Positions 1-64,000 of a stretch of DNA of 64,000 bases are shown in pieces. Position numbers and translations under genes: made by a program. Under the pieces are notes generated by a model. That model ran no database searches, was not told the origin of the DNA, and saw nothing but the letters and a program-made list of their open reading frames with translations. Origin of the DNA: Leptogorgia sarmentosa (taxonomy: Eukaryota). The DNA lies in contig OZ210885.1 of NCBI GenBank assembly GCA_964658305.1, positions 15,252,001 to 15,316,000 on the forward strand, in the 5' to 3' direction. Within the stretch, counting starts at the first letter, position 1, and every line of letters starts with the position of its first letter.

Positions 1-549
1 AGAGAATGCGTTTCGAGAAGCGTCGTGCCGGAAATCTGTTTGGCGGCAAAATTTAAAACCTAACAAAATCAAAATGGATGACGTTCTTGACGGATTGACT
101 TGATACTGCAAAACAATTCAAACATAGAATTCAATACTAGACAGTCTTGAAGATGTTAAATCATGGTAAGAATAAAACAGATTTATTTAAACATTTTAAC
201 GTATCATTCGCAGCAGTTAAAATAATAAAATAATAATAAAATAATTTCCAGCAAATCACTTAAGTAATGAAGTGCAAGACACTAGTATTAATTGCATGGA
301 GAATGGAAAATGCATCCCCAGTCATACTGAGCAGAAAGCTCAAAGAGACAATTATGTTACCCTTGTGCAGCGTGTTCTTGTTGAAAATGTTCCTTCTCTT
401 GAATTTGGGAAAGATATTAGCCGAATTCATATTAGGGATGGGAAACTCTTAGACGGGAAACCCGTCTGTCAAAACCCTTCTAAATGTGAATTTAGGGACA
501 GGAAACTCGTCTGTCGAAAGTGGTGCTGTGTTGCCCGAGCAAATAAGGG

Positions 550-3500
550 CGGTTCTCGACTGATCACCGAAGTTAAGCCTAGGTGGGAAAAGTTAGTACT
601 TGGATGGGTGACCACCTGGGAATACTTTGTGTTGTAGACTTGCTTCATTTTATTGTATGTGTGTTTGTAAATAGGTTTGCTTTCAATTTCAACTTCAGGG
701 TTTTGTTATTGTTACACGTTTAAAAAGTGTAACTTCCATCAACAAATGTCTACGACCATACCAGTAGGAAAATACCGGTTCTCGTCTGATCACCGAAGTT
801 AAGCCTAGGTGGGCAAAGTTAGTACTTGGATGGGTGACCACCTGGGAATACTTTGTGCATAGGCAGCCCAGTGATTTGGGGTTTTATTTATGTTAACTAA
901 GGTTGAATAGGGCTATTTCATCATTCTTAGTTGTTTATATGCGTGCGCCGACAATACGGTCACTCGCTTATGTAATTAATAGTTATAATAATTGACAAGG
1001 TTGGCAACTAAATTCACATTCATATACACATGCCTACACACAATCGAAAAATACACAAAATACATGCAAAAATGCAATAAAACAATTACAAAATACGAAA
1101 CTAGGATAATTTTTCTACATTATCACCAAGTTTGGTGAACATACGTCGCTTCTAAAGCATTTAAAATACGGAATGTTTTTCATATTTTCTTCAAAATTTT
1201 TGTGAGACCATGCTGGATGCCAGGTCTGCGATATTCAGATGACGAATTCGCAATCTCATTGGCTGCTCAGGAAAAACAAACGTGAATCTTCAACGCATTT
1301 TCCCGAGCAGCCAATGAGATTGCAAATTCATCATCTGAATATCGCAGACCTGGCATCCAGCATGGTCTCACAAAAATTTTGAAGAAAATATGAAAAACAT
1401 TCCGTATTTTAAATGCTTTAGAAGCGACGTATGTTCACCAAACTTGGCAATAATGTAGAAAAATTATCCTAGTTTCGTATTTTGTAATTGTTTTATTGCA
1501 TTTTTGGGTGTATTTTGTGTATTTTTCGATTGTGTGTAGGCATGTGTATATGAATGTGAATTTAGTTGCCAACCTTGTCAATTATTATAACTATTAATTA
1601 CATAAGCGAGTGACCGTATTGTCGGCGCACGCATATAAACAACTAAGAATGATGAAATAGCCCTATTCAACCTTAGTTAACATAAATAAAACCCCAAATC
1701 ACTGGGCTGCCTATGCTTTGTGTTGTAGACTTGCTTCATTTTATTGTATGTGTGTTTGTAAATAGGTTTGCTTTCAATGTAAACTTCAGGGATTTTGTTA
1801 TTGCTACATCTGGAAATACTTTCTATTGTTGTTTTGCTAAATTTTATTTAATGCGTAGTGGTAAATATAATTTTCAGGGTTTTGTTATTGTTACACGTTT
1901 AAAAAGTGTAACTTCCATTAACAAATGTCTATGACCATACCAGTAAGAAAATACCGGTTCTCGTCTGATCACTGAAGTTAAGCCTAGGTGGGTAAAGTTA
2001 GTACTTGGATGGGTGACCACCTGGGAATACTTTGTGTTGTAGACTTGCTTCATTTTATTGTATGTGTGTTTGTAAATAGGTTTGCTTTCAATTTCAACTT
2101 CAGGGTTTTGTTATTGTTACACGTTTAAAAAGTGTAACTTCCATCAACAAATGTCTACGACCATACCAGTAGGAAAATACCGGTTCTCGTCTGATCACCG
2201 AAGTTAAGCCTAGGAGGGCAAAGTTAGTACTTGGATGGGTGACCACCTGGGAATACTTTGTGTTGTAGACTTGCTTCATTTTATTGTATGAGTGTTTGTA
2301 AATAGGTTTGCTTTCAATTTCAACTTCAGGGTTTTGTTATTGCTACATCTGGAAATACTTTGTATCGTTGTTTTGCTAAATTTTATTTAATGCCTATTTG
2401 TAAATATAATTCCTTTTAATTTCAACTTCAGGGTTTTGTTATTGTTACACGTTTAAAAAGTGTAACTTCCATCAACAAATGTCTACGACCATACCAGTAG
2501 GAAAATACCAGTTCTCGTCTGATCACCGAAGTTAAGCCTAGGTGGGCAGAGTTAGTACTTGGATGGGTGACCACCTGGGAATACTTTGTGTTGTAGACTT
2601 GCTTCATTTTATTGTATGAGTGTTTGTAAATAGGTTTGCTTTTAATTTCAACTTCAGGGTTTTGTTATTGTTACACGTTTAAAAAGTGTAACTTCCATCA
2701 ACAAATGTCTACAACCATACGAGTAGGAAAATACCGGTTCTCATCTGATCACCGAAGTTAAGCCTAGGTGGGCAAAGTCAGTACTTGGATGGGTGACCAC
2801 CTGGGAATACTTTGTGTTGTAGACTTGCTTCATTTTATTGTATGTGTGTTTGTAAATAGGTTTGCTTTCAATGTAAACTTCAGGGATTTTGTTATTGCTA
2901 CATCTGGAAATACTTTGTATCGTTGTTTTGCTAAATTTTATTTAATGCCTATTTGTAAATATAATTCCTTTTAATTTCAACTTCAGGGTTTTGTTATTGT
3001 TACACGTTTAAAAAGTGTAACTTCCATCAACAAATGTCTACGACCATACCAGTAGGAAAATACCAGTTCTCGTCTGATCACCGAAGTTAAGCCTAGGTGG
3101 GCAGAGTTAGTACTTGGATGGGTGACCACCTGGGAATACTTTGTGTTGTAGACTTGCTTCATTTTATTGTATGTGTGTTTGTAAATAGGTTTGCTTTCAA
3201 TTTCAACTTCAGGGTTTTGTTATTGTTACACGTTTAAAAAGTGTAACTTCCATCAACAAATGTCTACAACCATACGAGTAGGAAAATACCGGTTCTCATC
3301 TGATCACCGAAGTTAAGCCTAGGTGGGCAAAGTTAGTACTTGGATGGGTGACCACCTGGGAATACTTTGTGTTGTAGACTTGCTTCATTTTATTGTATGT
3401 GTGTTTGTAAATAGGTTTGCTTTCAATGTAAACTTCAGGGATTTTGTTATTGCTACATCTGGGAATGCTTTCTATCGTTGTTTTGCTAAATTTTATTTAA

Positions 3501-6500
3501 TGCCTATTGGTAAATATAATTTTCAGGGTTTTGTTATTGTTACACGTTTAAAAAGTGTAACTTCCATCAACAAATGTCTACGACCATACCAGTAGGAAAA
3601 TACCAGTTCTCGTCTGATCACCGAAGTTAAGCCTAGGTGGGCTAAGTTAGTACTTGGATGGGTGACCACCTGGGAATACTTTGTGTTGTAGACTTGCTTC
3701 ATTTTATTGTATGTGTGTTTGTAAATAGGTTTGCTTTCAATTTCAACTTTAGGGTTTTGTTATTGTTACACGTTTAAAAAGTGTAACTTCCATCAACAAA
3801 TGTCTACGACCATACCAGTAGGAAAATACCGGTTCTCGTCTGATCACCGAAGTTAAGCCTAGGAGGGCAAAGTTAGTACTTGGATGGCTGACCACCTGGG
3901 AATACTTTGTGTTGTAGACTTGCTTCATTTTATTGTATGAGTGTTTGTAAATAGGTTTGCTTTCAATTTCAACTTCAGGGTTTTGTTATTGTTACACGTT
4001 TAAAAAGTGTAACTTCCATCAACAAATTTCTACGACCATACGAGTAGGAAAATACCGGTTCTCGTCTGATCACCGAAGTTAAGCCTAGGTGGGCAAAGTT
4101 AGTACTTGGATGGGTGACCACCTGGGAATACTTTGTGTTGTAGACTTGCTTCATTTTATTGTATGAGTGTTTGTAAATAGGTTTGCTTTCAATTTCAACT
4201 TTAGGGTTTTGTTATTGTTACACGTTTAAAAAGTGTAACTTCCATCAACAAATGTCTACAACCATACCAGTAGGAAAATACTGGTTCTCGTCTGATCACC
4301 GAAGTTAAGCCTAGGTGGGCAAAGTTAGTACTTGGATGGGTGGCCACCTGGGAATACTTTGTGTTGTAGACTTGCTTCATTTTATTGTATGTGTGTTTGT
4401 AAATAGGTTTGCTTTCAATGTAAACTTCAGGGATTTTGTTATTGCTACATCTGGAAATACTTTGTATTGTTGTTTTGCTAAATTTTATTTAATGCGTAGT
4501 GGTAAATATAATTTTCAGGGTTTTGTTATTGTTACACGTTTAAAAAGCGTAACTTCCATTAACAAATGTCTATGACCATACCAGTAGGAAAATACCGGTT
4601 CTCGTCTGATCACTGAAGTTAAGCCTAGGTGGGTAAAGTTAGTACTTGGATGGGTGACCACCTGGGAATACTTTGTGTTGTAGACTTGCTTCATTTTATT
4701 GTATGTGTGTTTGTAAATAGGTTTGCTTTCAATTTCAACTTCAGGGTTTTGTTATTGTTACACGTTTAAAAAGTGTAACTTCCATCAACAAATGTCTACG
4801 ACCATACCAGTAGGAAAATACCGGTTCTCGTCTGATCACCGAAGTTAAGCCTAGGAGGGCAAAGTTAGTACTTGGATGGGTGACCACCTGGGAATACTTT
4901 GTGTTGTAGACTTGCTTCATTTTATTGTATGAGTGTTTGTAAATAGGTTTGCTTTCAATTTCAACTTCAGGGTTTTGTTATTGTTACACGTTTAAAAAGT
5001 GTAACTTCCATCAACAAATGTCTACGACCATACGGGTAGGAAAATACCGGTTCTCGTCTGATCACTGAAGTTAAGCCTAGGTGGGCAAAGTTAGTACTTG
5101 GATGGGTGACCACCTGGGAATACTTTGTGTTGTAGACTTGCTTCATTTTATTGTATGTGTGTTTGTAAATAGGTTTGCTTTCAATGTAAATTTCAGGGAT
5201 TTTGTTATTGCTACATGTGGAAATACTTTGTATGGTTGTTTTGCCAAATTTTATTTAATGCTTATTTGTAAATATAATTCCTTTCAATTTCAACTTCAGG
5301 GTTTTGTTATTGTTACCCGTTTAAATAGTGTAACTTCCATCAACAAATGTCTACGACCATACCAGTAGGAAAATACCGGTTCTCGTCTGATCACCGAAGC
5401 TAAGCCTAGGTGGGCAAAGTTAGTACTTGGATGGGTGACCACCTGGGAATACTTTGTGTTGTAGACTTGCTTCATTGTATGTGTGTTTGTAAATAGGTTT
5501 GCTTTCAATTTCAACTTCAGGGTTTTGTTATTGTTACACGTTTAAAAAGTGTAACTTCATCAACAAATGTCTACGACCATACCAGTAGGAAAATACCGGT
5601 TCTCGTCTGATCACCGAAGTTAAGCCTAGGTGCGCATAGTTAGTACTTGGATGGGTGACCACCTGGGAATACTTTGTGTTGTAGACTTGCTTCATTTTAT
5701 TGTATGTGTGTTTGTAAATAGGTTTGCTTTCAATTTCAACTTCAGGGTTTTGTTATTGTTACACGTTTAAAAAGTGTAACTTCCATCAACAAATGTCTAC
5801 GACCATACCAGTAGGAAAATACCGGTTCTCGTCTGATCACCGAAGTTAAGCCTAGGTGGGCAAAGTTAGTACTTGGATGGGTGACCACCTGGGAATACTT
5901 TGTGTTGTAGACTTGCTTCATTTTATTGTATGTGTGTTTGTAAATAGGTTTGCCTTCAATTTCAACTTCAGGGTTTTGTTATTGTTACACGTTTAAAAAG
6001 TGAAACTTCCATCAACAAATGTCTACAACCATACCAGTAGGTAAATACCGGTTCTCGTCTGATCACCGAAGTTAAGCCTAGGTGGGCAAAGTTAGTACTT
6101 GGATGGGTGACCACCTGGGAATACTTTGTGTTGTAGACTTGCTTCATTTTATTGTATGTGTGTTTGTAAATAGGTTTGCTTTCAATGTAAACTTCAGGGA
6201 TTTTGTTATTGCTACATCTGGAAATACTTTGTATTGTTGTTTTGCTAAATTTTATTTAATGCCTAGTGGTAAATATAATTTTCAGGGTTTTGTTATTGTT
6301 ACACGTTTAAAAAGTGTAACTTCCATCAACAAATGTCTACGACCATACCAGTAGGAAAATACCGGTTCTTGTCTGATCACTGAAGTTAAGCCTAGGTGGG
6401 CAAAGTTATTACTTGGATGAGTGACCACCTGGGAATACTTTGTGTTGTAGACTTGCTTCATTTTATTATGTGTGGTTGTAAATAGGTTTGCTTTCAATGT

Positions 6501-6696
6501 AAACTTCAGGGATTTTGTTATTGCTACATCTGGAAATACTTTGTGTTGTAGACTTGCTTCATTTTATTGTATGTGTGTTTGTAAATAGGTTTGCTTTCAA
6601 TTTCAACTTCAGGGTTTTGTTATTGTTACACGTTTAAAAAGTGTAACTTCCATCAACAAATGTCTACGACCATACCAGTAGGAAAATACCGGTTCT
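550..6696 (+). rRNA. 5S rRNA: Tandem array of a divergent 5S rRNA: 19 full-length 120-nt copies (one interrupted by a MITE) plus a 5'-truncated first copy and a 3'-truncated last copy; unit lengths about 226, 314 and 328 bp
   Basis: Unit GTCTACGACCATACCAGTAGGAAAATACCGGTTCTCGTCTGATCACCGAAGTTAAGCCTAGGTGGGCAAAGTTAGTACTTGGATGGGTGACCACCTGGGAATACTTTGTGTTGTAGACTT matches the eukaryotic 5S layout, with A-box (AGTTAAGC) and C-box (TGGATGGGTGACC). Starts at 748, 1927, 2153, 2481, 2707, 3036, 3262, 3576, 3802, 4028, 4254, 4568, 4794, 5020, 5349, 5569, 5795, 6021, 6335 and 6662. Confidence 0.93.
858..1715. mobile_element. Non-autonomous fold-back (palindromic) element, P-superfamily-like, inserted in a 5S copy
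   Basis: Ends CATAGGCAGCCCAGTG...CACTGGGCTGCCTATG; near-perfect arms of about 420 bp around a ~20-bp spacer; 7-bp TSD CTTTGTG (851-857 and 1716-1722). CATAG termini with a 7-8 bp TSD fit P elements. Confidence 0.85.
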
Positions 6697-7229
6697 GGTG
6701 TAAGGACAGCGACATCTCTCTGCTGATAGCTCACTTGCCAGGGAAACTGAATACTGAGGCAGATAAGGCCAGTCATGTATTCAATGATGACACAGAATGG
6801 TGTCTAAATGTGAGTGAATATAATCAGTTGGTGAACCTTTGGGGTACTCCATGCATTGATCTCTTCACATCAAGATTAAATTACAAGCTTATGCCATATG
6901 TAGCTTGGAAGCCTGACCACAGTGCATGGGCAATCGATGCATTTACATTAAACTGGTCAGATTATTCACTGTCATACTGTTTCCCACCTTTCAGCTTGAT
7001 TGGCAGGGTCCTCCAGAAAATTCAAATGGACAGAGCAAGAGTCATACTAATTGTTCCAGACTGGACAACCCAGTTCTGGTATCCATTGTTACTCCAATTG
7101 ATGGAAGCACCATCATACCACATACACAACAATGCAAAGACGTTAACTTTACCGCACAACCCAAACAAGGTACATCCTCTCTACCCAAAGCTTCGCTTGA
7201 TTGGTTGTCTTGTATCCGGAAAACGGTAA
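6697..7229 (+). pseudogene. DIRS ORF2 C-terminus (RNase H end plus DNA N6-adenine methylase-like domain)
   Basis: HLPGKLNTEADKAS, IDLFTSRLN, AIDAFTLNW and YCFPPFSLIGRVLQKI motifs; the N-terminal part of the tracked ORF is 5S spacer sequence. Confidence 0.88.
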
Positions 7230-8172
7230 CTGACCAAGGGGTTACAGGTGAAGCACAAGATATTATTATTGATTCTTGGCGACACTCCACAAGACAACAA
7301 TACTCATCTTATTTTGCACCTTGGGTGGAGTTTTGTCAATCAAACAATCTCAATTATACAACACCTTCAATTCAGGACGTTCTTAGTTTTCTTACCAAGC
7401 AATCTCAACGCCTAGGATACAGTGCAGTGGCATCTACACGGAGTGCATTGTCATTCCTTATTACCCTGGATGGACACAAATTTGATGATCATCCACTGGT
7501 GTCCACATTTCTCACAGGTCTCTTTAATCGGAAACCAGCCTTACCTCGGTACGTAGAAATGTGGGACCCACAAATTATTCTGGATCATATAGTCAAATTC
7601 CCAGATAACAAAGATTTGAAGCTAAAGTTACTGACACAGAAATTATTGATATTAATGCTACTGACATCAGCTCAAAGAACACAAACAATTAAAGCCCTAT
7701 CCATCGAAGGTATGGTAAATAAACCGGATTGATATATCTTTAAAATAGAGTCATTGCTGGTGGTAAACAGAGGCATCTTGAACCAATCAAATTAGTTAAA
7801 TATCATGTACAAAAGAAGTTATGTATAGTTAATACTCTTGATTGTTATTTGGAAAGAACTTCCAAGTTTAGGAAGTCAAATCAGTTATTGTTGTGTTATG
7901 CTAAGCCTCATGGACCTGCTGCAAAGGCTACAATATCCCGTTGGGCAAAAGATATAATGAAGGCTGCAGGGATAAACATTGACATATTTAAACCTCACAG
8001 CACCAGAAGTGCAGCCACATCTGCAGCTAAAGCTGCTGGTGTTCCTATTGACAACATATTTAAAACAGCAGGCTGGAGAACTTCCTCGGTTTTTGGGAAA
8101 TTCTACGATAAACCATTGCAATCTGCAAATGGTTTTGCGAGCAGCGTGCTTAGTCGCGCCACAGCCACCTAG
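6926..8172 (+). pseudogene. DIRS tyrosine recombinase (disrupted, split over two ORFs)
   Basis: SWRHSTRQQY, LLTSAQRTQ, FKPHSTRSAATS and AGWRTSSVFGKFY carry the YR catalytic motifs; stop and deletion around 7732-7850. Confidence 0.9.
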
Positions 8173-8320
8173 TTATGTGTTAATGTTATCACTTGTTATT
8201 AATCATAATAAATTGATATTAGTCCATGCATGGACCATTACTGCCTATTATCGGCTTTATTTGGTGGTCATCGGCTCTAAAATCTCATGTGACTTCCGAG
8301 TGAATGCTAATGCGAGGTAG

Positions 8321-8585
8321 AATTGGAAAATTAAACGATACTTACTTGTAAGTTGAAGTTTGACTGAGATTCTACCGAAGCATTAGCAGAAACGAAGAAG
8401 TCACATCCGCCCAGTCCCAACCCAAAATGTATTAGTGTCTTACGATTTGCCCACCAAATAAGTTCTAAAGACTGACCTCGTGGCACGCCTTGCTATCTCA
8501 TGTGACTTCCTTGTTTCTGCTAATGCTTCGGTAGAATCTCAATGAAACTTCAACTTACAAGTGAGTATCGTTTAATTTTCCAATT
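8321..8585. repeat. DIRS internal complementary region and right ITR (inverted pair about 8321-8406 and 8500-8585)
   Basis: AATTGGAAAATTAAACGATACTTACTTGTAAGTTGAAGTTT is the reverse complement of AAACTTCAACTTACAAGTGAGTATCGTTTAATTTTCCAATT, with one mismatch. Confidence 0.85.
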
Positions 8586-9134
8586 AAAATGCCAGTAACT
8601 TCAGCTACTTGTGTAATGATGGGGCTAATATGTTGCTCAACAAATGAGATAGGGAGAGAGTTCGGCTAGTCCTGACAATCCCAATTTTCAGAGTGGTCGT
8701 TAAGTTTGCCAAGGTTTTGATAACAATCCCAGCTTTCAACTCCACTAGACCATCTCCAAATACCTTCGTCTTCACACTATACCAGAGCACTTGATCATTA
8801 AAGATCCACCTTTCCCATATGATGTAAAGTGCGATGTTGATAATTCATACTTCTTTCGTTTCTTACCTTATCAAGTTATTTTATCAGTGTGTAGACCACT
8901 CCTTAATCGGTTCTACTTCAACACGAGGTCGTTCGTTCTGCTTCAGTGTCTCTCTGATTATCACCTTTTATTCTCTCACAGCTTGATTACATATTCTATA
9001 TGCATATGATTTATTATTCTAATGGCTCCCAGGGCTACACCCGGTCTAAAAAATGACTCCATCAGTGATGACATTTCAATCCCCAATACACGTGTATGTG
9101 AAGAGATTATTTCAGACATTATATTAGTCCCAAG

Positions 9135-9432
9135 TGAAATGGAAACTGTCCAACATCATCCCTCTTCATAAAAAAGGAATCAAGAGTTTTGTTGAGAATT
9201 AAAGACCAATTTCCCTCATGTGCGCTGTTGCAAAAGTTTTAGAATGTTGTATTTACAACCGTTTGATTGGCCATATGGAGAACATGATATCTGTTGCACA
9301 GCATGGTTTTCTACGAGAAAACTCTTGCACAGGTCAGCTCATTTCCATTTAAGACCACATCAGTGAAAACCTGGATTCAGGGAAACAAACAGATATCTTG
9401 TATTTCAATGTTGCTAAAGCATTTGACATGGT
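9135..9432 (+). pseudogene. LINE reverse transcriptase fragment (CR1/L2-like)
   Basis: Translates to RPISLMCAVAKVLE...QHGFL...SCTGQL...DILYFNVAKAFDMV with stops. Confidence 0.8.
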
Positions 9433-9770
9433 GATTATTATTATTATTAGTATTATTATTAGTAAAACTTTATTTATACAGGATAAAACCTTATTCAGTA
9501 TAACTAAATACTGCTATCACAAAGGGTCCTGTAATACTAAGCTTAAAAATCTATATATAAAAATGTTAATATGCTATACTGTACATACAATACTAAACAT
9601 ATAATGATCTCAATGTCTAAAAACTGTTCATTTGCTGAAGAGCACTTTTAAAATGTACAATGGAGTTTATTTGGCGAACATGTAAAGGCAGTTTATTAAA
9701 AGCTATAGCTCCTTGGAAATAAAACCCTTTCCTGGCAACTTCCAATTTGACTTTCGGTAGTCGCACCATG
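9433..9770 (-). mobile_element. LINE 3' end with (AAT)n tail
   Basis: Minus-strand GKGFYFQGAIAFNKLP..VRQINS..HFK, followed by AATAAA and a (TAA)n tail. Confidence 0.65.
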
Positions 9771-9924
9771 GATGTGGTGGTTTTCCTCACTTAGCTCCCT
9801 CACATTTCTACTACATTGCCACTGGCAATCTGCAAAAAGCTTCAGCATATGCTTCAATACACAATGTTTATGATTCAGAGAAGAGGGACATTCTGGGCAA
9901 GGTATAAAATATGCTACTGGATAT

Positions 9925-10718
9925 ATATATGTTATTTACCAGCTGGGAGGTCCGTGCTGGAAACTATTTTGTCGAGTCTCAAAAACAGCCCGAGGCCAAA
10001 GGCTGAGGGACGTTTTTGAGACCGAGACAAAATATTTTCCAGTACGGACCGACCTAAATGGTAAATAACTTTTTTTTTCTCCTCAATGTTGGTACGGACC
10101 GACCTAAATGGTAAATAACTTTTTTTTTCTCCTCAATGTTGTGATAAAATTCGTCAAAAATTCCAGTGTTGCGAACTAAATTTTGAGATCAGTTTGTTTG
10201 TTTACTTTGCTACTCTATCGCAAGTATGGCTGCTAAACAGCCAAGACGAAGTGACAAAAAACCCTTCAATATTGACGCATTTGCTTCAATAATGACGCTT
10301 TTCCACTCAACATTACTACGAAAAAGGTAAACATATTAAAATTATGTATTTTCCCGTTCGTTTCATGATACAAACATGGTAAAAATACGCTTTAGACACC
10401 GAAATATTTCGCCGAGAATGTTTTGTTTTGTTCATACTGATGAGACTTTGTTGATACTTATGAGTTTTTGTCGCTGTAAATACCCCCTAAAATATCCCTT
10501 AGCATAATAAAATGAACTTTCATGTGTTCTTTATCACCTAAATTCGTTTTGAATGTTTTAAAAAGCAGCCATTCAATTTAAAAAAACAAAAACACTGACT
10601 ATATATGTATCTACAAGAATGCAAGCAGTCCGTACCGTAGGATACGGACCGCTCAGCAACCAATCAGAAAGCTCTATTTAGGTTACGGACCGGGAGTTAC
10701 GGACCGGAAAAAAATAAT
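9925..10718. mobile_element. Non-autonomous element with a ~140-nt terminal hairpin (possibly Crypton-like)
   Basis: GTTATTTACC(9931)...GGTAAATAAC(10069) fold-back with a central GGCCAAAGGCT stem-loop; TACGGACC motifs repeated at the other end (10630-10710); 50-bp tandem duplication at 10042-10141. Confidence 0.5.
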
Positions 10719-10794
10719 GTATGTTATTTTTAAGAAAACATAATTATATAATACGGTACTTACAATATAATTGTTCACTTATAGTTAATTTCAG

Positions 10795-11518
10795 CTGGCA
10801 GTTCCAAAGACCTTCAAGAGCTCAACAGGACTGAATCTTTCCTTGCAGTGGTTCAAGAAAGTGAGATCACCACTGTGTAATGTATGAGCATGTTCTTTTA
10901 GTTAATGGTGATTGCAATTTTTTAACCACAATGACATGCAACATATGCATCTGATAATTTTTATTTTGTGGAAATATTTCTTCTTCAGGTTGAAAATAAA
11001 CTGCAAATTGCAGAAGCTATTGTTTTCTACCATGTGGTGGTTAAAAAAGCTGTCATGCTTGACAATTTTTGCAAAGGTCTAGAGGTATTGGGAGTCCTTG
11101 AGGAGATTAAGAAAAATCCAAGTCAGTTTGAATCAGTTTCCATCCACAACAGCTGTGCTGGGGAAACTTTTGTATCAACCTGAAGTTCCTGATTTGAAGT
11201 GTCGATTTGATGAATTTGTCAAAACCTGGTAATTATAATTTATGTTTATTACACCAAATCATTTATGCATGATACCAATTCACATGTATAACATTCTTAT
11301 ACAGAGCTATCGGCATTGATGAAATTTGTAACAGCACTTGGTACATTACCATGGCAAAAAATTACAGTCACACCAACTGATTCAATGGAAATGTTTGCAT
11401 CTACATGTCTAATGAAGTTACAATACCAAGTGCACTAAAAGATCAGGATCAGGATTCCTTCAATACCACAATCTGCACAGCATTTCTGTCAGAAGGAAAA
11501 GCATTCACCACATTTTGA
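10795..11518 (+). pseudogene. Decayed, spliced HECT-domain E3 ligase C-terminus (G2E3-like)
   Basis: LDNFCKGLEVLGVLEEIKKNP and LMKFVTALGTLP...FASTCLMKL (HECT catalytic Cys context) in separate exons with AG/GT boundaries and frameshifts. Confidence 0.65.
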
Positions 11519-11959
11519 CCTCATTACAACTTTGTTCTGTTCTGTAATTAACAGCTAAGTATAGGGAAATTATTTCCATGAACTTAGCCTTGATATTATA
11601 TTTATATATTTCAGTCTATAATGTTCAGTATTGAACATAGACTTATAGGGTAAATAAATTATGTATTCATACAAATGAATAAAAGTTTATGTAGGAAAAC
11701 AGCATTCACTTTTGACAGTTTATGTTATACGTTTTGTTGTATTATAGTATACCTACCTGTCATGTTTTAGGGGTTGTGTCTATTTTTAGACTTTTTGTAT
11801 TATAATCATAACCTAAAAACCAAATTCTCTCAATCTTCACCCCAATGCTAATATTAACCCAAATTCTAAAGTTGAAACAAGTTCTTGATGCTAACCCCAA
11901 ATCCTTAGGTTCCAAAAATAGTAACAGCCTTTAAATCGTGATTTGTTGAAATTGAAACA

Positions 11960-12690
11960 ACAGACATTGGTGAAAAGTAGGCACAGCCATAAGATAATCA
12001 TCAAGAGTGTGGATTAAATGCGGCATTGACAGCTTTGTCCTAGCAACCCATTCGATAGCAGTGCTAAACATCTCGAAAGTGCGACACGATGATGCACATC
12101 CCATTGGCATAACCCGATCATAATAATATTTCCCTTGCCAAAAAATACCCAAGAGGTCATAATCAGCTGGCAAAATGGGAATAATACGAAAAGCACTTTT
12201 GATATCGGTTTTAGCCAAAAAACAACCCTGGCCTAAGTTTTTAATCATAGTAACCGCGTCATCAACACGAGCATACTGTACAGATGCATCTTCGGGTGAA
12301 ATACCGTCGTTAACAGACGCACCACGAGGAAATGACAAATGGTGAATTAAGTGATATTCGCCAGGAGGTTTTTTAGGCACAACCCCTAAGGGTGAAACAC
12401 GAAAATTAGGAAAAGGCAGGCGATCGAATGGTCCAGCAATTCGACCTGCCGCTAATTCTTTAGAGATCTTTGCACTGACTATCTCAGGATTTTGTTGCGC
12501 AGAAATAAGATTAGTAGCGAAAAATGAAACACGATCCCCACGGAAGTGAAGAGGAAAACCAAATTGAAAACCAGAAGACAAACCAGAGGTCAAAGCCGCA
12601 TCATATCTACATAATAATGTGCGCAATCGATCAATTTGAACTGGGGTTGGTAGAGCGTGATTTGGCAGCAGCGGGGGTGGCATGAGTGGT
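11960..12690 (-). pseudogene. DIRS/Ngaro-type reverse transcriptase, truncated after the YxDD motif
   Basis: VSPLGVVPKK, LIHHLSFPRGASVNDGI, KTDIKSAFR, MPMGCASS and HTLDDY. Confidence 0.9.
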
Positions 12691-13540
12691 GGACTGTTGG
12701 GGACGAAAATTACACCGTAATGCGGGGTGAAGGACACCACACTTGTAACATTGGTGTTTAAAATTACAACCCGAGCAGTCATTCCCTCAGTGAAATTTCC
12801 GACAAAAACCTTTGGGAACCAAGGGTCCGGCAGGAGACACATTGCTGCGCACCGGTGCTTGAGCCTTAGAAAAACGCGCAGTGTTAAAGTTCTGCGCACG
12901 AATCCAGAGTTCCCAATGCGTGGACCCCCAAGGGAAATCAGCCGGGTTAGAGTGGCGCAAGATACGGAATTGCGTGTCATAAAAACGCCAATCCGCCCCG
13001 CGTGTTGCCAAATCACGCACAACTTCACTGTACTTCATCAACGCCGGTTTTCGATGTGTAAACAGCAACGAAAATCTGAAAAGCCGAAGTCCATGCCCCA
13101 ATATGAGGGATGGCTTTGGGCTTATGAGACGGTTCAATCGATAACGCCGGCAACGATGAACCGTGGGGTGAGTTAACGGACAAATGATAACGAGTATCAC
13201 CTGCCCCAGAGTTTAGCAAAATGCCAAAATCAATAAATTCGTGAGCCCAGATTTTTGCCTTAATTTTTGGGTTCACGCTAGCGTCAATTGGTACATCGAC
13301 TGAGTGAAAGGTGGGCAAGGCTGGTTGTGGTGGAGAGACTTCAATAAAATTAGTCTTGCCCGTAACATTGTCGAGAGCCGAAGCAACTGGCGTAGGTACA
13401 ACAATATTACTACCTGACTCTACTACAGGTACTTCCCTCAACTCCGTCGCGGTCGTTGCTTCAGATCTTGGTGGGGGATGAGGGGACCCAACGCCATGGA
13501 TTGACGAATTATAGAATTTAATGATAATTGACACCAACAA
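12690..13540 (-). pseudogene. Gag-like ORF1 of Ngaro/DIRS element (disrupted)
   Basis: KIWAHEFIDFGILL, WTSAFQIFVAVY, WRFYDTQFR and a C-terminal Cys/His-rich region. Confidence 0.75.
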
Positions 13541-14012
13541 AATGTGTCAGATGTGAAACAGCAGCAGAATAATCTTGGCATACAACGAAGGTAGCCGCAA
13601 ATGATTATTCACAGTCACGCTGTAAAAAGTAATGTAAGGGCAATCTGAAAACAACATGCCGCACAATATATTGACATGAACTGTGGGCATCTGAACTATA
13701 AGTTGCTCTATCCCACTTGGATTTTTGCGCATACAGGGACAGCCGGTCATATATACTAAGTACGAATAGGTGACAGATAAAATTATAGATAACCAGCGCC
13801 ATTCATGAATGTCCTGACTGTTTCGAAAAAACCCAATGTTGATGTCGCAACATGGGCATCTGAAAACAGTCATGTTGATCTAGCCCATATGACATAAAAC
13901 GTGGCACATAAATTAGCGCACAGGCGTAAAGCCGATAATACAATACAATAAGTACCACAAAGAACGTGACGAAGCACACATTCAAAGGAATAGGGCGAGT
14001 CTTATGAAAAAA

Positions 14013-14603
14013 CTACAACATAGCTAGGGCTTTTAAAATAGCCCCCCGATAGCTCCGGTACAAACAATATTGTCCCTGGGCGTTACAGTGCACGCCGTCT
14101 AAAGATAATAGGGAGCGATCGGAGCGATAAAATTCCTTGTGATCCCACAAGAAAAAACCACACTGGTCAGCAAGGACAACCGGTAGATATTGTCGCAAAA
14201 TTGCGGCTTTGGCATTAAAATCACCATCGGGTGCTCAAGTTTGTGGAGTGTTACGGTTTATGACTTGACACACCCCAACAACGCGAACCTTATATTGATC
14301 GCGAAGAACTTGCGCAAGGTTGTCAATTTTAGACCCCACTACCTCAGGGCGTAGAGTAGAAAGATCATTGGTTCCTACTTCGAGTATAACAATATCTGGC
14401 TTATACTTAGAAACCCAAGAAAGATCATACTTAATTAGTTTGTCGACGGTACGACCACCCGTACCGTACAAAGAAACATGCCCCGATTCAGGTATGTGAA
14501 AGTTTGGGGCAGCACGCGGATCAAAGCGCGCGTTTCAATTGTCCTTAAGACGACGCACAAACGAATGACCCAATATCAGAATATTCGGTACACACATTGA
14601 CAT
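14013..14603 (-). pseudogene. SGNH/GDSL hydrolase (copy 1; identical copy at 20642-21232)
   Basis: Blocks ILGHSF, GGRT, ILEVGTND and DGVH; in-frame stops. Confidence 0.85.
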
Positions 14604-15225
14604 TATATTATGAGCAATATAATAACAGAAAATTGAAGTACCTTGTCAGGAATGACTTGATAAAATTCAATTGAAAAAGCAGAACAGAAACGAGTTGATT
14701 AGCGAACCTTGCGCAGCCAAAGCCAAAAGCAGAATGAGCCCAATGTGAATTCTGCCTGATTTATAAAGCCACTCCTCTCTGTTTTCCCGCCATTACAAGC
14801 ACGTGATCTAACACTTAAAATAATCCACTTAAATATGTTGACTATTCAATTATCTATACTTAATTAACTAATTTATATCCCTTGAGAGCAGGAAGCACTA
14901 AAATCCTTATTGGTATGCCAATAATTCCTTTGTTATCTACGTTGAGAGAAAAAATATATTGTATTCATAATTATTAGTAGTACTATACTGATCTTATAGC
15001 GTCAATCGGTGTTGGTGCGTGGATATTGTGTGGAGAATATAGCGTCATGTGGATATTGCGTGGATATTTTTTGTGTGGATCTTGTGTGATGTCACGTGTA
15101 CTTTGCGTGGATATTTTTTGTGTGTATTTTTCCCCCTTTATGATGTATTTCCCTACCCCCTATTTTTTACGGATCCCACACCCCCTTTTTTGTGTCAGGT
15201 GTAGCAGGCGATGGAGAAAAAACTA

Positions 15226-15289
15226 TCCCAGAGAGGATTCGAACTTCGGAGCCACAATCCGACACTCTATCCAATTGAGCTACCCCAGG
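15226..15289 (-). tRNA. Degenerate tRNA-like sequence in the left TIR (anticodon GTG, variable loop and T-stem partly deleted)
   Basis: Minus strand CCTGGGGTAGCTCAATTGGATAGAGTGTCGGATTGTGGCTCCGAAGTTCGAATCCTCTCTGGGA, followed by TAGTTTTTT. Confidence 0.65.
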
Positions 15290-16097
15290 TATTTATTTAT
15301 AATGAAACATATTTTTCATAAAAAGTGGTTTTTATTTACATGAGTTTTTAAAACATTTTTTATACCAAGAGTTTTTCAGTGGTCGATACAAATCCATGAA
15401 TATCATCTATTTCGGTGCTATCTTCGTCCAATTTAATGCTCGAATCCATGAATAATCCGGCTTCATTTTGCTGTTCGCTGTCATCAGGGATGTAATTCGG
15501 TTCCGGGATCGTGTTTGCTTCATTCGCTTTACTCTGTTCACCCGTATCTTCTGCGATGGTGTTGTTTGCGTTATGGCTGGCCATTTCGTGGCAAAATCAC
15601 AGAATTTACCGCATTCTTTTTGCAATGTATCGCACCAGCGATTCTATTCGAGCGCTAGTTCTTCGGGCGAGGGGTTGCTTTTCCATATTTCTGGGGGTAT
15701 TTCAGGTCCTTGTTCGTTTGTTAACGCTTGCTGCATTTCCTGAGTCATTTCGGCCCACTGTTCTTCGCTTTCGGGTTGACTTTGCCATCTCTGGAACACT
15801 TCTTCTAAAGTAAAACACTTGTACTCGAGAGGGGTATCGTTTGATTCTTCCATTTGCATAACGTTGTTATGTTTAATGCACATAATTTGCTCTTTAAATA
15901 GACATTTTTCCTGTGTTTTTTCCATGGGTTTAGTTTTTCCTAGGGATTTTAAAACATTCTGAATAATTATCGGATCAAAAGAAAATGTTCCGAATAATTA
16001 ACGGATAACTATTCACCAATAGAAACACAGAATTGCGAACATATAAGTGTGAAAAACAATCTTGTTATTGTCTTTTTTAGCGAGCGATCGAAAGAAA

Positions 16098-16742
16098 ATG
16101 GCAAGTGAGAACGAAAAATCAATATATGAACGTGCTCGAAGAGGAAAGCTACGCGACGAGCGAAGGGTCCACCAAGTGATGCGCCCCTGGCTACAGTTAA
16201 AACACCCCATGATTTTTACTGAATTTACCGCGTTTTTTTGAAAAACTACGGGATAGGAATCCCCGAACAAAAAACTTAACGACATCGGCCGACTTCTAGT
16301 GTTTCCGCAGATGTGGAAAAGGTAGGTATTATGTTTTTTGTACAGAACTTTTTTTTTGTACTGTAATTTTACAGACTTTACAGAAGAGCCAATACCTCCG
16401 ACAACAACACCGCAGTCACCGCTGGTAACTACACCACTTCCCCTGCCACTGATAACGCTACCACCGATAACACCACCACCGATAACAGCACCGGTACTTG
16501 TTAAAACAGAACCACTTACACCTGAGCCACAACCCATTGAAATGGATGAGAATGAGGATTCCGGACTAAGTAGTCCGGAACCATGTATACCTAAAACAGA
16601 GCCGGAGCCCCCCATCGATAGATTTATGGAAGTGAAAAAATTTATAACCGAGTTTGATTACGGAGTCGAAGTATTCGACTGGGAGTGTTTTGAAGAAGAC
16701 GTTGATGCAATCGAAGAGATGGATTTTAGTCAATATGTTTAA
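16098..16742 (+). pseudogene. Polinton spliced hypothetical gene, Pro/Thr-rich with acidic C-terminus (copy at 22727-23371)
   Basis: ATG at 16098, putative GT-AG intron 16322-16374, disruption in a poly-T run of exon 1. Confidence 0.5.
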
Positions 16743-16996
16743 TTTTAGAAAATGTTTTTACCGATTTTTTAATTGGATTTTTATATTAAAAGGTTGATGA
16801 TGTAATGTGCTGTTGTTGTTGTTGTTGTTGTTACAGTTCAAGAATACTACGCATGCACACATCAGAAAATTAAGTTTTGAGTGTTTTAATAAGTTTTACA
16901 AATATAATAAATATTATAACCCTTACGTCAAAACGTGTTCGTTTCCTACAAAGCTGATGTCAATAAATACTCTAACGTTGTCCATTAAGCGCAAAG

Positions 16997-17638
16997 TTAG
17001 TAATTTTTTGTGTAAAACAGGAATGGACACGGTTTCTTTTCATCAAGTAAAGATTTCAAGTTTCTGTTTCCTTCTTGCTTTGGGGTGGGCCAAAAATCTT
17101 TTTCAAATCCTGTTTCTTTCGGTTGGGGGGTATGTTTTCCTCTGTGGGGGGGGTGTGTGTTTTCCTTATCTTCTTCCTCTGTGGGGGGTGTGTTTTCCTC
17201 TGCCCATTGGAAAAATTTGCATTGACCTTCGTCTTGCTTTCTGGGACAGCAAAAGAATATTTTTCCTCCGTTAGGCCCGCTTTTTTTCACCTTTTGTCTT
17301 CTGGATACTTCGTTATGATAGCAACGTGGTCTCGGAAGTATGATTTCATCAGCCCATTCAAAGTATTCGCATTTGTTTGTGTCTTTTGAGCACACAGAGA
17401 AGGGATGTCCGTAGTTGTCTTTTATCATGTCTTTAACGACGCGGAGTTTTGCTAGGTTGTTGTCACAGCACACAGGTTGCGGTTGATCTGTTTCGTGATA
17501 CTTGTCCATAGTGATTCCGTAAATGTATCCTTCGTCTTCGGAGCATATGAAATGACAACTTGGTTTCTGATCACAGAACCAGAATCTTCCGTTTTCAGTT
17601 TCAGAGGTACCAGCAGGTAGTTTGTGTAAGCATTCCAT
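16997..17638 (-). CDS. Polinton protein with three GRF-type zinc fingers (copy 1)
   Basis: CLH...NGRFWFC...C, CCD...NYGHPFSVC...CEYFEWAD and CYH...GPNGGKIFFCC...CKFFQWAE; TATAAAA about 35-40 nt upstream of ATG 17638. Confidence 0.85.
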   Translation of the reverse strand: MECLHKLPAGTSETENGRFWFCDQKPSCHFICSEDEGYIYGITMDKYHETDQPQPVCCDNNLAKLRVVKDMIKDNYGHPFSVCSKDTNKCEYFEWADEIILPRPRCYHNEVSRRQKVKKSGPNGGKIFFCCPRKQDEGQCKFFQWAEENTPPTEEEDKENTHPPHRGKHTPQPKETGFEKDFWPTPKQEGNRNLKSLLDEKKPCPFLFYTKNY

Positions 17639-17980
17639 TGTCGCGGTATGATTTTGTTTTTTAGTGCTCTTCTTTTTATAACACATTTCCTCCGGTTATT
17701 TTCCCGAGGTTATTCCTGAGGTTATTAAAGATTTTAGACATTCAGGATGAGAATTAAATGTTATTATATAGAATTTGCGTCTAAGATAAACTTCCTCCCC
17801 GCGTATCATACGTTGAAATAAGTAACGGATGTGGTAGAAATTTTCGAAGAAACTAAGTCAATCATCATCTCCCTTCACAAAATGATTGCATCCCGATGTT
17901 GTATTGGTAACAACAAAACATATTCAGTCGCAGGAACACATTCTCGCAAAATGAGAACAACACTACTTTTTTGCATATAT

Positions 17981-18124
17981 TATTATCATTCCCGAGGTTA
18001 TTCCTGAGGTTATTCCTAAGGTTATCATTCCCGAGGTTATTCCTAAGGTTATCATTCCCGAGGTTATTCCTGCGGTTATCATTCCCGAGGTTATTCCTGC
18101 GGTTATTTTTTCCTACGGTTATTT
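17981..18124. repeat. Minisatellite (ATTCCCGAGGTTATTCCTGCGGTTATC)n upstream of the pPolB TATA box; shorter copy at 24610-24714
   Basis: 27-bp units built of 12/15-bp subunits; TATATAAA at 18141. Confidence 0.85.
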
Positions 18125-18454
18125 TAAAGGGTTCTGTAGGTATATAAAATGCAGCGAGAATTAGTTTTGTTAAACAAGTATGGAGTCTGCTGAATGGGAG
18201 TGGGGACATACAAATGACTCGTGGATATGGGATGTGCCCGATCCACAAAATGGCATCGAAAATGAATGGGAGTGGGGAGACTCTAACGACTCGTGGGATT
18301 TACAATATGGGGAAAAAAAGAGGAAAGCCGATGACGACGAAGTTAGCACCCCTGAAAAGTTTTACACAATTAACGAAGTTCGCAAGTAAAGGCGAAAAAG
18401 TATCGTACAACCGCCGTGGATTATTCTGTCCACTTTAATGATCTGGAAGATCTC

Positions 18455-19710
18455 TTCAACTAATCTGAACCCTTCAATCCGAACCCTTCAAGACACCCTC
18501 AACATAACCCCAACCCAATCCTTAATCTGACCCTAATCAATCAAATCCGAACCCTTCAAGACACCCTCAACATAACCCCAACCCAATCCTTAATATGACC
18601 CTAACCAATCAAATCCGACCCCTTCAAGACACCCTCGACATAACCCTGACCCAATCCTCAATCTGACCCCAACCAATCAAATCCGAACCCTTAAATACAC
18701 CCTAGGCATAACCCCACCCAATCCTTAATCTGACCCTAACCAATCAAATCCGAACCCTTAAAGACACCCACGACATAACCCCAACCCAATCCTTAATCTG
18801 ACCCTCGACTGCCCTGTTCCCACCTTACAACAACCCGTTGCAATAAATCAGGCCCCCACTGTATTCGGACATCACGTCACCTCGCACTTCATTCAAGCCC
18901 CAGGGTAAACATTTACATACCACGCGGCAAGCAAATGTAGGCGCAATCCTTTCCAACTCTAAGTACCAAAGAGCAAAGACAAACCAAGAGGAGCCCTCTC
19001 CTAAAAGCCAAAAAAAAGCCCAACAAGAGCCACCGCAGCCACCAGTACAAAGAACGAATCAAGTAGGATCAACATGTTTCTAATTTACCCGTTATCACAG
19101 ATAACAAACATAATTATTTTGCCATCTATCATACCGACACAGCGGGATAACCCGACAAACAAACAGCCATTCATCCTTCCAAACCACTATGTCAAACCAC
19201 CTACCACTCATCCACCAAAAGTAAATACACTCACACACCAACCACATTGTGTTAAACCTGCGAGCACGTCTTCCAAGACCAGATAGCAGGTTAGAAACGT
19301 GCTTTCCCAGTTATGCTTGGGGCCTGATGAAACATAACTAGGAGTTTTCAACGAAAACCAAGGGACAGGGCCCGGTGATAATTGGCACTCACACAAAACA
19401 CCACTATAAAACCGGGTTTTGTCAGTATACACATAATACAATTCGTTTTAATACAATTCCTTTTAATGTAACTCGTTTTAATACCATTCCTTTTAATGTA
19501 ATTCATTCTAATATAATTCACATGATTACAACCTTGCATCCTACCATAACCTTCAACCCTGTCCACCATCAAACTCAATCACAACCACACTCATCACATT
19601 CCATGGTGCCACCCATCGATCCACAACCTCAATGAGGACACAACTATTTGAACCACAGTCCAGGATCCGAATACCTGCAAAAAAAACACTGTATTATTTA
19701 ACAACCGCCA
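18455..19710. other. Unclassified ~1.25-kb insertion interrupting the pPolB N-terminal region (copy about 25045-26300)
   Basis: Flanks read ...DYSVHFNDLEDL and EYERTQQIFEQLLNDVTEG; the insert holds a 68-bp C/A-rich tandem repeat (18476-18805) and 25-bp repeats. Confidence 0.55.
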
Positions 19711-21854
19711 CAAAATGAGTATGAGCGTACACAGCAAATTTTTGAGCAATTGCTTAACGACGTTACGGAAGGAATGAGGGAAAGCGATTTGGTTCGTTTT
19801 GTTTTGCCCAAGGATCAACTGGACAAACCCATTTCGCTACCGTTTATGCCCGTTTCGCGACTTACACCTGAACGTGTTTTTTCTCAGATCGAACGTGTTG
19901 TACAATCTAAACAGGAGTTGCGCCTAAACGAGTCGGCCATTGTTGACATTGTTCATGTCGAGATGCCTAACGGTAGTGGGCACGAAAAACGCAATAATAT
20001 TGATTTATTGAGTTATTTACAAAACAAAAGATCGATAGTGACCATTAAAAACAAAGACGATTTGTGTTTGGCTAGAGCTTTTGTGGTTGCTATTGCAAAA
20101 ATTGACAAAGACAAAAGGTATAAGCTCTTAGCCGACTCGCGTAGACTGGTGCAGGGAAATGCTGCATGGGAGCTGCATCAAAAAGTAGGTGTTCCTATAG
20201 GGTCATGTGGGATTCCCGAAGTGAAACAGTTCCAAAAATATTTGACGGGGTATGAGATTAACATTGTCTCTATGGAAGATGGAAACACCATTATACACCC
20301 AGCGCAACCTGTTGTTACAGAAACGAAACACATTTATTTGTACTTACACAATAATCACTACGACGTTATCACATCAATGCCGGGTTTTTTTAAGCCGGGG
20401 GAATTTTTGCCATATGTCCAGAAAACCCTATGATAATGCGGTGGATCAATTATGCGATAGTATGTGCAAAATGTGTCGTGGTTTGGAATGTTCCTTTATT
20501 GACCCCAGAAGTTGTACGGACTGTAAAACGTGGCACATAAATTAGCGCACAGGCGTAAAGCCGATAATACAATACAATAAGTACCACAAAGAACGTGACG
20601 AAGCACACATTCAAAGGAATAGGGCGAGTCTTATGAAAAAACTACAACATAGCTAGGGCTTTTAAAATAGCCCCCCGATAGCTCCGGTACAAACAATATT
20701 GTCCCTGGGCGTTACAGTGCACGCCGTCTAAAGATAATAGGGAGCGATCGGAGCGATAAAATTCCTTGTGATCCCACAAGAAAAAACCACACTGGTCAGC
20801 AAGGACAACCGGTAGATATTGTCGCAAAATTGCGGCTTTGGCATTAAAATCACCATCGGGTGCTCAAGTTTGTGGAGTGTTACGGTTTATGACTTGACAC
20901 ACCCCAACAACGCGAACCTTATATTGATCGCGAAGAACTTGCGCAAGGTTGTCAATTTTAGACCCCACTACCTCAGGGCGTAGAGTAGAAAGATCATTGG
21001 TTCCTACTTCGAGTATAACAATATCTGGCTTATACTTAGAAACCCAAGAAAGATCATACTTAATTAGTTTGTCGACGGTACGACCACCCGTACCGTACAA
21101 AGAAACATGCCCCGATTCAGGTATGTGAAAGTTTGGGGCAGCACGCGGATCAAAGCGCGCGTTTCAATTGTCCTTAAGACGACGCACAAACGAATGACCC
21201 AATATCAGAATATTCGGTACACACATTGACATTATATTATGAGCAATATAATAACAGAAAATTGAAGTACCTTGTCAGGAATGACTTGATAAAATTCAAT
21301 TGAAAAAGCAGAACAGAAACGAGTTGATTAGCGAACCTTGCGCAGCCAAAGCCAAAAGCAGAATGAGCCCAATGTGAATTCTGCCTGATTTATAAAGCCA
21401 CTCCTCTCTGTTTTCCCGCCATTACAAGCACGTGATCTAACACTTAAAATAATCCACTTAAATATGTTGACTATTCAATTATCTATACTTAATTAACTAA
21501 TTTATATCCCTTGAGAGCAGGAAGCACTAAAATCCTTATTGGTATGCCAATAATTCCTTTGTTATCTACGTTGAGAGAAAAAATATATTGTATTCATAAT
21601 TATTAGTAGTACTATACTGATCTTATAGCGTCAATCGGTGTTGGTGCGTGGATATTGTGTGGAGAATATAGCGTCATGTGGATATTGCGTGGATATTTTT
21701 TGTGTGGATCTTGTGTGATGTCACGTGTACTTTGCGTGGATATTTTTTGTGTGTATTTTTCCCCCTTTATGATGTATTTCCCTACCCCCTATTTTTTACG
21801 GATCCCACACCCCCTTTTTTGTGTCAGGTGTAGCAGGCGATGGAGAAAAAACTA

Positions 21855-21918
21855 TCCCAGAGAGGATTCGAACTTCGGAGCCACAATCCGACACTCTATC
21901 CAATTGAGCTACCCCAGG
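21855..21918 (-). tRNA. Duplicate of the degenerate left-TIR tRNA-like sequence
   Basis: Same sequence as 15226-15289 at offset 6629. Confidence 0.65.
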
Positions 21919-23625
21919 TATTTATTTATAATGAAACATATTTTTCATAAAAAGTGGTTTTTATTTACATGAGTTTTTAAAACATTTTTTATACCAAGAG
22001 TTTTTCAGTGGTCGATACAAATCCATGAATATCATCTATTTCGGTGCTATCTTCGTCCAATTTAATGCTCGAATCCATGAATAATCCGGCTTCATTTTGC
22101 TGTTCGCTGTCATCAGGGATGTAATTCGGTTCCGGGATCGTGTTTGCTTCATTCGCTTTACTCTGTTCACCCGTATCTTCTGCGATGGTGTTGTTTGCGT
22201 TATGGCTGGCCATTTCGTGGCAAAATCACAGAATTTACCGCATTCTTTTTGCAATGTATCGCACCAGCGATTCTATTCGAGCGCTAGTTCTTCGGGCGAG
22301 GGGTTGCTTTTCCATATTTCTGGGGGTATTTCAGGTCCTTGTTCGTTTGTTAACGCTTGCTGCATTTCCTGAGTCATTTCGGCCCACTGTTCTTCGCTTT
22401 CGGGTTGACTTTGCCATCTCTGGAACACTTCTTCTAAAGTAAAACACTTGTACTCGAGAGGGGTATCGTTTGATTCTTCCATTTGCATAACGTTGTTATG
22501 TTTAATGCACATAATTTGCTCTTTAAATAGACATTTTTCCTGTGTTTTTTCCATGGGTTTAGTTTTTCCTAGGGATTTTAAAACATTCTGAATAATTATC
22601 GGATCAAAAGAAAATGTTCCGAATAATTAACGGATAACTATTCACCAATAGAAACACAGAATTGCGAACATATAAGTGTGAAAAACAATCTTGTTATTGT
22701 CTTTTTTAGCGAGCGATCGAAAGAAAATGGCAAGTGAGAACGAAAAATCAATATATGAACGTGCTCGAAGAGGAAAGCTACGCGACGAGCGAAGGGTCCA
22801 CCAAGTGATGCGCCCCTGGCTACAGTTAAAACACCCCATGATTTTTACTGAATTTACCGCGTTTTTTTGAAAAACTACGGGATAGGAATCCCCGAACAAA
22901 AAACTTAACGACATCGGCCGACTTCTAGTGTTTCCGCAGATGTGGAAAAGGTAGGTATTATGTTTTTTGTACAGAACTTTTTTTTTGTACTGTAATTTTA
23001 CAGACTTTACAGAAGAGCCAATACCTCCGACAACAACACCGCAGTCACCGCTGGTAACTACACCACTTCCCCTGCCACTGATAACGCTACCACCGATAAC
23101 ACCACCACCGATAACAGCACCGGTACTTGTTAAAACAGAACCACTTACACCTGAGCCACAACCCATTGAAATGGATGAGAATGAGGATTCCGGACTAAGT
23201 AGTCCGGAACCATGTATACCTAAAACAGAGCCGGAGCCCCCCATCGATAGATTTATGGAAGTGAAAAAATTTATAACCGAGTTTGATTACGGAGTCGAAG
23301 TATTCGACTGGGAGTGTTTTGAAGAAGACGTTGATGCAATCGAAGAGATGGATTTTAGTCAATATGTTTAATTTTAGAAAATGTTTTTACCGATTTTTTA
23401 ATTGGATTTTTATATTAAAAGGTTGATGATGTAATGTGCTGTTGTTGTTGTTGTTGTTGTTACAGTTCAAGAATACTACGCATGCACACATCAGAAAATT
23501 AAGTTTTGAGTGTTTTAATAAGTTTTACAAATATAATAAATATTATAACCCTTACGTCAAAACGTGTTCGTTTCCTACAAAGCTGATGTCAATAAATACT
23601 CTAACGTTGTCCATTAAGCGCAAAG

Positions 23626-24267
23626 TTAGTAATTTTTTGTGTAAAACAGGAATGGACACGGTTTCTTTTCATCAAGTAAAGATTTCAAGTTTCTGTTTCC
23701 TTCTTGCTTTGGGGTGGGCCAAAAATCTTTTTCAAATCCTGTTTCTTTCGGTTGGGGGGTATGTTTTCCTCTGTGGGGGGGGTGTGTGTTTTCCTTATCT
23801 TCTTCCTCTGTGGGGGGTGTGTTTTCCTCTGCCCATTGGAAAAATTTGCATTGACCTTCGTCTTGCTTTCTGGGACAGCAAAAGAATATTTTTCCTCCGT
23901 TAGGCCCGCTTTTTTTCACCTTTTGTCTTCTGGATACTTCGTTATGATAGCAACGTGGTCTCGGAAGTATGATTTCATCAGCCCATTCAAAGTATTCGCA
24001 TTTGTTTGTGTCTTTTGAGCACACAGAGAAGGGATGTCCGTAGTTGTCTTTTATCATGTCTTTAACGACGCGGAGTTTTGCTAGGTTGTTGTCACAGCAC
24101 ACAGGTTGCGGTTGATCTGTTTCGTGATACTTGTCCATAGTGATTCCGTAAATGTATCCTTCGTCTTCGGAGCATATGAAATGACAACTTGGTTTCTGAT
24201 CACAGAACCAGAATCTTCCGTTTTCAGTTTCAGAGGTACCAGCAGGTAGTTTGTGTAAGCATTCCAT
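23626..24267 (-). CDS. Polinton triple GRF zinc-finger protein (copy 2)
   Basis: Identical to 16997-17638. Confidence 0.85.
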   Translation of the reverse strand: MECLHKLPAGTSETENGRFWFCDQKPSCHFICSEDEGYIYGITMDKYHETDQPQPVCCDNNLAKLRVVKDMIKDNYGHPFSVCSKDTNKCEYFEWADEIILPRPRCYHNEVSRRQKVKKSGPNGGKIFFCCPRKQDEGQCKFFQWAEENTPPTEEEDKENTHPPHRGKHTPQPKETGFEKDFWPTPKQEGNRNLKSLLDEKKPCPFLFYTKNY

Positions 24268-27200
24268 TGTCGCGGTATGATTTTGTTTTTTAGTGCTCTT
24301 CTTTTTATAACACATTTCCTCCGGTTATTTTCCCGAGGTTATTCCTGAGGTTATTAAAGATTTTAGACATTCAGGATGAGAATTAAATGTTATTATATAG
24401 AATTTGCGTCTAAGATAAACTTCCTCCCCGCGTATCATACGTTGAAATAAGTAACGGATGTGGTAGAAATTTTCGAAGAAACTAAGTCAATCATCATCTC
24501 CCTTCACAAAATGATTGCATCCCGATGTTGTATTGGTAACAACAAAACATATTCAGTCGCAGGAACACATTCTCGCAAAATGAGAACAACACTACTTTTT
24601 TGCATATATTATTATCATTCCCGAGGTTATTCCTAAGGTTATCATTCCCGAGGTTATTCCTGCGGTTATCATTCCCGAGGTTATTCCTGCGGTTATTTTT
24701 TCCTACGGTTATTTTAAAGGGTTCTGTAGGTATATAAAATGCAGCGAGAATTAGTTTTGTTAAACAAGTATGGAGTCTGCTGAATGGGAGTGGGGACATA
24801 CAAATGACTCGTGGATATGGGATGTGCCCGATCCACAAAATGGCATCGAAAATGAATGGGAGTGGGGAGACTCTAACGACTCGTGGGATTTACAATATGG
24901 GGAAAAAAAGAGGAAAGCCGATGACGACGAAGTTAGCACCCCTGAAAAGTTTTACACAATTAACGAAGTTCGCAAGTAAAGGCGAAAAAGTATCGTACAA
25001 CCGCCGTGGATTATTCTGTCCACTTTAATGATCTGGAAGATCTCTTCAACTAATCTGAACCCTTCAATCCGAACCCTTCAAGACACCCTCAACATAACCC
25101 CAACCCAATCCTTAATCTGACCCTAATCAATCAAATCCGAACCCTTCAAGACACCCTCAACATAACCCCAACCCAATCCTTAATATGACCCTAACCAATC
25201 AAATCCGACCCCTTCAAGACACCCTCGACATAACCCTGACCCAATCCTCAATCTGACCCCAACCAATCAAATCCGAACCCTTAAATACACCCTAGGCATA
25301 ACCCCACCCAATCCTTAATCTGACCCTAACCAATCAAATCCGAACCCTTAAAGACACCCACGACATAACCCCAACCCAATCCTTAATCTGACCCTCGACT
25401 GCCCTGTTCCCACCTTACAACAACCCGTTGCAATAAATCAGGCCCCCACTGTATTCGGACATCACGTCACCTCGCACTTCATTCAAGCCCCAGGGTAAAC
25501 ATTTACATACCACGCGGCAAGCAAATGTAGGCGCAATCCTTTCCAACTCTAAGTACCAAAGAGCAAAGACAAACCAAGAGGAGCCCTCTCCTAAAAGCCA
25601 AAAAAAAGCCCAACAAGAGCCACCGCAGCCACCAGTACAAAGAACGAATCAAGTAGGATCAACATGTTTCTAATTTACCCGTTATCACAGATAACAAACA
25701 TAATTATTTTGCCATCTATCATACCGACACAGCGGGATAACCCGACAAACAAACAGCCATTCATCCTTCCAAACCACTATGTCAAACCACCTACCACTCA
25801 TCCACCAAAAGTAAATACACTCACACACCAACCACATTGTGTTAAACCTGCGAGCACGTCTTCCAAGACCAGATAGCAGGTTAGAAACGTGCTTTCCCAG
25901 TTATGCTTGGGGCCTGATGAAACATAACTAGGAGTTTTCAACGAAAACCAAGGGACAGGGCCCGGTGATAATTGGCACTCACACAAAACACCACTATAAA
26001 ACCGGGTTTTGTCAGTATACACATAATACAATTCGTTTTAATACAATTCCTTTTAATGTAACTCGTTTTAATACCATTCCTTTTAATGTAATTCATTCTA
26101 ATATAATTCACATGATTACAACCTTGCATCCTACCATAACCTTCAACCCTGTCCACCATCAAACTCAATCACAACCACACTCATCACATTCCATGGTGCC
26201 ACCCATCGATCCACAACCTCAATGAGGACACAACTATTTGAACCACAGTCCAGGATCCGAATACCTGCAAAAAAAACACTGTATTATTTAACAACCGCCA
26301 CAAAATGAGTATGAGCGTACACAGCAAATTTTTGAGCAATTGCTTAACGACGTTACGGAAGGAATGAGGGAAAGCGATTTGGTTCGTTTTGTTTTGCCCA
26401 AGGATCAACTGGACAAACCCATTTCGCTACCGTTTATGCCCGTTTCGCGACTTACACCTGAACGTGTTTTTTCTCAGATCGAACGTGTTGTACAATCTAA
26501 ACAGGAGTTGCGCCTAAACGAGTCGGCCATTGTTGACATTGTTCATGTCGAGATGCCTAACGGTAGTGGGCACGAAAAACGCAATAATATTGATTTATTG
26601 AGTTATTTACAAAACAAAAGATCGATAGTGACCATTAAAAACAAAGACGATTTGTGTTTGGCTAGAGCTTTTGTGGTTGCTATTGCAAAAATTGACAAAG
26701 ACAAAAGGTATAAGCTCTTAGCCGACTCGCGTAGACTGGTGCAGGGAAATGCTGCATGGGAGCTGCATCAAAAAGTAGGTGTTCCTATAGGGTCATGTGG
26801 GATTCCCGAAGTGAAACAGTTCCAAAAATATTTGACGGGGTATGAGATTAACATTGTCTCTATGGAAGATGGAAACACCATTATACACCCAGCGCAACCT
26901 GTTGTTACAGAAACGAAACACATTTATTTGTACTTACACAATAATCACTACGACGTTATCACATCAATGCCGGGTTTTTTTAAGCCGGGGGAATTTTTGC
27001 CATATGTCCAGAAAACCCTATGATAATGCGGTGGATCAATTATGCGATAGTATGTGCAAAATGTGTCGTGGTTTGGAATGTTCCTTTATTGACCCCAGAA
27101 GTTGTACGGACTGTAAAAGAATGTTTAAAAATCAAGCGTGTTATGACAGACACAAGGAACCCATAGGCAATGTCAGCAAGGGAAGAAGTGTTTGAAATGT

Positions 27201-27833
27201 GGCAAATCAATGAGAATACACAAATTACCGGGTCACCTATGTCAAAAAACAAAATGTAGAACATGTAAAGAGCTTGTTGACGATAAAGATACACATTTTT
27301 GTTACATGAAGAAACCCGAGGAAAGAAAGATGGAGGAAAGTGAAATGGAGGAAAGCGAGATGGGGAAGCAAAGCGGATACGATTCAACTGTTCTTTTTTG
27401 ATTACGAGTGTCGACAAGAAGACAGAATCCACGAACCAAATTTATGTATTGTTCAAAACGAAACGGGGGACGAATGGAGTTTTTCTGGAGAAAATACAAA
27501 TTTGGAATTTTGCAAATGGTTGTTGACAAAAGAACATAAGAATTGTGTGTTTATAGCCCATAACTTTCAGGGGTATGATGGATATTTTATTCAAAATTAT
27601 TTGAACAAGAATGGAGTGATGTATGATGTTATCATGAGCGGTGCCAAGATTTTAACACTGACAGTTCCTATGCTTAAAGGCCGTTTTCCACTAGGCGGAA
27701 TTTTGCGCGCGGAGAGAAAATTTGCGATCGAAAATTTTCGAGAGGAAACTTTGTTTGATTTCCACATAGATGGCCATTACGAGCGGAAAATGTTGAAATT
27801 AAAAGGCAGGAAAATCAAATCTTGAAAATAAAG

Positions 27834-29163
27834 ATGGCGGCAACAAACCAAAAACAACTACGAAAGTTAATAGTATTACTTGTGCTTCGCAGGAGACTAC
27901 GCAGAAAAAATGAAAAGTATAAGAAGCGCTTTTGGACGCGAAGAATATATCAAGAACGCAATTTAAAGGAAGAATATCACCAATTAATCAAAGAAATGAT
28001 GCTTTTTGATCACAAATACTTCTTTCGGTGTTTTAGAATGGTGCCAGAGACTTTTGAAAAGCTTCTTTCCTGGATTTCTCCTTATATACAGAAAAAAAAC
28101 AACTAAAATGCGAGATCCCGTTTCACCGAGTGAAAGATTATCTGTTACTTTGCGGTATCTAGTTACGGGTGATGAACAAACTAGTATAGCAGCTAGTTAT
28201 CGCATTAGCCCTTCTACTGTAGGAAGAATTATTGGAGAAACGTGCAAGGTTCTTTGGCGAGTTTTGATCGAAAATGGTTACTTAGCTGCACCAAGTACAA
28301 AAGAACACTGGAAGAAAATCGCTAGGAAGTTTGAAACAAAATGGAATTTTCCACATGCACTAGGTGCGATCGATGGGAAACACGTAGTAATTCAGGCACC
28401 TGCACGTTCTGGATCTGATTACTTTAATTATAAAAAGACACATAGTGTTGTGCTTTTAGCGGTCTGCAATGCAGACTATGAATTTACACTTGTAGACATT
28501 GGCGATGCTGGTAGACAGAGTGATGGCAGTGTCTATGCAAATAGCTTTCTTGGCCATGCCATAGATAATAATCTATTGCAACTCCCTGAGGCTGAAAAGC
28601 TGGATGAATCTAATCCTTCAAACAAAACTTACCCTTACGTATTTGTCGCTGACGATGCTTTTGGCCTCAAGACGTATATGATGAAGCCTTGCCCAGGTCA
28701 GAACTTAACTCTCGATGAAAGAGTGTTCAATTATAGACTATCAAGGGCAAGGCGCATTATTGAAAATTGCTTTGGAGTAGCAACATCACGTTTTCGAGTT
28801 TTTCGAAAACCTATCATTGCTAATGTTGAGAAAGTCGTAGATATTACCAAAGCGGTTGTTGTTTTGCACAATTTTTTAATGGCAACAAGATCTCCAGAAG
28901 ATACCCACAGTTACTGCCCCCTTAACTATACAGACCATGAATCAGCAGCTGGTCAACAAACTGGAGAATGGAGGAGGGAGGAAAATACCAATGAAGGAAT
29001 GGTCCCTATTCCTCGGATGGGCTCAAATAACTATTCTAAGTCAGCCAAAGATGCTCGTGATGACTTCAAGGAATATTTCAATTCTCAGCAGGGAGCTGTC
29101 AGCTGGCAAATGGATATGGTAACGCGAACCTTACATGCATTTGACAAACAGATTCAATTATAA
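27834..29163 (+). pseudogene. Harbinger DDE transposase (HARBI1-like), one frameshift in a poly-A run near 28095
   Basis: LRYLVTG, GAIDGKH, YFNYK, DAGRQSD, VADDAF, FNYRLSRARRIIENCFG and LHNF. Confidence 0.92.
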
Positions 29164-29293
29164 TAAATTAAAGTACTGCTTTCTTTGTTTCTTACTGAAA
29201 CGTACAGCAACTAAAACATAACGAGATTTTAACTCTAAACATATGAGTGTTCAATTGTTTTTAGGTGAAGTCACTCTGTTTTAATGGAACTGG

Positions 29294-30828
29294 TTACATT
29301 AACTGTTCATCATTAAATTCCAGATCAAACAACAACTGATTTATTTTTATCTTGGCAAGCCTATTTTGTCTTGCTGGCATCTTCTTAAGTAATGGTACAA
29401 GGCTCTGACAAAACAACATGTCTTCGTCATTATCAACAACACTGGTTGATTTAGATGAGGGATCCTGCATATCTTGCAATGTTTTTACCAACAGTGTATC
29501 AACAGCAAATGCCATTTCAGCTCTTGATTTACTTCGCTTCGCGGGCGTGTATGGAATAATTTCACTTTCTGCTTTATTCTTTCCTGGTGCAGAGCTTGAA
29601 CTTCCCTTTGTTAATGTTGACGTTGCAGTTGTACTGTTGGAGCAAGGCAATGACTGGGTAGTTACAGCAGATGCAGGATTGTCTGTAAGCTGTGTATCTT
29701 CTACTTCGATTGCTTGTGTCAAATTGCTCTCTGTAGGCTTGTTACTTACTTTGCAGTGAAGAAAACTTAACTGATCAAAATACTTGCATGTAGGCAACTT
29801 TGATGCAGCTGCACCTGACTTAAAAGCTTTGGATCTTCTATCGAGGCACTTCTTCAAATTATCTTTTAAATATTTCAACTGAGTCTTTAAGAAATCAACT
29901 GCAAATACAATAAGAACTTCAATGGGTAAATAAATTACATGTATTGGCTTGTGTTATTAATTAAATTGTTTCAACTATATAAAATTCTTACCATCTTTAT
30001 TAAATATTTTGGAAATTATCATCCATGCATTTTGTTTGGCATTTCTGTCTTTATAGGTAGATAGAGATGTATTCCACAGACACCCAAGTTTCCGAACTTC
30101 TTCGATAAATAGCTCAACATCAAAATCAGTTGACACTTCTTCCTTTTCACTAGCTTCTATGTTGGCCAAAGTTGTTTCACTTGACTCTGTTGCTTGGTTG
30201 CCTATCAAATATTTTTATACAAAATAAGATGCTTAATTTTACAATATAAGGAATTCTAAACAAGCTTAACCAGAATAACCATACTGATTATGAATAACAT
30301 GAATAAATGGCAACTAATAACTAATATGAATGGCAAGTGAATAATTTTGTATATTTGTCTAATGTGATTCCAATCCAATACAAGTTTCATTACTGTATTT
30401 AATATAAGAATCCTGTGTTGTATTTATGTGACATGCTTTCAGATTATTAATTTATTATAATTTATAGCAAATAACAGGGCTTAGGAGTTTATTTACTTAT
30501 AGGACTCCACATCTTCAATTCAAAATCAAAGAACAAAATCAATAAAAAGAGTCAATGAAAACATGAAATAAAGAAGTATATAAAAAGATGTATTTCTGAA
30601 ATATAAGAGAGTACATGTAATAATATATGAAAGAGAATTTGATGCAAACCTTGTTCTACTGGCATTGTAGTTTTTGATATACTTTGAGCTTGAGTAACCG
30701 ATTCTTCATCTAATGCATTGAGTTCCTGTTGTTTTTGTTGTGACTGGCGAAGAAGCTCTTTCAAGGAGTTTATACGCGAAGTATAAAATCTTGCCTTTGC
30801 GCTTCCCGCTTCACTCATGTTGTCGGCC
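29294..30828 (-). CDS. Harbinger MADF/Myb-type DNA-binding protein (spliced)
   Basis: Exons LFIEEVRKLGCLWN...KQNAW and KYFDQLSFL, C-terminal DEDMLFCQSL..L...QNRLAKIKINQLL (BESS-like). Confidence 0.8.
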
Positions 30829-33800
30829 ATGTTGTTTTTTGTCAAACGAAATCGTGGAAAGCGGAAAATGTCGGATTGTGTTCAACTTCCAAGCGAAAAC
30901 GATTGGCGCCAATCGCAAAAATAAAAAGAATACTGCGCATGCTCAAATACAATTCCCAGGCGGAAAACACATTCCGCGCGCAAAATTCTGCCTAGTGGAA
31001 AACGGCCTTAACATACGATTTATTGACTCGTTAAATTTCATTCCTATGGGTCTCGCTAAATTCCCAAAGACCTTTGGGTTGGATGAATTACGTAAAGGAT
31101 ATTTTCCTCACTTGTTCAATAAGAAGGAGAATCAGAATTATGTCGGACTCATTCTGTGCGAACAATACTATAATCCAAATGAAATGACCCCAAAAAATCG
31201 CGAAGCCTTCCAGAAATGGCACAAAGAGCAAAGAAGCAATAATGTAGTGTTTGATTTTGTCAAAGAGATCACCGAGTACTGTAGATCCGATGTGGATATT
31301 TTGAGACGTAGCTGTATGGAGTTTCGTGAATTGTTTCGAAATAGTACAGGAATCAATCCGTTTGAGAAATGTCTAACGATTGCCAGCACGTGTCAACTGG
31401 TTTACCGTACCAACTTTTTGAAAGAAAACACAATTGCAATTTTAAATTCCGATCGTCATCTGAAAATGAAGCAATCCAACACAGCCCTGAAGTGGTTATC
31501 GTCTGTGTCTGAGAAAGAGGGTATTTGTATTGAACATGTCAGGAATGGTGGAGAGAAGCGGGGTAGGCAAGTATTCCCTGGATGGGTATCATCAAGAATC
31601 AAATACCGCATACGAATTTCAAGGATGTCTTTGGCATGGTAAGTAGTTTACAAAAATAATGAAATGTGTGTACTTTTTTTCTTAACCATGTTATTTTTTA
31701 GGGTGTTCAACATGCTATGCGCGTAATACTGTGAATCCTGTAAACGGAAAGACCATGCAAACTCTATATGAAGCCACAATAGAGAAAGTTTGCTATCTCA
31801 GAGAACAAGGTTTCAATATCATGGAAATGTGGGAATGTGATTTGAAGAAAGAGCTGGAGGAGAATGAAAAGATACGCCATTATTTCGAAGAGTACGATCT
31901 TGTTGATTCGCTTCAACCACGTGATGCATTTTTTGGTGGTCGTACGAATGCTGCTAAACTATTCCACCAATGTGAAGGCGAAGAAAAAATAAGGTTAGAA
32001 AAGGTTGTTGTGTATTTTTTTGTTTTTTACTATTTAAAAAATGTGTTTTTTAGATATGCGGATTTTACAAGCCTGTATCCCTGCTGTAACAAATCAACAA
32101 GAATGGTAGTAGGGTATCCTGAAATTATTACCGAGAATTTTCAGGACATTTCAACATACTTCGGCCTAATAAAATGCACCGTGTTACCACCCCGGGGATT
32201 GTTTCATCCTGTTCTACCTTATCGTACTCCTGGTAAATTAACATTCCCATTATGCAAGGCGTGTGTTGATGCCATTAATAAGACTATGTGTACCCATTCC
32301 GATGAAGAAAGAGCTATTCTAGGCACATGGTGTCATGTGGAATTACTAAAGGCAATAGAGAAAGGCTACCCGATTCTACGTCTACACGAGGTGTGGCATT
32401 TTCCTGAACAATCCAGCGAGTTATTAAAAGAGTATGTGGACACTTTCTTAAAAATTAAGCAGGAAGCCAGCGGCTACCCGAAAGATTGCACCAGCAGAAG
32501 CGAACCTACGTGGCCGAGTATTTGGAGCACGAGGGAATTGCATTGGATCCAGAAAAGATTACACACAATCCAGGCTTGCGCGCTTTAGCCAAACTCATGC
32601 TAAACTCATTTTGGGGTAAGTGGTATTGCTTTTTTATATTTTGGGGTAATTGTATTTTTGTTTTAGGCAAATTTGGGCAACGAGGTAATTTATGTAAGAC
32701 GGAAATGATAACGGAACCACAAAAATATTATGACCTTTTGACCTCCGACGAATTGGAAGTATCCAACGCCCGAATAGTCAGTGACAACATGGTTAAAGTA
32801 CAGTACAAAAGTGTCGGCGACTTTGAGGAACCAAATAGCAAAGCGAATGTAGTTGTTGCTGCTTTCACTACGGCGTATGCACATTTAAAACTTTACGACT
32901 TATTGGACCTGTTGCAAGAACGGGTACTTTACTACGATACCGATTCTGTTATATATGTGTCCAAACCCGGTAAACCAGAACCACCTATTGAAAATTATCT
33001 GGGTGACTTAACCGACGAGTTAGACAGAGATTATATCACCACGTTTATGTCAGGAGGTCCGAAGAATTACGCATACATACTATAGTGCTGGAGGAAAATC
33101 AGAAACGAAAGTGCGGGGTATTACCTTGAATCATACAACGCAACAAAAGATAAATCCCGACGTCATTCACGCACTTGTGTACTTAAACGTGGGGTGTAAT
33201 GCTGAAGCAAAAGTTACGATTAATATCCCATTCAAAATCACACGGGATAAGAAGGAAAAAAACATTGTGACAAAGAAAATGAAGAAGGATTACTGCATTG
33301 TATATGACAAACGCATTATTGTAGAAAACTATAAAACATTACCCTATGCATTTTAGTGTAAAAATATTTATTAAACACTGTTTTTAAACACAACCTATTG
33401 TCTTTCTTTCGGAAGCATGTGTCGGTACTTTTCTGGACACTTTTCCCAAAAACCACCGTCTTTTAAACTAAGATCCCCATACTTTGCGATTGTTCGCTTT
33501 AGTTGTTCGCATTTGGGATGAGAATTAACGGCCAAGGTGTAGTAATTCTCTTACCATCGGATTTGTTCCCTCTTTATCATACGATGAAATAACTGAGGGA
33601 TAGAGTAGAAACCTTTGAAGAAGTTGTGTATGTCATCATCTCCATTTACGAAATGTTCGTTTCCCGTTGTTTTGTTGGTAATAAGAAAGTATTTTCCATC
33701 ACAGAAACACATTCTTAGCTCTCTTCTTTACAAATGAAATGAAATGAACGCTTTTTTCTTTTATATATTATATTCCCGTGGTTATTTTTTCCTATTGTTA

Positions 33801-33860
33801 TTTTCCTGAGGTTTTTCATATAAGTAGGTGTGATGTAAATAATAAAATTTTATTTACACA

Positions 33861-34373
33861 ATGGATGTGACAGTTGATGAGCTTCGTAAGAATGCTATTG
33901 ATATTGACAAAACAACGCTGTCTTATTTTATTAATAAACTGTACTACGACAATCAAAATGTGTATGGGCATTTTTAAAATAAACTTTCGTATGAAGATTT
34001 GTTTATGGCATGGGAACAACTACGCCCCAATTTGTTTGGTCATGTGATGGCTTTTCTGACTACAGTACATTTTCATGATCTTAGCGATGAACAAAAGCGC
34101 AATGTGGTACGACTTACGGTCCCAATTCTGAAAAACATTAACTTATCGGAGTACAAAAGAGAAAAAGAATATATGTGGGACAGATACACATTGGTACGAA
34201 ATACTATGCATCGATATGTATGTCGACACATGGACCCGATGCTATGCTACTGTTACATTATCGCAAACGTTATTGGTCTGATAGTAAAAAGATGGAAAAT
34301 ATGGGAAAAAGTACAAAATACAGTACGTGATTTGTACTATAAAGTACGATACCATAACGGATTCGGGATATAA
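33861..34373 (+). pseudogene. Polinton hypothetical gene (frameshifted)
   Basis: ATG at 33861 after a GGTTATT motif cluster; continues in ORF 33999-34373. Confidence 0.45.
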
Positions 34374-34414
34374 GAAACGTATACACGTTTTGAAAATGGT
34401 ATTTACACATTGAC

Positions 34415-35029
34415 ATGATGGATGTAAGGTTCAAAGTACCAGCGAATTTTTACGTATCGGGACTAAGTCAAAGAGGAAAATTGTTTCTGGTCCGCAAATT
34501 ACTAAAACATTCTAACGAATTATTTCACCCTGTTCCTACAAAGATCATTTATTGTTATGGGGAGTATCAAAAAGAGTTTGAGGAACTACAAAATGTGGAT
34601 TTGGTTGAAGGATTTCCGTCGAATTTGGATGACTTAACTTCAATTGTTGCGTTGGATGATCTTATGGGAGAATGTTCAAAAGATCAGCACGTCTCCGATT
34701 TATTTACACGAGGATCTCATCATAAAGGCATTTCTGTATTGTATCTTACACAGAACCTATTTCCACCAGGAAAATTATCAAGAACCATTAGTTTAAATTG
34801 TCATTACATTTTTGTGTTTAAAAATCCGCGTGATTCTCTTGGAATTGCAACCCTGGCTAAACAGATGTATCCTAGACAGAGCAATTTTTTGGTGGATTCC
34901 TTTCATGATGCTACGAAACAACCACATAGTTATTTACTCATTGATTGTCATCCACAAACTCCGTAAAAAATACAATTACGTACAAATATTTTACCTGGAG
35001 AAAGACAAATCGTGTATATAAAGAAGTAA
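34415..35029 (+). pseudogene. A32/FtsK-like packaging ATPase
   Basis: Degenerate Walker A (SGLSQRGK), Walker B (ALDDLM), FTRGSHH, LTQNLF and SLNCHY.FVFKNPRD; premature stop at 34964. Confidence 0.9.
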
Positions 35030-35073
35030 AAAACAAAGCATATACTCATTTGCGTGATACATAATGTACGATA

Positions 35074-35475
35074 ATGACATCAAGAAACATTACGGTATTT
35101 GTTACCGGTGGTACAAAGAAATTAACATTAGATGAACCTTTCTTAACACGTTATGGTACTACAATACAACTAAAACGAGCAACAGTTTTTTGGAAGTTCA
35201 AAAATATTACATCTACAAATAACAAATTCAGTATTGGTGGTGTTGAAAAGGAGCTTGATGTGGAGTATTGGGATTTTGAACTTATTAAAGAAGGATTGGT
35301 AGGAGATAAAATCAATCTCACAGCAAACGTGCACAATAATACGTGCGATGTCGAAAATAAGTCGGAAGCTACCGTAAACTTAAAAAACTTTGGAGAACTA
35401 TTGGGATTTCCTACTGATAAAAGCATAGCTAAAGATGCAATTACCAAATCACCAAAAGCAGTTGGTGGATGTTGA
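35074..35475 (+). CDS. Polinton hypothetical protein (beta-rich, possibly minor-capsid-like, truncated)
   Basis: ORF directly after the ATPase; function not recognisable with certainty. Confidence 0.4.
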   Translation: MTSRNITVFVTGGTKKLTLDEPFLTRYGTTIQLKRATVFWKFKNITSTNNKFSIGGVEKELDVEYWDFELIKEGLVGDKINLTANVHNNTCDVENKSEATVNLKNFGELLGFPTDKSIAKDAITKSPKAVGGC

Positions 35476-35541
35476 CGTGCTTCTTAACCTCGTTGTGGAT
35501 GGTATAGGAACACCCCTAATGGATACGTAGTCATTTATAGG

Positions 35542-36563
35542 ATGTCTGCGTATGTGAAAAGAGCCCTTCTGCTCCTTCAAGTATTAGCAAAATCAAATCC
35601 ACAAATATGAAACGCTATTCTTCAGCACGCTCCCTCAGATTTGATTAAAGCTATTTCCGAAATTGTTTTAAACGTACTTAAAATGATAAAAATAACCCCA
35701 CGTCAGAAGAAACGTTTGGCTCGCTACAAAAACAAGCTTCGTGACCTATCAAGTAACAAAGTATCGGAGAAAATAAAAAGAAAGTTCCTTAGCCAAAAAG
35801 GTGGTGGTGGCGGGGCAGCCTTGGTGGCAGTACTAGTACCTTTTGGCTATCGCTGCGATAACTGGACGATCATGAAACGTATGGTTTTAATTCCTGAAGA
35901 AAAGCTTATGCAATACGAGCAACAAAAAGGAGGCGCAACGAACCCATATATAAATATTGTACCGTACACACACAATACTGGGTGGGACACGCCACAGTAT
36001 GGTTTTGGAAAAAAATAAGAAAGGGAGTTATCGGACGATGTTATTTTCCGAGGAATTCCAAAGACTATGAGAACACAAACTACTGCCCTTTTGGGACGTT
36101 TGAAAGCAAAACCGGACGTTATTTCGTGGGATAATATGGGTCAAGTCAAAATAGATGGAGTCCTTATTCCGAAATCAAATATCTCGGATCTAATCTCAAG
36201 CGCTATGAGATCACACAAAAACTTTAATCCTGTAGCTTCACAAGAATTCTTTAACATATTAAATAACATAAACGTACCCAAGGATCTTGTGAGAAACGAA
36301 GAAGGGTGGAAAAAGGAACCAATGAAAGGATTTGAGATGCGTAAAAAACCACAAAAAGGAGGTGCCTGTGGATGGGGGGCGGTATCCCTAGGCATAGAAA
36401 GTCTTTTCAACAAAGCTTGAAAAAAATCGGACGATTTACAAAACTACAAAATTGTACGAAGAAAAAAGGGGTGGAGGAAAAATGTAAAGGACAAAAAGGA
36501 CGTGGGAAACGTGAAGAACAAAAACTTTGCAAAATACCCAATTGGGGGTGTTATAAAGGATAA
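35542..36563 (+). pseudogene. Two conserved Polinton/Maverick hypothetical genes (disrupted)
   Basis: LIKAISEIVLNVLK...QKKRLARYK...LSQKGG and MKRMVLIPE...ISWDNMGQVKIDGVLIPKSNISDLI resemble conserved Maverick core ORFs. Confidence 0.65.
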
Positions 36564-36625
36564 CTTTTCCGTAAATAATTATTGTTAAAATGAATAAAAA
36601 ATCTTTTGAAAAGCTGATTTTTTAT

Positions 36626-37129
36626 TTAAAGCAATTTTTTACAACATTCACTAAGCCCACAAATGGGTTTGTTAGTAATATCAAAATACTTTTTAACATA
36701 ACAAGATACGTTTCTATCGTTCAGCAATGTATTGTCTCCGAATATGTTCACAATATCGTTCATACTACGACCACACGCTCTCTGATATAAGTAAAAAATG
36801 CAATATTGCCCACACACTTCAGTCCATGAACTTTGTAATTTTCGTGTATTTCGTTTCCCCTCATAAGGTTCAAAATAAGTTTTAAAAGATTCGTTGTAAT
36901 GTTCAGGTGATTCTCCATAACTATCGAAAAATTCTCCTGTATTGTAAGTGGGAAAGTGAAATACTACCCAATGTGTCCCCGGTTTCGTAGATGGGTCCGT
37001 ATTAGCCACAAATCCACAGGGAAATGTACTTAAGGATTTCGGTAACTGATCGGCTGGAAATACACCACAAAACTTCTTTGATGTTTTGGAATTACGTTCC
37101 AAGGCACGTTCAATCTGTTGAGTATTCAT
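36626..37129 (-). CDS. Adenain-like cysteine protease (virion maturation)
   Basis: NTDPSTKPGTHWV, FFDSYG and LQ...VCGQYC; intact 167-aa ORF. Confidence 0.93.
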   Translation of the reverse strand: MNTQQIERALERNSKTSKKFCGVFPADQLPKSLSTFPCGFVANTDPSTKPGTHWVVFHFPTYNTGEFFDSYGESPEHYNESFKTYFEPYEGKRNTRKLQSSWTEVCGQYCIFYLYQRACGRSMNDIVNIFGDNTLLNDRNVSCYVKKYFDITNKPICGLSECCKKLL

Positions 37130-38213
37130 GACGACATGTCGTACATTACATTTCTTTCACCATCAATTTGTATGATATTTTCAAAATCTCCGTAACATAC
37201 TAACGCAAGAGCAGCTGGTGGTGGGGTGGCGAATGTGATGTCAATTGTCAGCGAACCACATTGCATGGCATTAAAATAGGGAGAGGCACCACAAAAATCG
37301 GGGGTTAGATCAAAGGCATAGAGGGTGTAGCATTTTGGGTAATCTTCTCGGGATATATCGAGCCCCGTGTTGTAATTCATCTTTCCAGTACCAGAGAACA
37401 GAGTACCGAATGCTTGTGTGAAATTTTCTTTGTTTTTTTCGTAATTGAGATTGAATTGCTTGAAGGGTAATTCTTCTCCATTTGCTGTAAGCGTCACCGA
37501 TGATACTTCATAATCCCCCAAATTAAACGGGTTTTCCCCATAACTTCCGTTGTAAGCCGCAGCATCCGTTAGACCAAATACAAACGATTTTGGTATGGTT
37601 CCCGTGAAAATATTATCTTTTCTTATGGACGGAACATTCCCGGCCACGACAAACGCTTTTACATTCAACACGTCGGATAGGGTAAATGGCAGGCACTCGC
37701 TTCAGTGCAACTGCATGTGCTGCTTGAACCGCTTGGCTCACTCTGACTTTACGAACTTTAAGAATAACATCGGTTAACTTCACCTGAGCATTAAGAGGGT
37801 TCTGGTTTTTGTCAATAAGGCAAAACTGATCGGAGCTTCGGTTGAGAATCAATTTAATATCCACCTTATCCAATAGGAGATGATTGCTCATAAACGCGTC
37901 AACAAAAACGGGTTCCTCCATAGTGAGAAGCTTTCCATCCCGTATGAACTGATGTCTTTTGGCGAAACCTTGATTTCCGCTTCCCGGTGCCATAACTTTA
38001 TAACCAGTACCTAGTACGGTTATTGTTTTCTCTGAGGGAAGACTTCCTGAATTATCCATTTCTCCAGAAATGTAATGGGTCCCTCGTCATTCTTGAAAGA
38101 GGATGATAATCGACCCAACGACCTTTTTCCAAGCTTGTTTGCGTGGGCGGAATGTTAAACAAATCAACTTCGGTTTTACTGCAACGTTTTGATTTATCGT
38201 GTACGTAACTCAT
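37126..38213 (-). pseudogene. Major capsid protein (double jelly-roll, PY/hexon-like), internally deleted and frameshifted
   Basis: N-terminus MSYVH...CSKTEVDLFNIPPTQTSLE; AIYPIRRVE; YNGSYGENPFN; YTLYAFDLTPD. Confidence 0.9.
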
Positions 38214-38281
38214 TTTTGAAGACCTCTTCTCTGATTCAACGTCAAACTAAATGTGAGTACTTTTCTATCGTTTTTCTTTAT

Positions 38282-38744
38282 TTAACCAAATATATCCTTT
38301 GCAGGTAAAGACCTTCTCTGTTTTGACGTCATTGCTCTCGGAAACACAACAGCTACAGCTTTTCTTCTTTTACGCTTTCCTCCAGATTGTGATTTTTTCC
38401 GTTTACGTCCTCCTTTCTGAGACTTTTTTGCTTTTTTCTTACCACCCCTCAATTGCGATCTCGGACGTTTCGTAGCCTCAGGCTTAGCCTTAGAGGGTGC
38501 TTTTAGTGCCTGTACCGTTCTTTTTCCTACGAGATTTATTGATTGTTTCCTGCCTCTTTTCCGCTCTCTCGAGCCGCTTCTTTTACAGGTTTACCATCAA
38601 TTACACCGGCTACCATGTTTTTTAACAAGTCCGCTCCTACAACTGCTCCAATTCTACCAATTTCTCCCAAAACAGGTTTAAGCTTTTCCCCTGCTGCAGC
38701 CATGCCTCTACTACGAAATATATCTCATAACCTTGTTGAGTCAT
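38282..38744 (-). pseudogene. Basic core-like virion protein with repeated xxGG sites, ending KDIFG
   Basis: QLRGGKKKAKKSQKGGRKRKKSQSGGKRKRRK; lies between penton and MCP. Confidence 0.6.
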
Positions 38745-39497
38745 TTTAAAAGTTTTTTTTTGTCTAAAGTGTAGTGTTATCGACGTATGTCCATGCTCAA
38801 ATGAGATACGTTCATTTGTGCTACTCCTTAAAAGAACCTTTACTTCTTCAAATGATTTTATACGAAGAGGTACATAGTGTAGGTTTTTGGTGGAGTGCGT
38901 CATTTCACTTTTTCCTTCATCCCGAACAATATCCAATAATGGAACGGTTTGGTTTCCAACAATTTGCGGTTGAATAATATCGCAGTAAACGTAAATGTTT
39001 GTTTCGCGGTGTAAGTTAGCTTCATGATTTCCCGTTTCCGTAGCAGTAATTTTTTTAACAATATCAGAATCATAAAACGTGAGAAAACCAAGAATAATAG
39101 CCTGTTCTTTTCGTAAATGAACCGTATACCCGTTTTCTAATGTAACAGTAACTTTTCCGGAATGAATAGTAAACGTAATTTTTCCCTTATCCTCTTTTGG
39201 AATAGATGCATTGACATCTGCGACATATTCGTTAACGGTTGTATAGTAATCCTTTAATGGTGATCCTGTTTTTTTGGTACCATTTACGGTATAATGAATG
39301 GATTCCCCACTTAATTCTATCGTATTCCATTTCACATAGGATATGGTATGCAACGCAACTTCCCATTTGCCATTTAGCTGAATACGTCGGGAAAACTTTG
39401 TCATATACTCAGATGCGGTATTATTGGGAAAAGAGTCTGCAGACGTATTACTTGGAAGTGTAATGTAAAAATCAGAAGCATTTTCCTTAGTGTTCAT
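38637..39497 (-). CDS. Minor capsid protein (penton/PX-like)
   Basis: FYITLPSNTS..FPNNTASEY...LNGKWEVAL, IYVYCDII..QIVG...VPLL and ITLHFR. Confidence 0.88.
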   Translation of the reverse strand: MNTKENASDFYITLPSNTSADSFPNNTASEYMTKFSRRIQLNGKWEVALHTISYVKWNTIELSGESIHYTVNGTKKTGSPLKDYYTTVNEYVADVNASIPKEDKGKITFTIHSGKVTVTLENGYTVHLRKEQAIILGFLTFYDSDIVKKITATETGNHEANLHRETNIYVYCDIIQPQIVGNQTVPLLDIVRDEGKSEMTHSTKNLHYVPLRIKSFEEVKVLLRSSTNERISFEHGHTSITLHFRQKKTFKMTQQGYEIYFVVEAWLQQGKSLNLFWEKLVELEQL

Positions 39498-39545
39498 GAT
39501 TAAAACGTCAGATCACAAATGACAAAGACACACAAAAATTGTTTT

Positions 39546-40003
39546 TTAAATATTTTTTAATTGAGATGCAGGTATCCACGAATTGAATTTGGATGGATAT
39601 CCTAACCATTTTACAAAGTATTGCTCATTTTTTCCTTTGGCTTTCTTTTTTCAAACTTCTTCTACTTCATACACATCATCTTCCTTAATAACTTTTTGTA
39701 ATTCGTCTTTGTAAAATGTACCGTCAAGTTCCTCTTGATTATAGTCTTTTAGCTTATACACTGGTGGATATCGAGGTATTTGTTTGCTTACAGTAAAAAT
39801 TTCTTTTGAAAAATTAGGAAGATAACCCTTTTCAAATTTACGCTTTATTTTACTTATTCGTACCTGATCACCTACAGAGAACTCATACTTTACTCTTTTT
39901 TTATGTGAAGGGCAATCACCGTATAATGTATGCCATATTTCTTGCTCGTTTTCTATAGTGATCGTTTTGGATTATAGTAAACACTAGACAAGTATGCATC
40001 CAT
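39546..40003 (-). pseudogene. Polinton retroviral-like integrase with catalytic core deleted; chromodomain retained
   Basis: MDAYLSSVYYNPKR joined directly to ...VGDQVRISK...FEKGYLPNFSKEIF...YFVKWLGYPSKFNSW. Confidence 0.85.
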
Positions 40004-40668
40004 CACTTTTTCCGAAATGAGAAAACAAAAAATGTCAGTCGTCTCTTATTCCTATGGTAAAGTCAATAGGCTCCTCCTCAATGGTTGGCAATTTGCCTTT
40101 AACAGGCAAATACTTTTTTCTTGTTTTTCCATGATACTCGGTCTTGAGACAACCCTCGACATTCGTATCCCCCCGACGCATAGTCAAACCCACTTTACAC
40201 ATTTGTTTCTTATCAATATCTTTATTTAATCGCTTTTTTTTCTTACTACCTGCACTACCCATGTTTACTGTATGAATAATCAGTTGCATTTAAAAATAGT
40301 TTTACATGCTTTCCACTTAAGTCTGTATCATTATCATCCCCACAAAAGAACCGAGAAAATCTTGATGTTGCATAATGTAACCATGTTCAAGACATGCATC
40401 TCAGATTTTCTTAATAATCGATCTGTTCGTAATTACGTCATGGGCAATTTCAATTTTCATCTCACGCATTTCTTCCTCTGAGATTCCTGCACACAGCTTG
40501 GAGTAAAAATCTGATGCATAAACATTGACGCGCGCCACGCTGCGTCAGTGGTGGTAACGAAAGTCCAGTTCAACTATCGTCATTGTAACTGCTATGTATA
40601 ACCTATACTAAATCTATCATACTAAAAGCAGTTTTACTTATACCGAAAAACCATGGGAAATTATGTAT

Positions 40669-40938
40669 TTAAAACCTAAGTATCATCTTGTCCACCCAAA
40701 GACCGAGAATATCATAATCTTGCGAAATGTAACCATGTTCAAGACAGGCATTCCAGATTTTCTTAATGAACAACTTGTCCGTAAATATCTCGTCTCCAGT
40801 CTCCTCATCTTCACTAACCACTGCATTCAATTCTTCATTTGAAATTCCCGCACACAATTTGGAGCAAAAGCTTGATGCGAACATATTGACACGTAATACA
40901 ATACATCCCTTAGAAAAGAAGTCCACATCGATAGTCAT
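40669..40938 (-). CDS. Small Polinton hypothetical protein; decayed paralogue at about 40289-40583
   Basis: RVNMFASSFCSKLCAGIS vs RVNVYASDFYSKLCAGIS, each with CTATACTAAAAGCAGTTTT upstream. Confidence 0.55.
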   Translation of the reverse strand: MTIDVDFFSKGCIVLRVNMFASSFCSKLCAGISNEELNAVVSEDEETGDEIFTDKLFIKKIWNACLEHGYISQDYDILGLWVDKMILRF

Positions 40939-41064
40939 TGTAATGAAATGATCTGCTATACTAAAAGCAGTTTTTACTTATACCGAAAAAACACAGGAAC
41001 AAACACGGGAAATCCATAAAAACACATATTCCCATAAAAATCCCTTCTTTACATTCCGTTCACA

Positions 41065-42983
41065 ATGAAGAGAGGATATCCCTACATAAACGGTAATCTT
41101 AATTTTGGTTACGAATACGACTCCAACCAAAAAAGCTCCAAAAGTGGCGGTGGCCGAAGCGGCACTCCGAGACCACGAGGACCTCCGGGACCTACAGGAG
41201 CTCCGAAACCTACGGGATTGCAGGGATCTCAAGGATCCCTGGTACGGCTGCCAATAAAGGAGACCCCGGACCCAAATGAGATCAGGGACCTCCAGGTCCT
41301 CAGGGTTCGCAAGGAGCACAAGGACCCTCAGGACCGCAAGGAAAAACCGGTTCAGCAGGACAAAAAGGGGACAAAGGAGACAAAGGAGACCTGGGCCTAA
41401 AGGAGACAAAGGAGATCAGGGACATCAGGGACCTCCAGGAAAAACAGGTGCCATAGGTTAACAAGGACAGACGGGTTCTCAAGGACCAATTGGACCGACA
41501 GGACTAAAAGGGGCAAAAGGGGCAAAAGGGGATAGGGGTGTCGCCGGAAATGACGGTAATCCAGGACCTGCAGGACCTACAGGTCCTGTTGGACCTACTG
41601 GACCAACGGGAGCACAAGGACCCACAGGATCGCAAGGACAAAAAGGAGCCAAGGGAGATAAAGGAGATAAAGGAGACAAAGGGGACAAAGTAGATGTCGG
41701 AGATATTGACGCTGCCACAAAAAAGCAACTTATTATGATCAATAAAAACTTTGGACAAATAACTTACCCCCATACTTTCCAAACCTTCGAATTTGATGAT
41801 TCGGGTACAGAAGCCCCTTACAATGGTGGTCAAGGAAGGAATCTTGTAGTAACAAAAAGCACCACAAACGAAACAGTTCCAATTTTGGGTTCTCGTGCCC
41901 CTATTGAAATAACCCAAGACATCACCCTAGACCCCGCTGATGTCAAAACAGGAATCTCTTTTGTTGCCCAATACTCTCAAGCAAAGTCATACGGAGTGAT
42001 ATTCGCTATCCAAGATCACAACAACGGGACAGCAAAAACCGTATTCATGACCACACACAACGGTACACATGTTTTCTCATCTGCTCTCCTAAGGCGACTA
42101 GGAACGGTAGACCACAACGGAAACACATACAAATACTATTTGGCGAGAGTTGGCGAGAATGTAACTGATAACAGCAAAGCAAAATTTACGATTGAAATTT
42201 TGTACGTAACTGCCGACTTACCTGAAGGTAAAAATGTCAATAAGCGTTTACGGAGGATTTACATTTCTACAGTTATCCGTTGCAAATTACAACGCCACAA
42301 ACCTCACAGATAAACTTCATTTTCCACATCACAAAGACTTTGAAAGGCAGAAATTCAAAAGTATTATGAAAGGAGACACTCTTCTCGCCGGATTCGAGCA
42401 ACAAGATGGAACTATCCTTCCTAATGACAAATTAAAAATAGCCACAGCAAACCTGTTAGGTTCTACTCAACTACATATGGCAAAAACTATACTACATTAT
42501 ATCACAATCGCATACAATAATACAGTAATGGCCTCCTTATTTATGACATCACCCTCTCAAACACCCGCACCATTGTGGTGTCACCCAAAAAGCACCATCC
42601 TTGGATACCCCTCACCAATCTTCCCGTTAGTAAGCACAGATGCTTTACGCCTAACATTACTAACGCACACATTCGATGATGATAATAATATTGGTAATGA
42701 TTTGGAATTGCAATTCCGTCTACTTCTGTACACAGCCGGTACAGACACACAAACAGACACAGGAACAGAAGCTATCCTCGGCACAATAAAATACAAGGAC
42801 AAGAAACGATCCGAAAAAAAATTCCTCCTCAATCACACATTTGAATATAACCCACCAAAGTTTGGGTCCTATATTTGTTACACTTTACAATTCAAACAAA
42901 TAAAACCCACAACAGCAATAGGTAATGAGTCAGATATAGTATTCAACGCTGTACAATTACCAGATTTATCAACAATTCAATAA
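41065..42983 (+). pseudogene. Collagen-like (Gly-X-Y) fibre-type protein with globular C-terminus, frameshifted
   Basis: GGA-periodic codons at 41170-41700 ([26 protein letters not shown]) continuing into ORFs 41735-42313 and 42234-42983. Confidence 0.8.
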
Positions 42984-43050
42984 AATGTTTAAAAAACTTT
43001 TATTTCATGTGTCATACAACAATGTTTTAAAACTACATAAACAAAATGTT

Positions 43051-43600
43051 TTAAAAAAGTGTGCAACCATACTTTGCACTCATTGGTTCATCATTGTCCA
43101 CATAGAAAGTAGGTTTGTAATGTAAACAAGAAGTCTCGGCTATCTTGTCAACCTTGCTATTAAGAACAGCGATATCTTCGGACATACTTTTTACACCAAC
43201 AACCACACGTCCGAGCAGTTTTAGAATCTGACCACCCATCAGCTTTTTGATCCGTTTCGTATCTTCCTGCTTTTCGTCATCCTCTACTTGTGATGTACTC
43301 GGTTGTGGTGACTGTGGTACACCTTCCAAATCGACAACTTTCATACTCGGTGATGGTGATGGTGGTGGTGATAGTGGTGGTGGCTGCGGTACACCTTCTG
43401 AATCAACAACTTCCATACTCTGTGGGGGCTCGCTTTGTTGTCCTACGACTTCGAACTTAAGAGTCGCCTGCTTAGGTGTTTTTTTACCACCGCTCCCAAA
43501 TACCCCGATAATTCCTTACTAATATAACTACCGCCCCGCTCGTGTGTCCCTGCTAATAACATCAACGATTCAACGATGCGCTTCGTTACCATATTTCTTG
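43051..43600 (-). pseudogene. Polinton hypothetical Pro-rich protein
   Basis: ORFs 43051-43416 and 43443-43661 separated by a stop. Confidence 0.4.
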
Positions 43601-43961
43601 AAATCTTAAAGCATTCCGCACGTTTTTTAGCATCGCCCACGACCTTTCTAGTATCACCCACGGCTTTCTGTTTTATTCTTTTAAGGTGTGAACGTAGGGG
43701 TGTCGCGGAAAATTCCTTATCTCCATACCACCAAATATAAAAATGTCGACTTTATCATTAGGCGACTTTTGCAAGTCCATCGATTTGTTCACGATCCAGT
43801 TGTATTTCTCTCTTTTTTTGAACAAATATGGTAATATATTTTCTTCTCATACATCCTCCCGCGTATATATAACAACACAACGCGAAAAATCCATTGCGTG
43901 AAATGAAATAAAACTACACAGTGTCCGACTTTTAACTCAACAAACCCCCGGAAAACACACA

Positions 43962-44180
43962 GAAATAACCTCGGGAATAATAACCACAGGAATAACCTCG
44001 GGAATGATAACCGCAGGAATAACCTCGGGAATGATAACCGCAGGAATAACCTTGGGAGTAATAACCACAGGAATAACCTCGGGAATGATAACCGCAGGAA
44101 TAACCTCGAAAATGATAACCGCAGGAATAACCTCGGGAATGATAACCACAGGAATAACCTCGGGAATAATAACCTCGGGA
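43962..44180. repeat. Minisatellite (GGAATAACCTCGGGAATGATAACCGCA)n, reverse complement of the left-arm VNTR
   Basis: About 8 units of 27 bp. Confidence 0.9.
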
Positions 44181-44233
44181 TATTATGTATTTAAGACCGC
44201 ACGCCCGCAAAAATAATCACTCGTGAATGAGCA

Positions 44234-44756
44234 ATGAATATCGTCGGAATAATAGATTTGGATGGTTTTTTGTGCAAAAAACCTTTTTCTGTCGAGAACT
44301 TGGAATTATTACACATGGAGATACGTACGGAACATCGTTCCACTTTAATACAGCACTATGCTATGAAAAACTAAATGAAAAGGACAGAATTCAAGTTAAA
44401 TTCCTACAAGAACACATTCACGGACTATCGTTAATTGACAAAAACGCAATGAATCAGGGTACATTATTGTTCAAAGATTTTACGCCGCTTACCGAATAAA
44501 TCAGGACAGTACAATCGCTTACAAGGGAGGATTTATTGAAAAAAATTTACTTGCATGCTTAAACATACCGTCAATAAACCTGGAACTTTTTGGTTGTCCG
44601 AAAGCTGTAGATATTTTTCCTGAAATGCCATGGTTGGAATGTTGTGGACAGCATTTATTGTTAAAGAATGGAACGGATTCTTACAAACATTGTCCACGCA
44701 TCAAAGTTGAAGCATATTTACATTGGTTCACAAAATATTGGATGCCAAAATACTAA
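44234..44756 (+). pseudogene. Polinton DEDD-exonuclease-like protein (frameshifted)
   Basis: IIDLDGF...RELG, IAYKGG..EK..L, NLELFGCPK, CCGQH...HCP; family assignment is from recalled motif resemblance. Confidence 0.5.
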
Positions 44757-44886
44757 CATTCTGTACGAAAAACTATCCAAATCTATTGTAAATACAAAAA
44801 CGGTTATGTAAATAAAACTTTTTTATGAAAAAACAAACTTCATCATTCATTATTTATACAAACATTTGATCGTACACTAATATATA

Positions 44887-44959
44887 CCCTTGTTAGCTCA
44901 ATTGGTAGAGCATCGGATTGTAGCTCCGGGGATTACTGGTTCGAATCCAGTCCGAGGGA
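44887..44959 (+). tRNA. tRNA-Tyr(GTA), intronless, inside the right Polinton TIR
   Basis: CCCTTGT TA GCTC AATTGGTA GAGC A TCGGA TTGTAGC TCCGG GGATT ACTGG TTCGAAT CCAGT CCGAGGG A: 73-nt cloverleaf, C1:G72 and A73, A and B boxes, T6 terminator 4 nt downstream; one acceptor-stem mismatch. Confidence 0.85.
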
Positions 44960-46036
44960 TTGTTTTTTCTCCGTCGCCTGCTACACCTGACACAAAAAAG
45001 GGGGTATGGAAAACATAAAAAATGGGGGTGTGGTATTCGTAAAAAATAGGGGGTAGGGAAACACATCATAAAGGGGGAAAAATACACGCAAAAAATGTCC
45101 ACGCAAAGTCCACGCAACGCTATATTCTCCACGCAATATCCAGGCACCAACACCCGATTGACGCTATAAGATCAGTATAGTACTACTATTATTTATGTTT
45201 ACTGGTCACTTGGAAGCATTATGGTTACCATCTGCACTGCCACCAAATACCGCGTAATTCCATTGTCATCTTGCAATGTTTGTATATGACTTTTAATCTG
45301 ATGCACTTGACGTTCATTTAAGTTAATAGAGAGCGTCGTGGCAGGCTGGAAGGCGTCTTTCGCGAGTCAACACCGTCCAAAGGCCATTTTGGAAGGCGTC
45401 GTTAAAAGCAAACATGGAAACCAAGTCAAAACGAGAGAAGTATCATTTTACAATAATTACTATTGTGGGTATTTACGAGACGTTTTCCGTTGATGTGCGA
45501 AGAAATGTTCGTATATTTTCTCCACGACACGTATACTCGTATACAAGTGCTTGTTGTTTTGTGCTTTTGTATAAACACAAATTATTATACATGCACCTTA
45601 GGCTTAACATGACTGACTTGCTGACTTTGGTTGCACATGAAGTGAGTGAGTTATTTTAAAGCACCAATAGTCATTTCTATTATGTAATATTTATGAACTT
45701 CTACATTGCAACCTATCCATTGCAAGTATTTTGAAATCAGTACATACTAAAATCTTGAATAGCATGATTCTTCTGTTTGTTCATTTTCCAACTCTAAATT
45801 ATAAGATAATGACACACACATAACACACATACATTTAATTACAACACCCATGAATGTATTAACCCATTTTTATAAACTGGCAGTAGCATATTATCTTCTT
45901 TTGATAAAAGTGGTTTGAGCATTAATGGTGGCCTTGTATTAGTACGATTAACAGTATCATGATCAATTTTAGTGTTTGTATGACTGCTTTCCATTATTTA
46001 TATATTTAAATTTGTCCCCACATTTTTATAATTAGT

Positions 46037-46888
46037 GTGCCAATGAGATGGACAGAGGAGCACGACATTTTGTTATGCCAGGAGGTTTTGGTGGCACTAC
46101 CGTACCAACACAGACCAAAGTCAGTTGAAAGAGGAAGTGCATGGACAAGCATTGCAAACGAGCTTAATGCAGTTCAACAAATGCGCTTCTGTGTAACCCA
46201 AAAGGCTGTGCGAGACAGAATGAACCTTTTGGTTGAACGCCATAAGAAGAAAACAAGAGATGAAGAATCAGCTAGTGGTATTTCTCCTGAACAGTCAGAG
46301 ATTGATGAAGCACTTGATACAATAATAGAGTTGATTGATGATGCTGACCAACAATTTGAGAAGGATTCTTACGAAAAACATCAAAAGATAGAGAACAACC
46401 GAAAGCAAGCAGAAGAGCTGAGAGTTAAGGCAATGGAAAGCTATGGAGAGAGTAGAAAACGACAAATTGAAAGTGGAGAAAGTGAACCCAAGCCAAGGAG
46501 GAAACGATCCACAGGAGGAGAAACATTGGTATATTTACAAGAAAAATCTGAAAAGGAATTTAAGCTACGAAAGGCTGAACTAGAAATTAAAAAGAAAGAA
46601 ATGGAAAACAAAAGGGAAGTGAACATGACTTTGCAGAACCAGCAGCAACAACAGTTCACAGATTTTCAGAAGAGTATTATGGAACAGTATCTGCAACAGC
46701 AAATGCAGCAGCAGGCACTTCAACATCAGCAAATGATGGCAAGTCAATCACAACAACAGCAACAACAAAATCAACTTCTAATAGTTCTTCTTCAAAAACT
46801 TAAAAAGTTAATTGAAGTAGTAACGTTTGTGTGTTTATGCAATGGTTCAACGTTTCATGTTGTGGTTTTTCATAAAAAAACCCATTAG
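46037..46888 (+). CDS. Myb/SANT-like DNA-binding protein with Gln-rich tail (probably exon 2)
   Basis: MRWTEEHDILLCQEV...RGSAWTSIA..LN...AVRDR...SASG; preceded by ...TTAG acceptor. Confidence 0.75.
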   Translation: MPMRWTEEHDILLCQEVLVALPYQHRPKSVERGSAWTSIANELNAVQQMRFCVTQKAVRDRMNLLVERHKKKTRDEESASGISPEQSEIDEALDTIIELIDDADQQFEKDSYEKHQKIENNRKQAEELRVKAMESYGESRKRQIESGESEPKPRRKRSTGGETLVYLQEKSEKEFKLRKAELEIKKKEMENKREVNMTLQNQQQQQFTDFQKSIMEQYLQQQMQQQALQHQQMMASQSQQQQQQNQLLIVLLQKLKKLIEVVTFVCLCNGSTFHVVVFHKKTH

Positions 46889-46951
46889 GACCAAACTTAC
46901 TAATTTTAAATGTTTTACCAGCTTGCATAGCTTTAATAGGCACAGTTCATG

Positions 46952-47939
46952 TTATATAAAGTATTCACTGAGTGTTGGAGGTTCTAAATTAATATACTTT
47001 GAAGTTACAGAGCCATACAGGCATGTGCAAGCATTTGTAAGCAACAAGCAAACAACATACATCTTTCCTACTGCACTTAAATTAATCTTTAGATTTTTTT
47101 TAAAGTCTACCAGCTGCTGCTTCTTGAATGGTGCATGGAGATGAGGTCTAAGAGGGTAAGCAGGGTCACCATAAATACATAGGATATCTCCTGTAGATGA
47201 AAAGCTGTGTTCTTGTAAACTAGCGAGCAGGCCAGATTCTGTAAGCATGCCACTGTCATGCTTTTTTCCCCTCATAGGGACCAAATAAATTTGCAATTAA
47301 GCCATTGGGAGTTACCACTGATTGGAACTTTATTGAATGAACCCTTTTGTGGCCATTATACAAGATTCTCTGATGTTTACCAGGTCTGCATACTGGCCTA
47401 ACAGTTCCATCTACAAAACAACCCCAGCAGTTCACCAAAGGTGCACCTGCTCGGTAAATTATTTCAGCATATCTGGAAAGATTTGCAGGAGATAATAGTG
47501 GTTGATCAAAACGTGTGAGACGATGACCATGCTCTTCATATATCAGATCCATAATATGTTTGCTAATGATACTGAACTGTGGTACTGGTCTTCCAAATCT
47601 AGGTATCATATCATTATATCTAATAGGGTATGCAAATCGCTTTAAAAGAATGCACAGAGCTTCAATTCCATCAACAACGAGCCTGTTGTAACACTGTATT
47701 TCATCTGGAATACCCAATATTTCTTTTAGATTGTATATGTCGCCTTTAAGGAAGCGAAATTCTGCCTCACATTCGCTGTCGTTTAAATTGTCTAAGTCGA
47801 ATCGATCATATGTCCAATATGGCAAATCGGGATTTTTCGATTGGTTTATGTCATATAGGTAAAGAAACTCCTCGTCATTAATATATTTTTGATCGTGACA
47901 GAGTAGTAAACAATCTCTAACCACTCGTAATTTCGGCAT
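46952..47939 (-). pseudogene. DDE_Tnp_4-type transposase (frameshifted, deleted)
   Basis: LKRFAYP, FVDGTVRP, YNGHKRVHSIKFQSVVTPNG, HDSGML and IYGDPAYP. Confidence 0.88.
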
Positions 47940-49855
47940 TTATACAAAAAATCAGAACTGTCAAACCACAGAGTAAGTCTAATATAAGAATAATTATTCT
48001 TACTCTCTGGTCAAACTGACGATGTCCATGTAACTTGCTTAACAATCAATTCAAACGTCGCGCGATGGATGTCATCATCGATTATGACGTTATCAAGACG
48101 TCGTCGTCCAGTGAAGTCGTGCCTGCGTAAGCTCTCTAATTGCTGACTGTGGAACAAACACTTCATAGTTCTGTTGTTGCTGTGGAACCGGGCCACTTTC
48201 ATCTATACCGTAATTTGCCAGGTTTATAACATCCTGAACAGCAGTGGATGGTGAATGCATTGAGATACCATTCCAGCTACCTATAGTTGCGGGAGGAGGG
48301 GAGTAGTTACTTTCTGTTGAAATTGGATGGTTGTTCCATTGATCAGAAAACTCTTTTAAAACTATATTCACTTGATCAACATAAACCATTCGCAGTACAA
48401 ATAAGTGGATTTCATTTGACGGCACAAACACATTGTTGCTTTCCAGGTAGAGAAAAATGTTGAAAAATCTTGGTTACATCACGCCAAAGCCTTTCGATGT
48501 GTTGATTGTGCACAGAAGTCCCAGTTATAACATTTCCTCTGTTAATCCCCCTATGTTGAAGCATATACCTTCCCACCTCTAAATTTTCCAAACCGAGGTC
48601 ACACCGTACACGAGATGGGAGGTTATATTTCTCAACAGCAGTTTGAAAACATTGCAGTACTATTGTTGGTTGATGCCTGCAGATATGTAATCAAACGAGA
48701 GTAACCATCAATTGCACCACATATGACTATTCTGTATGGTTCGATCAACTTATGATTACCATTGATGTGCCTAAAATGATATTCACACAAAGGAATTGAA
48801 ACTATTTTTGCAATAATGTCAAGATAAATTAATTTCTAATGTGTCCATCAACCTTTTTTTATGATACAAAGATGGATTACAAATACTTGCCATAATGAGT
48901 TTGGAGAAGACACATACTTCCGACGTATGATTTGTCAAGCATTTCTTAATGTTGAGCTAACAGGGTCCACTCTTCGCAAAGACTGAAGAACCCTTGTCCT
49001 TTGCACATGAACTCCTCTTCTGTGTAAAGAGCCTTGCACTAGTCTCAATCCTGCTGAAGGAGTAACTCCCAGCCCTTCTCGAATGATCCCATCTACTTGA
49101 ACATTCTTCAAGTCAGCGAATTCTCTTCCATTTACTGGCATGCCAAGTTCATGTCTATGACACTGAAGTGTTCTGCTTGATATTTGCAATATGCGAGCAA
49201 TATCGTTCCATCGAAACCCAGCACCATTGTGTAGAGCTTCAAGTTGGGCTTGGGTGATTTGTATTCCAGGGCGGCTGGGTGCATTTGGCAGATGGTTTTC
49301 GTCGTTAGCTACCTATATCATATTTGAAGCGTTGTGAATGCAGAAATCAGTTCTAAAAATAATGAATCATGAAAACAGATCCCTTTTGTTTCAGAAAGCC
49401 AGTCCCAAAACTTATTCATATTGGGTAGGTACATCCCCTGTCATCTGGGTGAAAATTGAGATGTTCATGACCTGGTTCGTTGTATTTGTCGCTTTCTTGA
49501 ACATTAGAAAGGGACTCTAATTCTTCACGTATCTCACTCAAGCAAAAACCCAACAAACGAATATGATAAAAGGAATTCAAGACAAAAGGCATATCTCTGT
49601 ACGTTTCGTTGAGTCTTGAAAGAAGGATGGAGAAAGTCCTTTCATACTCATCCACTCTTCGTAAATTGAAATCGGCGGCATCTCTTCTTTGCGAAGGTCT
49701 TTGCCTTTCACACGTTTCAATGAGCCTACCCAGTGAATGGGAAAAGTCTGCATAATTTGGAAGCCATCTCTGCGTCATCTTATTATGTAATGCTTTAATT
49801 TATCGTAGGGCAAATAAAACAGACAGCAGTAAATGTCAAAATGAAATGACATGAC

Positions 49856-50050
49856 GGTACCTGGACATTTTGCCGAAAGACAGTTTGCCGAACGGACGGT
49901 TTGCCGATGGACATTTTGTCGAACGGACGGTTTGCCGATGGACATTTTGTCGAACGGACGGTTTGCCGATGGACATTTTGTCAAACGGACAATTTGACGA
50001 ACGGACTTTTCGCCGAAAAGACATTTCGCCGAAAGGACAACTTGCCGAAA
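49856..50050. repeat. 15/30-bp minisatellite (GGACATTTTGTCGAACGGACGGTTTGCCGAT), probably a transposon subterminal array
   Basis: About 12 subunits visible. Confidence 0.75.
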
Positions 50051-50329
50051 ATAGTGGAATGTTTGGGACTGTAACTTATTTGATTCGTCAAAATGTTTAG
50101 AGTTGTGACTCATTATTCTGTCAACAATTGTGTAAAATAACCATTATATGGTTCATCATTATATGATGTATAATAACATCATATGATTCATGAAACTTAA
50201 ACTGTATGCAGAACTAAGGGTGACATGAATAACTGCATATGGAATTTTATGGAAAGTCATGCGGAACACAAAAAAATTCTATGTCCCCATATGTGGACTT
50301 TTGGTCTCAGTGCTTCAAAAATACACCTG

Positions 50330-50521
50330 TTGTCCACATATCGTCAGCTGAGGAATTACAAGGTCTATCTGCATTCTGAGTAGTTGGGAGAAGATCACTT
50401 TTAATATAAATTTTAGTATACAACTGTGGTTTGAGATTTGGAAAGTTCAGAAGTGATCTTCTCCCAACTACTCAGAATGTAGATAGACCTTGCTAATCCT
50501 CAGCTGACGATATGTGGACAA
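50330..50521. repeat. Small palindromic MITE-like element with ~70-bp arms
   Basis: TTGTCCACATATCGTCAGCTGAGGA...TCCTCAGCTGACGATATGTGGACAA. Confidence 0.75.
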
Positions 50522-50638
50522 TCAAATCTAAAGAAAAAATGTCTATTAAAGAGTTTTTCAACTTAATATGAAGATATGTTTGTTTTAGCACAAAGAACTT
50601 GTCAAATTGAACATAACAACTGATAAAGGGTGGAGTTC

Positions 50639-51620
50639 TTAGGGCCTGTCTAACACAAAAATATATTGTTTCCTAATTCTTGGGTACTTCATGGTACCCA
50701 TCATTATATTTATGGCAAAAAATGTTCTAATTTCTGCAGCTGATGTATTGAGGGAACGGCCAGTCTGTGCAATGGCAGTCTGGTTTGTGGCTTGAGCAAT
50801 CATTTCATAAATTTCAGCATTTATGTATTGGTTAAAATAGTCAATTGGTTTCCAGTTTCTTCCATTGTTGACTTGAGCTTCTTGCTGACTATTGTCGCCA
50901 TTATTTAAATTTGGGGAAAATGATGCACATCTTTTCCATGTGAGTTCTTTTTTCTTTGTTTGAGTTCCACTGCGTCCACCACCACGTCTACCACCCCGTC
51001 TACCCTTTGGCCGTCCTCGTTGGGCATTGCCACAGCTCAAAGTCACAGGTTGACTCGCTTCATCTTCACTGGAACAGTTGTCAGTGCTACTAGGTACTTC
51101 ACCACTCTCCTCACTATCACCTGCTTCATTTTCTGGTGAATAATCACTCTCATCGTCTACATCATCATCTGCATCCGATAGTTCAATGTCAGAATTATCT
51201 AGAAGCTCCAAAAGTTCAGATGTATTAAAATATTCCCCTGAATGATAAAGATAACCAATGAGGTATGAGTTTTAAAGAGAGAATAATTACTTTTGGGCCA
51301 TTCAAACAAAAAACTAAAGCAATAATTCGATCCACATGTAAATCTAGTGAACTGAATTAAGACCCATTGTCCCCACATGTGGACTTCCTACTTCCTACAT
51401 TGAGACCCACTGTCCACGTTTGAGGACAAGCACTTTCGAAGGCTAAAATCATTGTCCAAAAAACTGACTGCACAAAAATAATTGTTCACAATGAATCTAT
51501 CCTATCTTATGTTTAAAACCGCATACTTGTTAGGTTACAGAAAAATCAAATACTATGTGAATTTTTCAATTACCTTTTGATTGTTGACTTTTCCTTCCAC
51601 CGCTGCTGGAGGCCATCTTT
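50639..51620 (-). pseudogene. piggyBac (PGBD-like) transposase N-terminal fragment, spliced
   Basis: Acidic N-terminus, then PIDYFNQY...IAQATN...EIRTFFAINIMMG..KYPRIR; GTCCAC/GTGGAC motifs around it. Confidence 0.75.
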
Positions 51621-51836
51621 GAAGACGATTTAAAATGTAGTATCATGAAGTACTTAGGTTTAACCTCTATGCATGGCAGGCTCGTTATGTCTTCAAGTGA
51701 GGACATCGGGAAATTGAACAACACTTTTCGATTGAGATGAAATATTTGACATTTAAAAATACCCATTTTTTGTCCACATACGTGGACAATTGGACTGAGG
51801 AAGACCACAACGTAAGCAAATTTCACTTCGAGAATC

Positions 51837-53411
51837 ATGGAATATATTCAAAGTTCTTGGGGAAATCGCAAAGCCCTGTGTTCTCTCCATTTCAAGCGTA
51901 ACATGGAATCCAAGCTATCGAATATCGGGATTCGTGGAAGGGAACAATTACCATTCATAAGGGACATCCTTGGTGGGCAAGTAGGAGAAACATTCCATCA
52001 CGGAATTGTCCATTCAGAAGATAACAAAGAATTTTATGGAAAGCTTTGTAGTCTAGAATCCATATGGAATGAACGTGAAACAGCTGTTACAAGAAACGAC
52101 CCTGTGTTTTATGCTTGGTTTGTTCGCTATCATGCTGACGCAGTAGAATCAGGTATGCTTCAGCCTCTTCGTGTTAGAGCAGGTCTTGGTGACTCGTTAT
52201 ATTCTACAAATGATAATGAAGGACTTAACAACTTACTAAAACAAAGAAGTGGTTACCAACGCATTTCTCTCCTTGAACTAACTGATAAAGCTCATCAAAT
52301 AGTAAATGAGCAAGATGCTATTTTAGAGGGGGCCATACTTAGGCAGGGTGACGCTCGCCTCACTGAATCATACAGTCATCTAGAGTTGAGTCCTGAACGA
52401 TGGAGAAAAATGAAGCCTGCGGAAAGGCGAAACTACCTTAAGAAGGCTAAGGAATCTGGTCCTTCATCAGAGAATGGGCCCACTACCCTGAGTGTATCAG
52501 CGGCCGAGTCGGGTATTCAGACTGTGCCAGCGAGTATGCTTCAAAATCAATTTACAAAAGCTGGACGGCTCTTGAAATCCAAGCAAGTAGTGAGAGGCTT
52601 TGATACAGGGAGCAATTCTCTTCTCGTTGTGTCAGATAGCTCGGATAAACCGCATGTTGTGACACAACAGCAGAATGGCAAGTTTACTTGCGACGATTGC
52701 GCAGCCTACTACCATTCTCGGATCTGCGCCCACACGTTAGCAGCGGCGGAGTTTGAAGGCAGACTAAGTCAGTTCTTGACATGGTTCAATGTCGCCGGCC
52801 ATGGAACGAATGTATCCAGACTGGCAGATTTTGGTATCGACACCAAGAAGTCTGGAAAAAAGCCCAATGAACGGGGGAAAAAGAAGCAATCTCAGAATCC
52901 TGATTTCATCGTTCACCACTATGACCGCCTTCAAACAAGTAACCCAACTTCCCAGGACCCAATCAAGCTTAAAACCGTTCGTTCAGGCGACCAGCACAGG
53001 GTTGCTAGCCTGGCAGCACCATCGCCAGCAGTGACACAAGAGGACCCTAACCGCTTTGCTGTCACTTTTTTACATGATCATCCTCGAGTGACAACATGCA
53101 CTGGTTGCCATAAGAAGTTTCCGCGCAGACATGATGGAGCCCCATTTTCTCCTCCTGACGATATTGTTGTATCACACCGAGAACGACGTACATGGCGAGA
53201 TCGCTCAGGAGTTCTTCAAATCGGGAAAGAGCAGGCAGCGTACTTCCACTTGAATATTTTGTGCATTCAAAAAGGGAACAGCAAGAAAAACTCCGATTTC
53301 GACGGGTCTCAGTTATACTTCCACCCGATTGTGTTTCTGAGGCTTAATGATGACCACAAGGGCTATATCAAAAGACAATTCCAATTAGATGAAATTCACC
53401 CAGCCGACTGA
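51837..53411 (+). CDS. Mutator-like transposase-derived ORF with SWIM zinc finger (probably 5'-truncated)
   Basis: LCSLHFKRN (CxxH), STNDNEGLN, FTCDDC...ICAH (SWIM) and C-terminal CxxC...H...C. Confidence 0.7.
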   Translation: MEYIQSSWGNRKALCSLHFKRNMESKLSNIGIRGREQLPFIRDILGGQVGETFHHGIVHSEDNKEFYGKLCSLESIWNERETAVTRNDPVFYAWFVRYHADAVESGMLQPLRVRAGLGDSLYSTNDNEGLNNLLKQRSGYQRISLLELTDKAHQIVNEQDAILEGAILRQGDARLTESYSHLELSPERWRKMKPAERRNYLKKAKESGPSSENGPTTLSVSAAESGIQTVPASMLQNQFTKAGRLLKSKQVVRGFDTGSNSLLVVSDSSDKPHVVTQQQNGKFTCDDCAAYYHSRICAHTLAAAEFEGRLSQFLTWFNVAGHGTNVSRLADFGIDTKKSGKKPNERGKKKQSQNPDFIVHHYDRLQTSNPTSQDPIKLKTVRSGDQHRVASLAAPSPAVTQEDPNRFAVTFLHDHPRVTTCTGCHKKFPRRHDGAPFSPPDDIVVSHRERRTWRDRSGVLQIGKEQAAYFHLNILCIQKGNSKKNSDFDGSQLYFHPIVFLRLNDDHKGYIKRQFQLDEIHPAD

Positions 53412-54449
53412 GATTAACTTTTGTTTACAGAAAAAGTTAGATATGCATAACACACTTGGATAGACATTGTAGGAGTACAGATTATTGTGGCCAGCCATGC
53501 CACGTGTAACGAACTCGAAACATTTCCGTTAGTATCATGGGACATTGTATTTCAAGTGTCATTTCGTATTCTCTTTTAACGTTTTGGTGTGCAAGCATTT
53601 ATATTACTACAGATATGTTCATTTGTTCAAGTTTTAGTTTATTTTCTCACAACTATGTATATCGATACAATACAGTATATTAGCCGATTCAACATTGCCA
53701 GTGTTTTTAGCATTTTATATGTTTTATATTTTGAAAAATTTTATTTTATACTTTTACAAGTATATATATGAGTGTAATACTAATAAAATAGTGTTGCTTT
53801 GCGTTCCAACAATTCTATCTATGCTAGCTATTTAATAAAATAAGCAGTTTTCCCTTATCGATTTATGGACGTTTTTAGGGTTTTGTTTGTCCAAACCTAC
53901 TTTATTTGTAGAAAATATGGCATTGCGGGAGGGAGGGCCACCTGCCTACCTACCGCCAACCTTTCAAAGGGTTTTGAGCAGGGTCTTTTTAAGGATTTTT
54001 CCATGGGCAGCTAGCCAAAAGGGACCAAAGGGATTAGAACGGAACGTTAACAGGGGTTCGTGGTTCCTCGGGGAAATTTTGAAAACCTGATTCCTGCAAA
54101 TGCGATTCTGTGCAATCTGAGATGAAAATTTTGGGCATATGCCTTTGTATTAGTTAGAGTGAAAATAGTTTCCGTCAACAGTATTTTAGACTAAAACATG
54201 AACTCCAAGGACAATAAACTTGCAAAATGAAGTGGTGCATGAGGAAGCCTTCGTGCATCTTTTGTGAAAATTGGTATATGTTTTGGAAATCTTTTACAAG
54301 CAACTCTTGCATGCTGCTAAGATCACCTTTTCGTAGCCCTTACAGGACATGTGTGCAAACTGTCTTGATTTCTTTCGTATGGTCTAAAAATATTATAGGA
54401 GGGGGCTTAACCCACCAAAATAATTGGGGGCTATAGCCCCTATATTATA

Positions 54450-55183
54450 ATTATAAATTTCCACTGCTAATTAATATACACAAAAGACTTTTCAAATATC
54501 TCATACACATCAATTCACTTCCTGATTCTACATTTGTAAAACAAGCCTTCCAGCTATCAAAAGAACTACACTCAAGCAAGAAACAAGGTTTCTACTCGAA
54601 TGTAATAAAAATATTCAAATCATTTAACGAATCTTTTGAAGCCGATAATCTAGAATCTCTTACACACAATAGCATGAACCAACACGTAACAAACATGAAA
54701 AATAAATACTCTTTATTTTGGAAACACAAGCTAACTAATTCACCAAAGATACGTTTCCTCTCGTCAATTAAATCAGAATTCAAATTAGAACAATACTTAG
54801 ATCACATTAATAACCCCTCACATAGAAAACAGCTGACACAATTCCGTGTGAGCTGCCACTCACTCCACATCGAATCAGGAAGATACAACAAAACCTCCCG
54901 AGAACAACGTTTATGTGAAAATTGCGACTTCAATGAAATTGAAGATGAATGTCACTTTTCTCTCAAATGTAAATATTATGAACGGCAAAGAAAAGACCTA
55001 ATTTCCATCCTTCAAAACAAAACAAACATGATGATAAGATTTGAAACATTTAACGACTTACTTCAAATCTTATCCTCTAACGACTCTGAAATAATCAACA
55101 TATTTTCAAGATATCTTTTTGCATGTTTCAAAAAAAGAAATGAATGCCTTGACACCAGGGTTACCCAAAATAACAAAATTTAA
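54450..55183 (+). pseudogene. LINE ORF2 C-terminal fragment
   Basis: FRVSCHSLHIESGRY...RLCENC...IEDECHF.LKC. Confidence 0.8.
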
Positions 55184-55393
55184 ATCCAATAATACTGAAT
55201 ATCTATACAAAAGTGTAAATAGCTATTCTTTTATATTGTTGTAGTTATGTTAGTGCTTTAACAATACCTTGTAATTAGGTCATGTTAGTAAAGCCAAACC
55301 AAAACAATTATACCGTGGCAAAATATGTTTTAAACATTGGAACAGATCATACATGTTCTTCTGCATGGAAGGTGTAAATTCAAATGCTTGTCC

Positions 55394-55468
55394 CAAGCCC
55401 GTCTCGGCGTCCCCGTCTCGGCGTCCCCGTCCCGGCGTCCCCGTCCGGCGTCCCCATCCCACGTCCCC
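55394..55468. repeat. GC-rich (CCCGTCCCGGCGTC)n repeat
   Basis: About five 14-15 bp units. Confidence 0.7.
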
Positions 55469-55829
55469 GTCCCGGCTTTAGCAGTATCCTCTTGAAGGAG
55501 GCCATTTGAAAATCAAAACTCCCAGCGAGTTGTAAGAGATTTTCAGAAGTACCTGAGGATTGTGTTTTTGGCAGGTTTATGTGTTCATCAAAAATGCATG
55601 TAAGGCCCGGTTTAGACGCCGAACTTTTCATGCGCCGAACCTAATACAAGTCAGTACGACAGAAGTACGGCAAGTGATTTAGACGGACTTAATTGTGCCG
55701 TGCCTAAAAAGGACGGTCACATATATGGAAATAACATGAAGTATATCATCACCTTTTTGGCGCGTTTAAAACAAAATGGCGCGTTTGTCAAAACTTGGGT
55801 TGCAATTACTTCGTCAATAACATTGCCAG

Positions 55830-57067
55830 GCGCAATAAACGTAGAAGACTTTTAACTGTGCTGCTTTACGGCTTATGGAAATGATGTGTACTTTTTCAGA
55901 CTTGTTTAACAACCCTTGCAATACTGTCAAGCATACCTGCTCGTCGTCGTTCTTGTCGTCGATATCAGCGAAATCAAGGTTGGTGGGAATTGGTTTGGAA
56001 TAGCTACTAAGAGAAGCAATTCACTAAAACATTTAGAATTTCTAGGGATACATTCCAGTTTATTTTAGAACACATAAAACACGATATACAGCACAATGTT
56101 GTAACCGAGGAACCAATATCGCCAGAATGTAGATTGGGCATATGCTTATACCGGCTTGCCAGAGGAGATTATTATTATACAATCGCAGAAATTGTCGGAT
56201 TAGGTGTGGCAACAGTTTGCTTAATTGTGAAATAGGTGACTGAAGCCATTATTGCAAATTTATGGGACTTATCTGTAGAACAACACATGCCTAAAACCAA
56301 AGAAGATTTTGAAAAAAGAATTTTAGATATGGAGGAACTCTGGCAATTTCCTTTTTGTTGGGGGTCAATAGACGGTTGCCACATACCTATTAAGTGTCCC
56401 TCTGGGGGGCTTGAAGCATGCAAAGAGTACCACAATTACAAAAACTTTTACTCTGTGGTATTAATGGCAATAGCTGACTCAAACTATAGATTTCTGTGGG
56501 CAAGCTGTGGATTCCCTGGAAATTCGCACGATTTCATTATCTTTCAGTCCACTGAGCTTTGGAACAATATAACTGAAAATAATGCAATTCCAAACATTGG
56601 TCAGACTGTTGATAAAACTGTCATTTACCCACTACTTTTGGGCGACTCTGCATTCCCTCTACAAACCTAGATGATGAAACCATACACTAATGCAGTACTC
56701 GCAAAGAAACAGTCCAATTTCAACTACCGTTTGAGTAGGGCAAGAATGGTCACAGAGGGTGTTTTTGGTCAAATGAAAGGAAGGTGGAGAGTCTTGTTAA
56801 GGAAAATGGAAAGTGAAGCAGACCAAGTTAAAACAACAGCTTTAGCATGCATAGTGCTTCATAATATTTGCATCGATAAAGGCGAAACATTGTCAAGAAA
56901 ATTGGATCCCACTGTAGATCCGTTAACTAATGAAAGGAGGGATAGAGACAATCCGAAGCCTACTCCAGATGCGGTCGTGTAACAAGATCAAGGATACAAC
57001 TGCCAAAGCTGAGCAAATTCGAAATGCATTGTGCAAAAAACTTTGGCAAGAAGTAGAGAACCTGTAA
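55830..57067 (+). pseudogene. Harbinger transposase (stops and frameshifts)
   Basis: LYRLARG, GSIDGCH, YHNYKNFYS, PGNSHD, LLGDSAFP, FNYRLSRAR and LHN. Confidence 0.9.
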
Positions 57068-57114
57068 CTTAGTATAGTAATAAAGTAAAAATAATAAAAG
57101 GGTTTTGATTCCAG

Positions 57115-58142
57115 GGGCCGGTTGTACGAAAGGCGTTTAACTTAAACGGCATTTAAGCATTATCCAACGTATAAATTTCCTATCCAGCGGATAGTTAACC
57201 AGCGGACAAAATCGCGTTGCACGAAGCCCGTTTAGCATCGCGTTTAACTATACGATGGATAAACTTAAATTTACCCGTAAAAAACCGGATTTTCCAGAAT
57301 TTGTGCACCTCAACTTGGTACTTGAGGGAACTTGAGGGTAAAATGTTGCAGATTTCACACTCGTATAACATATCACGCTTCATGAAATTCGAAAAGAACG
57401 GTACGAGTATATTATTAATTAATTTTACAACAACTTCAACATTTTGTTCCTTGTCCTTGACCTTGAATTTTGTTGAAAACAATTTTTCGAACATTTTCTC
57501 TCATAGTTTGATTGGCTTAACAAAGTCATACCGAGCGAACAAAGTTCTTTTCGAATTTTGGGCTTTTGGCGTCTTTTTGTTTGTGTATTTATGTACGTTT
57601 AATATTTGGTCGTCTACAGCGATTGTTCATTCAAATTAATGGCTTTAAGTTGGAGTTTTACAGCTATTATTAAACACGATATATTAAGTGTGAAGCGGGA
57701 AAGTCAAAGAATATAACGTATAAACACTGGCCGGAAACTCGTGCGTTATGATTGTATAGCAAAGTCGCAGCCTTTTATTCATTTTCGAGGTGACTTCAGT
57801 TTACCTCAAGACAAGTTAGACAACAAAAGTCGATGGTGAGTACTCGCTTGACTTCTTTTGGTCCGTTGTAGTAAAGACAGTCCCCCCTTTCTGTCACAAT
57901 TCTCCTTCGTTAATCCGAAATCCTCATTATTATGTTTTGAAATGTTAATTTATCCGCCGGATAGTGAGTTAAACGGTCTCATGAGACCGTTTAACTTTAT
58001 CCATCGTTTAGCCAAAATTTAACCAGTGGATAGCGCTAAACTGGCTTCGTACAACGCAATTTCTCAATTGTTTAAATTTTATCCGGCGGATAGCGAGTTA
58101 AACGGTGTATAGCGACTTAAACGCCTTTCGTACAACCGGCCC
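57115..58142. mobile_element. Non-autonomous Harbinger-group MITE with CAG (CWG) TSD
   Basis: TIR GGGCCGGTTGTACGAAAGGCGTTTAA; CAG at 57112-57114 and 58143-58145; subterminal ATCC.GCGGATAG palindromes. Confidence 0.9.
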
Positions 58143-58716
58143 CAGATTGGTATAAAAATATGCACAACTGCATTAGTTTTTCAAAGATGCATGTTCAATC
58201 CAAAATATGAGTGCAATTTGTAGATCTTTAGAGAATACATATGAGTACATTTTCTCCCACATTTGCATGTATTGATGTTAATAAATAGTATTGTTATAAA
58301 GTTGGTGTCAAAGTTCAATTTTCCTGTTTGCTGATTTGACAAAACCGTATCATGTGCCAGTGCACATAACATCATGTTCGCCAACCAGTCAAAAATAAAA
58401 AGACAACGGCGGTCTTTGGGCCACAAAACACAATGTTTCGCTCAGTCTCAGTAAATAAGTGAAATAAATGCTAGATAAATGCACTGAATGGTTCTATAGT
58501 ACAGCGAGATATAATGCAATAAATGTCAACTTTTTATTAACTGTTTCAGGCAAACAAACTCAACTGATTACTAGAATGTCTAACAAGGCATTGGAAATAA
58601 ATAAATAACATCAAGTTTCACCTACATGTGCAGGGTGTTTGAGAGAATTGCATCATTAAAGTCAATTACATGTACACAATCCATTCAGATTTAATTAGAA
58701 GTTTTTACCTTCTAAG

Positions 58717-60173
58717 TCACAAACTGTGGTAACAACATTCATTTTCACTGTTGTATATCTCCTGAAACATAGGTGGAGCAATTTCTCCTTGAAACATGGT
58801 TGAATTAAATCTATGATGGGTAGATTCATGGTTATTTTGGACATGTCCCTGATTTCCATCTGGATGCACATTGAATGATAGGGGTTGAGAAAATGTTTGG
58901 TAATGTGATGCTGGTGGCACAGACTGCATTTGTGTAGCGTCAACTCATGTTGGCGGGACTTTTCTGCATCTTCTCTCATAAATTCCAGTATGTCTTTAAT
59001 AGGGTCATTCTCAACAGCTTTCTTTAGTAAAGTAGTTGCTTCTTCAAGTGCAGTTTTCTTTTTATTCTTCTTGTTTCTTTTAAAGGGTACAAAACGTTTT
59101 TTCATATTACCTTCTTGTGAAGCACTTGAGGAGTCATCAGTATTGGTTATTGTTCCTGAAGCTGAAGGCTCAATTGCTTGCTCAGGCTGACATGCATCTC
59201 GTGTTTTAACCAAGTTAAATAATGGGTTGAACCAGTCACCATAACCTTTGGTATCTTGAAATCTCTTTATACCCGTGGCACATTTTATAGTAAGTGCTGC
59301 CTTCTTGCATTCCCCAATCAATTTCTTAAAATTTGTTCTAAGTTGAACTACTGTAAATGGAACAGACTCCTTGCGTATGGTAGCTCTTTTTTGCATCTCT
59401 TCCAAAATCTTTGAATATATGTCACCATTTCTTTGGTTCTTCACATTTGTAAATATTAGTTTTCGTTTGTAGTTTTCGTTATTTATAATAATATCAACCA
59501 TATCATTAATAAGTGAATCACTCCATTTGGCCTTTCTTCCAGATTTTTTCCTTTTTTGTTTAGTCTTAGCCCGAGACTCACTTTCACTTTCACGACTTTC
59601 ACTGTGTCCTTCAGAAAGATCACTCCAATCATCAGCTTTTTGCAGCTCATCATATATATAGTCACTACCATCTGTATCATCCTGGACCTGAAGGTCCACA
59701 CTTTCAATGTCACTATAAAAAATGTATAGACTAGTTTTAGCACATTACTTATTCATTGCATAGTACTTTATAATTGTGACCACATTGTAACGATTATTCA
59801 AAACAAAAGAACAGTGAATTGAACGAAGACTTTTGAAGCAAGATATCCACCATGTTTAGTGTTGTAGGAAGAAATTATTTGCTAACACTGTTATTAAATA
59901 TAATCGACCAAAACTTACCACTTGTATTTTTTACGAGGCTTGTTATAGGTGATCTCTTTGTCCATTTCACCGATTTCAAACTACTTTAGACAGATCTGAC
60001 AGTCTTGCCGTTCTTGACACAATTCGAACAATAACCAACTTTTTTACCTTCTTTCCAACCAGGCATATTTTCGTCCTCTTCTGCAGTTGAACAGCAGTTG
60101 CAAACTGCAAATTTAATCGAAACTTGCCGAACTTAACTGATTTAGACGCCGATCTTATGTCGTATTTAATCAT
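58717..60173 (-). pseudogene. Harbinger Myb/SANT-like partner protein (spliced, frameshifted)
   Basis: RKAKWSD...LIFTNVK...QLRTNFKKLI.EC...GDWFNPLF; convergent with the transposase. Confidence 0.7.
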
Positions 60174-61416
60174 TGCATTAGGTTCGGCGCATGAAACGTT
60201 CGACGTCTAAACCGGGCCTAAAAGCTGGGTGCCTTTGCAAGAAGGTTAAACACTGGTTCGATGATACCCAAGGATCTGGGCCTGATTTGCTATACCGGTT
60301 CACCGGCAAAGAGTCTCGTAGGTTCTGTCATAATTACATGAGATTGGTCAATGCACTTTTATTGATGGTAATGACACAAAAGCAGACAGACAGGCTATCC
60401 TTGTCTTTGCATACTTAGGGCAGAGACTAAGAGACAGTGTGTCTCTTATGAACAGATTTGACATTAATGAAGAGCAACTCACCCAGCTTACTCTTGCAGC
60501 ACAAGAGTATTTGAGGGTAAATGCAATGTTTTTGTCAACATCTGTGAATCCTACTGTTTGGACATTGGAACACATAGTCCCTGTTCATGCACAACAAGTA
60601 TTTGCCCAATACAATAAAGGGTTAGCTTTAGTCACCATGGAAGGGTGAGAACCGAAGCATATTTTCCTCATAAAATTAAGTCAAAATACAACTTACCAGA
60701 GGCGGTGGCTTGAAATCTTTAAGCATGAATATATTATGTTAGTTTGGTTGCCAGAACATGGTTATGAGCTGTCAGGTAACAAAAGCCACAACGAAGCCTA
60801 TATTCCACCTAGAGTTTTCGAGAATCCATCATACTGCTACTGTGGTTCATTAAAAACTAACCCCAGTGATTCAAAATGTTCAATCTGTGGGGATCCCTTG
60901 ATGCACCTTATTGAAAGAAGTGTCACTGAGGGAAAGATTGATTCTGGTTTGAAACTTTAATATTCGGGACTGCAGCCTGGAAGTTGAATGTTTGTTTTCA
61001 AATTTTAGCTGTTGTCAAAATGTTCAAAGTGGCAGGAAAGCCTGAGCAGAAATTTTTCACATGTTATGAAGTTTTAAAGAAATAAAAAAGAAAGAAAGAA
61101 ATGAAAGTGATAGAAGCTTTATATGTTATTAAAAAATACATGTTAATGTATCTTAATATATACATTTTTAATGCATATATATTTAAACTATTTATTGTAG
61201 TGAATATATTTTTAACATCAAAGTTTATTAAATATTAAATTTATAGCAGTGTTGTTGTGATACAATCCAATCCAAGTTGAGTCAATTTTTTGCTGTCAAC
61301 TCAAGTTGAGTAAATTTTCCTATTCAACGGCTTATGTACCGTGTAAGAACTCACCAACTACGTCATCGGTGTCAAATGAGAACATGAGGTCGACATGCAG
61401 TTCAACTTTAATAATC

Positions 61417-61588
61417 GGTCGACAGGTTTCAAACTTGTATTTCTCGGTCGACAGGTTTCAAATTTACATTTCTCGGTCAACAGGTTTCAAATTTGTATTT
61501 CTCGGTCGACAGGTTTTAAATTTGTATCTCTTGGTCGACAGGTTTTAAATTTGTATTTCTCGGTCGACAGGTTTCAAATTTTGTATTT
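61417..61588. repeat. About six copies of a 29-bp tandem repeat (TCGGTCGACAGGTTTCAAATTTGTATTTC)
   Basis: Directly abutting, near-identical units. Confidence 0.85.
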
Positions 61589-61699
61589 TTTTTCGAAACG
61601 TATTATTTAGAAACAATTGGTACACCGCATTAAAAAAAGATATCTAAAAACCGCAACCACTTTTGACAAAAAAGGTTGTGTAACATTCTTTGCAACGTT

Positions 61700-62595
61700 T
61701 CACGACACAATCGGAACTTAGCTACTAACAGGTATAGCTATATCTGAGTCGCTGGTCTGACCTTGTCAAATTATTTGGAAGAGCTGAACCTGAGCTGAGT
61801 CAGATATTTAATACAGTAAGCATTTGCAAGTCATGTTATTCATACTAATCACAATTTAGTTACCCATTTTGTCAGATGTCCTTGTATTGTTCCATCCTAT
61901 CATTCTTACAAGAAAAATACAGAGGAAATAGGCAATATTTTATAGGCAATATCTAATAGGCAATATTTTTCAGATTTTGGATGATATCTATGACCGATTT
62001 GGTCACTTGCTAACTTCTCTAAACTATATCTGGCTTGATCCTTAGCATATTGCAAATGCGATACACGGCAAAGGTACTCCCCTTAATCAATGCTGGGGAT
62101 TTATTGATGGAACAATGCGGCCAATTTCAAGACCTGTCCGTAACCAAAAGATAATGTTTAGCGGCCATAAAAGAGTGCATTGTATAAAGTTCCAGGTAAG
62201 AAGAAACTAGAGGGCATTATTTTCATGCACTTGACAAAAGAGAAATTTTGAAAAAATATAATAAAGTAATCATGACAATAATTGCTTGCTTCTTTTGTCC
62301 ATAGTCAGTGATTACCCCAAATGGCCTGATTGCACATTTATATGGTCCTGTTGAGGGGAGAAGACATGATGCTTTCATGCTTAATACTAGTGGATTGCTA
62401 CCAGTACTGCAACAATTGGTTAAACCCAATGGAGAACTGTACGTCTTATATGGTGACCCTGCTTATTGTCTTACTCAAAACATCTTGGCTCCATTCAAAG
62501 GGGCACAAATCACTGCAAATGAACAAGCATTCAATAAGGAGATGAGCAGAGTTCGAATATCAGTGGAATGGGGCTTTGGTAAAATAGTGAAATAT
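61700..62595 (+). pseudogene. Intron-containing DDE_Tnp_4-type transposase, truncated by a YR element
   Basis: CWGFIDGTMRP...GHKRVHCIKFQ|gtaag...ag|SVITPNG...RRHDAFML...YGDPAY...RISVEWGFG. Confidence 0.85.
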
Positions 62596-62902
62596 CCAAA
62601 CTGCCCATTCTTCCACAGATCACTGATTGAGTATTGGGGAAAATAAGTCTTTTGTTTCCATTTAAACCAAAGGGTTTTACTCCGTATAATACATATCCTC
62701 TTCTTATTACTTCCACCCTCCCCCTCCCCCTCAAAACTCTTTTCTAAAGCAATAGATTCCCCAAACTCACAAATACACTCCCCACTCTTACACTTCTTTT
62801 TATTACTCCTTTTACCCATACTCATACCAAACGGTATAAAATATAACTGTGTGAAAGACAAATCTAACTCGTAGTGGTACTGTACATAGGTTACAAGAGT
62901 TG

Positions 62903-64000
62903 TTAACTAGATTTACGTTTAGAGGGGTTTGATGGTGGAAAAGCTAAGACGAAATCTTTAACAGCATTAAGATTCTGATATAATTTTGTTAATTCGTGTA
63001 CATTCTGATTGTCATCGACAGCCGCTGCCATAAGCGCACTCGTACTATCATGGCGAAGCACCTTCTCCAACTGCATGTAATATCGTGCAGTATGAGCTCG
63101 CTCCCAACCGACATGACCCATAATGTCCGCTAGCGCTGAGCCAGCAAGAGCAAGAGTTACAGCACACCCGGAACGAAAACTATGCGCTGTCTCACCGTCA
63201 TCTAAGCCAGCCTCCCAAAGGTAAGTCTTTAGTCTAGCGTTCATTGCTGCTGACGACACTGCCGTATCGGCAATCTCTCCTTGAGCCGTAGTAGGCCGGA
63301 ATAAATAACCTCCGGTGAGATCGATTTGCAAAGTCTGAGAAGTCGCTATATAGCGCTCAATCGCCGCGACCGGACATATCTTGACATTAGCACATCGTTT
63401 AATGCCAAACAAATTCGAGCTACCGTCGCGAAGTGTCTTGCCCCATGTGTGATTAAACAGTAGACCATCGTCATTTGGGAACCGCAGAATTCCATTTGTC
63501 CTTACAAGAGCAAGGTCTCCAGGCCGATCACCGGAAAAAAACAGGCTCTTAAAATACGCCTGATCGCGGGACAAAATATATGTTTGGAGTGGAGTATCGG
63601 TAGTAGTAGCCTGCCGTCCATCAATATGATCCGCCAAACAGGCCAACTTATCCACGAAGAGAGGAACTGCCTGGATGGCAACGATGCCAGCGGCCGCCTG
63701 CTCTTCTTTCACACATTTTAGATACTGTTTTACCAGCAACGATGCTGCTGGGTTACCTAAACCAAAACTCTCTTCCCAATCGCCCGTGCGATCATATTCC
63801 TTGAAAATAGCGCGCAATTTTCCAATAAGAGAATCGACAGTGCCGGCAGCCAAACGTGAAGGACATATACATGAAAAAACACCTTTGAGACCGCGATTAG
63901 GGCAAAACTGATCATGAACGCAAGTCTTTCCAGCCGTATCCTTCCAGACCAAAAATCTCACCAAGTCTAATGGTGTTGCCGACAGTAGATCCGGATGCGA
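62903..64000 (-). CDS. Tyrosine recombinase of a DIRS-like element (runs off window; element 3' end near 62596)
   Basis: FSGDRPGDL, WGKT, CPV, HSFRSG, IMGHVGW and TARYY. Confidence 0.88.
   Translation of the reverse strand, partial: SHPDLLSATPLDLVRFLVWKDTAGKTCVHDQFCPNRGLKGVFSCICPSRLAAGTVDSLIGKLRAIFKEYDRTGDWEESFGLGNPAASLLVKQYLKCVKEEQAAAGIVAIQAVPLFVDKLACLADHIDGRQATTTDTPLQTYILSRDQAYFKSLFFSGDRPGDLALVRTNGILRFPNDDGLLFNHTWGKTLRDGSSNLFGIKRCANVKICPVAAIERYIATSQTLQIDLTGGYLFRPTTAQGEIADTAVSSAAMNARLKTYLWEAGLDDGETAHSFRSGCAVTLALAGSALADIMGHVGWERAHTARYYMQLEKVLRHDSTSALMAAAVDDNQNVHELTKLYQNLNAVKDFVLAFPPSNPSKRKSS

Follow-up and report, generated by a model that had tools for sequence, protein, structure and literature searches.

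The right end of a Polinton in the genome of Leptogorgia sarmentosa carries what looks like a complete gene for tRNA-Tyr. Does this gene belong to the element or to the host, and, if it belongs to the element, what could it be doing there? We addressed these questions by analyzing the 64-kb stretch of DNA introduced above (hereafter, the window), other copies of the same element end in sequencing runs, and distant relatives in metagenomes. The outcome is that the tRNA gene at Polinton ends is real, viral, and recurrent across lineages.

Results

Boundaries and terminal repeats of the element

The element and its borders are defined by the following features:

21605–45187: decayed Polinton of 23.6 kb, with junctions ATTATT/AGTAGT (left) and ACTACT/ATTATT (right)
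21599–21604 (left) and 45188–45193 (right): 6-bp target-site duplication ATTATT, read from the junctions
21605–21978: left imperfect terminal inverted repeat (TIR), beginning AGTAGT and preceded by ATTATT at 21599–21604
44796–45187: right imperfect TIR, comprising an AATAAA module (44796–44832), the tRNA gene, a G-run module, and the terminal ACTACT
13895–27118: tandem duplication of 6.6 kb (copies 13895–20523 and 20524–27113), covering flank, left element end, and the start of the polymerase gene

The TIRs begin with AG and are bordered by a 6-bp target duplication, as in Polinton/Maverick elements. A contig from run X6 diverges from the window sequence exactly at 45187, i.e., it represents a different insertion site. 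In an alignment of the two ends, the last 67 bases are 97% identical and the middle part is approximately 92% identical, with lower identity in the tRNA part. Farther inward, both ends share the AATAAA module (44796–44832 and 21941–21978), a similarity that was equaled in none of 2000 shuffles. Because the repeat homology extends inward past the tRNA gene to this module, the gene lies inside an imperfect TIR of approximately 390 bp; at both ends, it is flanked inward by the end signal of the last gene and outward by the outer repeat. Integration of the element into a host tRNA gene was considered and ruled out, the junction being an AT-rich hexamer and the tRNA gene lying 228 bp inside.

The copies of the 6.6-kb duplication show no mismatch and a single 39-bp indel, and the duplication is either very recent or an assembly artifact. 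A single 27-bp minisatellite occurs at 17983–18123, 24612–24714, and 43960–44180; it is inverted between the element ends, at a depth of approximately 3.0 kb on the left and 1.0 kb on the right. Outside the element, the region 500–6500 of the window contains 20 matches to 5S rRNA in an array with a spacing of mostly 226 bp, and an inverted repeat is found at 857–1716 within this region.

Protein genes

The protein-coding content of the element is listed below; L014, L038, and L041 are metagenome loci described further on.

26292–33356, plus strand: protein-primed family B DNA polymerase (PolB) in pieces, with PF03175 in two pieces
~27680–31010: Harbinger-type transposon (DDE_Tnp_4 and a BESS-motif gene), inserted in PolB and splitting it
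34394–34966, plus strand: packaging-ATPase-like ORF, 39–41% identical to ORFs of L038 and L041
36626–39512, minus strand: protease-like ORF, pieces of a double jelly-roll (DJR) capsid gene, and penton-like ORF
39654–39971, minus strand: C-terminal remnant of an rve-chromo integrase, 44% identical to the L014 integrase
41175–42313: collagen-repeat (fiber-like) gene in pieces, inside the element
44230–44756, plus strand: broken terminal gene of a family of approximately 175 aa, ending 130 bp before the tRNA gene

The element thus has the protein-primed family B polymerase (PF03175) of Polintons/Mavericks, and its capsid/protease/ATPase trio, also present in L038 and L041, is that of a Polinton. 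The best database matches of the PolB pieces are octocoral proteins (60–66%), with adintovirus PolB at 45%. A capsid piece matches DJR clusters at 0.97, a recognition below the reliable mark, and the protease-like ORF matches S273R of ASFV weakly (E 0.036). The ATPase label rests on a motif and on gene order, both judged by eye. No catalytic core of the integrase was found upstream of the remnant. The terminal-gene family has invariant acidic residues and, by eye only, may be nuclease-like; the gene gave no match in Pfam or the PDB. All protein genes of this copy are broken. With PolB broken and the integrase core missing, the genomic copy is dead, and any function of the tRNA gene therefore belongs to the active family from which it came.

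The right-end tRNA-Tyr gene

Both ends of the element contain tRNA sequences, as follows:

44887–44959, plus strand: intronless tRNA-Tyr(GTA) gene of 73 nt (ARAGORN, Rfam)
~44894–44905 and ~44939–44948, plus strand: A box and B box within this gene
44960–44968, plus strand: Pol III terminator-like T run (T6 at 44963–44968), directly behind A73
21855–21918, minus strand: broken left homolog of 64 nt (31.2 bits, Rfam), pointing outward, 250 bp from the left end
15226–15289, minus strand: second copy of the left homolog, within the tandem duplication (left end at 14976)

The right gene is the sole tRNA called by ARAGORN in the window and matches RF00005 with 58.6 bits (E 4e-10); the Rfam scan of this gene gave tRNA only. 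It points outward, 228 bp inside the right terminus (45187), and it has C1–G72, A73, U8, A14, G18G19, and a canonical T loop (54–60). Of its 21 stem pairs, 20 are standard, two of them G·U (5:68 and 27:43), and 7:66 is a U·C mismatch. C1–G72, A73, and the GTA anticodon are what we take to be the eukaryotic Tyr identity elements; the right copy has them all in a cloverleaf, the left copy does not. The anticodon loop is flanked by U32 and C38, a context that is unusual for eukaryotic Tyr. The intron after position 37 that is typical of tRNA-Tyr genes is absent. The initial annotation had described just such an outward-pointing 73-nt cloverleaf with these identity elements, A and B boxes, a T6 terminator, and no intron, and every one of these features was found again.

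Beyond the tRNA part, there are no extra hairpins and no terminal stem, and a transcript would end no more than approximately 10 nt past A73. The position of the terminator directly behind A73 excludes both the body of a SINE and a microRNA tail of the kind found in the TMERs of murine herpesvirus MHV68. Plain energy folding of the right gene gave no cloverleaf and was no better than shuffles (z −1.13); unmodified tRNAs commonly fail to fold as cloverleaves in such calculations. ARAGORN at a low threshold returned mostly noise. Usage of TAC and TAT did not differ between the element and other ORFs in the window (p 0.11), and codon bias thus gives no support for tRNA supply.

The left-end homolog

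The initial annotation spoke of tRNA-like genes in both TIRs. Sequence homologous to the right gene is indeed present at the left end, but it is defective, so that the plural holds for position and only the right gene is intact. The left homolog has anticodon GTG and gaps of 8 nt (variable loop/T stem) and 2 nt (acceptor 3' strand), and it keeps both the A and B boxes. It counts once, since its second copy arose through the 6.6-kb duplication. A contig from run X1 matches it exactly, and in a left-type contig from run X4 (organism B), the 8-nt gap recurs and the 2-nt gap is absent; the damage is therefore real and shared. Run X6 yielded no contig matching the left stretch. In the organism B contig, 7 of 7 acceptor positions pair, with inner pairs unlike those of the right gene (by eye). 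Identity between the left and right genes of the window is 94% in the A-box/D arm and 90% in the T loop versus 43% in the acceptor 5' strand, all based on few sites. The left gene is an older paralog whose T arm was lost in this lineage, and it is likely a pseudogene.

Variation among other copies

The right end was present in 6 of 14 listed runs, and four runs from two studies were compared, of which X1 is perhaps the source sample. Contigs spanning the inner flank, the tRNA gene, and the outer repeat carry 17–29 differences (X1 record 5, X4 record 21), and one X4 variant runs on into the window's own repeat sequence. The 40 variants shown, out of 157, include nine within the gene. Four of these affect unpaired positions (17, 26, 46, and 59), and five affect paired positions (5, 43, 49, 65, and 68), where a standard pair always remains; 49:65 changes as a couple, from A–U to G–C. 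Among the same 40 of 157, there is no variant in the anticodon, at 1:72, or at 73.

Loose contig ends, read by eye, yielded five T-stem forms in which 25 of 25 pairs are standard (22 Watson–Crick and three G·U), with two-sided changes at 49:65 and 50:64; these are short ends without full phase, and some of those whose inner flanks differ may come from host loci. Three acceptor 3' strands occur among these ends, and all keep G70–G72. This stem-preserving variation is suggestive, and both the RNA fold and the Tyr identity positions seem to be under selection. If the fold matters in this way, two of the three roles raised by the initial annotation, supply of a tRNA or of a VA-like RNA, would be favored over the third, a pure TFIIIC insulator.

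The gene thus sits at the same place, with paired stems, in diverged copies from four runs. These copies, together with the five paired T-stem forms, show that it is neither a SINE head nor a one-off host insertion. Its location in a TIR, the homolog at the other end, the lack of an intron, and the terminator behind A73 point the same way, and the earlier assignment of the gene to the viral terminus rather than to the host holds.

Distant relatives in metagenomes

Using the terminal gene as bait, 28 database relatives were collected and aligned, and the alignment retrieved 47 metagenome loci with 28–59% identity, many of which carry PolB, capsid, or integrase genes. All 47 were scanned, and Rfam tRNA matches (Met, Ala) were found at most 1.2 kb behind the terminal gene in eight of them. 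Units consisting of an A box, a B box, and a T run numbered 16 in the 34.3 kb that follow the gene versus three in the other 155 kb (shuffles, 0.02), and these three correspond to the Trp, Arg-like, and Leu genes of L014. At 32 loci, the sequence continues for at least 400 bp past the gene; 11 of these have tRNA or A/B-box genes and 21 have none. In several of the latter, the bait gene is not terminal, and PolB or other genes come next. Many of the positive loci are closely related, and the positives hence represent three or four lineages, not 11 events. In a tree of the terminal gene, which omits six loci with short matches, the window's gene falls in a supported clade separate from the Met/Ala carriers. 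The ends of the relatives were placed where sister loci cease to match, approximately 180–920 bp beyond the genes; the genes are therefore described as subterminal, a position inside the TIR being known from the window element only.

A divergent pair of Met and Ala(TGC) genes, the latter with G3·U70, is found at L018:4102–4283, L020:6742–6922, and L025:7400–7580; in L018 and L020, its distance to the inferred end is 580–800 bp. Judged from its features, the Met gene of these loci is probably of the initiator type; the Met genes of the relatives have a U1·U72 mismatch in six of six cases. At another Polinton end, L014:8416–8731 contains Trp (CCA), Arg-like (ACG), and Leu (TAA) genes 610–920 bp inside; this Polinton has three or more penton-like paralogs and an rve-chromo integrase. 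The Trp and Leu genes of L014 and the Ala genes score 58–70 bits, as ordinary tRNAs do. The Met gene of L019 is degenerate, and Ala is absent from L016 and L023; the tRNA module is labile and readily lost in the relatives. Covariation among four Ala genes was not significant (132 of 500 shuffles). In some relatives, a single end bears two or three genes, with both orientations represented, and L040 and L047 contain an odd tRNA-like unit.

Ten loci (L016, L018, L019, L020, L023, L025, L028, L031, L038, and L041) contain a different Pol III unit with A box, B box, and T run near the element end (for example, L031:1055–1160 and L019:7578–7690). The spacer between its boxes resembles a spliceosomal intron of 42–48 nt, with a GTRAGT/GTAGGT donor, a branch-like motif, a pyrimidine tract, and an invariant CAG acceptor that abuts the B box in 10 of 10 units. 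L041 lacks the A box, and the consensus fold is weak. The unit is a candidate for a spliced or decoy RNA.

Two further features of these loci were noted. Histone 3' UTR stem–loops (RF00032) immediately follow the terminal gene or the ORF after it in seven loci (L013, L023, L024, L031, L035, L038, and L046), and some mRNAs of these elements may end like replication-dependent histone mRNAs; among polinton-like viruses (PLVs), six RF00032 matches have been reported (PMC12220804). The ends of L014, L018, L019, L020, L023, L030, and L041 are formed by TTAGGG repeats mixed with AAGATGGCG-type motifs, which are presumably YY1-like.

Other searches gave no further relatives. Capsid and terminal-gene queries found none in the viral contig or genome contig collections. 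A pattern scan of viral contigs returned four loci, all of them phage-like tRNA clusters, and a PolB alignment search returned 28 loci in which only approximately 60–115 residues matched and which, from the match table, were judged unrelated to Polintons.

Discussion

Our preferred reading, to which we give an even chance, is that the right-end gene is a virus-encoded Pol III tRNA-Tyr that would support translation. Host RNA polymerase III in the nucleus would transcribe the gene from its A and B boxes to the T run, and the transcript would be processed and then charged with tyrosine through C1–G72, A73, and GUA. The charged tRNA could support translation and damp the stress response to uncharged tRNA while the element replicates. 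Most functional tY(GUA) genes of yeast (more than 90%) contain an intron, and an extra intronless copy restores the tRNA level, repression of the integrated stress response, and growth (PMC12168002), which suggests a concrete benefit for a viral intronless tRNA-Tyr. The same yeast study describes intronless tY(GUA) genes as enriched for pseudogenes and hypomodified (PMC12168002). Points against a role as tRNA are the 7:66 mismatch, the U32/C38 context, and the broken left gene in two labeled organisms.

The gene could instead produce an RNA of the VA or TMER kind, i.e., a tRNA-shaped decoy or small-RNA precursor directed against innate sensing or RNA silencing. Adenovirus VA RNAs are Pol III RNAs with A and B boxes, made by a relative of Polintons whose linear DNA is likewise protein-primed; they are approximately 160 nt long, internal, and not cloverleaves, unlike the window's terminal tRNA gene. 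Such a role would require a fold, as observed, and the relatives hold subterminal units that do not decode, namely the intron-like units in 10 loci, the unit of L040 and L047, and the Met gene with U1·U72. The left end of MHV68 offers a parallel, with eight uncharged A/B-box tRNA-like Pol III genes (TMERs) clustered at the end of an animal DNA virus (PMC4337559). TMERs, however, have microRNA hairpins behind the tRNA part (PMC4337559), whereas here A73 is immediately followed by the terminator, so that such a hairpin would have no space, and Tyr identity is kept. The identity positions and the anticodon are invariant among the 40 of 157 variants shown, and the Trp, Leu, and Ala genes of the relatives score as ordinary tRNAs. 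We regard this explanation as a serious but unlikely one.

It is improbable that the gene acts in cis, with TFIIIC or Pol III bound to the A and B boxes at the inner edge of both TIRs and forming a chromatin barrier or insulating the outward-pointing terminal genes from the element ends. The symmetric position at both ends would fit, in this one element, as would the stronger conservation between left and right genes of the box-containing arms (94% and 90%) than of the acceptor 5' strand (43%, few sites). A left form without a T arm has kept both boxes and is common to organism B, and in the relatives any isotype seems to serve. A barrier, however, needs neither paired stems nor an anticodon nor Tyr identity, all of which are kept, and the two or three genes in both orientations at one end of some relatives do not suit it. 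Known tDNA barriers are likewise tRNA genes at a domain border, but they were shown for host centromeres and not for a mobile element (PMC2040200).

Capture of a host tRNA gene, once, followed by passive residence in the repeat, would make the gene tRNA-like merely through the short time elapsed and homogenization of the repeats. The broken left copy and the patchy presence and decay in relatives agree with such a history, and rRNA genes captured by PLVs have been judged nonfunctional (PMC12220804). Passive residence does not account for the two-sided stem changes among copies or for the loss of the intron. The left and right acceptor stems differ strongly, yet the left-type stem of organism B pairs at 7 of 7 positions (by eye), and comparable sites are occupied by different isotypes in separate lineages of the terminal-gene tree. 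We therefore think that passive capture, too, has only a small chance of being correct. Finally, insertion of the head of a tRNA-derived SINE, named in advance as a case that would overturn a viral origin, is already largely refuted and has next to no chance: SINE heads are typically intronless and slightly degenerate, as is the right gene, but here a T run directly follows A73, there is no body, tail, or flanking direct repeat, no further copy exists within the 64 kb outside the element ends, the sequence behind the gene is the terminal repeat common to both ends, and diverged copies have the gene at the same place.

The virus-encoded tRNA-Tyr that we favor belongs to an otherwise familiar element. 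Animal Polintons/Mavericks and adintoviruses share with it PolB, capsid, protease, ATPase, TIRs, and the 6-bp duplication (PMC8502044, PMC11131425); they have an rve-type integrase, of which the window element shows a C-terminal remnant. The word tRNA is absent from the main text of the paper on polintoviruses of stony corals (PMC11131425), and the adintovirus paper has tRNA flags only in a figure legend on MELD viruses, which have other replicases (PMC8502044). Searches of the open-access literature revealed no description of tRNA genes within or next to the TIRs of animal Polintons. The PLVs and virophages of protists are likewise small viral genomes of the same group with tRNA genes, with 558 Rfam tRNA matches in 8300 genomes, for which codon compensation or the countering of tRNA depletion has been proposed (PMC12220804). 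Section 16 of that work (PMC12220804) states neither a terminal or TIR position nor an animal host, whereas here the gene is inside the TIR at both ends. The novelty claimed by the initial annotation accordingly holds only for the terminal-repeat position and the host group; tRNA genes in polinton-like viruses were already known.

Tentatively, and with the balance somewhat against us, we suggest that the ends of cnidarian Polintons could carry an interchangeable Pol III cassette, comprising tRNA genes for Tyr, Met, Ala, Trp, Arg-like, and Leu and an RNA with a spliceosome-type intron. This cassette would be the counterpart of VA RNA and would reveal a lytic phase in which the virus fights translation shut-off. 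In most lineages, animal Polintons may be either mere transposons or real viruses, and a tRNA gene under selection would be cargo suited to a phase of heavy protein synthesis. Such cargo may therefore provide a cheap marker for when and where these elements wake in corals, in the form of a small RNA distinct from the product of the host's intron-bearing gene. A gene of this kind may also represent the point from which Pol III RNAs of the adenovirus VA type evolved. Finally, tRNA predictions in cnidarian genomes call for caution, as some of those that lack an intron or look odd are of viral origin.
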